Both the position numbers and the translations under genes were made by a program. A stretch of 64,000 nt of DNA from Chiloscyllium plagiosum (lineage: Eukaryota). Location of the stretch: contig NC_057752.1 in NCBI RefSeq assembly GCF_004010195.1, positions 8,487,180-8,551,179 of the forward strand, read 5' to 3'. This document shows positions 1-64,000 of the stretch, in pieces. Each line of letters begins with the position of its first letter. The first letter of the stretch is position 1. Below the pieces are notes generated by a model. That model made no database searches, was not told the DNA's origin, and worked only from the letters and a program-made list of their open reading frames with translations.

Positions 1-540
1 AGCTGTGGGTCTTGTACAGTTGGATTAAGGTTGGTGGCTACATCTGGTATGGGCACAAAGTATTGGCATTACATTTAATATAATCAAAAATTCTGTATTC
101 TAATATTTACACACAGTGAAAATGTATTTCTGATGCAACTTCACATTGCTCGATATCAAAATTGTTAAAGATAGATCGGTTTTATGTTTTAAATGGTACT
201 CTCAGTTCCCACCAAGTCTTTTTTTCTATGGGGGCAGGGGAAGAAAGAAATTTGAAGAATAGCTGAACATCCTGGTGGTGGAATATTTGCATGCATGAGA
301 GCTGGGATTTAAATCTCAGCAGATGAGATTGCTTCTCAACCACAAAACTGAAAGCCTACAGCAAATATCACATCTATACATTGACTACAGAAATGTCATT
401 TGGCTGAAATCTAAAAATTTTCAAAAATAAAAGGGAAAGAGAAAGAGAGACTGGGGTGTTGAATGTGACTAGAGATTGACAGGTTACATTACAAATAAGA
501 TATCCAACCATTTAAGCATGTTCATTAAACTGTAACTGAC

Positions 541-641
541 CTTCCTGTGCGCAGCAGTTCAGGACCACTGTGTCCCACTTGTGGCTCAGGTTCAACATGG
601 CAAGCATTACCGTTTGGGATGCCAGGCTGTTTCCGTTTCTC
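541..641 (-). CDS. SLC4A8: SLC4A8-like coding exon (101 nt; EKRKQPGIPNGNACHVEPEPQVGHSGPELLRTG+R)
   Basis: Not in the ORF track; read by hand. Acceptor acaatag, donor AAG|gtcagt. GHSGPELxRTGR precedes the SLC4 transmembrane domain; in frame with the previous exon. Confidence 0.9.
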
Positions 642-734
642 CTATTGTACATAACAGAAGTATGAGTTAGACTGATAGCACAGTGAATCATCTCCTGGTG
701 ACTATACGTATGGAGATAATCAATGCAGGCACTC

Positions 735-1234
735 NNNNNNNNNNNNNNNNNNNNNNNNNNNNNNNNNNNNNNNNNNNNNNNNNNNNNNNNNNNNNNNNNN
801 NNNNNNNNNNNNNNNNNNNNNNNNNNNNNNNNNNNNNNNNNNNNNNNNNNNNNNNNNNNNNNNNNNNNNNNNNNNNNNNNNNNNNNNNNNNNNNNNNNNN
901 NNNNNNNNNNNNNNNNNNNNNNNNNNNNNNNNNNNNNNNNNNNNNNNNNNNNNNNNNNNNNNNNNNNNNNNNNNNNNNNNNNNNNNNNNNNNNNNNNNNN
1001 NNNNNNNNNNNNNNNNNNNNNNNNNNNNNNNNNNNNNNNNNNNNNNNNNNNNNNNNNNNNNNNNNNNNNNNNNNNNNNNNNNNNNNNNNNNNNNNNNNNN
1101 NNNNNNNNNNNNNNNNNNNNNNNNNNNNNNNNNNNNNNNNNNNNNNNNNNNNNNNNNNNNNNNNNNNNNNNNNNNNNNNNNNNNNNNNNNNNNNNNNNNN
1201 NNNNNNNNNNNNNNNNNNNNNNNNNNNNNNNNNN
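735..1234. other. Assembly gap (N run)
   Basis: 500 Ns. Confidence 1.
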
Positions 1235-3530
1235 AGCAGAATGAGGCCATTTGGCTCATTGAGTCTGCTCTGCCATTTGATCATGGCTGATATATTTCTC
1301 AACACCATAACTCTTGATCCCCTTACTAATCAGAACCTATCTATATCTGTCTTAAATATACTCAATGACCTGGTCTCCACAACCTTCGGTGGCAATGAGT
1401 TCCACAGATTCACCACTCTCTGGCTGAAGAAATCCTTCTTCATATCAGTTCTAAAGAGTCATCCCTTTACTATGAAGCTATGCCCTTGGGTTCTAATCTT
1501 TCCTACTAGTGGAAACATCTTCATGTCCACTCTATCTAGGCTTTTCAGTATTCTGTATGTTTCAGTGAAATTCCCCTTTCATCCTTCTAAACTCTGTCAA
1601 GTACAGGCCCAGAGTCCTCAAACGCTCCTCATATGATAAGCCCCTCATTCCCGGGATCTTTCTTGGAAACTTCCTCTGGACCTGACCAAGGCCAGCATAT
1701 CCTCCTGAGGTGTGGGCCCAAAACTGCTCACAATATTCCAAATGTAGTCTGTCCAGAGCCTTATACAGCCTCAGCAGTACATCCCTGTTCTTGTTTACTA
1801 GCCCTCTTGAAATGAATTACATTACATTTGCCTTCCTAACTGCCAACTGAACCTGCATGTTAACTTTAAGAGAATCCTGAATTAGGACTCCCAAGTCCCT
1901 TTGTGCTTCAGATTTCTGAAGCCTTTTGCCATTTAGAAAATAGTCCACACCTCTGTTCTTAATACCAGAGTGCATAGCCTCACACTTTGCCACATTGTAT
2001 TCCATCTGCTTCTTTTTTGCCCATTCTCTGAGCCTGCCTCAGACCTTCTGCAGCCTCCCTGCCTCCTCAAAATTACCTCTCCCTCCAATTTCTTTGTGTC
2101 ACCTGCAAACTTAGCAACAACGCCTTTAGTTTTTTCATCCAGATCATTAATATATAACGTGAATAGTTGTGGTCCCAACACTGACCCCTGTGGAACTGCA
2201 CTAGGATTCACTGGCTGCCATCCTGAAAAAGACCCCTTTCTGCCCACACTCTGCCTTCTGTCAGCCAGCCAATTCTCTATCCATGTCAGTTCCTTGCTCC
2301 TAACACCATGGGCTCATATCCTATTTAGCAGCCTTTGTGCAGCCTTGTCAAAGGCCTTCTGGAAATCAAATAGGTATATCCACCTGTTCTCCTTTGTCTA
2401 ACATGCTTGTTAGAACCTCAAAGAATTCTAACAGATTTGTCAGGTATGACCACCTCACCCCCCCCCCCCCCAATCCGCCCCCCCCTTGATGAAGCCATGC
2501 TGACTTAGCCATATTATACCATGCACTTGATATCTCATCCTTGATAACAGACTCTAAAGTTTTAGCAATGACCAAGGTCAGGCTAACTAGCCTATAATTT
2601 CCCATCTTCTGTCTCCCTTCTTAAACAGGATGTTACATTAACCACTTTCCAGTCCTCTGGTATTGTCTATGACTCCAGTGATTCCTGAAAGTTTACCAAT
2701 GCCTCTGCAATCTCCCTAGCTATCTCCTTCTGAATTCTGGGGCAGAGTCTTTCTAGTCCAAGTGAGTTCTTTACCTTCAGACCTTTCAGCTTCCCCAGCA
2801 CCTTCTCCTTAGTAATGGTCACCACTGCTCTGCCCCTGTCTCTTTTGAAGTTCTGGTATGCTACTGGTGTCTTCCACTGTAAATACTGATACAATTAATG
2901 ATATCTATTAAGTTCGTTTGCCATTTCTTTGTTCCCCATTAATATTCTCCAACCTCATTTTCCTCTTGCTTACTTTTCATATGTTAAAAAAACTCTTTCA
3001 ATCTTCTTTTATAAGACTAGCTAGGTCTCATATTTCATCTTCTCCCCCGTTATTGCTTTTTTCGTTATCCTCTGTTGATATTAAAGGCTTCCAAAACCTT
3101 TGGCTTCCCACTAATCTTCACCACATTGTATGCTTTTTCCTTTTGCTTTTATGCTGTCCTGAACTTCCCTTGTCAGCCATGATTGCCTTGTCCTTCTCTT
3201 AGTACGCGTCTTCTTCCTTGGGATGAATTTTCGCTATGCCTCCTGAATTGCCCCCAGAAACTCCTGCCATTGCTGCTCCACTGTCTCTTCCCTGCTAGGC
3301 TCTCCTTCCAATGACCTCTGTCATGTCTCTGTGGTTACCTTTACTCAATTGTAATACAGATACATCTGATTCCAGCTTCTCCCTCTCAAACTGCAGGATA
3401 AATTTTATCATGGTCAATGCCCCTTAGGTGTTCCTTCACCTTTAGCTCCCTAATCAAGTATGCCTCATTACACATCACCAAATCTAGAATTGCCTGTTCC
3501 CTAATGGGCTGTACCATAAACTGCTCCAAC
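1235..3530 (-). mobile_element. CR1-type LINE, degraded ORF2 (RT and 3' end)
   Basis: Fragments [35 protein letters not shown] and LTNLLEFFE, with many frameshifts. Confidence 0.9.
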
Positions 3531-4990
3531 GTTTGGACAAACGTTTGGTAGAACCCGCATATTCTTAAGAATCTTAAGATTTCCTGCTTGTTGTGGTAAT
3601 GAGGAACTGTGCTGCTACTTCTATTTTTGTGGCCCTGGGCTGTATTTGTCCTCAACTCACTATGTGTCCGTGATAGGTCACCTTGATCCGAGCAAACTCC
3701 TTATGAGATTGACCATGAGGTCAACTAAGTGTATTTTCCAGAAGAGGGATTCCAGTTGGTCAAAGTACGTTTCCCAGGTATCACTGTGCACTAAGTCATC
3801 TGGGTACACTACAAAATTAGATAAACCTGCCACTATCTGGGTCATTAGCCTTTGAAAGGTGATTGGGAATTTGCCAGTACAAATGGCAAGACCTGACACT
3901 TGCAGAAACCACCTGGAGTAACGAAGGCAGAGATTTTCTTTGTGCGAATGTCAAAGGAACTTGTCGGTACCCCTTGAATAAATGCATCTAGGTAATGTAG
4001 GCTACTTTATCTATCCTTTCTGTGCAATCTTCCAGCCAGCATATTGGGTATGCGTTGGCTCTGAATACTGCATTAATTTTCAGTAGTCAATGCAGGACCT
4101 TGGATAGCCATCCAGCTTGGCCACAAATACAACTGAGGAGCTCAAGCTACTGCAGCTGTGCTCCATTAGTTGGTGCTCCAGTATGTTGTTAATCTCCTCT
4201 GGGCCAGTTTTTCTGGGTCTAACCAACAGTAATGTTAATTTATGGGAGAGACCTTTTCCATATCCACATCATGTAGAGCTAGAGTGGTGCAGCCTGACTT
4301 GTCTCTCCATTAAGCCAAGTTAGGTCTGCTTACTTCTCTGCACTTAGATGAGCATAAAAGGACTCTAAGTTTGCTCGTATTTTGTATTGGTTAACCAAAT
4401 AGTAGTGGGTTCAAATGGACCCACCTCTCCCTCTAATTCATCCTTGCCATTACTTTCATCCTCGAGGTTAATGGCATTGGGATAGACACCTACGTGTCTC
4501 CTTCTTGGCAGTGGTATTGCTTTTTCCATTATCTGGGGTTATTTTCACATATTACAATCACAATCACACAGATAATTCACATTTACCTGAGCTTCTCAAC
4601 TACTCTATATGGGCCATTGAACCAGACCTTCAAGGGTTCACTTGCTGTTGGTAGGTGTACCAACACAGCATCCTGGCTAAAAGGTTTGGGTTTTTCAGTT
4701 TTTTCATGTCATTCCCTTTCTCTTCAGATTCTTTTGCTCCCTTTATTTCCTGTTTCACTCTTGTTCCAGTCAGTTTCCTTTCTCTCTTTTTTTTGGCTTC
4801 TCCTCTATCTTGTTCACTTTCATTTCTTCTCTTTCTCCTATTCCCCATCTTCTCCCCTTCTCACATTCTCTTTCTCCACTCTCTCACTCTCATGTTCTCT
4901 TTTTCTGCTTTCTCAATTTCTGGTACGCCAAGAACGATGTAGGTCTCTCCTGGTGTTATCCTACCCAATTACGTGTCCTACTGCTGCTTT
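3530..4990 (-). mobile_element. Degraded Gypsy-type LTR retrotransposon internal fragment, probably Gmr1-like order (integrase C-terminus upstream of RT)
   Basis: Integrase C-terminal motif VLVHLPTASEPLKVWFNGPYRVVEKL at ~4590-4665 lies upstream of RT remnants (TFQRLMTQIV...VVYPDDL; RFLRICGFYQTFV). Confidence 0.6.
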
Positions 4991-5491
4991 CTCCACCACT
5001 TCTTGGGTGGAGAAATTCCTATTCTAGGGATCACTAATGTTGACTGTGAGTATAGTATCAGGTGTCATTAAAAACCCATCAATTCACAAGTGTCCTTTCG
5101 AGAAGGAAATCTGTCATCCTTACCTGGTCTGGAATACATGTGACTCCAAACCCACTGCAATATGGTTGACTATTAACTGCCCTCTGAAATGGCCTGGCAA
5201 GCATTCAGTTTTAGGGCAAATGAGGATGGGCAAGAAAAGCTAGTCTTGCAAATGACATTCATATTTGAAAAAAGAAATAATTTAAAAAGTAATCTTATAT
5301 TTTAAAATTAATTCAAAGGTAAGTGTTTTCTCACTCCCTCTTCAATGGGTCACTTCTGCTCACTATGTCCCAATGTTGTTATAGCACTGTGGTTATTAGC
5401 AAAATTTGCTAGTGCCATATATTGCCAGCAGAACCAATGTCTATGAATAGCTTCTTAAAGGATTTCAGTGATAGCAGGGGAAAAGGCATAC

Positions 5492-5638
5492 CTGAGATGG
5501 AACATTTTTTGGTGGCTCAATTCGAATGGAAGGGTCCCATTCACCCGGGGGAAGAACAGTCACCTGATCAAGAAATTCATCAATCCCAGCAAGTAGGTCA
5601 CTCCGATCCTTGGCTTTGTAAGCAACATCATGAAAAAT
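5492..5638 (-). CDS. SLC4A8: SLC4A8-like coding exon (147 nt; [49 protein letters not shown])
   Basis: Acceptor cctccatttcag, donor CAG|gtatgc, phase 0/0. Contains the hallmark SLC4 motif [16 protein letters not shown]. Confidence 0.95.
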
Positions 5639-5933
5639 CTGAAATGGAGGCAGAACAATGATTTTTCCCTTGGCCTTCTGAAGAAACAATATAACTTGTG
5701 CCACTTTGCATTTTCCCACAGCCCTGTAAATGGTTTCTCTTCAGATAATAGTCCAATTCTCTTTTGAAAGTCACAACTTAATCTGCCTTCAATACACACT
5801 GAGGCAGTGCATTCCAGATCCTAACCACTCAATGTGTAAAGGATTTTCCTTATGTTGCCATTGCTTCTTTCACTAATTACTTTAAATCTGTTCTGTCTGG
5901 CTCTCATCATTCCATAATAGTTTCATGGTGGTA

Positions 5934-5965
5934 GTTAGACTGAAGATCCAAAGGTCCTAGGTTGA
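5934..5965 (+). pseudogene. tRNA-Phe(GAA)-like remnant (anticodon arm to T-loop only)
   Basis: GTTAGACTGAAGATCCAAAGGTCCTAGGTTGA resembles the vertebrate tRNA-Phe core GTTAGACTGAAGATCTAAAGGTCCCTGGTTCGA; no acceptor stem. Confidence 0.5.
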
Positions 5966-7154
5966 CAAAACATGCAGGATGTTTCCATTTCAGTGTTTCG
6001 TTAGGGCTCTTGTGGCACAATGATAGTATCTTTTTCTCTGGGCCAGGAGGCCTAGGTTAAATCACACCTGCTCAAGAGTTATGTAATAACATCTCTGAAC
6101 AGGTTGATTAGAAAACATCAACTCTGTCCTGACCCTTTACGATTTCAAATAACTCTGTCAAATCTCTAAAATGTTCTATTCTCTAAGGAGAATAACCTCT
6201 GCAATCTTTATATATAGCTGAAGTTCATGATCCCTGTAACAAGTATGGACTATGCAAGAGTATAGGGAGGGTGAAGGAAATTTTAAGAATTACTCTTGAG
6301 TCATACAAAAAATGATTACAGTTGTTCAATGAATTGAGAGCCAACATTTTCTGGATTATTGATAATTATGTTTTATGTGTTTCAACTGACCCCAATATCA
6401 AAAGAAAAATCACAGTGTGACAATAGTATGGCTTTAAGAGGTGTATTTTGTCCTGGTTCTTTTTTTGTGATGAAAGGTTCAGATAGAGGTGCCAAGAGAT
6501 CTGTTCCAAGCCAATAAAGTAAACAGCTTGTGAGGCCTTGTTGTTTTATTAAAGTTGGGATAGAAGCAGCCTGAATAGATGTGTATTAGAGAATAAGACT
6601 AAGAGTTTTAAACTGAAGCCATCTTTGTATATTGATCATTCACTTTTTTTTAAAGAGGGAGGTTAAAATGGTTATTTTCTCTTGGTTTTATTTTTGAAGA
6701 GAGGTCATAAGGCAGAGGCACAAAGCAGTCTACCTGAACCACTAAAGTAAACAACATGTGAGGCCTTAGATCTTTTTTAAAAGAATTGGAAAAATGGAAA
6801 CAGCCTGAATGGGTGTCGTCAGCTCTCACAGACCAGTATTTCTAGTTTCTTTTAGCTGTAGCAGTCAGAAGCTGTTTGAGTCTCAGAAGAGCTGGGAGCT
6901 TCAGTGAATGATTCCTAGCTGCTACTTTCTCTGGAATTTCTCTTGATGTTTTTTCCCTCCTGGATTGGAGAACTGCATGTAAGAATCCATGTCTGAGTTT
7001 ACCTTTCTGCCAAGAGGTGTTGTTACAGGATGTTACTTGAAATGATGGTACAAAAGCCGGTATTCCATCACCAAGTCACCCTTGTGTACAGTATACTGGC
7101 TGTGTGGGCAGCCAGCACAGAGTCAGTCCCCTGAACTGCGGAATCTCCTGGTTA

Positions 7155-8056
7155 CATTTTTTTTTCTCTTTACCCCCACACTACTGCCTAACTGTGGTAG
7201 TGCTTATATCTTCCCCATCACCCAAGCTATGTGTGTGCAAGTGTGAGACACAGTGAAAGAATACAGGTATATAAATCTTTATTCAATTTCTACCACCAGG
7301 AAAAAAGGAAACACCCAAGTGGCCAGTGACAAGCAGTGCCCTTCTCAGAGGGCAATGCTGTGTGATCAAACAGTGAAGGGGAGGGCAGGGATCAAATCAA
7401 AATAGAATTGGAGAGGGAAATAATGCACTCCACTCCCTGCGGTGCCCACTTTTCCCTGAAAATCTCGAGGGTGTTGGTGGATACCGTGTGCTCCTTCTCC
7501 AGGGACACCCGGGAAATCTCCTGTTTATATATATATATATTTTTTCTTTTTTTTTGTGTCTGCAGGTGTGAGACACAGTGAGAGACACAAAGTATACGAA
7601 TCTTTATTCAATTTCCACCACCAGGAAGATAGGAAACACCCGGGTGGCCAGTGACAAGCACTGCCCTACACAAAAGGCAATGCTGTGTGATCAAACAGTG
7701 AAGGGGAGGGCAGGGATCAAATCAAAATAGAGTTGGAGAGGGAAATAATGCACTCCACTCTCTGCGGTGCCCACTTTTCCCTGAAAATCTCGAGGGTGTT
7801 GGTGGATACTGCATGCTCCTTCTCCAGGGACACCCGGGAAATCTCCTGTTTATATATATATATATTTTTTCTTTTTTTTTGTGTCTGCAGGTGTGAGACA
7901 CAGTGAGAGACACAAAGTATACGAATCTTTATTCAATTTCCACCACCAGGAAGATAGGAAACACCCGGGTGGCCAGTGACAAGCACTGCCCTACACAAAA
8001 GGCAATGCTGTGTGATCAAACAGTGAAGGGGAGGGCAGGGATCAAATCAAAATAGA
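7155..8056 (-). repeat. ~325-bp tandem array of Tx1/L1-clade LINE 3' ends, running into a gap
   Basis: Near-identical ORFs at 7397 and 7722 (offset 325). The unit is the reverse complement of the 3' end of the element at 30268-30956; units are separated by (TA)n and poly-T. Confidence 0.85.
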
Positions 8057-8991
8057 NNNNNNNNNNNNNNNNNNNNNNNNNNNNNNNNNNNNNNNNNNNN
8101 NNNNNNNNNNNNNNNNNNNNNNNNNNNNNNNNNNNNNNNNNNNNNNNNNNNNNNNNNNNNNNNNNNNNNNNNNNNNNNNNNNNNNNNNNNNNNNNNNNNN
8201 NNNNNNNNNNNNNNNNNNNNNNNNNNNNNNNNNNNNNNNNNNNNNNNNNNNNNNNNNNNNNNNNNNNNNNNNNNNNNNNNNNNNNNNNNNNNNNNNNNNN
8301 NNNNNNNNNNNNNNNNNNNNNNNNNNNNNNNNNNNNNNNNNNNNNNNNNNNNNNNNNNNNNNNNNNNNNNNNNNNNNNNNNNNNNNNNNNNNNNNNNNNN
8401 NNNNNNNNNNNNNNNNNNNNNNNNNNNNNNNNNNNNNNNNNNNNNNNNNNNNNNNNNNNNNNNNNNNNNNNNNNNNNNNNNNNNNNNNNNNNNNNNNNNN
8501 NNNNNNNNNNNNNNNNNNNNNNNNNNNNNNNNNNNNNNNNNNNNNNNNNNNNNNNNNNNNNNNNNNNNNNNNNNNNNNNNNNNNNNNNNNNNNNNNNNNN
8601 NNNNNNNNNNNNNNNNNNNNNNNNNNNNNNNNNNNNNNNNNNNNNNNNNNNNNNNNNNNNNNNNNNNNNNNNNNNNNNNNNNNNNNNNNNNNNNNNNNNN
8701 NNNNNNNNNNNNNNNNNNNNNNNNNNNNNNNNNNNNNNNNNNNNNNNNNNNNNNNNNNNNNNNNNNNNNNNNNNNNNNNNNNNNNNNNNNNNNNNNNNNN
8801 NNNNNNNNNNNNNNNNNNNNNNNNNNNNNNNNNNNNNNNNNNNNNNNNNNNNNNNNNNNNNNNNNNNNNNNNNNNNNNNNNNNNNNNNNNNNNNNNNNNN
8901 NNNNNNNNNNNNNNNNNNNNNNNNNNNNNNNNNNNNNNNNNNNNNNNNNNNNNNNNNNNNNNNNNNNNNNNNNNNNNNNNNNNNNNNNNNN
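8057..8991. other. Assembly gap (N run)
   Basis: Ns. Confidence 1.
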
Positions 8992-9743
8992 GGCATGCCG
9001 TTTCACCCTTCACCTCCCCACCATGTCTGGGAATATCCGAGTCTTCTCCTCATCAGCAACTCTGCTGGAGCTGTCCCTGTTGTTGTGTGCAGGATGGTCA
9101 TATATCTGAACAGGAACCGAGACAATTTGGCATCGAGGGACACTGTGGGCTGTTTCTTTAAGCCTATCTGCAATGTTTGGACTGCTATTTCTTTGAGATC
9201 ATTGGACGATGGATGGTATGGAGTTGTCCTTACGTACTGGATGATATTTGACTTTAGGAAATATTCAAATTCTCTGCTGGTAGATGACGTCCCATTGTCC
9301 GTGACCAATACCTCTGGGAGACTGTGTATCATGAACGATGCCCGCAACTTCTCAATCGTCATCCCCGAGTTTGCTGAATGGACTTTATGCACATCCAACC
9401 ACTTTGAGCGGGTGTCCATAATGACCAGGAACATTGAGCCCATGAAAGGATCAGCTTTGTCAACATGCAGCTGAGTTCAGGGTTTACCCAGCCATTCCCA
9501 CGCATGTGGTGGGGGGGGCCACTGATGGTAACTTTTGTCCTTGTTGGCACTCTGGGCACTGCCCCACCAATGCAGCTAAGTCGGCATCCAATCCTGGCCC
9601 CAGACATAGCTTCTTGCTAGCATCTTCATTTTGGAAACCCTGGATGACGTTGGTGGAGTTCTGCTAGTTTCTGGTAGTGACCTTTACTCAGGACAATCAC
9701 CCTTGCTCCCCACAGTAATATGCTTCCCTCTACGGTGATCTAG

Positions 9744-9930
9744 CGCAGCAGGTCAGGCAGCATCCAAGGAACAGGAGAATCGACGTTTCGGGCATAAGCC
9801 CTTCTTCAGGAAGAAGGGCTTATGCCCGAAACGTCGATTCTCCTGTTTCTTGGATGCTGCCTGACCTGCTGCGCTTTTCCAGCAACACATTTGCAGCTCT
9901 GATCTCCAGCATCTGCAGCCCTCACTTTCT
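9744..9930. mobile_element. Mini Penelope-like insertion (inverted pLTR hairpin) with 17-bp TSD
   Basis: TSD cctctacggtgatctag at 9727-9743 and 9931-9947; ~66-bp inverted arms at 9742-9807 and 9810-9875; related to the PLE end at ~22620-22740. Confidence 0.85.
9779..9812 (-). ncRNA. Minimal hammerhead ribozyme motif (PLE type)
   Basis: CUGAAGA-A-GGGC-UUAU-GCCC-GAAAC-GUC on the minus strand: both catalytic boxes, a 4-bp stem II and a GUC triplet. Confidence 0.7.
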
Positions 9931-12395
9931 CCTCTACGGTGATCTAGTCTTGCCTGGTCCAGAAAGGTTTCAATCCGGGTTGTGATGGCCCTTCTGTTTC
10001 CCCCATTACCACCAGCTGTTTTAGTTACACTAGGACAGGATCTTTGTGTCTGCAGTTAGATATTGCCAATGGTCTCTGAGTTTATCACCAAAACTGACTC
10101 TTCTGGGGAAGGTACCAACAGTGGAATACCTGCCAGTGGGAGGCAGCTCAAGGCATCTGCATTAGCCACTTGGCTTCCTGGACGGTGTTCCAGTTTGTAC
10201 TTTTACGTGCTGAGAATAAGGGCCCACGGCCGAATTCTCCCGGAGGTTACGGGCAGCACCGCCATGTCTTCCTTCAGTAGCCCTAGCAAGAGTTTGTAAT
10301 CTGTCACTATGACAAATTCCTTTCCATAAAGGTATTGGTGGAACTTCCTCACACCAAAGATGACTGCCAAACCTTCCTTCTCTATCTGGGCATATTTACG
10401 TTCTGTATCAGCCAAAGTCTGGGAAGCATATGCTATCGGGTGTTCCTCTCTGTTGGGCCAGCAGTGAGCCAACACTACCCTGATACCAAACGGGGAGGCA
10501 TCACATGTCAGCACCACCTCTCACTTTGGATTGTCGTGAACCAACAGCTTAGATGACAATTGCTGCTTTTTCACATCCCTAAAGGCTACTTCTTGGCTAC
10601 GCGACCATTTCCAAGGCTGACCCTTTTTCAATAGGTGTAAGGGTGCCCAACTTACATCTGAATTTTCTGTAATAATTCATGAACTCAAGGAATGATCTAA
10701 GCTCTGGCACAGAAGTGGGAACTGGAGCTCCATTGATCACCCTCACTTCATGCTCCAATGGGTGTAACTCAGTTTTGTCAATCCTATAACCCAAGTAAGT
10801 CACTTGAGGCACCTGGAACACACATTTTTCCCTTCTAAGGCGCATAGTAGCTTGGGAGAAATGTTTAAGCAGTATGTCCAAGTGCTCTTTATTGGTCTTC
10901 CCTGTTATTTGTATGTCATCCAGATAAACGGCAACCTGGTGTAGCCCTTGTAAAATGTTCTCCATGGTCCACTGGAAAACGGGTGCAGGCTGATGATACC
11001 CCAAATGGCAGTCTTGTATATTGATATAAACCCTTCTGGGTATTAATTGTAGCGTACCTCTGGAACTCCTCATCCAATTGCAATTGCAGGTAGGTATGGC
11101 TCATGTCCAGCTTCTTGAAGGACACCCCCCCCGGCCAACTTTGCGTACCAATCCTCTATGTGAGGGATTGGATATTTATCCAGCTGTGAGAAGTCGTTTA
11201 CCATTTGCTTAAAATCCCCACAAAGGCGACCTCAGTGGCCAGGCTTCACAATCAGTACGGCCGGTGCTGCCCATTCTGCAAACTGAGCTGGTTTAATAAT
11301 TCCTTCGCTCTCCAGCCTCCTGATTTCCACCTCTACTTTTATACACAAGGCAAATGGCACCGGGAAGACCTTGCAAAATCTCAGAATTGCTTCCTGCAAA
11401 CGTGTAAAATGGCTTTGGCCCCTTTGTTAGTCCCAAACCCTTCCTGAAATACCCCTGGGTATTTCACTAGGTCTTCACTGAGGCAGCCATTTTCTGGTCA
11501 AATAATGTTAGGCCAATCCAGGTGAATCTTTCTCACCTAATTCCACCCCAATAGGCTTTGGCCCAAGCCTTTTACTACCATCAGTGGTAACTGCACCAAC
11601 TGCTTCTCATAGAAGACTGGAACCAAAGGCATACCCTTAATCTGTAAAGGTTCCCAATGTAAGTTCTCAGTCTGGCTGAGGTCTTGTGCAAACTTAAGGG
11701 TTGGAGTCCCAAGCGAACCTTGTTAAAGACCGATTCTGCAACCACAGATACAGCTGTGTTGGTATCCCCCTCCATGGGAACTGGGTGACCATTTAACCAA
11801 ACATTCACTTTAATCAGTTCTGATGTGGATGTCAGTAAGCAATTTAATTGTCCCAACCCACATGCAGGGTGATTTTCCAGGGTGTGCACTCTCCCTTCTT
11901 AAAATATTTTCAGGGGGGTCTGGTCTGGTCCATAACATTCTGAAGAGTCATTTCAGACTCAAAACATTAACTCTGTTTCTCTCTCCACAGATGCTGCCAG
12001 ACCTGCTGAGTTTCTCCAGCATTTTCTGCATTTTTTGCAGATTTCCAGCATCTGCAGTACTTGCTTTTAACAAGTTGAGATATATTGATATATTCAAAGT
12101 ATGTGAAATTAAATTATATCACATTAATTCTGGCTGGTGGACTAATACTCAATGAAGCATTTATTAGCTGGAGGTGCAATTTCTACCTTTTACCCTGAAG
12201 GAAATTCTGCCTCAAATTGCTGCCAGCCAATCTGACTGGCCAACTGCTCTGTAGTTCCAGCAGTGCCCTCATGATCACTGGCCAGTGTTGAGACTAGAAG
12301 CATGGAAGTATGTATGGGACAGGGATTGAAGGGGAGGTCTGGTGTGGTGAGGGAAGAGTGGAGAAGGGTGAAGAGGGTTCTGAGCAGGAACTTAC

Positions 12396-12483
12396 TTCAT
12401 CAGTCATTATAGTGGCCATAGACCTGCCAATCTCATGGTATTGTTGAGCTTTGCCAACCGGTCCCAGCAAAATGAAAAGAAAT
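12396..12483 (-). CDS. SLC4A8: SLC4A8-like coding exon (88 nt; (R)[29 protein letters not shown])
   Basis: Acceptor ttctctttcttgcag, donor GAA|gtaagt. The peptide [23 protein letters not shown] is characteristic of SLC4A8. Confidence 0.93.
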
Positions 12484-13259
12484 CTGCAAGAAAGAGAAAC
12501 TTCATTATTACTTGTCAAGTTTAGCATTTCCAGGTAACCCAATGAGTTACCTGGAAATAATCACAAAAAATAATCACAAACTGCAATCATTGATGTATCA
12601 GTCACAAGTTTTAGATCATCAATGTGGAGTTCTTGGTCTCTCATAAAATTGAGGAATATGGGGAGTAGGCAGTCAAGTGTATGCGGAGCAGAATAATAGC
12701 CTTGACTATATTAAATTGTGGAGTAGGCATAATGGGTTGTGTGCTTAACTCCTGATTCATATTCTGACATTCTTTATTGTGCTTTCTACATAATAGGAAG
12801 TGAACATAAACAGAATATAAGTTTAAAATAAATGACAGACTGTAAGATTGCACAGTCAACAGTATATTTGGGACAGTTATTCAATACAGAAAATCTTTTA
12901 CACTCAGTGTTCAACTGAATTGTCGATTGTCACTTACTTGTAAGGAAATTGAATACTGCTGTAAAGGGAGACATATTGTGAAGAGTGTACTAAAAGCTGC
13001 AGTAACAACCAACTTAAGATAATCAGTTGAGTTTGTAATGTTTACACAAGAAGTGACATATGCAGGAACCTGCTCCCTGCTAAGTAATGTGCTTAGGCCT
13101 TGCATCTTTTGATTTATCTGGGAGCTTGAGATCCTATACTTTCCCACTGTTTTGTTGATGGCAATGTCTCAGCCAGAACTGGCTTGCCACATAATCAATA
13201 CCCTTTTCTTCTTTTTGTGGCCATTTGAAATTTGGCATTCTTGCATTTTGTCGTCGACA

Positions 13260-15085
13260 ATCACTCACTAACCAGTAAGATCGTCACCGAGGAAATTCTG
13301 TGTCACTGGTCAGGGTTCTGTGGGTCCTTATGTGGCTGATGAGCCAGCTCCTAGAATCACATCTCGCACCACACGTTTGGCAGGTGTTTCCGGGAGGTGG
13401 AATTGGTCCTCGGCCTTGAAATCACTAGCATTCCTTTCCCATACTTCCTCTTGCCAACAGGTGTTCTTGAAGAATTGTGCCTTTTCACACAGGAGCTTCC
13501 TTCAAGTTAGTTTCTTCTGAATGAAAGTCTCCCATGCATTAACATTCAAGTTTTTTGTAGATTAGATACCCTACAGTGTGGAATCAGGCCCTTCGGCCCA
13601 ACATGTCCACACTGACCCTTCGAAGAGTAACCCACCCAGACCCATTTCCCTCTGACTAATGCACCTCACATTATGGGCAATTTAACATGGCCAATTCACC
13701 TGACCTGCACATCTTTGGACTGTGGGAGGAAACCGGAGCACCTGGAGGAAACCCACGCAGACACGGGGAGAATGTAAAACGTCCACACAGACAGTCACCC
13801 AAGGCTGGAATCAAACCTGGGACCCTGGTGCTGTGAGGCAGCAGTGCTAACCACCGAGCCACTGTGCCGCCTAAGTTGCAGTTCTTGAGGGAAGCCCTCA
13901 GGGAGTCTTTGAAATGTTTCCTTTGTCCTCCTGTCATTCAAGTGCCTTCCTTGAGCTGGGTGAAGAGATTTGCTTTGGCAGTCATCGAGTCATACAGCAG
14001 TCAGAGCTCAGGCATCCTACGCAGATGGTTGGCCCAGTGGTGTTGGTTTGGGATGATCATAGCCTTGATGCTGGTGCTATTAGCTGATTCAAGGACGCTG
14101 ACGTCAGTGTACCTGTCCTCCCAGCTAATGTGGAGAAACCTTCTCAAACAGTGTTGATGGGTTAATGGTATTTCTCAAGGGTCTTGATATGGCGTCTATA
14201 CATCGCTCAACCTTTGAACCCATATAGAAGAGTCAGAATGATGACTGTCTTATGCATAAAGATCTTGGTATCAGTACAGATGTCACAGTCAATGAAGACT
14301 CTCATTCTTAGGTGTCTACAGGCAGCAATCACAGATTGGATGCAACATTTAATCTCCACATTGATGTCAGCCTGAGATGACAGGTAACGGAAATATTCCA
14401 CATTTGGGAAGATCTCTCTGTTGAGTTTCATGGAGGAATGGTCTGGATCTTCACCTGGGACGGGTTGTTAAAAGGTTTGAGTCATCTTGAGATTGTGGCT
14501 AAGGCTATTTATTTGCTTTTCTTCTGCGAAGGCATTATGTGAGGCTTGAAAACTCTATTCTGAGAAAGCAGAGATGACAATTGCCATCCACATGCTAAAG
14601 TTCCACAAGTGAGGTTGGTGTCACTTCCTTCTTGGTTTCAGTGTTTGAGGTTGAAAAGCTTACCATCCATCCTGTAGACAATGTCCACTCTGCTGGGAAG
14701 CTTGTTCTTGACAAGATGGAGTATGGTGGCAATGAGGATGGAGAAATGGATAGGGGTGATGACTCTATCGTGCTTGACCTCTGTCTTGACCTCAAAGGAT
14801 TCTGTCATATTTAACACTGGGAAGGACCATCGTCAACATCTTGTGTCGGGGATGGAGAACATTGATGAATTTCACTGGAAAGCCGGCCTTTGACAAAGCC
14901 TTCCATCGCACTTCCTGATTGAGTCAAAAGCCTTGGTCAGATTGATGAAGGGCATGTAGAGAAGTTGGTGTTGGAACCTCTCCTGGAGTTGCTGAGCAGC
15001 TCCATGGTTTACTTGGAAGCCACTGTGGCTTTCAGGAAGGATTTCCTCAGACACTGTGAGAAGGAAACTCACAAGAATTTGGGTG
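13260..15085 (-). mobile_element. Degraded RTE-clade LINE
   Basis: EEILPESHSGF, FINLTKAFDSI, FRYLSS...TLLYG and GGQRKHFKDSLRASLK are typical of RTE ORFs. Confidence 0.75.
13557..13871 (-). mobile_element. HE1-type tRNA-derived V-SINE inserted in the RTE
   Basis: Head GGCGGCACAGTGGCTCGGTGGTTAGCACTGCTGCCTCACAGC; V-domain TGCGTGGGTTTCCTCC..GTGCTCCGGTTTCCTCCCACAGTCCAAAG; (TCTAA)n-like tail. Confidence 0.85.
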
Positions 15086-15479
15086 ATGAATGCATTTAAC
15101 CTGATGAGTGCAAAATGAAAAGCTTCAGCAAAGTGTCTCTCACCTCATCATTATTACTTAATATCTTCTATACCTTGGTTAATGTTCTTGACATTATTTG
15201 CAGACAGAATTTGTCTTTCTTTATTGGCTGACATTTGTATCTGAACTACATTTGTGCATGCATAGGTTAAATCAAGAAATAATGAGCAGCATTTAATGTA
15301 GGCTACAAGGATCTAGCCAGTCAACTGGAAACCAACGAGAACTGCAGATTTCCTAGTTATTAAAATGTTGCCATATTACATGGAATCAAGCACATAACTG
15401 GGCAGAGACAAGCCTTTCCCAGGATCAAGGATGCTGAGGGCAGAAATTCCACCCAAAAGAGCCATCAGCACTGCAACTA

Positions 15480-17617
15480 CAGAGGCATGAGGGAGGAGCT
15501 GGGTAGAATTGACTGGGAGAGGAGCCTAACAGGAAAGACAGTGGTACAACAATGGCAGGAGTTTCTGGGATTAATTCAGGGGACACAGCAGAGATCCTTC
15601 CTGAGGAAAAAGAAGCAATGTACAGGGAGGATGAGGCAACCATGGCTGACTAGGGAAGTCAGAAATAGCATAAACGGAAAAGAGAAAGCATATGATGTGG
15701 CAAAGGGTAGTGGGAAACCAGAGGATTGGGAACCTCACAAGGACCAACAGAAGCCAACAAAATAAAAAATAAGGAGGGAGAAGATTAAATATGAGTGTAA
15801 GCGAGCCAGTAATGTAAAGGAAGACTGTAAGAGTTTCTTCACATATATAAAGGGCAAAAGAGAGGCAAAAGTGGACATTGGGCTACTGGAAAATGATGCT
15901 GGAGAGGCAGTAGTGAGGAACAAGAAAATGGTTGAGGAACTGAAAAATTACTTTGTGTCAGTCTTCACGGTGAAAGACACAAGTAATATCCCAAAATTCA
16001 AGAGAGTGAGGGGTCAGACTTGAGTATGGTGGCCATCACCAAGGAGAAGGTGCTAGAAAAACTTAATGGCCTGAAGGTGGATAAATCACCTGAACCAGAT
16101 AGACTACACCCCACAGTTCTACAGGAGATAGCTGAAGAGATAGTGGAGATGTCAGTGGTGATCTTACAGGAATCGTTAGAATCAGAGAGGGTCCCGAGGA
16201 TGGGAAAATCACTAATGTGACACCCCTATTTAAAAAGGGAGTAAGGCAAAAGACGGAAAACTACAGGCCAATTAGCCTAACCTTGGCCGTGGGTAAGATC
16301 CTACAATCCATTGTGAAGGATGAGATTTCTGAATACTTGGAAGTGTATGGTAAAATAGGGCAAAGTCAGCATGGTTTCATCAAGGAGAGGTCATGCCTGA
16401 CCAATCTGCTAAAACTCTTTCAGGAAGAAATGAGCGGTCAGATCAAGGAGAGCCAATGGATGTTATCTACCTGGACTTCAAGAAGATCTTTGACAAGATG
16501 CCACACAGGAGTTTACTGAATAAGATAAGGGCCCATGGTGTTAAAGGCAAGATGCTAGCATGGATAGAAGTTTGGCTGTCTGGCAGAAAGCAGAGAGTGG
16601 GGACAAAAGGGTCCTTCTCAGGGTGGCAGCCAGTGACGCAAGGCTCAGTGTTAGGACCACAACTTTTCACTTTATATATTAACAATTTAGATGAAGGAAC
16701 TGAGGGCATTCTGGGTAGGTTTGCAGATGAGACAAAGATAGGTAGATGATAGGTAGCATTGAGGAGGCGGGGATGCAGAAGAGGATTTGGACAGGTTAGG
16801 AGAGTGGGCAAAGAAGTGGCAAATGGAGTGCAATGTGGGAAAGTATGAGGTCATGCACTTTGGTCGGAAGAATAGAGGCATGGACTATTTTCTAAATGAG
16901 GAGAAAATTCAGAAATCTGAAGTGCAAAGGGACTTGGGAGTTCTAGTCCACGATTCTCTCAAGGTAAACTTGCAGTAGTCAGTAGTTAGGAAGGCAAATG
17001 CAATGATAGCATTTATTTTGAGAGGACTTGAATATAAAAGCAGGGATGTACTTCTGAGGCTCTATAAGGCTCTGGTCAGACCACATTTGGAGTATTGTGT
17101 GCGGTTTTGGGCCCCATATGGCCCTGGAGCGTGTTCAGAGGAGGTTCATGAGAATGGTCCCAGGAATGAGAAGCTTAACATAAGAGGAATGTTTGAAGAC
17201 GCTGGATCTATACTCGATGGAGTTTAGAAGGATGAGGGGGGAATCTAATCATACAGAATATTGAACAGCCTGGACAGAGTAGATGTTGGGAAGATGTTTG
17301 CATTGGTAGGACAGACTAGGACCTGAGGGCATAGCTTTAGATTAAAGGGAAGGCCTTTTAGAATGGAGATAAGGAGAAATTTCTTCAGCCAGAGAGTGGT
17401 GAATCTGTGGAATTTATTGCCACAAAAGGCTGTGGAGGCCAGGTCATTGAGTATATTTAAGACAGAGATGAATAGGTTCTTGAGTATCAAGGGGATCAAA
17501 GGTTACAGGGAGAAAGTGGGAGAATGGGGTTGAGAAATTTATCAGCCATGACTGAATGGTGGAGCAGACTCAATGGGCTGAACGGCCTAATTTTTGCTCC
17601 TATGTCTTATGGTGTAT
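15480..17617 (+). mobile_element. CR1 LINE, 5'-truncated degraded ORF2
   Basis: ENYRPISLT, DVIYLDFKKIFDKMPH, QGSVLGPQLF, RFADETK and LVRPHLEYC. Confidence 0.9.
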
Positions 17618-18199
17618 TAATCAGCAGCACACGGGAGGCAGTGGCTACTGCCAGCTGTGTACCGACCCGAGGCCTAGTATTATACTTGGACACAGGTGAG
17701 TGATAACAGGGGTGTGGTTAGGTTTCAACTGGCCCCCTGCCAATCTCACCCTTCCTGATGCTGGGTCTTGAAAACAGGCACCAACAGGGTTTGCCTTTCA
17801 GGATCCTGTCAAAGCAAGGAACCCATCTGCCACTGGCCTGAATACCAGAAATAGCAGATTGCGACATTCAATGTCCACTTAAATGTCTCAATTGGCAGTA
17901 GGGTAAGAAGGTTGTCTATGAGCTTTTCTGCCCTTGATCTAATCAGTGCAGAGGCAGGAAGGCAGTGAGGATGCCATCCACCATCCTCAGACCTGATTAA
18001 ATGCCTCCCCACCACCAAACTCACTATAGGGATGTCACTAGCTCTGAAGCAACAAAGGATACTTTTGACAGCACCTGAGAGCATTCACCCATACTGAGGG
18101 CTTCTGGTGGGTAATTAATACCGATTTAAGAGCCTTATTCCACCACTGTTAGAATTCAACCAGCATTGGGTGGGGGATTTGCCACAGAGGAAACCTGAA

Positions 18200-18887
18200 A
18201 ACATAGAAGCATGTAAAATAGGAGCAGGCACAGGCCATTCAGCCTTTTAAGCCTACTCTGCAATTTAATATGATCATGACTAACCATTCAATATGAAGTT
18301 AAAAATCACATAACACCAGGTTAGAGTCCAACAGGTTTATTTGGAAGTACTAGCTTTCGCTGTGCTGCTCTTTCATCAGGTGGTCGTGGAGCAGGATCAT
18401 AATATACAGAGTTAATAGCAAAAAATCTATTGCTTTTGTAAGTTATTCAGTAACATAACTTCCACAGCCTTCTGTAGTAGAGAATTCCACAGGTTCACCA
18501 CCCTCTGAATGAAGAAGATTTTCCTCATCCCAGTCTGAAATGGCCTGTTGAGCATTGTGAGATTGTGACACTTTTCTCGATCTCTTGGCCAGGGAAAACA
18601 TAATTCTTACATGCAGTTGGTCCAGGCCTGTCAAAATAGTATGTTTCAATAAGATCTCCTTTCATTCTTCTGAACTCCAGTGAATACAGGCCCAGTCAAT
18701 CCAATCTCTCCTTATACAACAAACCAGCCATCTGAGGAATTAGTCTGGGGAACCTTCGCTGCTCTCCTTCTATGGCAAGCATTTCTCTTCTTAAGTAAGG
18801 AAACCAAACTGCACACAACATTCCAAGTTTGGTCTTGCTAAGGTCCTCCACAACTGCACTAAGACTTCCTTGCTCCTGTATTTAGAT
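18200..18887 (-). mobile_element. CR1 LINE 3' fragment interrupted by a Penelope pLTR remnant (~18293-18440)
   Basis: CR1 3'-end sequence similar to other copies. The insert carries a decayed hammerhead-like motif, CTGATGAAAGAGCAGCACAGCGAAAGCTA (minus, ~18348-18383). Confidence 0.65.
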
Positions 18888-21800
18888 CGTCATGAAGAGA
18901 AGGTCAATGGAAAATGTAGGGGTTGATGGACTCTCAGGGGAATGCAGCATGAACAGCCAAGTTTCATCACATTCCAAGCGATTGATTGTGATAGGGGAAT
19001 AGGAGGATAGAGCAGATGAATGCGTGGCTGAGGAGCTGGTGCAGGGGAGAAGGGTTCACATTTTTGGATCTTCTGGGGTAGAAGTGACCTATACAAGAGG
19101 ATGGATTGCACCTGAATTGGAAGGAGACTAATATACTGGCAGGGAGATTTTCCACAGCAGCTTGGGAGGATTTAAACTCATAAGGTTGTTGGCAGGGGAA
19201 AAGTTGGGCCCAGGAAAATAGTGAGGAAAGAGATCAATCTGAGACTGGTACAGTTGGGAAAGGGAGCAAGTCAAACAGTCAGGGCAGGAAAGAACAAAGC
19301 AGAGAATGAGGTAGGACTGATAAGTTAAACTGCATTTATTTCAATGCAAGAGGGCTAAAAAGGAAGGCTGATGAACACAGGGCGTGGTTAGGAACATAGG
19401 ACTAGGATATCATAGCAATTACAGAAACATGGCTCAGGGATGGGCAGGACTGGCAGCTTAATGTTCCAGGATACAAATGCTCGAGGAAAGATAGAAAGGG
19501 AGACAAGAGAGGAGGGGGAGTGACGTTTTTGATAAGCTGTATTGAGGGAGGATATTCCTGGAAATACATCCAGGGAAGTTATTTGGATGGAACTCAGAAA
19601 TAAGAAAGAGATGATCACCTTATTGGGATTGTACGATAGACCTCCCAATAGTCAGCAGGAAATTGAGAAACACATTTGTAAGGAGATCTCAGTTATCTGT
19701 AAGAATAATAGGGTGGTTATGGTTAGGGATTTTAACTTTCCAAACATAGACTGGGACTGCCATAGTGTTAAGGGTTTAGATGGAGAGGAATTTGTCAGGA
19801 GTGCACATGAAAAATTTCTGATTCAGTATGTGGATGTACCTACTAGAGAGGGTGCAAAACTTGACCTACTCTTGGGAAATAAGGCAGGGCAGGTGACTGA
19901 GGTGTCAGTGGGGGAGCACTTTGAGGCCAGCGACCATAATTCTATTAGATTTAAAATAATGATGGAAAAGGGTAGACCAGATCTAAACATTGAAGTTCTA
20001 AATTGGAGAAAGGCTAATTTTGACAGTATTAGGCAAGAACTTTCAAAAGCTGACTTGGGGCAGATGTTCGCAGGTAAAGGGATGGCTGGAAAATGGGAAG
20101 CCTTCAGAAATGAGATAACAAGAGCCCAGAGAAAGTATATTCCTGTTAGAGTGAAAGGACAGGCTGGTAGGTGTAGGGAATGCTGGATGACAGGAGAAAA
20201 TTGAGGGTTTGGTTCAGAAAACAAGGAAGCATATGTCAGGTATTGACTGGAAAGATTGTGTGAATCCTTATAAGAGTATAAAGGCAATAGGAGAATACAT
20301 AAGAGGGAAACCAGGAGGGCAAAAAGGGGACATGAGATAGCTTTGGCAAATAGAGTTAAGGAGAATCCAAAGGGTTTTTACAAATATATTCAGGACAAAA
20401 GGGTAACTAGGGAGAGAATAGGGCCCCTCAAAGATCAGCACAGCGACCTTTGTGCGGAGCCGCAGGAGATGGGGGAGATACTAAATGAGTATTTTGCATC
20501 TGTGTTTACTGTGGAGAAGGAAATGGAAAATATAGAATGTGGGGAAATAGATGGTGACATCTTGAAAAATGTCAATATCACAGAGGAGGAAGTGCTGGAT
20601 GTCTTGAAACGTATAAAGGTGGCAAATCCTCAGGACCTGATCAGGTGTACCCTGAAGCTAAGGAACTGATTGCTGTGCACCTTGGTGAGATATTTGGATC
20701 ATCGATAGTCATGGGTGAGGTGCCGGAAGACTGGAGGTTGGCTAATGGGTTCCCACTATTTAAGAAAGTTGATAAGGATAAACCAGGGAACTATAGACCA
20801 GTGAGTCTGACGTCAGTGGTGGGCAAGTTGTTGGAGGGAATCCTGAGGGACAGGATTTACATGTATTTGGAAAGGCAAGGACTGATTAGGGATAGTCAAC
20901 ATGGCTTTGTGTGTGGGAAATCATGTCTCACAAACTTGATTGAGTTTTTTTGAAGAAGTAACAAAGAGGATTGATGGGGGCAGAGTGGTGGATATGATCT
21001 ATATGGACTTCAGTAAGGCATTCGACAAGGTTCCCCATGGGAGACTGGTTAGCAAGGTTAGATCTCATGGAATACAGGGAAAACGAGGCATTTGGATACA
21101 GAAGTGGTTCAAAGGTAGAAGACAGAGGGTGGTGGTGGAGGGTTGATTTTCAGACTGGAGGCTGTGACCAGTGGAGTGCCACAAGGATCGGTGCTGGGTC
21201 CACTACTTTTTGTCATTTATATAAATGATTTGGATGCGAGCATAAGAGGGATAGTTAGTAAGTTTGCAGATGACACCAAAAATGGAGGTGCAGTGGACAG
21301 CGAAGAAGGTTACCTCAGATTACAATGAGATCTTGATCAGATGGGCCAATGGGCTGAGGAGTGGCAGATGGAGTTTAATTTAGATAAAAGCGAGGTGCTG
21401 CATTTTGGGAAAGCAAATCTTAGCAGGACTTATACACTTAATGGTAAGGTCCTAGGGAGTGTTGCTGAACAAAGAGGCTTTGGAGTGCAGGTTCATAGCT
21501 CCTTGAAAGTGGAGTCGCAGGTAGATAGGATAGTGAAGGCGGCATTTGGTATGCTTTCCTTTATTAGTCAGAGTATTGAGTACAGGAGTTGGAAGGTCAT
21601 GTTGTGGCTGTACAGGACATTGGTTAGGCCACTTTTGGAATATTGCATGCAATTCTGGTTTCCTTCCTATTGGAAGGATGTTGTGAAACTTGAAAGGGTT
21701 CAGAAAAGATTTTCAAGGATGTTGCTAGGGTTGGAGGGTTTGAGCTATAGGGAGATGTTGAATAGGCTGGGGCTGTTTTTCTTGGAATGTTGAAGGCTGA

Positions 21801-22178
21801 GGAGTGACGTTATAGATGTTTATAAAATCATGAGCAGCATGGATAGGATAAATAGACAAAGTCTTTTCCCTGGGGTGGGGGAATCCAGAACTAGAGGGTG
21901 TAGGTTTAGGGTGAGAGGGGAAAGATATAAAAGAGACCTAAGGGGCAACTTTTTCACGCAGAAGGTGCATGTATGGAATGAGCTGCCAGAGAAAGTGGTG
22001 GAGGCTGGTACAATTACAACATTTAAAAGGCATCTGGATGGCTATATGAATAGGAAGGGTTCAGAGGGATATGGGCCACGTGCTGGCAAATGGGACTAGA
22101 ATAGGTTAGGATATCTGGTTGGCATGGACAAGTTTGACTGAAGGGTCTGTTTCCCTGTTGTATGTCTCTGTGACTCTC
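18888..22178 (+). mobile_element. CR1 LINE with ORF1 esterase remnant and nearly complete, disrupted ORF2 (APE endonuclease and RT)
   Basis: DFNFPNIDW, LDLLLGN and SDHNSIRF (APE); [23 protein letters not shown] and KFADDTK (RT); 3' UTR to ~22175. Confidence 0.92.
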
Positions 22179-22606
22179 GTGATGAAAAAGGATAGACCAG
22201 ATCTAAAAGTTAAAGTTCTAAATTGGAGAAAGGTTAATTTTGATGATATTAAGCAAGAACTTTCAAAGACTGATTGGAGGCAGATGTTGGCAGGTAAAGG
22301 GATGGCTGTAAAATGGGAAGCCTTCAGAAATGAGATAACGAGAATCCAGAGACAATACATTCCTGTTAGGTTGAAAGGAAAGGCTGGTAGGAGTAGAGAA
22401 TACTGGATGATGTGAGAAATTGAGGTTTTGATCAAGAAAAAGAAGGAAGCATATGTTAGATTTCAATAGCAGAGATCGAGTGAATCTGTAGAACAGCATA
22501 AAGGTAATAGGAGTATACTTAAGAGGGAAATCAGGACGGTAATAAAGGGGGCATGAGATAGCTTTGGCAAATAGGGTTAAGGAAAATCTAGAGGGGTTCT
22601 ATAAAT
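22179..22606 (+). mobile_element. Second, diverged CR1 ORF2 internal fragment
   Basis: Paralogous to 19960-20390 (KKDRPDLKVKVLNWRK...). Confidence 0.8.
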
Positions 22607-22611
22607 AGGAG

Positions 22612-24125
22612 AATATAAGGACTGCAGATGCTGGTAGTCAGAGTTGAAGAGTGTGGTGCTTGAAAACCACAGCTGGTCAGGCAGCATCCAAGGAACAGAA
22701 GAGTCTACATTTTGAGCATAAGTTCTTCACCAGGAATGAGGGGGTGGTCCAAGGGGGCTGGGACTGGGGGAAAGTAGCTGGGAATGCAATAGGTAGATGA
22801 AGGGGGAGGGTGAAGGTGATAGGTTGGAGAGGAGGGGGGAACGGATGGGTGGGAAGGAAGATGGACAGATGGGACAGGTCATGAGGATGGTGCCAAGTTG
22901 GAGGGTTGGATCCAGAATCACGTGGGGGAGGGGAAATGAGGAAATTGGTGAAATCCACATTGATCTCGTGTGGTTGGAGGGTCCCAAGGTGGAAGATGAG
23001 GTGTTCTTCCTCCAGGCGTTGGGTGGCTAGAGTTTGGCGGTGGATGAGGCCCAGGAGTGGGAGGGGGAGTTCAAGTGTTCGGCCGCAAGGCGGTGGGGTT
23101 GTTTAGCGTGTGTGTCCCAAAGATGTTCTCTGAAATGTTCCACAATTTGGCGTCCTGTCTCCACAATCTGGAGAAGACCATACCGAGAGCAATGGACACA
23201 GTAGATACGTGTGTGGAAGTACAGGTAAATCTCTGTTGGATGTGGAAGGATCCTTTGTGGCCTTGGACGGAGGAGAGGGGGGAGGTGTGGGTGCAGGTTT
23301 TGCACTTACTGTGGTGTCAGGGTAAGGTGCCGGGAGTGGAGGGTGTGTTGGTGGGAGCGTGGACCTAACAAGGGAGTCACAGAGGGAATGGTCTCTCCGG
23401 AACGCAGATAGGGGTGGGGATGGAAATATATGCCTGGTGGTGGGGTCTGTTTGTTGGTGGCGTTCGGTGAGGCAAGAGCAAGCTGAGGTGATGGGTGGAC
23501 CAGGGCAGTCAGGTTTGTGAATTTTGGGGAGGAGGTAGAATCGGGCAGTGCAGGGTTCCCGGACTATGAGGTTGGAGGCTGTTGGTGGGAGATCCCCTGA
23601 GGTGATGAGGTTGTGGATGGTCTGGGAGATGATGGTTTGGTGACGGGAGGTGAGGTCATGGTTGAGGGGGCAGTAGGAGAAGATATCTACTCAGCGGTGT
23701 AGAAATCGGTGCGCCAAACTACCACTGCATCCCCCTTGTCTGCGGGTTTGATGGTGAGATTGGGGTTTGAGTGGAGGGAATGGAGGGCTGTGCATTGCGA
23801 GGATGAGAGCTTGGAGTGGGTGAGGAGGGTGGACAGGTTGAGGCAGTCAATTCACGGTGGCAGTTGGAAATGAAGAGATCATGGGCGGGCAAAAGACCAG
23901 CATAAGGTGTCCAGGTGGATGGGGTGTGGTAGAGGCAGGAGAAGGGGTGCTCAGACAGTGAGCGGGAGTCCTAATGGAAAAAGTAAGCACAGAGGTGGAG
24001 GTGGAGGAAGAAAAGTTCGATGTCACACACAAGTTGAATTCATTGATCTGGGATCATAGGGGATGTAGGTGAGGCCGTTACTGAGGACTGATTGTTCATC
24101 CTCAGTGAGAGGGAGGTTTGGGGGA
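22612..24125 (-). mobile_element. Degraded Penelope-like element (GIY-YIG endonuclease region and pLTR)
   Basis: IYCVHCSRYGLLQIVETGRQIVEHFREH is a decayed GIY-YIG motif with CxxC; EQSVLSNGLTYIP is a PLE N-terminal motif; its terminus is related to the 9744 insert. Confidence 0.8.
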
Positions 24126-24129
24126 GATA

Positions 24130-24960
24130 CAGTTCCTTTGATACAGAAGCAGTTTATGTCCAAATGCAAAATGACTTTGACAACATCTAGGCTTGGGCTG
24201 ACAAGTGACAAGTAACATTTGCGCCACACAAGTGCCATGCAATGCCCATCTCCAATAAAAGAATCTAACCATCGCCCCTTAACATTCAATAGAGCTATCA
24301 TCACTGCATCCCCCATTATCAACATCCTAGGGGATACCATTGACCAGAAACTGAACTGGAGGAGACATAAATACTGTGGCTACAAGATCAGGTCAAGGCT
24401 AGGAATAGTGTAGCAAATAGCTCACATCCTCACTCCCGAAAGTCTGTTAATCTATAAGACACAAGTCAGGAGTGTGATGGAATATTCCCCACTGGATGGG
24501 TGCAGCTCCAACAACACTCACGAAGCTTGACACCATCCAGGCCAGAGCAACCTATTTGATCGGCACACATCCACAAACATTCATTCCCTCCTCCATTAAA
24601 GATGCACTGCAGGAATTCACCATGGCTCCTTTGACAGCACCTTCCAAACCCATGACTACTTCTATCTAGAAGGACAAGGACAGCCAACACATAGAAAAAC
24701 CACCACCTGCAAGAACCCCCTCCCCCTTACCAAACGAACTCATTCTCTACCCTGACTTTGAAATTATCACCATTCCTTTAGTGTTGCTGGATCAAAGTCC
24801 TGAAATTACCCCCTAACAGCATTTTGTGGTCTACATACAGAAGATTGACTGTGTCAGTTCAAAAAGGCAGCTCACCACCATCCTTGCAAGGACAACAGGG
24901 ATGGGCAATAAATGCTGACCCAGCCAGCGATGCCCACATCCCAAAAGTGAATACAAAAGC
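24130..24960 (+). mobile_element. CR1/L2-superfamily LINE 3' end (second family)
   Basis: INILGDTIDQKLNW; 3' tail GGGCAATAAATGCTG..CCAGCGATGCCCACATCCC, also seen reversed at ~48615-48900. Confidence 0.6.
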
Positions 24961-25019
24961 AAACACACCAGCCTAGTTTCATGTTATTAACAAGTCTGGA
25001 AATATTACACCCATACATC

Positions 25020-25305
25020 GAAATTGCTGGTGAAACTCAGCAGGTCTGGCAACATCTATGGGGAGAAAGCAGAGCCAATGTTTAGAGTCTCGTGACTCTT
25101 CATCGGAACTGCCAGTTCTGCTCTTGCATTGATTACAAGAAAATTGTTGGCCCTAACCACAATGGAAGTTGACAAGAAATAAAGAACTGCAATGCTGTAA
25201 ATCAAAAACTAAAACAGAAACTGCTGAGAAAACTCAGCAGGTTTGGCAGCATCCCTGGAGACAAAGCAGAGTCAATGTTTCGGTCCAGTGACCCTTCTTC
25301 AGGTT
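25020..25305 (-). mobile_element. Two tandem Penelope pLTR remnants with hammerhead-like cores
   Basis: Minus strand CTGAAGAAGGGTCACTGGACCGAAACATT (~25272-25302) and a more decayed copy at ~25076-25108; same family as the plus-strand remnant at ~11938-12070. Confidence 0.6.
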
Positions 25306-25852
25306 GAAGACATCTATAATCACAAACTTTCATGTGTCCAGCTCATGCAGTGCCCAATTATGTTGATTAAACATCTTGGGCCCAAGCAATCTTGACCATA
25401 ATGTTAATTATGACAAGTTAATTTTGGTAATCATTGTTTACCATAAGTAACCTCAGGCAATCTACAAAGTGTCACTTGTGGTTGACAATTCGCAAGTGAA
25501 TTCCAAGGTCTCTCAAGCTGCGGAAGGGTTTGGAGCTACTTTCCCCACACACTGAACTGCAAGTATTTCACATCATACTCCCACATCAAAGCTGCCTTTT
25601 TTGGGTCATGTAGGGGGTGATGTGAGGTGGGAATGGTAGAAGAAAATGTAATTGTTCCCAACACACTTAAAATCTCCTACTGTCAGCACATGACATGGCT
25701 TAAGCAGCATACAATTGGAGTAAGGCCTATGTCAAAGGTTCATGTAGAGGCGTCCCATTACATTCCCTGTCAGAGTCCTCCATTTCCCTCTATATGGAAG
25801 ATTGTGGTAAACTGTGTGCTGTGACTGCTTTGTTTCTGTTTTATTCCCCATG

Positions 25853-26072
25853 TGGGGATCAGTTTAGCTCTGTTGACTGGACGGTTGGTTTGCGAAGCAG
25901 TGTGATGCCAACAGCATGGGTTAAATTCCCACACCAGCTCAGGTTACCATGAAGGCCTCTCCTTCTCAATGTCTCCCCTCCCTTGAGGTATGGTGACCCT
26001 CAGGATAAATCACCACAGAAATCTCTCTCTAATGAGAGAGCAGCCCTATGGTCTGGTAAGACTATGGCGACT
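25853..26072 (+). mobile_element. tRNA-derived SINE (non-HE1 family)
   Basis: tRNA-like head with A-box-like (TAGCTCTGTTG) and B-box-like (GGTTAAATTCC) motifs, ~220 bp long. Confidence 0.5.
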
Positions 26073-26199
26073 TGATTTGATTTCCTATGTAAGCTCAATG
26101 GAACTGTTGCCAATGGATCCATACACAGCAATGTTTTCATCTTGGTGGCTGCAGAACTACAATCAGCCATAGAAATTGATGGGAAACACGCGAATCTGG

Positions 26200-29050
26200 A
26201 AGCCTCAGAATATCCTCCAGATGGGCAAGGTGCAATTCTGCTGCCGAACTAAGGTGTCCCTGAACACCATAACAGAACTGTGTTACCTGTTGGAGCACTC
26301 CAGGTGTACAGCGCTATAGCCTGTATAGAGGTAGCGGTGATCATACTATATCATAACATGACTGACATAATTATCAGGAAAAGGTTCTATTCAGTCAATC
26401 TCCAACTCATCTTTGATCGTGGCAATCACATCTTGGAAGTTTGTGACAGGTATCTTGAAAAGTTCCATGATGCCTAATGCATTATAACTCTCAGGTTCCT
26501 GCTTCACTTCGAGGCACGTGTCTGACAAGAATGGCTGGTGGCAGACAAGGCCTACACATTTCACCATGCCTAATTACTCAGTTACGTAACTCTGTGACTG
26601 AGTCCCAGTGTGGGTACAATGTAACATCTTTATCCACGAGGGCCAGAGAGCCATACGATGTTTCTTTGAAATGAGATTCCCATGTAGTGGACAGTGAAGA
26701 AGGTTACCTCTGAGTTCGACAGGACCTTGATCAGATGGGCCAATGGGCTGAGGAATGGCAGGTGGAATGTAATTTAGATAAATGTGAGGTACTGCATTTT
26801 GGAAAGGCAAATCAGGGCAGGGCTTATATATTTAATGGTAAGGTCCTCGGGAGAGTTGCTGAACAAAGTGATCTTGGAGTACAGGTTCATAGTTCCTTGA
26901 AATTGGAGTCGTAGGTAGACAGGATAGTGAAGAAGGTATTTGGTATGCTTGTCACTATTGGTCAGTGCATTGAGTGCAGGAGTTGGGAGGTTATGTTGTC
27001 GTTGTACAGGACATAGGTTAGGCCACTTTTGGAATACTATGTTTAGTTCTGGTCTCCCTGCTATAGGAAAGATGTTGTTAAACTTGAAAGGGTTCAGCAA
27101 AAATTTAAAAGGATGTTGCTAGGATTGGAGAGTTTGAGCTGTAAGAAGAGGCTGAATAGGCTGGGGCTATTTTCCCTGGAGCAGTGGAGGATGGGGGGGG
27201 GGGGGGGGGATTGACAGCATGGTTTTGTGCAGGGGAGATTGTGCCTCAAGCTTGATTGAGTTTTTCGAAGAGATGACGAAGGTGATTGTTGAGCGAGAAG
27301 CAGTTGATGTTGTCAACATGAACTTCAGTAACTTTGGCAAGATCCCTCATGGCAGACTGGTACAAATGGTGAAGTCACATGGTATCGGGCTGAACTGGCA
27401 CGATGGATAGAGAACTGGCATAGTCAATGCAGACAGAGGGTAATGGTGAAAGGATATTTTTCGCAATGGGGGCCTGTGACTAGTGGTGTTCCACAGGGAT
27501 CAGTGCTGGGACCTCTGCTGGTTATGGAGTTTTGGAGGAAAATGTAGCTGGTCTAATTAGTAAGTTTGCGGATGATACAAAGATTGGTGGAGTTGCAAAT
27601 AATGAGGAGGATTGTCAGATAATATAGCAGGATACACATCAATTGGAGGCATGGGCAGAAAAATGACAGATGGAGTTTAATCTGGACAAATGTGAGATGA
27701 TGCATTTTGGAAGGTCAAGTGCAGGTGGAAATTATACAGTGAATGGCAGAACTCTTCAGAGTATTGATATGCAGAGAGACCTGATGTGCAGGACCACAGA
27801 TCACTGAAGGTGGCAGCACAGGTAGATAAAGGCCTGCATGCTTGCCTTCATTGGAAGGATATTGAGAATAAGGATAGATAAGTTATGCTGCAGCTTTATA
27901 GAACTTTAGTTAGGCTACACTTGGAATATTGCATACAGTTCCAGTCACCACACTACCAGAAGAATGTGGATGCTTTGGAACGGGTACAGAAAAGGTTTAC
28001 CAGGATGTTGCCTGGTATGGGGGATTTTAAATATGAAGAAAGGTTGGATAGGCTGGATTTGTTTTCACTGGAATGCAGGAGGTTGAGGGTGAGGGGTGAC
28101 CTGATAGAAGTTTATAAGATTGTGAATGGCATGGATAGAGTGGAAATTATCAAGTTTTTTTCCCAGGGTGGAGGGGTCAATTAGTAGGGGACACAGGTTC
28201 AAGGTGTGTGTGGAAGGGGGAGCAGAGTGAGTTTAAAAGAGATGTGCGAGGCACGTTTTTTACACAAAGGGTGGTGAGTGCCAGGAATGTGTCGTCAGAG
28301 GAGGTGGTGGAAGCAGACACAATAGCAGCATTCAAGAAGCACCTAGACGAATACAATAGAAAGGGAATAGATTCTGTAAGTTAAGTCAGTTTTAGTGTGG
28401 AAGGGCAAAATGTGTTGGCGCAGGCTGGAGGGCCAAAGGACCTGTTCCTGTGCTATATTGTTCTTCGCTCTTTGCTCTTGTAGAAGTTTATAAAATTATG
28501 AGGGGTGTAGATAGGGTGAATAGCCAAGGTCTTTTCCCCAGGGTAGGGGAGTCCAAAACCAGAGGGCATAGGTTGGTTTAAGGTAAGAGAAGAAAGATTT
28601 AAAAGAGACCTGAGGGGCAACGTTTGCACACAATGGGTGGCGCGTGTATGGATTGAGCTGCCAGAGGATGTGGTGGAGGCTGGTACAGTTACAACATTTA
28701 AAAGGCACCTGGATGGGTATATGAATAGGAAGGGTTTAGAGGGAAACGGGCTAAATGCTGGCAAATGAGACTAGATTAATTTAGGATATCTGGTCGACAT
28801 GGGCGAGTTGGACTGAAGGGTCTGATTGCCATACTGTACATCTCTATGACTTGATCTGGGGGGTCCTTGCACTACGCAACGGACAATTGGAGCTGGCAAA
28901 AAGTAATGGATGATGAGGTGTCAGAGCAGCAGAATTCTTCAGAGGAACAGGCTTAGGATGTTACTCTGGAGGAACATGACCTTCATCATGATATCAACAC
29001 AGAAGATTGGGTGCAACAATCCACAGAATTTATTGGCAACCTCTTCCAAT
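26200..29050 (+). mobile_element. PIF/Harbinger DNA transposase remnant split by CR1 insertions
   Basis: RKRFYSVNLQLIFD...VCDRYLEKFHDA, LRNSVTESQCGYN and LKMRFPC (to ~26682), resuming with SGGSLHY at ~28855; these match the HARBI1/PIF DDE pattern. Confidence 0.7.
26683..28850 (+). mobile_element. CR1 3' fragment with a second CR1 subfamily copy (~27215-28478) nested in it
   Basis: Two sets of RT C-terminal motifs (LVRLHLEYCIQF etc.) and two different CR1 3' UTRs. Confidence 0.8.
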
Positions 29051-30089
29051 AGAAGTGTTGGATGAATTCAATCTTTGATTGTTAATGTGTTGATGCTGGA
29101 AAAACAAGCAGCCCTGTTTATTCACAAATGCAAATACAATTTTTTGGTTTCTTCTTTCTTCAGTTTTCCTTATGTGCAATAAAAATTAAAGTTACTATTT
29201 CACAAAATTCAATGCTCCCACAAACACACATGGCAACAATTCATGCGAATATGTGCGTTCAGGAAAGAATAGCACAACTTCAGGCAAGGTTCTAACACTG
29301 GTGGTGCTAAGAAAAGGTAGTCTCTTTAGCATCAGTCTTGTAGCTGTAGCCAAAGTGACTGTTGATGATGTAAAGTGAAAATACATGTACAAATATGAGA
29401 TTCTATTTAAATTAAGGTGTCACCTGTAAAACCTGAATGCTCTTAGAATGTTTTCATTTCTGTCTTCCCTTCCACTACATCTAGATGCTGTCCCAGAGTC
29501 CACACCTGGGATGGAGGGAGCTTGCCCTATAGTGGAGCCTGTTGCGCTTGGAGCTTTGAGTGGATACCCTGAGGACATTTGTGCATGAAATACCCAGAAA
29601 TGCTGAGTGCCCCCTAGCCAGATGCAGGCTCACCCTCCTTGGCTTGAACTTCTACAGGGATGCAAGCAAGAGGTGGAGGGATCTGGCACCTCTGGAGTGT
29701 CCTGAGAGCAGACTTCAGGGGAATGCCTCTATGGAGTTCCTCCTCTATCTGGGTGCCAGCCAGCATTACCCAGTGCCCTTGTGAGGAAGGGGCACCTGGA
29801 TTAGGTCAGAGTCATTTGTTCCCCTCCATTGGTCACCAACGGTTAAAGGAAAGCAGTGTAACTCTTATGTACATCACTTGCAGCTAATAAGCATTCTGCT
29901 GGCCCTTGCTCTTCACAGCAGTTGCCAATCTGTCCATGGAGACAGTGAGATGCACACATATCAGAGCCAGCATGGTACAGATGGCTTTGGTGGACTCATC
30001 CAATATTTAACTAGTTTACTGAGTGTCTCTGACAAAGCTGCCTGCTGCATCTATTTGTTTATGTGTGCATTTCAAGTTATTGCTGGCTA

Positions 30090-31672
30090 GCACCAAAACT
30101 GGAGGTGTAGTGGACAGTGAAGAAGGTTATCTCAGAGTACAATGGGACCTTGATCAGATGGGTCAATGAGTCAAGGTATGGCAGATGGAGTTTAATTTAG
30201 ATAAATGTGATTTGCATTTTGTTAAGGCAAATCAGGGCAGGACATGTATAGTTAACAATAGGGTCTAGCAACCGCAGATTGCGGTGGTTCACGGACTCCC
30301 AGCCCAACTGCTTGTTCTGTGGCGCTATGGAGTCCGTGGACCACGTGTATATTGGGTGTGGGTGTTTGCACTCCCTCTTTGATTTTCTTAAAATCGTCCT
30401 CCTCTGCTTTTGGTTGCACTTCAGTCCCACACTCCTGATCTTCGGGTACCCGGTACGGAGGAGGGAGGGCAGGTCTGAAGACCTCCTCCTGGGTCTGCTC
30501 CTGGGCCTGGCCAAACTGGCCATCAACAGGTCCAGGCAGCGGGCCATGGAGGGGGTCGTTAGGGCCGACTGCCTGCCCCTCTTCCGCGGTTACGTTAGGG
30601 CCTGGGTGTCCTTGGAGAAGGAACACGCGGTGTCCACCAACACCCTGGAGTTGTTCAGGGAGAGGTGGGCGCCGCAGGGAGTGGAGTGCATTATTTCTCC
30701 CTCCAACTCTATTTTGATTTAATCCTTGCCCTCCCATTCACTGTTTTGATCACACAGCACTGCCCTTTGATGTGAAGGGGAGTGCTTGTCACTGGCCACT
30801 CAGGTGTTTTCCTATCTTCCTGGTGGTGGAAATTGAATAAAGATTCGTGCACCTTGTGTCTCTCACACCTGCACACACACACACACAAACCATGGGTGCT
30901 GGGGAAAAAATAAGCACTACCGCAGTTAGGCGGTAGTGTGGGGGTAAAAGAAAAAAAACAATAGGGTCTAATGAGTGTTGCCTAACAAAGAGACCCACGG
31001 GTGCAGGTGCATAGTTCTTTGAAAGTGAAGTTGCAGGTAGACAGGAGGTGAAGGTGGCATTTGGCACATTTCCCTTCATTGGTCAGAACATTGAGTACAG
31101 GAGTTGGAATGTCATGTTGTGGCTGAACAGGACATTGGTGAGGCCACTTTTGGAATACTGCATTCAATTCTGGTTGCCTTCTATAGGAAGGATGTTGTGA
31201 AACTTGAGAAGGCGTAGAAAAAATTTATGAGGACGTTGCTGGGACTGGAGGGTTTGAGCAAAAGGGAGAGGCTAAACAGGCTGGGACTATTTTCCCTGGA
31301 GCATCAGAAACTGAGGGGTGACATTATAGAGGTATATAAAATCATAAGGGGCATGGATAGGGTGATTAGCCAAGGTCTTTTTCCTAGGGTGGGGAAATCT
31401 AGTACTAGAGGGCATAGGTTTAAGGTGAGAGGGGAAAGATTTAAAAGGGACCCAAGGGGTAACATTTTCACACAAAGGCTGGTGCGTGTATGGAATGAGC
31501 TGCCAGAGGAAGCAGTGGAGGCTAGTACAATTAGAAGATTTAAAAGGCATCTGGATCAGTACATGAATAAGAAGGTTTTAGAGGGATATGGGCCAAGCGC
31601 TGGCAAATAGGACTAGATCAGATTGGGATGTCTAGTTCACATGGGTCTGCTTCCATGCTGCACGATTCTATG
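30090..31672 (+). mobile_element. CR1 3' fragment interrupted by a Tx1 insertion
   Basis: RT C-terminus GLEGLSKRERLNRLGLFSLE...RGHRFKVRG continues across the insert. Confidence 0.85.
30268..30956 (+). mobile_element. 5'-truncated Tx1/L1-clade LINE with 14-bp TSD
   Basis: Open ORF2 C-terminus with CCHC knuckle CLFCGAMESVDHVYIGC; AATAAA and A-tail; TSD aacaatagggtcta at 30254-30267 and 30957-30970. Confidence 0.88.
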
Positions 31673-31674
31673 AA

Positions 31675-32017
31675 CTCACAGAACCCACAGAATCCCTACA
31701 GTGTGGGAGCAGGCTATTCAGCCCATTGAGTCCACACCAACCCTCCAAAGAGCATCCCGACCAGATCCACCTCTCTACCCTATCACTCTGCATTTCCTAT
31801 GGCTAACCCACCTAGCCTGTACATCCCTGGACTCTATGGGCAATTTAGCATGGCCAATCCACCTAACCTGCACATGTTTGGACTGTTGGAGTAAAGCCAT
31901 GCAGATGTGGGGAGAATGTGCAAATGCTCTACACACAGTCCCCAAGGGTGAAATCGAACGTGAGTCCCTGGTGTTGTGAGGCAGCAGTGCTAACCACTGA
32001 GGCCACTGGGCTGCCCC
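31675..32017 (-). mobile_element. HE1-type V-SINE (internally deleted)
   Basis: Head CAGTGGTTAGCACTGCTGCCTCAC; body shared with 13557-13871. Confidence 0.8.
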
Positions 32018-32409
32018 AGTATAAAGCATAAGTGCCTCTTCTGTTTTACACTAAACAAGTGTCTGGTCCCTGACAGTTCTGAGTGAGGTGACCTGGAGAG
32101 TTTCTTCCTTGGCCAGCTGCAGAGATGCGCCAGTGAAGTGCCCACCAGATCTAATGTAGCTGAAGTCCTGAGGAAAGACGAACACTCTCCGGTTTACCAA
32201 GACCCACGCGACCCTGTCAGCAAAGCAGGGTACCAATCCTCCTCTATCGGGCATTTGTCTTTGAGATCCTCCTACAATGGAACCATTAAGGCTATTCCTG
32301 CAAGAGAGTATTTGAACTCAAATGCAGCTGGGCTTTAAATATGAAGCTGGCAGCATGAATACCAGTAGGTCAAGTAACATATTAAACTGGGGTCCTAGCT
32401 GGCTTGCCA

Positions 32410-33185
32410 AGTTACAGCAGTCTATTGCATAGAAAAAAACCCTTCAACCCATCACCTCCATGTCAGTCAAAAATGGCCACCTAACTACTCTACTCCCATT
32501 TCCAGGACTTGGCCCATAGCTTTGTCTGCCTTGGCATCACAAGTGCACATCTAAATACTTTCTAAATGTTATGAGGGGTTTTTACCTCCACCACCCTTAA
32601 AGGCAGCAAGTTTCAGATTCCCGCCACCCTCTGGATGAAACGGCTTTTCCTCACATCTCCTCTAAACCTTCTACCCCTTAGTCATTGATCCCTCTATTAT
32701 GAAGTAAACTGAGGGTAAACTTGAACAGGAAATACTTTATTGTACATCCCCTCAGCTCCAGTTGGTTTTAGACTGCCTGTTCTTAGCTCCCGAACCACAT
32801 CACCTGACCCACTCTCTTAAGGGAACAACACACACCCAACTACGTACATAACTCCATCCAACCAAGTGGAGATGTTTCTTCCTGTCTACACCTCTCATAA
32901 TTTTATACATCTCAATCAATCATCTCCCCTCTCAATCTCCTCTGCTTCACTGGAAACAACCCCAGTCGGTTGAATCTCTCTTGATAACAACTCTCCAGCC
33001 CAGGCATCATCCTGGTAAATCATTTCACTCACTCAATCATATCTCTCCTATAATGTGGATTCCAGAACTGCACACAATACTCGATGGCCTAACTATCTTA
33101 TATAGTTCCAGAATAACTCCCCCGCCCTTAAATTCTATGCATCAACTAATAAATGCAAGAGCCTTCTTAACCACTTTATCCATGT
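32410..33185 (-). mobile_element. Old CR1 3' fragment
   Basis: Decayed similarity to the other CR1 3' ends. Confidence 0.55.
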
Positions 33186-33561
33186 ATCTCATTCAAATAG
33201 GAACAGAGTTCTTCTGGATCTTGGCCAAAATTTCTCTCCTGATGAGCATCAAAAACATGGTGCCAGTTACTTACCTCACTTACAAACCTTGCTGACATTT
33301 TCCCAGAAGAAAATAATGAATATGCCTGAAAACAAACTAGTTGTGTTTTTTTTCCCTTTCATTTACAGGAGGAGGGCATTGCCAGCTCATCCAGCATTTA
33401 CTGCCCAGCCCTCATTGCATGGTAGGATTTGAACACAAGTCCCCAGGATATTACCTAGGTCTACAAGCTTAGTGATAATACCACTAGGCCATCATCTCCC
33501 TAAATGCAATATAATGGCAACTGAGCAAAGCTAACACTTGTTTTTAATAGTTTTAAATTAG

Positions 33562-35425
33562 CTGTGGTTCTGTTCGCCGAGCTAGAAGTTTTTGTTGCAA
33601 ACGTTTCGTCCCCTGGCTCGGCGACATCATCAGTGCTTGGGAGCCTCCTGCGAAGCGCTTCTTTGATGTTTCCTCCGGTGTTTATAGTGGTCTGTCCCTG
33701 CCGCTTCCGGTTGTCAGTTTCAGCTGTCCGCTGTAGTGGTTGGTATATTGGGTCCAGGTCGATGTGTTTGTTGATGGAGTTTGTGGATGAATGCCATGCC
33801 TCTAGGAATTCCCTGGCTGTTCTCTGTCTGGCTTGCCCTATGATAGTAGTGTTGTCCCAGTCAAATTCACACACACGCAGACAACAAGCAACATGAATTC
33901 GACTGGGACAACACTACTATCATAGGGCAAGCCAGACAGAGAACAGCCAGGGAATTCCTAGAGGCATAGCATTCATCCACAAACTCCATCAACAAACACA
34001 TCGACCTGGACCCAATATACCAACCACTACAGCGGACAGCTGAAACTGACAACCGGAAGCGGCAGGGACAGACCACTATAAACACCGGAGGAAACATCAA
34101 AGAAGCGCTTCGCAGGAGGCTCCCAAGCACTGATGATGTCGCCTAGACAGGGGACGAAACATTTGCAACAAAAACTCCCAGCTCGGCGAACAGAACCACA
34201 ACAAACAACCAAGTTGAAGGTTTATGTATAGATTTCCAATGACCTTGTCAAAGTCCTCCATGTCCCACTGTATTGACGACTGCTAAACTGTAATTTGTGT
34301 GTGCTGTGACTACTGACTGCTCACGTTACTAAGGACCTGTGCTGTTTCTGATATTTCCCACACTTTAATTTGAACTGTGACAAATAGGTCATGGTGGTAT
34401 GAAAGCACAGGGAAATTGAAGTACAAAAAATGTGCCAGCAAGACTAGAATTGGTAGTGACATCCAGCAGCTGCTGAACAGTCTCCAATATGAAGATGTCA
34501 CAGTTGAAGTACGACTCAGGAAAAAGAGACGGTACAGGTGGCCTTGATGAATCAAGAATCACCCTTGATTCCATTTCTTCCATTTGAGCAAGATGAATTG
34601 ACATTGCAGACTGAGGATGTCACTGTCACAGAACTGTGTCATCTGCTGGAGCAGGACTTCAATCTGAAGGGGTGGATGAGTGCGGCTATTCAGATAGCCG
34701 TCAAGGTAACTATGAAGCTAGATTTTTAACCAATTGGTGGCTTCCAATAATCCGCTAGGGGCCTGGGTGGGATCTATCAATCCTCAGTGCACAAATGTAT
34801 TAAGGTTATTAAAGTTTGGGTGCTCGTTGTTGTGGTTCTGTTCGTCGAGTTGGAGGTTTTTGTTGCAAACGTTTCGTCCCCTGGCTAGGTGACATCATCA
34901 GTGCTTGGGAGCCTCCTGCGAAGCGCTTCTTTGTTGTTTCCTCCGGTGTTTATAGTGGTCTTTCCCTGCCGCTTCCGGTTGTCAGTTTCAGCTGTCCGCT
35001 GTAGTGGTTGGTATATTGGGTCCAGGTCGATGTGTTTGTTGATGGAGTTTGTGGATGAATGCTATGCCTCTAGGAATTCCCTGGCTGTTCTCTGAGTGGC
35101 TTGCCCTATGATAGTAGTGTTGTCTCAGTCGAATTCATGTTGCTTGTTGTCTGCGTGTGTGGCTACTAAGGATAGCTGGTCGTGTCGTTTCGTGGCTAGT
35201 TGATGTTCATGTATGCGGATTGTTAGCTGCCTTCCTGTCTTCAACCGGAAGCGGCAGGGACAGACCACTATAAACACCGGAGGAAACATCAAAGAAGCGC
35301 TTCGCAGGAGGCTCCCAAGCACTGATGATGTCGCCGAGCCAGGGGACGAAACGTTTGCAACAAAAACTTCTAGCTCGGCGAACAGAACCTCAGCAACGAG
35401 CACCCGAGCTACAAATCTTCGCACA
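33562..35425. mobile_element. Composite Penelope-like insertion: four pLTR/GIY-YIG C-terminal segments in alternating orientation around ~610 bp of unrelated sequence
   Basis: Peptide TGRQLTIRIHEH...HEFDWDNTTIIGQA...REFLEAWHS (PLE endonuclease C-terminus); 13-bp direct repeat agttttaaattag at 33549-33561 and 35426-35438. Confidence 0.85.
35319..35358 (+). ncRNA. Minimal hammerhead ribozyme motif in a Penelope pLTR (further copies at 33596-33636 -, 34127-34166 +, 34864-34904 -)
   Basis: GCA-CUGAUGA-U-GUC...GAC-GAAAC-GUU-UGC: catalytic boxes, stem II GUC/GAC and stem I GCA/UGC. Confidence 0.65.
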
Positions 35426-37299
35426 AGTTTTAAATTAGATGTACCAAACCGGAAAGATAATTACTGCCAAATACAGTCACTATTGTGAACTTTAATATCA
35501 ATTTAAACAAGAGGGCCACAAGTCATAATTTTAATTTTGTGTAAATTGTATTCTTATCAGTATTGAGAAATGGATTTGCACGCTTTTCAGGCACTCAATA
35601 TTTCAGATCTGGGAGGCCAAACACTTCTTCAGAAGTGAAGGTCAGCTTTTTCTCTACTCCTGGAACATATTCTCCCAGGGCACTTTCATGGGCAGGAATC
35701 TGGTTTGGGAGCTACAAAACAGGAAGGGAAGGGGGAAAGCATCCAATTATCCTTGACTTCAATGAAGAAGTTTACCAATATCTGGAACTTGAGCTTGTTC
35801 TCACATCAGAAAATTAATGCTTTTATTTGTGCATCCAAATGAACATCTGTATGATGATGCATTTCAGGTGAATCAAAAAGGCAACATCAAAAGCTAGTTA
35901 GCAGCATCTTTGCCCATGTTAATTATGTCCCCCAAATGAAATTCTGCCATTTGTGCCTTTGGAAATATGGCTGTGAAATGAGTGCAATTTTTCTTCAATT
36001 GCCATCCGAGGTATCTAAAAAATGCTCACTTAGCATAGCCATTAGGTTTCTGGAGTTACAAATTCACTGATTTCTTGGTCTTATTCATACAGTTTAAGGT
36101 CATCATCTGTTATAAGGTCAGTTTAAGGTTAACATATGATTATTTCCTCTATCTCAAATTTAGATTATATTGAGGCTCTGACTAATATTTGCACACTGCA
36201 TTATCTTCTTACCCACAATACTTCAATCAATTGGAAATTAAATTTGCACCACATTGATATGACTTGATCATTTAATCGAGCCATAAACCAGGCTCAATTG
36301 AGCTACTTGCTCTTCTCAGCATTCCCAGCCATTTCTTGTAATTGGTTTTGTAATTTTTATATCCATCAATATTTCCACTCCTTTTGTTGATCCACAGTCC
36401 ATTACCGACTTGTAGCTACTTGATGTTGACTCTCATTCTCCCAAAATGGCAACAATTCTCCATCAATTCATAATCTATGTTCCGTAAATCTCTAAACTTC
36501 ACCACTGCCTTTAACCAATCTAAACAATGCAAAACGTTTTTTTTACATTTCTAGCAAGAGACCAAGGTGGTTGAGGGGTACACAGATAACACACATAACA
36601 GTCTTTAAAATATCAGGATTCAAAGTTCATTTGAATGATTTAAGTTCCTGGAAAGGAGCAGAAGGTCCCTGGGAAAAGGGATAAATTCTCAAGGACACTT
36701 TTTTGGCATCAAAAAAAATTACTCAATTTTGTGCTAATAATTATAAAGATTACATTTAAGGGTTTATGAGAATGTGGATGCAAAACAAACATGAGCGTTC
36801 AAAGGATTTGAGTTTTCTTGGGGGGATGTGATTAGGACTTTCGTTTGCAAAGAGAATATCTTTCTTCAGTGGTTGCGCCATGAAAGGTTTTCCATCAGAT
36901 ATTTTTTAATGAAAATAAAATATTAATGAAACGTGAACTCTACATCTAACCAGGTTGATCCCCTGACTTGATGACATTACAATGAAGGCTGGAGGTGTTA
37001 ACTGTGTCTTTCTAGTTTCATTATGTCACTGGTCACAATATGATTTTAAAGACTTTATCTAGTTACAGGTGATATTTTTGTCTACATTAGATTTAGAATA
37101 AATAATAAAATTAGAGATTTATTATAAAACTAGACCTAAATCGACAAACATGCAAATCTGGTTAACAGTTTGACCTATGAAATACTTCTAAATACCTATT
37201 CCCTCCACCATGCACACACATAAACACCCCAATTAAACAGAAAAATAAAACTCTCCCTGCAGGGAATAATTATGAAAAAAAATTTGGCCCAGCAATGGT

Positions 37300-37880
37300 T
37301 CATGAAATAACTCCAGAGGCTGCTATCCCATCACTAAGTCACCCTCTATTTACACATGAATAGTCCTTGACTTTAGGACTGCCTCTTCAGAGCCAGCTCT
37401 CAGAACGAACAGAGCCTGCAACACTTTTTTTTTTCTTTTTATTTCTAACTGCGGTAGTGCTTATATTTTCCCCAGCACCCATGTTGTGTGTGTGCAGGTG
37501 TAAGACACAGTGAGAGACACAAGGTGCACGAATCTTTATTCAATTTCCACCACCAGGAAGAGGGCAAACACCTAAGTGGCCATTGACAAGCAATGCCCTT
37601 CTCATCAAAGGGCAATGCTGTGTGATCAAAAAAGTGAAGGGGAGGGTAGGGATTAAATCAAAATAGAATTGGACAGGAAAATAATACACTCCACTTCCTA
37701 CGGTGTCCACCTCTCCCTGAACAACTCAAGGGTGTTGGTGGACACCATGTGCTCCTTCTCCAGAGATACCGACACTCCTCTTTATATCTGTCAGCCTGGG
37801 CTCCCTGATTGGAGCACATTAACAGCTGCAATCAGGGAGCTCATATTCTATGAGGTCCACCTGGCTAACCTCATTACAGT
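37300..37880 (-). mobile_element. Gypsy-type LTR (3' LTR) containing a Tx1 3'-end insertion (~37425-37770)
   Basis: Begins TGTAATGAGG on the minus strand after a purine-rich tract; homologous to 60035-60172 plus 62413-62480. The Tx1 piece matches 30600-30930 and has a possible acact TSD. Confidence 0.65.
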
Positions 37881-40800
37881 CACTATAACCCTCCCTCTTG
37901 GAGTCCAAGGACATAGGCTAATTCTTTTTCTTGGGAGAGCCTCTTCGGACATTTTAGCAGTCAGTCAGGTTCCTCTGACTCAGCATCCAATACAGGCAGC
38001 ATGTAATGCATGGCAGCTCAGCTCTTATGCCAGGAGCACTTTGGTAGAATTTCACTCTCTTCTGGCAGCAAAGGTGTTGAGGCAGCTATATCCGTCATGT
38101 CCGTTTCTGATTCTGAGGACTTGACAATACTTCATGGAGAGGGTGAACCCACAGGATCTGGCAGCCTTTCTGAGGGGCAAGGCACATTTTGCACCTGCAC
38201 TGTTTGAGAATTTGTGGCTTTCATATGGTCCACATGCTTATTCAGGATCGTCATACCAAGCCAAACTTTATATGTCATTAGTCCTGACCTCATGTTGACC
38301 TTGCCTCCTACTCAAGCAGGGCCATTTCCGTTATTTTTACAATGACCATCATGCCCAGTATCAAATCACCTCTTTCACTTGATGGAGACGTAAGTCTGGC
38401 ATTGCAGATCCTGATGCAGTTTAACCCTCACCCCTAGGTTCAGGAAGATCAGACTTAACCTGGTGCAGAGTTGTCTCCCCATTATCAACTGTAGCTGCAT
38501 GTGGGGTGGCCCTATTATCAAACAAGAACCAGGGGGACTTGGCAAGATGGTGGTGATTCTGTAGAACTGCTGTGGACAGCTCTGCCTAACAGCCGAGGCA
38601 TACTGGTGTTTTTTGCCATCCCTGGCCAACTTATGTGGTGGAATTATTAGTTTAAAACCTTACAGAACACATATTTGTTAATATTTGGGAGTGGGTAGGA
38701 TGCCAAAGGGAAAAGGAGCGAGCAAACAGCAGCAGGGAGGACACTCCCCTGCAGCACCTACCACACCAGAGACTGCAGCAGCAGAAGCCTCTCCTGATCC
38801 CCTCGGGGACCTGACAGACTCACAGGAATTGGCTGCGGTGATGGAGAGACTTACCTTGAAAGTTGGGGCTGCAATTGAGGAGATTCGTGCCCAGGTCCAA
38901 ACTATTCCATCCATGCTGCAGAAGCATGAGCAGGAGATCCAGGGCCTCGGGGAGAGGCTGGAGGAGATGGAGGGTCGAACTAAGGCCTCGGAAGCTGCGA
39001 CGGAGTCCTCATCCAGTCGGATCCAGGTGCTGGAGCGAGAGGTGCGGGCCTTGCAAAACCATATTGATGACCACGAAAATAGAGGTCAGAGGATAAATCT
39101 CTGAATTTTCGGGCTCCCTGAAGATGAGGAAGGTGAGCAGCCAGTCAGCTTCTTTGAAAGCTGGCTGCTGAAGTTTTTGGGCCTTCACATTGAGTCCAGC
39201 TGGCTGCAGATTGAAAGGGCTTATCGGGTTACAGTGCACAGGTCAGGGCCAGTGCAGTGCCCCCGCCCAGTCCTACTGTACTTCCACTCATGTAAGGACA
39301 AGCAAAAAGTCATCGAAGCTTCCAGATCCCTGGGAAAAGATCCGCAGGTACTGCTGTACAAGGGGTCAAAAATCATGTTTTCCCAGGATTTCTCCGCAGC
39401 TGTAATTCGAAAGAGGAAGTGCTTCGATGAAGTTAAAAAGAGGCTGAGGAACCTGGGCATCCAGTACTCGATGGGATACCCTGCAGTGCTTTGTTTCAGC
39501 CACGAGGACTCAGTTTATACATTTGACTCAGCGGATAAAACTAAAAACTTTGTAGACACTTTAAAATAGATGGATTAGCCTGAAGAATATGGTTAATATT
39601 TGTTCTCTTTTCTATCTTTCCCCATGTTTTCCCTTCCTTTTTTTAAATTCCTTTCTTTCTCCCTAATAATTTCCTTTTTGGAAAGGAGGGGGAAGACCTT
39701 GGAATAAGTTGTTCCTTTTTTTTAATAACTGGATTTTCTGATGGGAAATGTTGTGGGTGTTCTTTGTTGTCTCTTCCCCTTTTTTTTATTTGTGCTGTTT
39801 CTCTTTTAGTCACAAGTAGGGGTGACATGAAGCCAGGGATGGGTGGAGTGTGCTCATCCTGACTTTGTATTTTTTCTGTTGATGTAAGGATCATCTCCTT
39901 GTTGTTTTTTCTGGCCTAAGGCTGGGGTACAGTCCGGGTTTGAAGGAGCTGTGAAGGAGGGGATAGGTAGGGTGAGTGCCCCCTATGGGCAGGGGGAAGA
40001 GTCTTCCATTCAAGGTTCTATAGTTGGTTTTCTTTGTAGTTTTTTGGTAGTAATAGTTGTTTATAGTTATGATAGAGTAGTTTTTGTATATATAGTTCTT
40101 CACCTCTATGAGTCTTTATTTATTTATGCTCGGCGCTTTGTAAGCAGGGTTCTCCCTCCCAAGGGTTCAAGGGTCTCTGAAAGGGGATATGGCTAAGTGT
40201 CTTATTAAATGGTGCACCTGGAACATTGAGGGGAGTCTATTAAAAGGAAAAAAGTGCTTTCTAGCCTTAAGAGGGAAAGGGTTGATATTGCTTTGCGGCA
40301 GGAAACTCATCTTGATGATGGGGAACACCTGAAATTACAACAGGGGGCTATGACCGGGTATCCTTTTCATCCTTTACTACTAAAAGTAGGAGAGTGGTGG
40401 TACTTATCCAGAAAAATCTTCCGTTCACATTAGAGCAGGTGAAAGATGAGCAGGGATGGTTTGTGATACTTAAAGTCCTGATACATGGGGAGGAATATGG
40501 CATTTTAAATGTCTACTGTCCTCCAGCGCAGTCCCTCAAATTTTTGATTAGTGCTTTCTCTAAGTTGAGTGCTTTTAGAACACAGCACATTATTATAGGA
40601 GGGGATTTTAATTGTCTTTTGGATCCGACAGTGGACAGAATGCCTTGTGGGCCCCCCAACTATTTCTTCGCAGGTTAAGCAGGTGGTTGACTAATGCGAG
40701 GAGTTGGGGCTGGTGGATATTTGGAGATGTCTTCACCCTACCGGCAGGGACTTCACCTTTTTTTCAAACCCACATAAATGTCACATGAGGATTGACCTCT

Positions 40801-43114
40801 TTCTGGCTCCCTTGGCCCTTCTGGATTCGATAATAGATTGTAAAATTGGGAATATAGCTATCTCCGATCACGCGGCGGTATATTTGGAGGTTACGGCCAA
40901 GAGTGGAGGGCTAGGTTTGCGGCACTGGCGTTTGGATCCTTTTTGAAGGAGTTTCAGGAATTCTTGACTATCAATTCAGGCACGGCTAGTAGTCCATATA
41001 TGCTATGGGAGACTGCTAAGGCCTTTGTTAGGGGATTAGTTATTTCCTATTCGGCTAGCTGGAAACAACAAAAGGAGGAACAGCAGCGTCGACTTGAGAC
41101 ACGGTTGAAAGCTGCCAAGGCAGCACATTTTGCGTGGCCTTCGGTGACTAAGCTACAGTGGATCACGGCCCTCTGGACTGCCTTTACTGACTCAAAATGC
41201 AAAGAAAGAACTTGCAGGCTGTTTGAATATGGGGATAGGCCAGGGAAGTATTTAGCGTACCTGACTAGGAAAAGGCATGCTCCCCAATCCATTACTGCAA
41301 TCAGAGACAGCGCCGGGGTCCTTACCTACGATGCCAAAAAGATTAATGAGACTTTTCGGAGCTTTTACTCTGAATTGTATCGGTCTGAAGGTTGCGAGGA
41401 TAGGAGGGCTAAAATATACACCTTTTTTAAGAACCTGGACCTCCCAGGGGTAACCTTGGAACAGGCCTCTCTCCTTAATGCCCCCTTGACAGTTCAGGAA
41501 ATACAGGAGGCAGCTAGGCAATTTCAGAGTGGGAAAGCGCCTGGCCCTGATGGTCTTCCGGGTGAGTTTTATAAAGAGTTTATAGGGATTCTGTCAGGGC
41601 CGATGTTGGAGATGCACAATCACTCTGCATGAATGCCTACCATCATCTTTGCGAGAAGCTAATATTTCCTTAATTCTTAAGAAGGGGAAGGTTCCTGAGG
41701 ATTGTGCCTCATATTGGCCCATCTCTATTAAATTCAGATTTCAAGATTCTGTCCAAGATCCTGGCGCTGAGATTGGAAAGGGTGTTGCCCCATATTATTA
41801 AAGAGGACCAGACAAGCTTTATAAGGGACTGTAGGTCCTCTAATAATATTAGAAGGTTGCTGAATATGGTCCGAATTTGTCAGCAATGATCGCTTCAGGG
41901 GTTGGTGATTTCCTTAGATGCAGAGAAAGCATTTGACCGGGTGGAATGGCCATATATTTTTTATGTCTTAGAACAGTTTGGGTTGGGTGGAGTCTTTGCT
42001 AGGTGGGTGGAGGTTTTATATTGTCACCCTCTGGCTGCCGTTATCACCAACGGGGTGAAGTCTAGGAATTTTAGGATTGGTAGAGGTAGTCGGCAATGCT
42101 GCCTCCTCTCACTGCTGTTGTTTACGTTGGTGATAGAGCCGCTGGCAGAGGCCATTCATCAGAACATCCACATAACTGCTCTGGAAGTGGGATCAAGGGC
42201 ACACAAGATTACACTGTGTGCGGATGATGTTTTTATCGAACCCAATGATCTCCGTACCCCATTTGATACATGTATCAGTTCATTTGGGGCTATTTCAGGA
42301 TGTAAGATTAACTTTGCAAAATCAGAGGCTATGTCTCTGGGGAACTTCAAGGGTGTGCCAGAAGTTGAAGGTGGCTCTAAGTTCCCTTTTACATGGTCAC
42401 GGTCAGGGTTCCAATATCTAGGCATTGAGCTGTTATTTCGGACTAACTTTGCTCACTTGCTCGACAATATTATACGAGATCTCCAGAGATGGGAGGCTCT
42501 TCCAATTTCATGGCTGGGCCAAATATATCTCATTAAGATGAATATTCTTCCTCGTTTGCTTTATCCCATGCGTATGCTCCCTATAATGTTTCCCAGGTCA
42601 ACGCTATGGAAGCTTATGGGGTGGTTTGGTTCCTTTGTCTGGCTTCATGGGCGGCCCCTCATCAAATTTACTAAATTGCAGTTGCCTCAAGAAAGGGGAG
42701 GAGTTGATTTCCCAGACATCAGGAGGTATCAGTTGAGTTCCGTGCTGTCCTTTCTCTGTGATTGGGTAGGAAACGATCCAAACTCAATATGGCTGGATAT
42801 TGAGGCCTCCCAAGCAAAGTGCCCTCTTATTAACCTGTTGTTCATGGATAAGATGAGGACAGTTATGGACCACTGCCGGAACCCCATTGTCATTAGTACA
42901 GTCAAGGCATGGAGGGCTATGTGTCAGAGTGAGGGTTGTTTATCCAAGACTTCGCAACTTATACCTATAGTTGGCATGCCAGGGTTCCAACCAGGGATGA
43001 TGGACTCAGGGTTCAAATTATGGGCAGCGAGAGGAGTTTCTAGTTTGGGAGACTTGTTTGAAGGGGAGGTTATGATGTCTTTTGAGCAACTGAGCCACAA
43101 ATACGGGTTGCCCA

Positions 43115-46100
43115 GAACAAAGAGAACAAAGAACAAAGAAAATTTACAGCCCAGGAACAGGCCCTTCAGCCCTCCAAGCCTGAGCCGATCCAAATGTACT
43201 GTCTAAACCTGTTGGTCAATTCCTAAGCATCTGTATCCCTCTACTCCCTATCTATTCATGCATTTATCCAGACGCATCTTAAATAAATCTACCGTGCCTG
43301 TCTCTACCACCCTGCTGGCAACGCCCACCAACCTCTGTGTGAAGTACTTGCCGTGTGTATCCCCCTTAAACTTTTCACCTCTCATCTTGAAAGCGTGACC
43401 TCTCGTTATTGAATCCTTCACCATGGGAAAAAGCTTGTCTCTATCCATCCTGTCTATACCCTTCATGATTTTGTAAACTTCAATCAGGTCCCCCCTCAAT
43501 CTCCTTTTTTCTAATGAAAATAAACCTAACCTACTCAACCTTTCTTCATAGCTCGCACCTTCCATACCAGGCAACATCCTCGTAAACCTTCTCTGCACCC
43601 TCTCCAAAGCATCCATATTCTTTTAGTAATGTGGCAACCAGAACTGTACACAGTATTCTAAATGCGGCTGAACTAATGTCTTATACAATGTTAACATGAC
43701 TTGCCAGCTCTTATACTCAATACCCCTTCCAATTAAGGCAAGCATACTATATGCCTTCTTGACCACTCTATCCACCTATGCAGCAACCTTCAGGGTACAA
43801 TGGACCTGCACTCCCAGATCTCTCTGCTCATCAACGTTTCCCAAGGCTCTTCTGTTCATTGTATAATTCGCTCTCGAATTAGTCGTGTCTAAATGCATCA
43901 CCTCACATTTGTCTGGATTGAAAACCATCTGCCACTTTTCTGCCCAACTCTCCAGTCTATCTATATCCTCCTATATTCTCTGACAGTCCCTTATGCTTTC
44001 CGCTACTCCACCAATCTTCGTGTCATCTTCAAACTTGCTGATCATACCAACAGTGCCCACTTCCAGATCATTTATGTATATTACAAACAACAGTGGCCCN
44101 NNNNNNNNNNNNNNNNNNNNNNNNNNNNNNNNNNNNNNNNNNNNNNNNNNNNNNNNNNNNNNNNNNNNNNNNNNNNNNNNNNNNNNNNNNNNNNNNNNNN
44201 NNNNNNNNNNNNNNNNNNNNNNNNNNNNNNNNNNNNNNNNNNNNNNNNNNNNNNNNNNNNNNNNNNNNNNNNNNNNNNNNNNNNNNNNNNNNNNNNNNNN
44301 NNNNNNNNNNNNNNNNNNNNNNNNNNNNNNNNNNNNNNNNNNNNNNNNNNNNNNNNNNNNNNNNNNNNNNNNNNNNNNNNNNNNNNNNNNNNNNNNNNNN
44401 NNNNNNNNNNNNNNNNNNNNNNNNNNNNNNNNNNNNNNNNNNNNNNNNNNNNNNNNNNNNNNNNNNNNNNNNNNNNNNNNNNNNNNNNNNNNNNNNNNNN
44501 NNNNNNNNNNNNNNNNNNNNNNNNNNNNNNNNNNNNNNNNNNNNNNNNNNNNNNNNNNNNNNNNNNNNNNNNNNNNNNNNNNNNNNNNNNNNNNNNNNNN
44601 NNNNNNNNNNNNNNNNNNNNNNNNNNNNNNNNNNNNNNNNNNNNNNNNNNNNNNNNNNNNNNNNNNNNNNNNNNNNNNNNNNNNNNNNNNNNNNNNNNNC
44701 TATCTTTGAAAGCCTCCCACATATCAAATGTGGACTTCCCTTCAAATAGCTGTGTCCAATCCACATTTCTGAGCTCCTGCCTAATTTTGATATAATTAGC
44801 CTTGGCCCAGTTTAGTACTCTTCCCTTAGTACCACTCTCTTCTTTATCTACGAGTATTCTAAAACTTACAGAATTGTGGTCACTGTTGCCAAAGAAATCC
44901 CCCACCGCAACTTCTACCACCTGTCCTGGCTCTTTCCCCTGTACCAGGTCCAATATGGCCCCTTTCCTCGTCGGACTATTGACATACTGCTCTAGAAAAC
45001 TCTCCTGGACGCTTCTTACAAATTCTACCCCATCCAGACCTCTGACGTTAAGTGTATTCCAGTCAATGTTGGGAAAATTAAAATCTCACATCACCACTAC
45101 CCTATTGCCTCTACATCTTTCCATAATCTGTTTACCTATTTGTTCTTCTACCTCACCCTCACTGTTGGGAGGCCTGTAATACAGCCCCAACAGTGTGACT
45201 GCACCCTTCTTATTTCTCAGCTCCACCCATATTGCCTCACTACCCAAGACCTCCATAGTGTGCTCCTTTAGCACAGCCGTGATATTGTCCTTAACCAGCA
45301 ATGCAACTCCACTCCCCCTTTTACTTCCCTCCCTGTCTTGTCTGAAGCATCTATATCCTGGAACATTTAATTGCCAATCATCATGCCCTTCCTTCAACCA
45401 AGTCTCTGTGATTGCAATAACATCATACTCCCAGGAACCAATCCAAGCCCTAAGTTCATCTGTCTTACACACTATACTCCTTGCATTAAAGTAGATGCAT
45501 TTCAAGCCACCAGTTTTTTTGCGCTCATCTGCTCTCTGCCTACTCTTCCCTTTATTAATGCTATCTTCATGATTCTTACAGTCTCCAGACTCCACCTCAC
45601 TGCCTACTTATTTTCTCTTCTAGTTCCCAGCCCCCTGCCACATTAGTTTAAAACCTCCCCAACAGCAGTAGCAAAAACTCCCCCAAGGACATTGGTTCCG
45701 GTCTGGTTCAGATGTAGCCCGTCCATTTTGTAATAGTCCCACCTTCCCCAGAGCCGGTCCCAATATCCAACAAATCTGAACCTCTCCCTCCTACACCATC
45801 TCTCAAGCCACGTGTTCATCCTGCCTATTTTTTCATTTCTACGCTGGCTAGCACGTGGCACTAGTAGTAATCCTGAGATCACTACCTTTGAGGTCCTCCT
45901 CTTTAACTTCTCTCCCAGTTCCCTGAAATCTTCTTTCAAGACCTCATCTCGTTTTCTACTTATATCGTTGGTGCCTATATGCACCAAGACAACTGGCTGT
46001 TCATCGGCTGCAGAATGTTCTGCAGCCGATCGGTGACATCCCTGACCCGAGCACCTGGGAGGCAACATACCATCCGGGAGTCCCGTTTTTGGCCACAGAA

Positions 46101-47043
46101 TCGCATATCTACTCCCCTCACAATAGAATCCCCTACGACTATGGCCCTACAAGTCTTTCTCCCGCCCTTCTGAACAGCAGTGCCCGCCACGGTGCCATGA
46201 TCCTGGCAACTGCTGCCCTCCCCTGGTGAGCCATCTCCCCCAACAGTATCCAAAACGGTATGCCTGTTTTGGAGGGAGATGACCACAGGGGACACCTGGA
46301 TTGCCTTCCTACTTTTTTTTTGTCTTTTGGTCACCCATTCACTGTCTCCCTCAGCAAATCTGCGGTGTGACCAGTTCACTAAATGTGCTATCTACGACCT
46401 CCTCAGCATCGCGGATGCTCCACAGTGAGTCCATCCACAGCTCCAGAGCCGTCATGCGGTCAAACAAGAGCTGCACCTGGACACAATTCTTGCAAGTGTA
46501 AGAGTCAGGAATGTCAGACCCATTCCTAAGCCCTCACATCAAGCAAGAGGCACATGCCACAGGTCTGAGTTCCCCTGCCATTGTAAGCTTAGCTTTGAAT
46601 GAACTAACTAAAACCAAACAATGCACTTAAATAAATGAAAAAGAAAGATAAAGAAAAAAATAAAAGCCTTACCTTAAAGAGTCTTTTTCTTCTGGTTAGA
46701 GGAGGGGGGCAGGAGGGAGATACTACACCTGTAGTATCTCGGGTTTAGCCACTGCCCAAATATAAATTAAGCCCTTACCTTTCCCGGCAGTCCTTGCTTC
46801 ACTCCACCTTCTCTCCTCGCCACTCTGTCAAAATGGAGGCCCGACTCCCAAGGTAAGTCCCTTTTTAAGTGGGAAAACTTACCTTCCCCGGCAGCCCTCG
46901 CTTCACTCCACCTTCTCTCCTCGCCACTCTGTCAAAATGGAGGCCCGACTCCCAAGGTAAGTCCTTTTTAAGTGGGAAAACTTACCCTCCCCGGCAGCCC
47001 TCGCTTCACTCCACCTTCTCTCCTCGCCACTCTGTCAAAATGG
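43115..47043 (-). mobile_element. Near full-length CR1 (ORF1 SGNH-esterase type, ORF2 APE...RT) spanning a gap
   Basis: ORF1 VVGDSIVRG, HIGTNDI and DGLHLN; ORF2 NARSI...ITETWL...YYRPPN...SDHN; short-repeat 3' tail at ~43115-43140. Confidence 0.9.
44100..44699. other. Assembly gap (N run)
   Basis: 600 Ns. Confidence 1.
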
Positions 47044-47048
47044 AGGTT
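46774..47048. repeat. ~103-bp tandem repeat (2.6 units) at the 5' end of the CR1
   Basis: Unit cttacc..cccggcag...aaaatggaggcccgactcccaaggtaagtcc; ORF starts at 46869 and 46972 are offset by 103. Confidence 0.9.
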
Positions 47049-49348
47049 AGGGATTTCATCCAGAAGAAGACTATGCTTCTCACTCAGCCCCTTAAGCCCG
47101 ATACAGAGAGGTTGTTGCCACGTTCCACAAGCACCCCTTCGGTTAGTGCCCTCTATCGCCTGCTGGGTGGCAGGGCCTGGCAGGATATTAACTGGTTATG
47201 TGAGGCATGGGAGCAAGAGCTGGGAGTGGAGATCTCTTCTGAAACATGGGAGAATACTCGAAAGATCTCAATCTGTAATAGGACATGCACTACACAGTTA
47301 GAAGTTCTGCACAGGGCTCATCTGGCACCAGACCATCTGGTGAAGTTTAAAAAAGGGGCATTTCAGTGTTCGCCAAATGTAAAATAAATGTAGGTACTCT
47401 TACCCATTGCTTCTGGACATGCTACAGGCTCAGTGTTTATTGGAACATTGTAGCGGGAGAGATTGGGAGGGTATTGAGGACTGAAGTCAAAGTAGACCCG
47501 ATATCTCTCCTCTTAGGTCTACCAAATTTACCATCTTTCAACGGGCATGGGAAGAAACTATTTAATATCCGTGCACACTGTGTATGGAAGAATATTCTGA
47601 TGAACTGGGTGTCTGCGAACTCGCCGGGCTTGCTGGGATGGCAGAAATTAATTATGGAGCACATTCCTTTGGACGTTTTTACAAACATGGTGCACCACAC
47701 AACAGACCATTTTTATAAGACATGGCAGCCCTACTTGAGTTATTTGGATATAGATTTGTCAGTTGTCTTAACTAGGGTGTTTGTTTAACCAGGATAATTA
47801 GATTTGTCAAGCCCTGGGCCCTGCAGGGGGTCTCCTGAGTTAATACGGGTATATATACAATGCTCCCATTCTTTTGTTTGGGAGCTTTGCGTTGAGCAGA
47901 GTTGTTCTATATTTTGTGATTTTTTTTGTTTTTTTTTGCTTTTCTTTCTTTTTTTTGGTGTTGCTTTGCACAGTGTTAGGGTTTGTTTTGTATTATAGGG
48001 TAGGTTAGTAGTTAGTAGACAGTAGTTTTATTATAATTTGTGTTTTTTTTTCTTTTTATTATACTGATATTTGTTATGATTGTATTTTTCAATAGTTTTA
48101 TATGTGTGTAAAGTTAAAAAAAATTTGCTAATAAATATATTTACAAAACAAACAAGAACCAGGACAGTTTGGTATCCAGTGAAGCTGTAGGGTGTTTCTT
48201 CAATCCAGCCTTCAAAGTTTTGACTGCTCTTTCTGTCAGACCATTGGATGATGGGTAGTAAGGAGCTGTCCTTACATGTCAAATCCCAAACTTCTTTCTA
48301 GCGTCATCCCTGTGTTTGACTAATGGAACCTCTGCATGTCCAACCACTTTGAGTGGGCATCTACAACGACTAAGAACATTGAACCTGATTAAAGGACCCG
48401 GATAGTTTGTTGAGTCCAGGATTTACCCAGCCATTCCCACGAATGTGGAGAAGCTGATGGTGGTAATTTTTGTCCTTATTGGCAATCTGGGCACTGTCCC
48501 ACCCATGCAGCTATGTCTGCATCTAATCCTGGCCACAAGACATAACTTCTCATCAACATTTTCATTTTGGAAACCCCTAGCTGATACTTGTGGGGTTCAG
48601 CCAGCACTAAATTATTTTTTAATTCATTTGTGGGATGTGGGCATCGCTGGCTGACCAGCATTTATTGCCCATCCCTAGTTGCCCTTGAGAAGGTGGTAGT
48701 GAACTGCCTTCTTGAACCACTGCAGTCCACCTGCTGTGGGTTGACTCACAGTGCCCTTCAGGAGAGAATTCCAGGATTTTGACCCAGCGACCGTGAAGGA
48801 ACACCAATATATTTCCAAGTCAGGGTGGTGAGTGGCTTGGAGAGGAACTTGAAGATGGTGATATTCCCATGCATCTGCTGCCCTTGTCCTTTGAAATGAA
48901 AGTAGCAACCTTTGGAATTTGATGGCGACCTTTGTTCAGGACAATCACTCTCACTCCCCATAACAATATGCCATCCTCTACTGTGAGCTGGTCTCTCTGG
49001 GTCCAAAAAGGTTTTGACTCTAGTTGTCACGGCACTTTGGTCTCCTCATTAATACCAGCTGTTTCAATTTGGAAAGGACTCGATCTGTCAGTGTCCAAGA
49101 TCTGATATTGTTAGCTGGGAGAGTGGCCAGAAAATTTAATTTGGTTACAGATCCTACCATTGGGGGCACCACTGATGGTATATCTGCTAGCAGCAGGTGG
49201 TTCAATGCATCCGCATTCGTTACTTGGCCTCCTGGATGGTGCACTAATTTGTAACTATAAGCATTTAGTATTGCAGCCCACTGCTGAATGTGGCCCGAAG
49301 CAATGGGCGGCACTACCTCATCCTCTTGAAACAGATCAAGTAGGGCTT

Positions 49349-49645
49349 TATTAGATTAGATTCAATTCCCTATTGGGCCATTTGTCCCAACAAGTCCACA
49401 CCAACCCTCTGAAGAGTAACCCACCCAGACCCATTCCTTTACTCTATATTTACCCCTGACTAATGCACCTATCACTACGGGCAATTTAGCATGGCCAATT
49501 CACCTGACCTACATATCTTTGGATTGTGGGAGGTGACCAGAGTACGTGGAGGTAATCCACACAGACATTCACCCAAGGCGGGAATCGAACCCAGGTCCCT
49601 GGCACTGTGAGGCAGCAGTGGTAACCACTGAGCCACCGTACCGCC
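49349..49645 (-). mobile_element. HE1-type V-SINE inserted in the Gypsy RNase H region
   Basis: Head GGCGGTACGGTGGCTCAGTGGTTACCACTGCTGCCTCACAG; (TCTAA)n tail. Confidence 0.85.
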
Positions 49646-49928
49646 TTTTGTGCTCCATGATTACCATGAATTTATGCTTGTAAAGGTATCGGTGGAACTT
49701 CCTGACTCCAAATACAACCACCAATCCTTCTTTTTCTATGTGGGCACACTTATGGTCCTTGAAGGACATTAGTGAACCAGATATGTTTTTTTTCAACAAT
49801 CAATAATGATTTCATGGTCATCAGTAGACTCTTAATTCCAGGTTTTTATCGAATTCAAATTCTACCATGTGCTGTGGCAGGATTTGAACCCAGCTCCTCA
49901 GAGCATTACTTAGGTCTCTGGATTAACA

Positions 49929-52900
49929 AAGATGGTGGCAATCTAACAGGCCTGCCTTGCTGAGCTCTGCACAATAACACAGACGAAGTGGTGCTTTTAC
50001 CCTCCCCATCTAAGCTATTTTGAAGAAAATTGATAGTTTAATATCAGTAGAATTGCTACATACCTTTTCGTTTTAGTAAGGGAAGATGACTAGAGACAAA
50101 GGACCAAATAAATTGCAACAGGCAGGACATTCTCCTGCAGCATCGGTCATGAATCCCAATGGACTCACCTACTCAACAAGGCATGGCTGCAGTGTTTGTG
50201 AAACTCTGAGGCATCGATTGGAGAGAATTGCACCAGGCTGCAACTGATCTTGGCCATGCTGCAGAAGCATGAGCAGGAGCTACAGAGTCTCGGGAAGTGA
50301 GTGGAGGAGGTCAAGCAGTGGACCACGACATCAGAGACAGTGGTCAAGTCCTCGGCAGGATGTATCCAGGCCCTGGAGAAGCAGGTATGGGCCTCGGTAG
50401 AACAGGTCAACAACCTCAAGAATAGAGGTCGAAGAAAAAACATCTGGGTGGTGGAGCGAGAGGAAGATGCGCAGCCAGCCAATCTCTTTGAACGATGGCT
50501 GCTGTGATTTCTGGGTTGGGAGGCCAAGGCAGGCTAGGTGCAGATTGAGAGAGCTCACTAAGTGGCGGTGCACAGGCCCAGTTCGGACCAGCGCCCCCGC
50601 CCAGTCCTGTGCGATTCCAGTCCTATAGGGAAAAATAAAAGGTAATGGAAGCCTCCAGATCGCAGGGAAATGATCCACAGGCTCCAATTTATAAGGGATC
50701 AAAGATTATTTTTTAGGACTTTTCTGCAGCCATGATCCGCAAGAGATTCTTTGCTGAGATGTAGAAGAGATTTAGGGATCTGGATATTCAATATTACATA
50801 AGGTACCTGGCGGTATTCCCTTTTAACCACGAAGGGTCCGTGCATGTGTTTGACTCCTCAGGAAAAGCAAAGAACTTTCTGGACACTTTGAAATAGGCTG
50901 GATGGTCCAAAGAACATGGACAATAATGACTCTCCTTTCTTTTACCTTTTTTTTTCTCTTCCTCGTGTACTTCTCCTTTTCCTTTATTATTTTATTACAG
51001 AAAATGTTGTTGCTTTGTTTCTTCCTAGTGACAATTGAGTTCAATGTAGGGTTGGGGATGTGTGAAGTGCCCACTTTTGATTCCTTTGTCCACATTATCT
51101 ATTTCTTTTATTCTTCACCTGAGTTTGGGGCATGGCTCAAGCTATAAGGAGTTATGGAAGTGTATGCGGGTAGTGTAAGTGCCCCCTGTGGGCAGGGGGA
51201 TAGAGTCTCCCATCAAGTGTTTTTTGTATGTTGTAATTGGTTTAGTTTGTTGGTTTCTAGTAGAGGTAGCTTTTGAAAGTTTTGTTAACATAGACTTAGT
51301 GTTAACTTGGTTTTAGTTTTTTGTAGTTTTTTTAGACTTCGTGAGTCTCCATTTATTTACACTTGGCTCATTGTGAGTAGGGTTCTTCCTCTTGGGATTT
51401 CAAGGGTTGTTATAGAGGGATATGGCTAAGTGTCTCCTTAAATGGTGTACCTGGATTATTAAGGGGAGTCACTCGCTGGCCAAGAGAAAAAAAACCTACT
51501 TCCGAGTCTCAGGAAGAAGAGGGTTGATATTACCCTGCTGCAAGAAACCCATCTTGATAATAAGGAGCACCTAAAGTTACAGCAGGGTGGGTTTGATCAA
51601 GTGTTTTTTTCATTCTTTAACACTAAAAGCAGGGGAAAGGCCATGCTTGTCCAGAAGAGTCTCTCTTTTAAGTTATAAGATCAAGTTAAAGATGAATATG
51701 GACGGTTTGTAATCCTTAAAGCTTTAATACATGGTGAAAATGTATGGATTCCTAAATGTTTACTGTCTCCCGGCACACCCCCTCAAATTCCTGATTGATG
51801 CACTTTCTAAGTTGATTGCCCTTGAAACACGACACACTATCATAGGGGGAGATTTTAATTGCCTCATGGACCCCACAGTGGACAGAATGCCCAAAGGTCC
51901 CCCAAATATCTCTCCACAATCCAAGCAACTGGTTGACTTATGCATGGAATTGGGACTGGTGGACGTTTGGAGATGTGTCTACCCCATGGGTAGGGACTTT
52001 ACCTTTTTCTCTAATCCGCACAAGTGTCATACCAGGATTGACTTTTTTTTTTAGCTCCCTCAGGCTTTCTGGATTCGGTGAGGTCTTGTAAAATTGGAAA
52101 CATTGCCATTTCTGATCATGCAGCAATGTGTTTGGAGATTGAGATTAAGGGCAACGGAACGGGGGATCCAAGATGGTGGCGACCTAGCAAGTCTGAGTCT
52201 ATAGTGCTCCTCTCAAGACGTGGGCAAAGTAGGCCACCCTCCTCCTCCACACTCACCAAATCACTTAAAATAGTTTTCACTTAATGTAATTAGTTGCTCA
52301 GTACTGAATTTAAACAATCTAATCTCCTGTAAAAATGACTGAAGGGAAGGGAGCCCGCAGTTCTCAGCAGGAAGGAACCCCTCCCCCACCCTCCCCAGCT
52401 GCAGCAGAGACGTCCGCAGCCGCCCCGGGGGACTTACCTACGGTGGCGAGCCTCGTGGAAATAATCTCTAAACGCGATGCGAAGATCGACGCCTTCATTG
52501 AAGAGTCCCGGAGCCGATGGAATTCACTCTCGGCCGCGCTACAAAAGCACGACCGAGACATCGAGGAAATCAAGCACCGAGTTGGAGGGGTGGAGCTAAA
52601 GGCCGTGACGTCCGAGAGTATAGCAGAATCAGCCGTGGATCGGGTCTGGACTCTCGAACAGCGAGTTCGGACCTTGGAAAATCACATCGACGACCTCGAG
52701 AATCAAGGTCGTTGAAAAAATATTCGTTTGGTGGGCCTTTCTGCACGGGAAGAGGAAGGCCAGCTTACAGCGTTTCTCGAACAGTGGCTTCCACAGCTTT
52801 TAAATCTGGAGGCTGGATCAGGCCAGGTAAAGGTGGAATGGGCCTACCGGGTTGCAATATGCGGGCTCGGCTCGAACCAGCGCCCCCGCCCGGTCCTGTT

Positions 52901-55900
52901 CTGGCTGCAGAGCTATAAGGAGAGGCAGATACTCCTAGAAGTCTCCAGAAATCTTGGAAAAGATCCCCAAGCCATGATTTATAAAGGATCCAAGATTATG
53001 TTATTCCAGGACTTTTCCCCAGCTCTGGTCCGAAAGAGGAAGGCGTTTGACGAAGCGAAGAAGTGTTTAAGAGACTTAAATATTCAGTACTCCTTGCACT
53101 ACCCAGCAATGCTACGCTTTAGCCATGAAGGGTCCATGTATAACTTCGGATCGCTGGAGAAGGCCAAGGAATTTTTGGACTCTCTTAGATAAATTATAAG
53201 AGTTAATTGATGTTGTTTTGCTCTCCCTCCACCCCAGTTTACACCCCCTTTTTTAAAAAAACTAATCCCTTTCATTACCTTACTGTTTAATATTATCTTC
53301 AGGGGGTGGGGAGAGAGGTTTATTTATTTGTTCTCTACTTAGCGATTTTCTTCCCTTTTTTTATATATATATATATAGCCCGGGGGGTCTAGTTAATGTA
53401 GGTGGGGGGAGGTGGTTACCTTATCCTATTTTATCTCTGTCTATAGGAGCGGGGTTGTTTTCCCCTGTTATTTTGTATTACTATATTTAATTATTACTTG
53501 TTGAGACTGGAGAGGAATATGGAATCTTAAATCTGTATTGTCCCCCAGCACATCCTTTTAAATTTATAACGGAAGCCTTACCAAAATTGATGGCTCTCGG
53601 TGCTCGTCATACAATTATAGGGGGAGATTTTAATTTTATTATGGATCTGGAAATAGATAGGATTCCCAAGAGTACTGCAGGAGTATCTCCCAGATCTAGA
53701 CAATTGGTGGATTTGAACAAAGAATTAGGACTAGTAGATGTATGGAGATGTCTTCATCCACAGGGCAGAGATTTTTCTTTTTACTCCAATCCACATAAAT
53801 GTCATACCAGAATCTATATGTTTTTTGACCCCCGATTTTTTAAAATTCCATATTATCCTGTAAAATAGGCAGTATAACAATTTCTGATCACGCTGCTGTA
53901 TATATGGAAATCAAGGCGAGGAACAATGAGACATCCCCCCGGTGTTGGTGTATGCATCCCTTCCTGATGAAAGATAGTAAATTTATAAAGTATTTCTCTC
54001 AAGAATTTAAAACTTTTTTAGAAATTAATTCAGATATGGCTAGCAACCCATCAATGATGTGGGAGACCATCAAAGCTTATGCACGAGGTTTGATCATTTC
54101 ATTCTCAGCGACCCTGAAAAAATTAAAGGGAGAACAACAGCGTCTGCTCGAAGCTCGTTTAAAAGCGGCTGAAACAGCATACGCTGATAGACCTATTATT
54201 AAATTACAAAGGATTACGGCCCTTAGGACAGCTCTAAACACCACGCTTACCCAAACGGCTAAGAGGGAAATATTATTTGCAAAACAAAGGTTATATGAAT
54301 TTGGCGATAAACCTGGTAGATACTTAGCATTTCTCGCAAAGAAAGAAAAAGGCTCCTCAAACTATTACGTCTATCAAGGAAAGTACGGGTATTTTGACTC
54401 ATGATCATAAAAGGATTAATGCAATCTTTAGAAAATTTTATTCTGATTTATATAAATTGCAGGATTGCGAAGACAGAGCAAGGAGGATGCAGTCATTTTT
54501 TAAAAACCTGACCTTTCCGGACCTAACTCCGGAACAGGTATCGGTCCTGAATGTTCCCCTAACAATCCAAGAAATACTTGACGCAATCAGGCAACTTCAG
54601 AGCGGTAAGGCACCTGGCCCAGATGGCTTTCAAGCTGAATTCTATAAAGAATTTACAGGAATATTAGCTGGTCCACTTATGGACATGTAAAACTACTCAT
54701 ACAGTCAGGGCTGTCTCCCGCCTTCGCTGAAAGAGGCGAATATCTCTCTTATTCTCAAAAAAGAAAAGGACCCAGAAGATTGCGTGTCATACAGACCAAT
54801 ATCCTTGCTAAATGTAGATTTTTAAATCCTTTCTAAAACGTTAGCATTGAGACTAGAAAGGGTACTGCCACACATCATAAAGGAGGATCAGACAGGATTT
54901 ATTAAGGGCCGTAGATCATCCAATAATGTTAGAAGGGTTTTGAATGTGATTCAAGCCTGCCATCAGGGAAAGATACCTGGAGTAGTAGTCTCATTAGACG
55001 TGGAAAAGATATTCGACAGGGTTGAACGGTCATATCTGTTTTACACATTGGAAAGGTTTGGCGTTGGAAAGGTGTTTACCAAATGGGTCTCAACATTGTA
55101 TAGTGATCCCAAAGCAGTTGTGGTTACCAATGGATTAGGTTTGGATAGCTTCAGTGTGGGTAGGGGCTGCCGTCAGGGATGTCCTCTCTCGCCATTGTTA
55201 TTTACGCTAATAATTGAGCCACAAGCAGAAGCTATACGGGCTGATCCTAATATAATGGTCCCGAGGATTGGTACAGTTAAACATAAAATTACCCTTTATG
55301 CAGATGATGTTCTCTATTCCTCAGTAATCCTCTGATGTCCGTACCTCGCTTAATCCAAGTTATTAATACATTTAGCGCATTCTCAGGCTATAAAATACAT
55401 TTCTCAAAATCAGAGCCTATGCCAATGGGTGGCCTTGCTATGATACCCCGCTTAGTGAACAGATCCCATTTTGCCTTTCATTGGTCCCTGGAGGGTTTCT
55501 TATATTTAGGCATTTTTATTACCCCAGTAGCACTCTACATTCTCTATCTGATGTATAAAGACTTCTAATAACGTAGTCTTCTTCTGTATGTAATCTCGAA
55601 TTTGGAGGTATCGAAAGAGATCACCATTAGGTAATCCAAATTTCTGATGCGGCTGTTCAAAAGATATCAGGACCCCTTTAAACAGATCCCCTTGGAACAG
55701 GTGTCTCTTCTTAACACTCCCTTGACAAGAGATACAGGAGGCAGTAAGACAGTTCCAAAGGGGTAAGATGTCCGGCCCTGATGGTCTCCCAAGTGAATTC
55801 TACAAAGATTTATAAATATCCTGTCAGGGCCGATGCTGGACATGTACAACTATTCGTACAGTCATGACTGCCTCCCGCCATCCCTGAGAGAGGTGAACAT

Positions 55901-58466
55901 CTCTCTCATTCTCAAGGAAGGGAAGACCCCGGAGGACTATGCTTCATACAGACCTACCTTGCGGATAAATTCGAACTTTAAAATTTTATCCAAGACACTT
56001 GTGTTGAGATTGGAGAAGGTGTTGTCTATATTGTAAAGGAGGATCAGATGGGTTTTAAAAAGAGCCGTAGGTCCTCCAATAATATTTGAAGATTACTGAA
56101 TATAGTCCAAGTGTGTCAGCAACAATTGGTCCAGGGTTTGGTGATCTCTTTAGAGGCAGAGAAGGCACTTGATTGGGTGGAGTGGCCATATCTTTTTTAT
56201 TCTTTGGAACAGTTTGGTCTAAGTAAGGTTTTTGTCAGATGGGTGGAGGTCCTGTATAGTGACCCTCTGGCTGCGGTTCTCACCAGTGGTGTAAGATCCA
56301 GTAATTTTGGTACTGGTAGGGACAGTCGGCAAAGTTGTCCCCTCTTACCGCTACTGTTTACATTGGTGATAGAGCCGCTGGCAGGGGTGATCTGTAAGGA
56401 CCCTAACATAGCTGCCCCAGAAGTGGGATCAAGGGCACATAAAATTACATGCAGATGATGTTTTCCTCTTCTTATCAAACCTGGCAGTTTCTGTACCCCA
56501 TTTAATACAACATATTAATTTATTTGGCTCTTTTTTTGGGATATAAGATCAATTTTGCAAAGTCGGAGACTATGCGCGTGGGGGGTCTTAAGGGAATACC
56601 TGATATTAAAGGTGGATCATGATTCCCCATTAAATGGTTGCGGGGGGTTTCCTTTATTTAGGTATTTTTGTTATTCCCACCTTTGATTGGTTATTTAAGG
56701 CTAACTTTGCTCACTTGCTTGACAAGATTAGACAAGACCTTCAAAGTTGGGAGGCCCTTCCAATCTCCTCATTAGTTCGAATAGCTCTGATCAAAATGAA
56801 TGTCCTTCCTCATTTGTTGCATCCCATGCGAATGCTCCCTCTGATGTTTCCCAGGCAAATGTTGTGGAGACTCACTGGTTAGCTTAGTTCTTTTATTTGG
56901 TGCCACAAGCGGTCCCTCGTAAGCTTGCCAAATTGCAGTTACCCCAAGGGTTGGGGGGAGTAGACTTTTCAGATATTAAGAGATACCAACTAAGCTCCCT
57001 TCTCTCCTTTGTGAGTAACTGGGCTTGTGAAGACCGAAGATAATATGGTTGGATATTGAGGCCTCTCAGGCAAAGTGCCCCCTGTTGTTCATGGATAAGG
57101 TGAGGACAGTTATGGAATACTGTCAGAATCCAATCATTATTAATACAGTCAAAGCATGGACAGCAATGCGACAGAGTGAAGGCTGTTTATCTGAAACCTC
57201 CTTTCTCACCCTATAGTTGGCATGCCGGGATTCCAGCCAGGGATGATGGACCCTGGATTCAAAACTGTGGGCAACTAGGGGAGTCTCCTGTTTAGGAGAC
57301 CTGTTTGGGGGGGGGGGGGGGGGGAGGGTGTGAGGTCATGATGTCCTTCAACCAAATGAGTCACGATTATGGATTGCCCAGCAGGGATCTTTTTCGTTAC
57401 TTTCAGGTTAGGGACATTATCCAAAACAAATTACACTTTTGACCAACCCCTATAGGTCTGACACAGAGAGGAGAGTGCTTCATGCCGCAAGCACTCACTC
57501 GGTTAGTACTCTTTACTACCTATTGGGGTGCGGTGCCTCGAATGACATTGAGCAACTATGTGAGGTCTGGGAGCAAGAGTTGGGAGTGGAGATCCCCTCA
57601 GTGACATGGGAGGACATTTGGGAAACGTGAGAAAGATCTCGATCTGTAACAGGACACATGCTATGCAGTTGAAGGTTCTTCCTAAGGTTCATTAGGCCCC
57701 AGATCGTCTTGCGAAATTCAAAAAGGGAGCATCTCATTAATGTGCCCCAAGTGTAAAATAAGCATAGGTACCCTCATTTATTGTTTGTGGTCATGCCACA
57801 AGCTTCATAGGTACTGGAGCGCTGTGGCAGAAGTAATAGAGGGGGTGTTGGGAACCGAAATTAAGGTAGACCCAGTCTCTCTTCTATTGAGTCTGCTGAA
57901 TTTATTTTCCTTAGGCGTACATGGGAAAAAGCTATTTAATATTCTCACTTACTGTGTGAGGAAGAACATTCTGATGTGCTGGGTGTCTGAGAACCCTCCA
58001 GGCCTGTTAGGGTGGCGTAAGTTAATTATGGAACACATCTCTTTGGATTTCCTCACAGACAGGGTGCACCATAAAACAGAACTTTTTTATAAGACATGGC
58101 AGACCTTTTTGAATTATCTGGAAGCAGACTTGTTTGCCATTTTAATTAGGGCATTTGTTTAGACAAGATTATTAGGTTTAGTGAGCTTTGTGCCCTGGGA
58201 TGAAGAATCCCGGATAAATATGGGTGTAATAATTAATGCTCCTGAAGGTTGGGAGCTTTGGTGTGGTTGCGTTGAGTGGCGATATTTATGTATGTATTTA
58301 TTTACTTATTCATTGATTTGTAGTGAGTGTAGTTTTGATTTGTTTCGTAGAGCAGGATAGTAGTTAGTTCATTGTCATTGTTGTTACAATTTTAAATTAT
58401 TATATTTTTGTAATTTTATAATTTTGTAAAGAGAAAAATTCTCAATAAAAATACTTTTAAAAGAAA
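49929..58466 (+). mobile_element. Degraded L1 (copy B), inserted in a short SINE-like repeat and interrupted by L1 copy C
   Basis: 5' motif aagatggtggc as in copies A and C; ORF1 remnant 50.1-50.9 kb; ORF2 at 51.4-52.16 kb and 55.69-58.16 kb; AATAAA and A-tail at ~58445-58466. The host repeat resumes with ...ataccactacgccatcacctccc. Confidence 0.85.
52161..55527 (+). mobile_element. L1 (copy C, different subfamily): 5' UTR, ORF1 and partial ORF2
   Basis: 5' gggggatccaagatggtggcg; ORF1 at 52335-53192; RT motifs GCRQGCPLSPLLF and LYADDV. Confidence 0.85.
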
Positions 58467-60516
58467 AGTCCAATAAAAATACCACTACGCCATCACCTCC
58501 CCTTAAGCTATGGCCTGTCTATGCGACCATTTCTAAGGCAGACCCCTTTTTTAGGGGTTGATGCAAAGGTTCCAGGATGGATGTAAGGTTATGTGTGAAC
58601 CTTCCATGATAATTTACCAGCCCAAGAAATTACCTAAGCTCCTGGACAAACATGGGAGCCAGGCACCTTTGATTGCCCTCTCTTTATCTTCCAATGAGTG
58701 TACGCAGGATTGTCAAACCTGGAGCCCAAGCAGGTCACTTGGGGTGCCTGGAACACACATTTCTTCCCTTCTTAGGCGTACGCCTGTCTTAGAAAAATTC
58801 ATAGGCATATATTCAAGTTCTCTAAGTGTTCTTTATCAGTCTTCTCGGTTATCAGGACGTCATCTTGATTGGTTCTGATTTTGATATTGCTAAGCAATTT
58901 AACAGTTCCAAATTATACGTAGGTGGACTTTTCAGGGTACGAACTCTCCTGGATATTGGCCTCTTACTCTACTTAGGTCCAGTAGGACTCTTTTGCTTTC
59001 TAGAGTCCACTTACTAGCAGCAACTAGAATGGCTTGCCAGCCTGGTTCCTGAAGAAACTTTTAACTGTTTGGCCGAGGCTTGGTTTTGATTTGGGGTTTT
59101 GCTGTGGACTGACCGAGGGTCCCTCTGTTCAGGTTATGTTCCTGAGTGAGGCTGTGCAATTGCCTTTTCTCAAGTGGTGTTCCCCAAGCTCAGTTGGAAT
59201 GGTGTGGATGTCCACTTCCACCAGAATACCCTGCAACTCATATGCTCCACTTGCCACATTTTCCAATATTAAAGCCAGTTATAGTGCCTGTTTGAAATCC
59301 AGTTGGACTTCAGCTAGCAGGTGTTTCTGCATGGTTACATCATTAATCTCGCACACCAGAGTGTCTCTCAGCATCTTATTGAGGGTTAAACCAAATTCAC
59401 AGTTTTCTGCCAGTCATCTTAACTGAGTGAAAAACACCCCTTTTTCCATTTCAATCAAAAAAACATAAATCAAAAATACATTGTCTGTAACTCAGCCATT
59501 ACACCACAAATAATCCAGTTTGCAAGATGCTTTGAGATATAACAAAAAATAAAAATATTTACAAAATAAACCTGTTCAAAACAGTTCAAACTACACAACT
59601 GACAGCATCTATTGCAATCCCACCCATTATATCTCCCCCCAGGTAGTACTTGCTGAACTGCTGCAGCTTTAATCAAGAGACTTCACACTAATTTGCAAAT
59701 AATGTATTACCTCATTATTCCTTTTCCCTTTTAAGTGAGCATTCCATTGTTGAAAAATTTTAAACTACTTTCCCTTCCCTGCAGCATCTCTCTCTCCCCT
59801 TTCAGACCTTTTCCACCCATTGCAGACCCACCTCATTCCTACTCATGCTCCTCTCCACTCTCTACTCCTCACCATCACCCAATTGCATGGTCTTGCTTCC
59901 CAATCCCCCATTCCTCCCCACTGAAAGCTGTCACTCGCCCCACTCCTCCAATTACAGGTTGGTTCTCTCCTTTGTTTCCCAGGTTTACTGATAAAACTGT
60001 CAGAAGGAAATGTATACCCATGACTGGAGAAACAGTTTGAACTAACTCCACAGGGGCCAGTACCCTGTAACCCTTATTTACATGTAGAGAGTCCTTGACT
60101 CTGATCCAGCTCCCTCAGAGCCAGTTCTCAGAGTGAGCAGGATGTCTGACTCCCCTGTTCTCCATCTGTCAGTGTGATGAAGGTGTAGAAGTGTAGTGTA
60201 CCTTTAAGAAAGTTGAAGGACTTAGAGAAGCACACAGAGTGCTGGAGAATTTACAATGTAACTTTTGTTTCAGAACAGCTAGCACTGAACCAAAAGTTAC
60301 ATTTTAAATTCTCCAGCACTCTGTGTGCTTCTCTAAGTCCTTCAACTCTCTTAAAGATACAGTACACTTCTACACCTTCATAACACCTTCCCCCCCTTAA
60401 GAAAAAAATGAATCATCATAATGAAAATATGGCTTCATTTCTTTTCTATTCTTTAAGAACATTAACCTAACATACAGATAACTTTAATCTACGTTCACCT
60501 TAACTTCCTCCCATGT

Positions 60517-60519
<3 letters not shown>

Positions 60520-60551
<32 letters not shown>
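60520..60551. repeat. (TA)n microsatellite
   Basis: Direct inspection. Confidence 0.95.
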
Positions 60552-60556
<5 letters not shown>

Positions 60557-60858
60557 CATTAAATAAATACAAATCTCATCTAAACTTTATCAGTTAAATC
60601 CGCGATAATGCATCTGCGATTATATTCTTGCAACATGTACGATTTTTAAATTAAAAGTCTGTAACATAAGACTCCAACGAAATAATCTCATATTCTTGTC
60701 TTTAAAGTGTTCTAAGAATGTAAGAGGATTGTGATCCGTATACACAACCACCTCCGACACATTGTTCGTGACGTACACATTAAAATGTTGTAAGACCAGT
60801 ACCAAACTCAATAGTTCTTTCTCGAGCATGGAGTATTTCCTCTGGTGGATGTTGAGTT

Positions 60859-61312
60859 TAGGAAGTTTTACGAACCTGGTTGCTGTGTTTCTTGGTGAGT
60901 CCAACACAAAACAGGTGAAGCAAGTATTTTGACATCAATGTGGGCTTCAATCATGGTCTGCCATCTTTTAACCATACAGCACATCTTATCATGTGTTACG
61001 TCCATGCCATGGAAGTTGGTCAGACAGTTTTTGCCCTGAACGTCCTCCACGATAAACTTAAATTTGTGGAAGGTCACTTCATCGTTCTGCAAATCAGCTC
61101 AAACACATGGCCTTTTAAGCCTTCTGAGGCAATTTTAGTTCCCTGAGTCCCTGTAACCAAGGTCTTGCCCAGATTCTTAATGTCAAACATCGCTGGAGCC
61201 TTAACATCGTACCAATCCTTCTTGGAGAAGGGGTCCATGATCTTCTTCTTAGCACCCTTTTTGCCTCCCTTGATCAGCCTCTTGTTTTTACCGACTGCCA
61301 TGTTGCTCGCGG
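60859..61312 (-). pseudogene. RPS3A: Processed (intronless) 40S ribosomal protein S3a retrocopy, 3'-truncated, with two small frameshifting deletions
   Basis: [34 protein letters not shown]...[11 protein letters not shown]...WQTMIEAH...[21 protein letters not shown] at 61301-61299; no introns and no poly(A). Confidence 0.95.
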
Positions 61313-63227
61313 AGCTGGAAAATTTGAATTTTGGTAAATCTTAATCGGGGGTTGTATCAGACTAGTATTGTAGAAGGGAAAGTAAAAGATAGGTATTGTA
61401 GAAGGAGTTGTAAATAGTTGTTAGTTAATTATTCTCTGTTAAATTTTCAGAAATAAATTTCTTACTTTTTACTTAAAATAGTCCTAGGCGTCTCGAATTT
61501 TCACAGATTACAGCACAGGGTGAATCTTTTCTGTGTGTCGGGTTTAAATTAGCTGGGGGTGGGGTTGGGGCGGGTTTACCCTGTGAAGGCCTTAGAGAAG
61601 CATACAGAGTGGTGGAGAATTTACAATGTTTTTGATTCAGAACAGCTAGCACTGGTTGGGTTGCCTGGAGACAAAAAAAAACCCAAACTGTTACGACACA
61701 CAGTAAAGCCCCCACCCCCCTCACCCCCCTCACCCCCCTGCTAATTTAAACCCGAGCCACACAGAAAAGATTCACCCTGTGCTGTAATCTGCGAAATTCC
61801 AAGAGGCCAAGAACTATTTAAAGTAAAAAGTAACAACTTTATTTCTTAAAGTATAACAAGGAGTAATTAACAACTATTTACAAATCTTTCTACAATATCT
61901 ATCTTTCACTTTCCCTTCTGTAATACTAGTCTGATAAACCCCCAATTAAGATTTACCAAAATTCAGATTTCAAAGCCAGGCAGCTGTCAAATCTTCCCTT
62001 TGTATCCTCCTCTGTAGATTTTCTTCTTCCTCAGGATTTCTGTTTCACAGGTCATTGATAGATAAATGTACCTTTAAGAGAGCTATTTTTCAGGCAGTCT
62101 GTACAAGCTGGTGGCTTGGCGGTTCTCCTCTCCAACTGTTAAATTTTCCCCAGTCTTATACCCCCAAAGCATGGATCGTTTCATTGGGTTTCAATATTGT
62201 CAATATCCTAAATTCAAACTTGGAGGTTGGTATTTTGGGGTATAATTTAAACTGATTGATCGAATTTGAATTTGTTTTTGTCTCCAGGCAACCCAGCCAG
62301 TGCTAGCTGTTCTGAACCAGAAGTTACATTGTAAATTCTCCAGCACTCTATGTACTTCTCTAAGTCTTTCAACTCTCTTAAAGGTACAGTATGCTTCTAC
62401 ACCTTCATAACAGTCAGCCAGGGCTACCTGATTGGCCCAGACTAACAGCCTCATGAAATCCCCCTAGCTGACCTTGTTACAATCACTCCGCAACTCCTCA
62501 CCAATGCCATCCATTCTATTCATAAGAACAACTTTTCTCTGAATTGAGTGAATGTTCTTGAGTAATCTGGAGACTTTGTGAGTGGATCCACCCACCATCC
62601 TCATGAATGTTGAGTGTTAACTGGGACTACCTTTCAATTTCAATTTTAATTAAATTTAAATTCCATCAGCTGCTGTGGTACAACTTCAACCGATGTCCTA
62701 ACAGCATTAAATCAGGAGGGCTTCATTGGGTTTTGGGAAAAAAAAATTCACAAGCTATAAATGTTATCCTTCCACTTTGTGAGAAATGTAACTGAATACA
62801 CATCTGGCATTGTCAAATTAAAGGGTCCTCATGTATACATGAATACACACAAGGATGCAGGCACACACAGGGACCCATGCATTTAGCTTCAGTCCATATT
62901 AAGGCTGATACTCCAGTCCTGTATTGTCTTTTATATGCTGCTTGTTCTAGTGTTTTAGAAGAATGTTAAAAGAACCCTAGCACCATTTCAGTTGGTTGGT
63001 TTTGGACAATATTCCTAACTTAACCAATAAAACTTAGAATTGGGCTAACCAGTGATTCAACTTTTGGCTGTTCGGGGTGAGGGGGATACTGCTCCATAAC
63101 AGTCATTAGATGTTGTAAAATCATTAACTATGCAAATATTTCAGATGTAAAAGGTAAAATATTCTAACAGAAATCATGCACTATAACATTCCATGAAAAG
63201 CAACAGAAAAGTGAATCATCTACTGGC

Positions 63228-63385
63228 CTGGTAGGAATTGGAACCTCAGTAAGTCCTGTAAGAAGGATAGCTGGAGAAAGACGCACAAAAGCTACAATTG
63301 GTCTTTTCAGGAAGTCTAACTCGCCAACCAAGACATTAGAGGCTTCGGCTCCAGTAGGTATCTTCTTCATGAAGTGAAGGTCAAC
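63228..63385 (-). CDS. SLC4A8: SLC4A8-like bicarbonate transporter, internal coding exon (158 nt; [52 protein letters not shown]+R)
   Basis: Peptide is the conserved SLC4 N-terminal cytoplasmic domain; [20 protein letters not shown] is SLC4A8-type. Acceptor ...ttttgacag at 63387-63386; the donor is AG|GCCAGT (GC), phase 2, matching the next exon. Confidence 0.9.
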
Positions 63386-64000
63386 CTGTCAAAAACAAAT
63401 GTGGTTATTCAGAAATGTTTCTCAGCAATAGCTGGAAAGTAAATCATCGAGTTTTGAACTTGTATTCTCGAAATAAAAGGACAGAGTCCCAACCTGAACT
63501 AAACCTCTTTGCAAGAATAGTCAGCACTAATAGCTCAGGGCCTAAATGCTGCATTCACTGTTTCGCAAGTTGTGATTCGTTGAGGCAAGATACAACTGGC
63601 CTCCTCAAAAATAAAATAAATCCGTCAAGGCTCCAAACATCCAATAACAAGTGTTGAAAACTGAACGTAGGAATCAGAGTGCTTATTAAACACGTAAATC
63701 CAAGGTCAGACTACACTGTGATCAGTTTCAGATAGACTTTCTTATTTTGTCAAATTCACAATTTAAAGTAAGGTGCTTTAATCTTACATTAGAATTCATT
63801 AGAATTCCTCAATTTGCTAATGTGTCACCTTTTCAACATATTTCAAAATTCTTGAGGATGGAAACAAAAATAAACAATCACTATTTCACTCTTCTGACAC
63901 AGACCTGGATCACTTGGAGTTACATAAATTATTCTTTCTCCAGATACAAGATGACTAATATTTCCATTTGTAAAGGATATTTATAGAAGACAAACATGGA

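Follow-up and report, generated by a model that had tools for sequence, protein, structure and literature searches.

An intron of an SLC4-type gene in the window (the whole 64-kb stretch of DNA that was analyzed) holds four truncated 3' ends of Penelope/Poseidon retroelements (PLEs), placed in alternating orientation around a segment of about 605 bp, here called X. The explanation that we tentatively favor, at a probability of roughly 0.45, is a single complex insertion of Penelope/Poseidon, with each of four DNA ends serving as a primer. The block is a variant of the already known PLE-mediated capture of DNA, and the locus is probably an inert intronic fossil, with a scrap of a dead transposon enclosed by dead retroelement ends deep inside the intron.

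Structure and Identity of the Insertion Block

The whole block occupies positions 33562-35425, with a 13-bp repeat bracketing it on the outside, and its central B-X-C unit measures 1372 bp (Table 1). Sequence comparison bore out the four PLE arms and their orientations as described in the initial annotation, the boundaries of which were broadly right and have been corrected at the start of arm B, the end of arm C, the start of arm D and the limits of X. The first three letters assigned to X (34205-34207) may be junction filler, in which case X starts at 34208. The right end of X was moved to about 34811 because 34812-34818 matches the end of the long tail of the family in public contigs, which implies that the tail of arm C carries a 19-nt internal deletion.

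Table 1. Features of the block, in coordinates of the window.
Feature	Position	Strand	Description
Target-site duplication, left copy	33549..33561		13 bp; AT-rich; ATT triplet on each strand
Arm A	33562..33869	-	5'-truncated Penelope/Poseidon 3' end; short tail toward left flank
Minimal hammerhead core A	33600..33633	-	inferred cut after 33600
Arm B	33870..34204	+	truncated PLE 3' end; short tail directed into X
Minimal hammerhead core B	34130..34163	+	inferred cut after 34163; helix-III palindrome broken by mutation
Segment X	34205..34811	+	inner part of an old DNA transposon of Harbinger type
Arm C	34812..35241	-	longest PLE piece; long tail directed into right end of X
Minimal hammerhead core C	34868..34901	-	inferred cut after 34868
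Arm D	35242..35425	+	short PLE 3' end; full long tail toward right flank
Minimal hammerhead core D	35322..35355	+	inferred cut after 35355
Target-site duplication, right copy	35426..35438		13 bp

The host gene is of the SLC4A7/8/10 type and lies on the minus strand, and the block sits inside one intron of about 50.7 kb that separates consecutive Band_3_cyto exons. The earlier placement in an SLC4A8 intron thus stands as far as the SLC4-type intron is concerned, while SLC4A8 itself is one candidate among the SLC4A7/8/10-type paralogs. The left flank, when reversed, matches 26.8-27.2 kb of the window inside a different repeat, which we take to be LINE-like.

Arm A contains the end of the GIY-YIG region and a pLTR with a minimal hammerhead motif, followed by its tail, and showed 87% identity over 82 aa to P0004 in a tblastn comparison. 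The translation of arm C matched 9 of 36 candidates at E≤1.8e-26, with homologs from carpet sharks; among the four relatives that were scanned, RVT_1 was found in three and a weak GIY-YIG match, below the cut-off, in two. Pfam gave no match in the arms themselves and none in three direct translations. We take the arms to be Poseidon rather than Neptune, which is a tree-free assignment. They display the PLE pattern of inverted 5'-truncated copies, an optional tail of 30-40 nt and a target-site duplication at an AT-rich site, and the family is very abundant, with more than 2000 aligned records per run. Position 34204 is a common 3' end of the family, at which 63, 40, 103 and 51 contigs had loose ends in the four runs, and both the loose-end consensus and inspection of the junctions indicate that X joins PLE tail ends on both sides.

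Evidence for a Single Event

The 13-mer claimed earlier to bracket the block does so, occurring exactly twice in the 64-kb window. The probability of such a bracket arising by chance is about 6e-6 (allowing ±5 nt of slop), and none of 2802 random position pairs had a match of 12 or more, the maximum being 11. The inner palindromic units have no duplication of their own, the matches at their borders being 3 and 5 nt and within chance. A 6-nt match (AAGTTT) around C|D was rejected as a separate duplication, its left copy lying inside the tail of C, and insertion into a circular X was rejected in that the ends of X have no duplication between them (3 nt).

Divergence among the arms was counted over the same 153 sites for all pairs. 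A and D differ at a single site, A and B at 6, B and D at 7, A and C as well as B and C at 9, and C and D at 10, so that the description of the PLE copies as almost identical holds for A and D but not for the other pairs. The A-D count differs from those of C-D (Fisher p=0.01) and B-C (p=0.02), whereas the difference from A-B is below significance (p=0.12). Three shared sites separate A and D from B and C, and a Trp-to-stop change is common to B and C and missing from A. Over their longer overlap B and C differ at 12 of 335 positions, which calls for different templates or greater age.

As judged from these sites, the similarity among the arms is nested, the opposite of what two separate palindromic insertions or fold-back copying would be expected to give. 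Fold-back self-priming was rejected for both joins in view of the differences between their arms, which number 7 over 307 aligned sites for A|B and 10 over 163 for C|D and include shared lineage markers; that the four arms come from different templates also argues against simple fold-back priming. The A|B join has no microhomology. The 74 junction-proximal bases of A hold no marker that speaks against their having been copied from an older arm. The private variants of C are missing from D starting at base 20 of D, so that the C|D junction looks newly formed. Excision of a circle and re-integration by homologous recombination was rejected by reasoning, in that the marker pattern leaves insufficient room for crossovers. 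With A and D nearly identical and B and C different from both, one event is favored over two insertions, and the earlier proposal of a single insertion is backed by the 13-mer statistics, the lack of inner duplications and the similarity of A and D. The earlier view that the arms are young is supported as well.

Segment X, a Probably Foreign Fragment

Segment X was first described as unrelated sequence; it is unrelated to PLEs, but it is not anonymous. Positions 34586-34810 encode the N-terminal half of a decayed Harbinger/HARBI1-type transposase. A full HMMER scan with the X translation returned 5 matches at E≤7.1e-4 among 1.84 billion proteins, three of which are named putative nuclease HARBI1 and bear DDE_Tnp_4, and identity to HARBI1-type proteins is 35-44% over 55-75 residues. 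The coding similarity ends at about residue 244 of P0013, ahead of the DDE domain (285-437), and inspection of the sequence found no terminal inverted repeat at the ends of X; it thus has neither the intact DDE domain nor the terminal inverted repeats needed for Harbinger self-mobility. A word-indexed search with the X translation matched none of 14 candidates. No second copy of X is present in the 64-kb window, and another Harbinger remnant at about 25.7-26.6 kb was rejected as the donor, being only 69% alike over 104 columns.

That X is foreign to the site, as proposed before, is probable: it ends in the middle of the transposase, no Harbinger continuation is found in the 600-nt flanks, and its ortholog in a related species (organism C) is free of PLE ends. 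This ortholog aligns with 34208-34811 and has other letters beyond both ends, the contigs extending 107 letters past 34208 and 462 past 34811 without a PLE tail, which means that arms B and C arrived after that split. The divergence since that split is about 2% (13 substitutions in 618 nt). In two same-species runs, contig depth over the core of X was 2 against 2-3.8 and 9.3 against 3.1-18.1, and thus not clearly doubled, a comparison that gives a weak hint only and no copy number and comes from animals that may lack the insertion. Coverage holes are seen in X at about 34735-34760 in both of these runs, and prove nothing.

Hammerhead Motifs

The initial annotation suggested that X and the inward-pointing pLTRs of B and C could form a self-processed mobile RNA. 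A pattern scan found both core boxes in all four arms, with cut sites placed by analogy with the min-HHR of PMC4209133. Rfam gave no hammerhead match, and three sub-threshold Rfam matches of miRNA shape over the center of the A|B palindrome were rejected as reflecting the hairpin shape. The minimum-energy folds of single motifs differ from the hammerhead fold.

A retrozyme-like unit, cut from a transcript by its ribozymes and then re-inserted, could draw on two same-strand pairs: C and A on the host-sense strand, with 1268 nt between the inferred cuts and both helix-III palindromes intact, and B and D on the plus strand, with a spacing of 1192 nt. Minimal hammerheads have also been proposed to act as dimers (PMC4209133), and non-LTR retrozymes, in the available text of the sources, share with the block type I hammerhead motifs that derive from PLEs, with two on each strand (bioRxiv 10.64898/2026.07.22.740005; PMC7229834). 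However, the motifs of B and C are on opposite strands, the helix-III palindrome of B is mutated, all four arms extend past the inferred cut sites, and no edge of the block or of an arm coincides with one. When either strand is folded at minimum energy, long duplexes with another arm take up 45-47 of the 47 motif bases. Unlike the retrozymes, the block has no tandem units, Tandem Repeats Finder reporting one 9-nt two-copy array (33000-36000, periods ≤500), and the core of X has no sign of amplification. Hammerhead cleavage is moreover dispensable for insertion in vitro (PMC11167929). We therefore regard a hammerhead-delimited mobile RNA as extremely improbable.

Mechanism and Alternative Explanations

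A purified Poseidon protein, a predicted dimer, cleaves and extends both DNA strands with a preference for ATT and does not need target homology (PMC11167929). Under the favored model, the endonuclease of the element would have cut the AT-rich site of the SLC4 intron in staggered fashion, leaving 13-nt overhangs. Reverse transcription of near-identical RNAs would then have started from their tails on the two target 3' ends, producing arms A and D. The part of the dead Harbinger element that is now X would have been freed elsewhere, probably by two nearby cuts, and its two 3' ends would have been primed likewise from other templates, which would account for B and C. Head-to-head joining of the four truncated cDNA ends in swapped pairs (A-B and C-D) would finally have sealed X into the target. 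All four arms would thus be simultaneous, X would have been transferred as DNA and not as RNA, and a donor locus would exist whose state separates the models cleanly.

Since both ends of X join PLE tails, which are the start points of reverse transcription, X looks like a primer and not like simple 3' read-through cargo. Plain read-through transduction, as suggested previously, is weakened by the far end of X meeting a second PLE tail and not the target duplication, and also by the finding that the purified Poseidon reverse transcriptase starts inside its RNA, with added downstream sequence leaving the main product unchanged (PMC11167929). Thus, of the earlier reading that X was co-mobilized, the single event and the foreign origin stand and the read-through does not, while a template jump survives as a rival. 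Against the four-primer model, it demands three near-simultaneous breaks, two of them within 605 bp, and the left end of X, which is only moderately AT-rich (0.70), has no ATT at the junction; the differences between B and C and the unmarked 74 bases of A are further points. In the available text of recent L1 studies, two independent L1 cDNAs can join and bridge distant breaks, also head to head with two tails (bioRxiv 2024.08.27.596794; 2025.09.17.676864).

Among the alternatives, it is unlikely, though worth serious consideration, that one inner arm (B or C) pre-existed at the donor with X as its 3' flank. The nascent cDNA of A or D would have jumped to this donor, or to an antisense transcript of it, and extended through the arm and 605 bp of its flank, the new end then priming the other inner arm; X would then have been copied, not moved, which is nearest to the template jump of the initial annotation. 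A single earlier insertion would suffice, antisense templates and template jumps have been proposed for PLEs (PMC3846280), and homology, according to the available part of the L1 literature, promotes recombination of L1 intermediates. Arm C has 9 private changes in 309 nt plus the tail deletion, against about 3 changes in B, as an older copy might, but the time since organism C diverged would account for only about 3 of these 9 (Poisson p=0.006), so that age alone is insufficient as an explanation. The depth over the core of X, which is not clearly doubled, also speaks, weakly, against this reading. We consider it quite unlikely that the donor carried two earlier PLE insertions 605 bp apart and that the resulting 1372-bp B-X-C unit, with its tails inward, later entered a younger A...D insertion as a copy made by way of RNA or of homology-driven DNA repair. 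The derived stop shared by B and C, which differ from one another more than A does from D, would fit such a donor, as would the abundance of the family and the Adineta case of DNA captured between pLTRs, with a duplication (PMC3846280). Yet both insertions must be later than the organism C split, and the match of D to A, and not to C, begins as early as base 20 of D, so that a homology-based exit would have had hardly any room.

An assembly chimera, in which a true A|D insertion was fused via homologous arms with B-X-C from another locus, seems improbable. The assembly is gapped, with three N runs, palindromic PLE structures trouble assemblers according to the available text of PMC8557442, and none of the contigs listed (32 pieces, from reads aligned to 34170-34860) bridges the inner junctions B|X and X|C; the order of the block is thus far that given by the assembly. 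Against a chimera, there is no N within 8 kb of the block, the four arms all differ, every junction is crisp and falls at a biologically expected tail end, and a B-X-C locus would still be required elsewhere. More improbable still is that X is native to the intron, with A|B and C|D as independent palindromic insertions and the 13-mer as a coincidence. Depth over the core of X looks like that of a single place in all four runs, which is a weak indication, and the overhangs in organism C could in principle correspond to the local intron flanks of this site. Such an origin is nevertheless hard to reconcile with the statistics of the 13-mer, the lack of a duplication around either unit, the nested and not paired similarity of the arms, and flanks without Harbinger continuation.

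Comparison With Known Systems

The closest parallel is PLE-mediated capture in Adineta vaga (Arkhipova et al. 2013, PMC3846280), which the shark block resembles in the enclosure of unrelated DNA by pLTRs and a target-site duplication, in its head-to-head inverted arms and in tail extension. In Adineta, however, the NRPS cargo is flanked by a direct pair of pLTRs, with one further inverted copy, whereas the direct pairs of the shark block, A-C and B-D, each enclose X plus an inverted arm. Here, the cargo, a scrap of a dead transposon, has two tails pointing into it, and the four arms require no fewer than two or three templates. Taken alone, A...D is a standard head-to-head pair at an AT-rich site with one short and one long tail, like the ordinary inverted PLE insertions in the available text of PMC8557442 and PMC11167929, from which the block differs in holding the B-X-C unit.

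As far as the available text goes, L1 bridges also combine independent cDNAs, different DNA ends, joins at 5' truncations and swapped partners (bioRxiv 10.1101/2024.08.27.596794; 10.1101/2025.09.17.676864; 10.1101/2024.12.14.628481). Those are events of somatic or cultured cells that result in translocations, inversions and deletions, whereas the shark block is a germline PLE event that inserted a small fragment and kept a single intact duplication. The B-X junction by itself resembles an element with its 3' flank, as in the L1-type 3' transduction outlined in the available part of PMC6431247, but the far end of X abuts the tail of a second element and there is no poly(A).

Implications

The tails that face the cargo from both sides suggest capture at the level of DNA, and hint that PLEs may move pieces of DNA by capping broken ends rather than by copying through RNA. 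A broader and more doubtful proposal is that the Penelope machinery can excise a genomic fragment, add a reverse-transcribed cap to each end and insert the product at a third cut, the cargo being DNA and never RNA. The value of the block is that of a mechanistic fossil, since the building of inverted PLE ends and the movement of intron-containing DNA are still open questions in the available text of the literature (PMC3846280, PMC8557442), and shark assemblies rich in PLEs lend themselves to a genome-wide count of the same signature. If general, DNA-level capture would explain the retention of introns in host genes moved by PLEs, and PLE-rich germlines would be a source of small insertional translocations, marked by inward tails on both sides.

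Results

The block was laid out from the sequence, a repeat search, self-BLAST and alignment. It consists of four truncated Penelope/Poseidon (PLE) 3' ends, here called arms A to D, and a segment X between B and C. All five parts are enclosed by two copies of a 13-mer, a target-site duplication, and the five-part arrangement proposed in the initial annotation was confirmed in the assembled sequence. In the whole window, self-BLAST placed the 13-mer only at 33549 and 35426; the chance of such a pair is about 6e-6 if its place may shift by 5 nt either way, and a match of at least 12 nt was seen in 0 of 2802 random position pairs (longest, 11). In the same test the A|B unit reached 3 nt, the C|D unit 5 nt and the ends of X 3 nt, none of them beyond chance, so the sole duplication is the one around the whole block.

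Features of the block, the host gene and the surrounding repeats
Feature	Position	Strand	Remarks
Arm A	33562-33869	minus	
Arm B	33870-34204	plus	
Segment X	34205 to about 34811		
Arm C	34812-35241	minus	
Arm D	35242-35425	plus	
Band_3_cyto exon	63227-63385	minus	Pfam profile 180-229
Band_3_cyto exon	12396-12482	minus	Pfam profile 230-258
Band_3_cyto exon	5492-5635	minus	Pfam profile 260-294
Second decayed Harbinger-type remnant	~25735-26640	plus	DDE-region homology; seems internally deleted; 69% similarity to part of X
Nested inverted repeats	60173-62412		60173-60287 with 62298-62412 (91%); 61320-61559 with 61734-61970 (87%)
Several long LINE-like ORF1/ORF2 remnants	38680-43210 and 50100-58200		63-72% alike to each other
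Near-perfect short tandem duplications	7230-8056 and 46774-47046		95-97%

Three exons, first located by motifs, match consecutive stretches of Pfam Band_3_cyto. Since the profile parts are consecutive, the block lies inside a single repeat-filled intron of about 50.7 kb (12482-63227) in an SLC4A7/8/10-type gene. The best structure-bank matches are SLC4A8, A7 and A10 types, and because their ranking differs between two exons, the host paralogue may be any of these. Elsewhere in the window, the nested inverted repeats are possibly another family of palindromic inserts, and the ORF remnant inside them (60620-60934) is presumably Gypsy-like. The LINE-like remnants we take, by their motifs, to be L1/Tx1-type. 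The duplication at 7230-8056, which stops at an N gap, could be an assembly artefact.

Each arm was recognized by tblastn as the 3' end of the same ORF plus the terminal repeat. Of 36 candidates, 9 matched translated arm C (61-88% identity), and the nearest relatives of the arms were found in bamboo, epaulette and zebra sharks; RVT_1 was seen in three of the four arm-C homologues scanned and a weak GIY-YIG signal in two, all below curated cut-offs. Over the 153 nt common to all four arms, 1 site differs between A and D, as compared to 6 for A-B, 7 for B-D, 9 each for A-C and B-C, and 10 for C-D (Fisher test of A-D vs C-D, p=0.01; vs B-C, 0.02; vs A-B, 0.12). Three sites separate A and D from B and C, and similarity groups the outer against the inner arms. 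Fold-back copying, which predicts that A resembles B and C resembles D, was rejected on this grouping. No microhomology is seen at the A|B join, and the private variants of C are missing in D from D's 20th base on. Because C carries 9 private changes in 309 nt, whereas about 3 are expected since the split from a relative (organism C; p=0.006), the divergence of the inner arms is due to different templates and is no guide to their age. A Trp-to-stop change in the endonuclease region, common to B and C (~33968, ~35063) and absent from A, suggests a defective template lineage mobilised in trans. The centre of the A|B palindrome (33824-33939) scored 64 bits to a plant miRNA model (gathering 74), which is a hairpin-shape match. 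Long duplexes in the host pre-mRNA could feed into small-RNA or editing pathways.

A motif scan found both hammerhead core boxes in every arm, and an Rfam search called none of the four motifs. Analogy with the minimal motif of PMC4209133 would place cuts after 33600, 34163, 34868 and 35355. None of these sites coincides with an arm or block edge, and since each arm runs beyond its own cut, the templates were uncut by hammerheads. The motifs of B and C are on opposite strands and therefore unable to bound one RNA; those of C and A are both on the host-sense strand, 1268 nt apart. The helix-III palindrome is mutated in B, and in the minimum-energy fold 45-47 of the 47 bases of each motif are paired with another arm. 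Unlike retrozymes as characterized in 10.64898/2026.07.22.740005, the block region contains no tandem array according to a tandem-repeat search.

Neither a direct Pfam search nor a word-indexed search identified X. A full HMMER scan of the translation of 34619-34810, with stops read as X residues, against 1.84 billion proteins returned 5 proteins (E up to 7.1e-4), of which 3 are shark putative nuclease HARBI1 with DDE_Tnp_4. With the HARBI1-type protein P0013 as tblastn query, the match covers 34586-34810 and stops near residue 244, ahead of the DDE domain; no continuation was found in the right flank. The alignment of X to the decayed Harbinger copy at 25.7 kb scored 83 (shuffle maximum 58), and the 600-nt flanks scored 29 and 36 in the forward direction (shuffle maxima 42 and 40). 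Because the match stops before the DDE domain and the flanks hold no continuation, X is a fragment from the interior of an old Harbinger copy that was broken mid-gene.

Contigs from 4 of 23 listed public runs were aligned to 34170-34860, which covers the inner, not the outer, junctions. Those from the same species (organism A) showed zero differences from X over 34244-34734 (run X1) and 34235-34650 (run X16); depth of the X core was 2 vs 2-3.8 and 9.3 vs 3.1-18.1, not clearly doubled, and depth is not copy number. The match of organism B showed 23 differences over 34337-34799. Organism C is about 2% diverged (13 substitutions in 618 nt); in it, one contig aligns to 34208-34650 with 107 more letters and another to 34630-34811 with 462 more, neither following the PLE tail, the extension at the reverse-transcription start. 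The 107 letters were positioned beyond 34208 by the coordinate convention, verified on three orthologous records. Because these contigs leave the PLE tails at 34208 and 34811, X is present without PLE ends in this relative, and the overhangs, known by length only, do not alone prove X foreign here. Loose contig ends accumulate at 34204, the end of B (63, 40, 103 and 51 contigs in the four runs; AT-rich continuation), which is thus a 3' end common in the family. Just ahead of 34813-34818, the loose letters are the long PLE tail, and 34812-34818 is PLE, not X. The long tail of C (34812-34826) is 19 nt short of the family tail in public contigs, possibly through a slip of the reverse transcriptase (RT) right after initiation.

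Discussion

The Poseidon protein of the green anole cuts and extends both strands, prefers ATT, is a predicted dimer and does not require homology to the target; hammerhead cleavage is dispensable, and RNA added downstream left its main product unchanged (PMC11167929). Since its RT starts at two internal RNA sites, which set the tail (same source), every tail would by that logic mark a DNA 3' end used as primer. Arms A and D would then correspond to the two overhangs left by cutting the target, and B and C to both ends of X, the four primed ends being fused head to head with their partners swapped. We consider this the simplest reading, with a probability of roughly 0.45. On the right X ends in ATTA, much as the left duplication ends in ATTAG; the left end of X is less typical. 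Joining of independent cDNAs across breaks has precedent in L1 (10.1101/2024.08.27.596794; 10.1101/2024.12.14.628481; 10.1101/2025.09.17.676864).

One inner arm may instead already have been present at the donor locus, a secondary and rather unlikely possibility, and the prior presence of both is less probable again. Over these two and the four-end reading together, a single event with a foreign X is likely, not proven. The initial annotation had X co-mobilised by 3' read-through or a template jump; plain read-through fails because the far end of X joins a PLE tail instead of the duplication. Against the four-end reading, no contig crosses B|X or X|C among the 32 pieces listed (11741 more) or the 24 loose-end rows listed (616 more), and the depth of the X core is not clearly doubled in organism A. 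An assembly chimera is improbable; none of the three N runs in the window comes within 8 kb of the block. Two independent palindromic insertions around a native X we regard as more doubtful still, given the rarity of the 13-mer pair by chance, the lack of separate duplications at A|B and C|D, and the outer-inner grouping of the arms in place of the A-B and C-D pairs that this reading predicts. The self-processed mobile RNA unit suggested earlier conflicts with the opposite strands of the B and C motifs, the edges away from the cut sites and the missing tandem array, and a ribozyme-cut mobile RNA is very improbable.

Inverted arms and tails are standard for PLE insertions (PMC8557442), and unrelated DNA caught between PLE terminal repeats (pLTRs) with a duplication has been described (PMC3846280; summarised in PMC6431247), one case being a gene with introns for which the empty site was verified (PMC3846280); passages of PMC9977147 add nothing on capture. 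The tails-inward form with four arms was not found in the main texts of mostly open papers, and the block described here is one inert instance.

Follow-up and report, generated by a model that had tools for sequence, protein, structure and literature searches.

The duplication of host genes by LTR retrotransposons is an already published mechanism. The sections of Tan 2016 (PMC5131818) that treat it describe LTR-mediated retrocopies in fly, mosquito, zebrafish and chicken as well as in mouse and human, a list of species in which there are no sharks, and attribute to this route about half of the young retrocopies of zebrafish and chicken. According to the same sections, these copies can show microsimilarity at their junctions and truncation in 3', and more than two template switches are possible. 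The model proposed there keeps both LTRs with their termini, and the copies are sometimes re-mobilised. Reverse transcription itself proceeds through standard steps, set out in the relevant part of PMC12789967. Our own title-level search of the open-access literature retrieved neither a paper on point concerning shark retrocopies nor a description of two-U3 or inverted-LTR products, which does not imply that they are absent from print, and the words 'inverted' and 'opposite' do not occur in the main text of PMC5131818. Here, we describe a unit located in an intron of a SLC4A8-like (bicarbonate transporter) gene of Chiloscyllium plagiosum, in which a processed copy of the ribosomal protein gene RPS3A is embedded within the remains of a Gmr1-like Ty3/Gypsy element. 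We consider that its U3-U3 inverted layout is an unusual variant of the published mechanism, and that what is new is a predicted RefSeq model, XP_043537881.1, which would splice a SLC4A8 exon in frame into the copy.

The unit lies on 60173-62412 of the 64,000-nucleotide stretch of DNA that was analysed (hereafter the window), and it is enclosed by an exact 5-bp target site duplication (TSD), GTCAG, at 60168-60172 and 62413-62417. For a given pair of ends, such an exact pair would arise by chance with a probability of about 6e-4. The original prediction had given 60594-61690 as the extent of the unit, which covers only its middle; it had correctly placed the whole between LTR sequences and a 5-bp TSD, but that TSD falls outside this interval, and both outer ends are U3 tips. 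On the plus strand, the order is: TSD, piece H (LTR nt 1-115, plus), piece G (nt 101-1, minus), polypurine tract (PPT), 3' untranslated region, RNase H, RPS3A, piece C (nt 443-716, plus), piece B (nt 42-148, plus), piece A (nt 724-1, minus) and TSD. The LTR content thus amounts to one complete LTR and four LTR fragments, with a fold-back hairpin at the left end. Piece H (60173-60287) is 91% identical to A, and its U3 tip, which no PPT precedes, forms the left end of the unit. Piece G (60285-60385) is a truncated 3' LTR that directly follows the PPT (60386-60398, minus strand) and folds with H into a hairpin with a 3-nt shared stem, an 11-nt loop and 6 differences in 101. The claim that RNase H is followed by the PPT and an LTR therefore stands in part: both lie outside the predicted interval, and the LTR is only 101 nt long and folds into an inverted 115-nt copy. 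The AT-rich 3' untranslated region of the element (60399-60593, minus) contains an (AT)17.5 tract at 60521-60555. On the other side of RPS3A come piece C (61320-61586), which is inverted relative to RPS3A and has 3 nt in common with its 5' end, and piece B (61584-61687). Piece A (61689-62412) is a complete 724-nt LTR with 8-nt terminal inverted repeats, 7 of the 8 inverted bases being the same in the U3 and U5 tips, and the right end of the unit is the U3 tip of this piece.

The two outer ends are thus both U3 tips in inverted orientation, neither preceded by a PPT, while the sole U5 tip is internal, at 61689, and the sequence adjoining it contains no primer binding site (PBS). The position of the U3 end is fixed by the loose ends of 25, 241 and 252 contigs at the family boundary at 62412. 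The unit has neither a 5' and a 3' LTR with normal U3 and U5 outer ends, as the 3' LTR stops at nt 101, nor the combination of a PBS, a PPT and two intact direct LTRs, since only the PPT is present. We rejected the idea that LTR A is a solo LTR, as the sequences flanking it do not match, and that of a DIRS-type element with natural inverted ends, the layout being RNase H-stop-PPT-LTR and the homologues Gypsy. The join between C and B (61570-61600) looks like a U5-U3 LTR-LTR junction minus the terminal inverted repeats, C stopping 8 nt before the LTR end; a hexamer common to LTR nt 6 and nt 42 could be the reason for the start of B.

The LTR pieces are 5.6-11.5% apart, mostly through private changes. 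Among themselves, they show no greater resemblance than the family shows to them, most of the compared contigs being 80-95% alike, and A and C have a non-majority letter in common at only 1 of the 5 sites checked. As the pieces are no closer mutually than to the family, an origin in a single particle is not demonstrated. The arms of the H-G hairpin (6/101) are closer than twice the decay of the RPS3A copy predicts, but not significantly (p 0.14), and H and B are as close as H and G, with 4 differences in 71.

The RPS3A copy extends from c.-21 to about c.463 (60860-61322, minus strand, ATG at 61301) and encodes residues 1-68, 72-128 and 133-154 of eS1 in three frames, owing to two frameshifting deletions, one near 61098 that removed 10 nt and one near 60927 that removed 11 nt. 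The third piece, 22 residues long, was assigned to no family by Pfam and was placed at residues 133-154 by a PDB sequence search. Compared with a C. punctatum protein (P0018), and thus at the protein level only and against a congener, the copy shows 17 residue changes in 147 codons, or about 4.8% at replacement sites (the contig difference tables list 40 of 317 differences). Five of these 17 changes are Arg to His, which fits the CpG decay expected of such a copy. This level of decay and the divergence of the LTR pieces agree in age. The copy begins within the 5' pyrimidine tract, which extends a few bases further in the parent. Contigs with parent-type residues, recognised by listed letters that restore T10, N40, R42, L105 and R107, end at c.62, c.166 and c.354 in sequencing runs X4 and X10 (contig ends read inclusively), which we take to be the vertebrate RPS3A intron positions. 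As the window is continuous at these three points, the copy is processed, and the predicted intronless copy starting from the 5' UTR and ATG is supported. There is no A-run of at least 8 on the mRNA-sense strand anywhere in the unit, and thus no poly(A), in keeping with the claim of a lost 3' end and no tail. In X10, a contig at single-copy depth over 61010-61134 is listed with four differences, of which two approach the parent protein and two depart from it; it is possibly the orthologous retrocopy in a second organism. In both X4 and X10, another contig, at 60958-61041, carries parent-type residues at about 2.5x single-copy depth, and a further RPS3A-like copy of this exon may exist.

At 60860/60859, RPS3A switches to the C-terminal part of a Gmr1-like Ty3/Gypsy RNase H (60594-60859, minus, frameshifted near 60625), which is the end of the pol frame. 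The predicted position of this switch holds: the Pfam RT_RNaseH match starts at 60859 (E 2.5e-16), and 6 of the 10 longest listed contigs of the RNase H family end at 60855-60859, 3 of them exactly at 60859. RPS3A, RNase H and the PPT are all in the same sense. The fusion announced by the original prediction is, however, one of DNA and not of protein; indeed, an RPS3A-RNase H fusion protein was rejected, as a stop closes the RPS3A frame at the junction and RNase H is read in a shifted frame. A search of PDB sequences with the RNase H piece gave 0 matches, and the 12 closest proteins found are 52-70% identical. The four homologues scanned, taken among the closest proteins (57-70% identity), all carry SCAN, integrase, RT and RNase H in that order, which matches the Gmr1-like domain order given in the pertinent part of bioRxiv 10.1101/2025.03.03.638093. 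As in the Gmr1-like elements described in relevant passages of this preprint and of PMC4131045, RNase H closes the pol frame and is followed by a 3' UTR, a PPT and a TG...CA LTR; RNase H is also the last domain before the PPT and LTR at this locus. Unlike in an intact Gmr1-like element, only about 87 pol codons are left here, and the domain order is read from the homologues alone.

The join itself was guided by similarity. When the RNase H DNA beyond it is compared with codons 156-159 of the parent RPS3A, scored on the degenerate codons of the congener's protein and not on parent DNA, 9 consecutive bases are compatible in register (14 bits). In detail, there are 2 matches, 2 mismatches and then these 9 bases, and 16 of the first 21 bases fit; in a null set of 55,209 pairings, in which every RNase H offset was combined with every RPS3A codon, 25 score as well. 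On sequence grounds, such microsimilarity would fit reverse transcriptase switching and microhomology-mediated deletion in the genome alike. At the 5' junction of RPS3A with piece C, the microsimilarity is of 3 nt.

The contig comparison covered 60560-63200 of the window in 4 of the 24 listed runs, the hairpin and the left TSD lying outside this stretch. The junction between the right U3 tip and the host is bridged in X1 (1 difference), in X4 (0) and in X10, which is a second organism (13 in 355) and whose unique flank differs from the window at 13 of 548 sites. As the right junction is bridged there, the insertion appears older than the split from the X10 organism. None of the contigs listed (24 of 28,687) spans the RPS3A/RNase H junction. 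In four RPS3A-only bins, the depth was 36.6, 17.8, 25.4 and 18.8 in X4 (unique flank 13.9), 28, 23.9, 14.1 and 11.6 in X10 (unique flank 11.1-14.5) and 6.6, 0, 22.4 and 16 in X1 (unique flank 18.4), figures that include the exons of the parent, in which summed contig depth is not copy number and from which a filter may have dropped RPS3A contigs. The depth over RNase H reaches 26,000-75,000 in X4, and the LTR and RNase H stand hundreds- to thousands-fold above RPS3A. A contig with the window's own RPS3A letters has single-copy depth in X4 (12 of 30 at 61176-61191). An amplified RPS3A element is therefore unlikely, and the unit is probably a single dead insertion.

The locus resembles the LTR-mediated retrocopies of Tan 2016, as presented in the sections of PMC5131818 concerned, in several respects: a partial, intron-less host mRNA replaces the internal ORFs in a genic insertion, discontinuous pieces of one LTR family stand on both sides of the copy, the switch points show microsimilarity (here, 9 compatible bases on degenerate codons in 3' and 3 nt in 5'), and there is neither a poly(A) nor an L1-type TSD. 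It departs from the model of these sections, with its complete LTR termini, by its two outer U3 ends, its inverted LTR fragments, its hairpin and the absence of a PBS. It also resembles the processed pseudogenes made by L1, being an intron-less ribosomal-protein copy in neutral decay, but unlike them it has no poly(A) and no TSD of its own, its 3' half is missing and LTR-element DNA lies on both sides; a later deletion could have removed both the tail and the TSD.

We consider it likely that RPS3A was captured by template switching of the reverse transcriptase of an LTR element, as originally proposed. The microsimilarity at the junction, the sense shared with RNase H and the PPT, a copy that runs to the 5' pyrimidine tract, the absence of poly(A) and a single TSD around the whole make this the best reading; the proposal had missed the inverted U3-U3 layout. 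The anatomy, TSD, intron loss, microsimilarity and low depth are observed, and we infer the enzyme, the order of the jumps and their belonging to a single event. Our best explanation, to which we give about even chances, is that the unit is a decayed insertion in the SLC4A8 intron, produced by switches of the reverse transcriptase in the particle of the element and by an integrase that used two U3 tips; integration in one step through two U3 tips is, on its own, a coin toss. Along the plus strand, the PPT-primed plus strand would have copied LTR nt 1-115 (H), folded back on the 3-bp stem and copied nt 101-1 (G), and would then have continued on the genomic RNA through the PPT and the RNase H tail. 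At the 9-base microsimilarity, it would have switched onto a co-packaged RPS3A mRNA at about c.464 and run to the 5' end of this mRNA. With no PBS to receive the normal second jump, it would have jumped onto LTR DNA (C, then B), and a complete LTR (A), oppositely oriented, would have been joined to the strand. The product would now have a U3 tip at either end, and the integrase would leave the 5-bp TSD. The orientation of the hairpin loop is that of a strand growing in the plus direction, as for the first-strand cDNA of RPS3A and RNase H, a 1-in-2 coincidence. Having neither a PBS nor an intact 3' LTR, the product would not transpose again.

This path requires five non-canonical jumps, and A and G are direct repeats in canonical places, flanking RPS3A, RNase H and the PPT; a canonical insertion rewritten later is thus a real alternative, though we hold it to be the less likely of the two. 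It would involve the same capture by reverse transcriptase, normal U3 and U5 ends and a canonical integration, after which a template switch during replication would have replaced nt 102-724 of the 3' LTR by inverted nt 115-1 and returned through the 8-nt terminal inverted repeat, the TSD being kept. As 7 of the 8 inverted bases agree between the U3 and U5 tips, the return point would fall exactly at the end, and H and G differ at only 6 of 101 sites; against this, a second and exact event of about 600 nt is required, the H-G distance is not significantly below that expected and H-B is as close (4/71). The divergence of the LTRs does not separate these two histories. A replication-based rewriting still leaves the capture to the LTR element, whereas a LINE could have made the RPS3A retrocopy within a nest of LTR elements, later deletions having taken the 3' half and the poly(A) and joined the remainder to RNase H at a microhomology. 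The window does contain LINE ORFs with endonuclease and RT, the copy has other small deletions, and end-joining also predicts microhomology. We nevertheless find this origin improbable, as the unit lacks a poly(A), the copy is flanked by element sequence that runs in opposite orientations on its two sides, and a single exact TSD at two U3 tips would have to remain after at least 3 nested insertions followed by deletions. In particular, a poly(A)/TSD pair around the RPS3A piece was sought and is absent: there is no A-run of at least 8, and the LTR sequence 5' of the retrocopy has no copy of at least 12 nt on its 3' side. By itself, an intact 5' end is a weak argument against a LINE, because full-length copies made by LINEs from short mRNAs are frequent.

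The suggestion of a mobile, amplified non-autonomous element carrying RPS3A fares much worse, and we regard it as very unlikely. Re-mobilisation is known for fly retrocopies from the corresponding section of PMC5131818, and one contig over c.271-354 reaches about 2.5x single-copy depth in X4 and X10. The unit, on the other hand, lacks a PBS and an outer U5, its 3' LTR is cut at nt 101, and the RPS3A depth stays within about 1-2.6x that of the unique flank, parent exons included and with summed contig depth distinct from copy number. It is just as hard to believe that the hairpin and the inversions are an assembly artefact. Fold-back chimeras do arise in long reads, and the inner junctions are spanned by none of the contigs listed, but the inverted copies are 6-12% different through private changes, the TSD is exact, three runs, one of them from a second organism, bridge the right junction, and in X4 the contig that carries the window's RPS3A letters is at single-copy depth. 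As its arms differ by 6%, the hairpin is unlike a read artefact.

The connection between the unit and its host gene was absent from the original prediction and was recognised in this analysis. The SLC4A8-like gene is on the minus strand, and its exon upstream of the unit (63228-63385) ends in a GC donor, 815 nt away from the unit. The intron that contains the unit is of the GC-AG type and extends over 50,744 nt (63227-12484, minus), the next exon starting at 12483, and the reading frame is consistent across it. In the same window, a long inverted repeat (1332-3286 with 15536-17480, 74-84%) encloses two SLC4A8-like exons near 5600 and 12450, and palindromic and direct repeats of 150-335 nt each, 93-99% identical, are clustered at 33558-35410. 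Three more decayed Gypsy pol remnants are found at 3497-4705, 9051-11336 and 58543-58864, all on the minus strand; in the first, an integrase C-terminal piece precedes the RT, as in Gmr1-like elements. Decayed LINE ORF1- and ORF2-like frames, which by resemblance we take to be of L1 type, occupy 52323-58162 on the plus strand.

Part of the retrocopy (61074-61314, minus) is the in-frame last coding exon of XP_043537881.1, with the acceptor AG at 61316-61315 and the stop at 61076-61074. This RefSeq model is isoform X5 of the SLC4A8-like gene of Chiloscyllium plagiosum (362 aa), and its frames match the window exactly. It comprises the N-terminal 282 residues of the transporter, the splice from the GC donor to this AG, the RPS3A 5' UTR, RPS3A residues 1-68 and 7 frameshifted residues. 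The translation of the host exon and the retrocopy gives its last 132 residues, with a usable acceptor and an in-frame join. The pyrimidines of the modelled acceptor come from the 5' tract of RPS3A and from the inverted LTR. Aligned RNA usually underlies RefSeq isoforms predicted in this way. No selection was detected on the frame of the modelled fusion, with 6 residue changes in 68 versus 11 in 79 (p 0.44); given this absence of constraint, leaky cryptic splicing is the likelier reading. The predicted product would lose the membrane domain of the transporter. Like the retrocopy-derived alternative exons and the host-retrocopy fusions of the TRIM5-cyclophilin A type described in the relevant part of PMC5408686, the copy is intronic, in sense, and spliced in frame from a host exon in a database model; unlike them, it is known here from a predicted RefSeq isoform only and shows no sign of constraint. 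In the host pre-mRNA, the inverted copies A and C (61320-61559 with 61734-61970) are predicted to pair over about 240 bp (z -25). The only AATAAA of the LTR (61843) lies within this predicted stem, which ends beside the modelled acceptor. One may speculate that the stem might mute premature polyadenylation, and it is a possible substrate for RNA editing.

The biological weight of the locus is limited, as it looks dead and single, but it preserves, in good condition, the natural trace of a reverse transcription that failed, each jump of which can be read in the sequence. A much broader proposal, which we advance tentatively and consider doubtful, is that shark LTR retrotransposons have a recurrent second route of gene duplication, in which a plus strand goes astray by folding back or mis-priming, copies the mRNA of a host gene and is integrated via two U3 tips; the resulting retrocopies, immobile and set between inverted LTRs, would be missed by standard retrocopy screens, and at this locus the 5' pyrimidine tract would serve as the splice acceptor of a genuine SLC4A8-RPS3A fusion transcript. 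Should integration through two U3 tips recur, symmetric ends would be acceptable in vivo to the integrase of this family, and screens that require direct LTRs would undercount the retrocopies made by LTR elements. The locus extends LTR-mediated retroposition to cartilaginous fish, and the modelled splice suggests that the 5' pyrimidine tract of ribosomal-protein genes could make a captured mRNA a ready-made exon.
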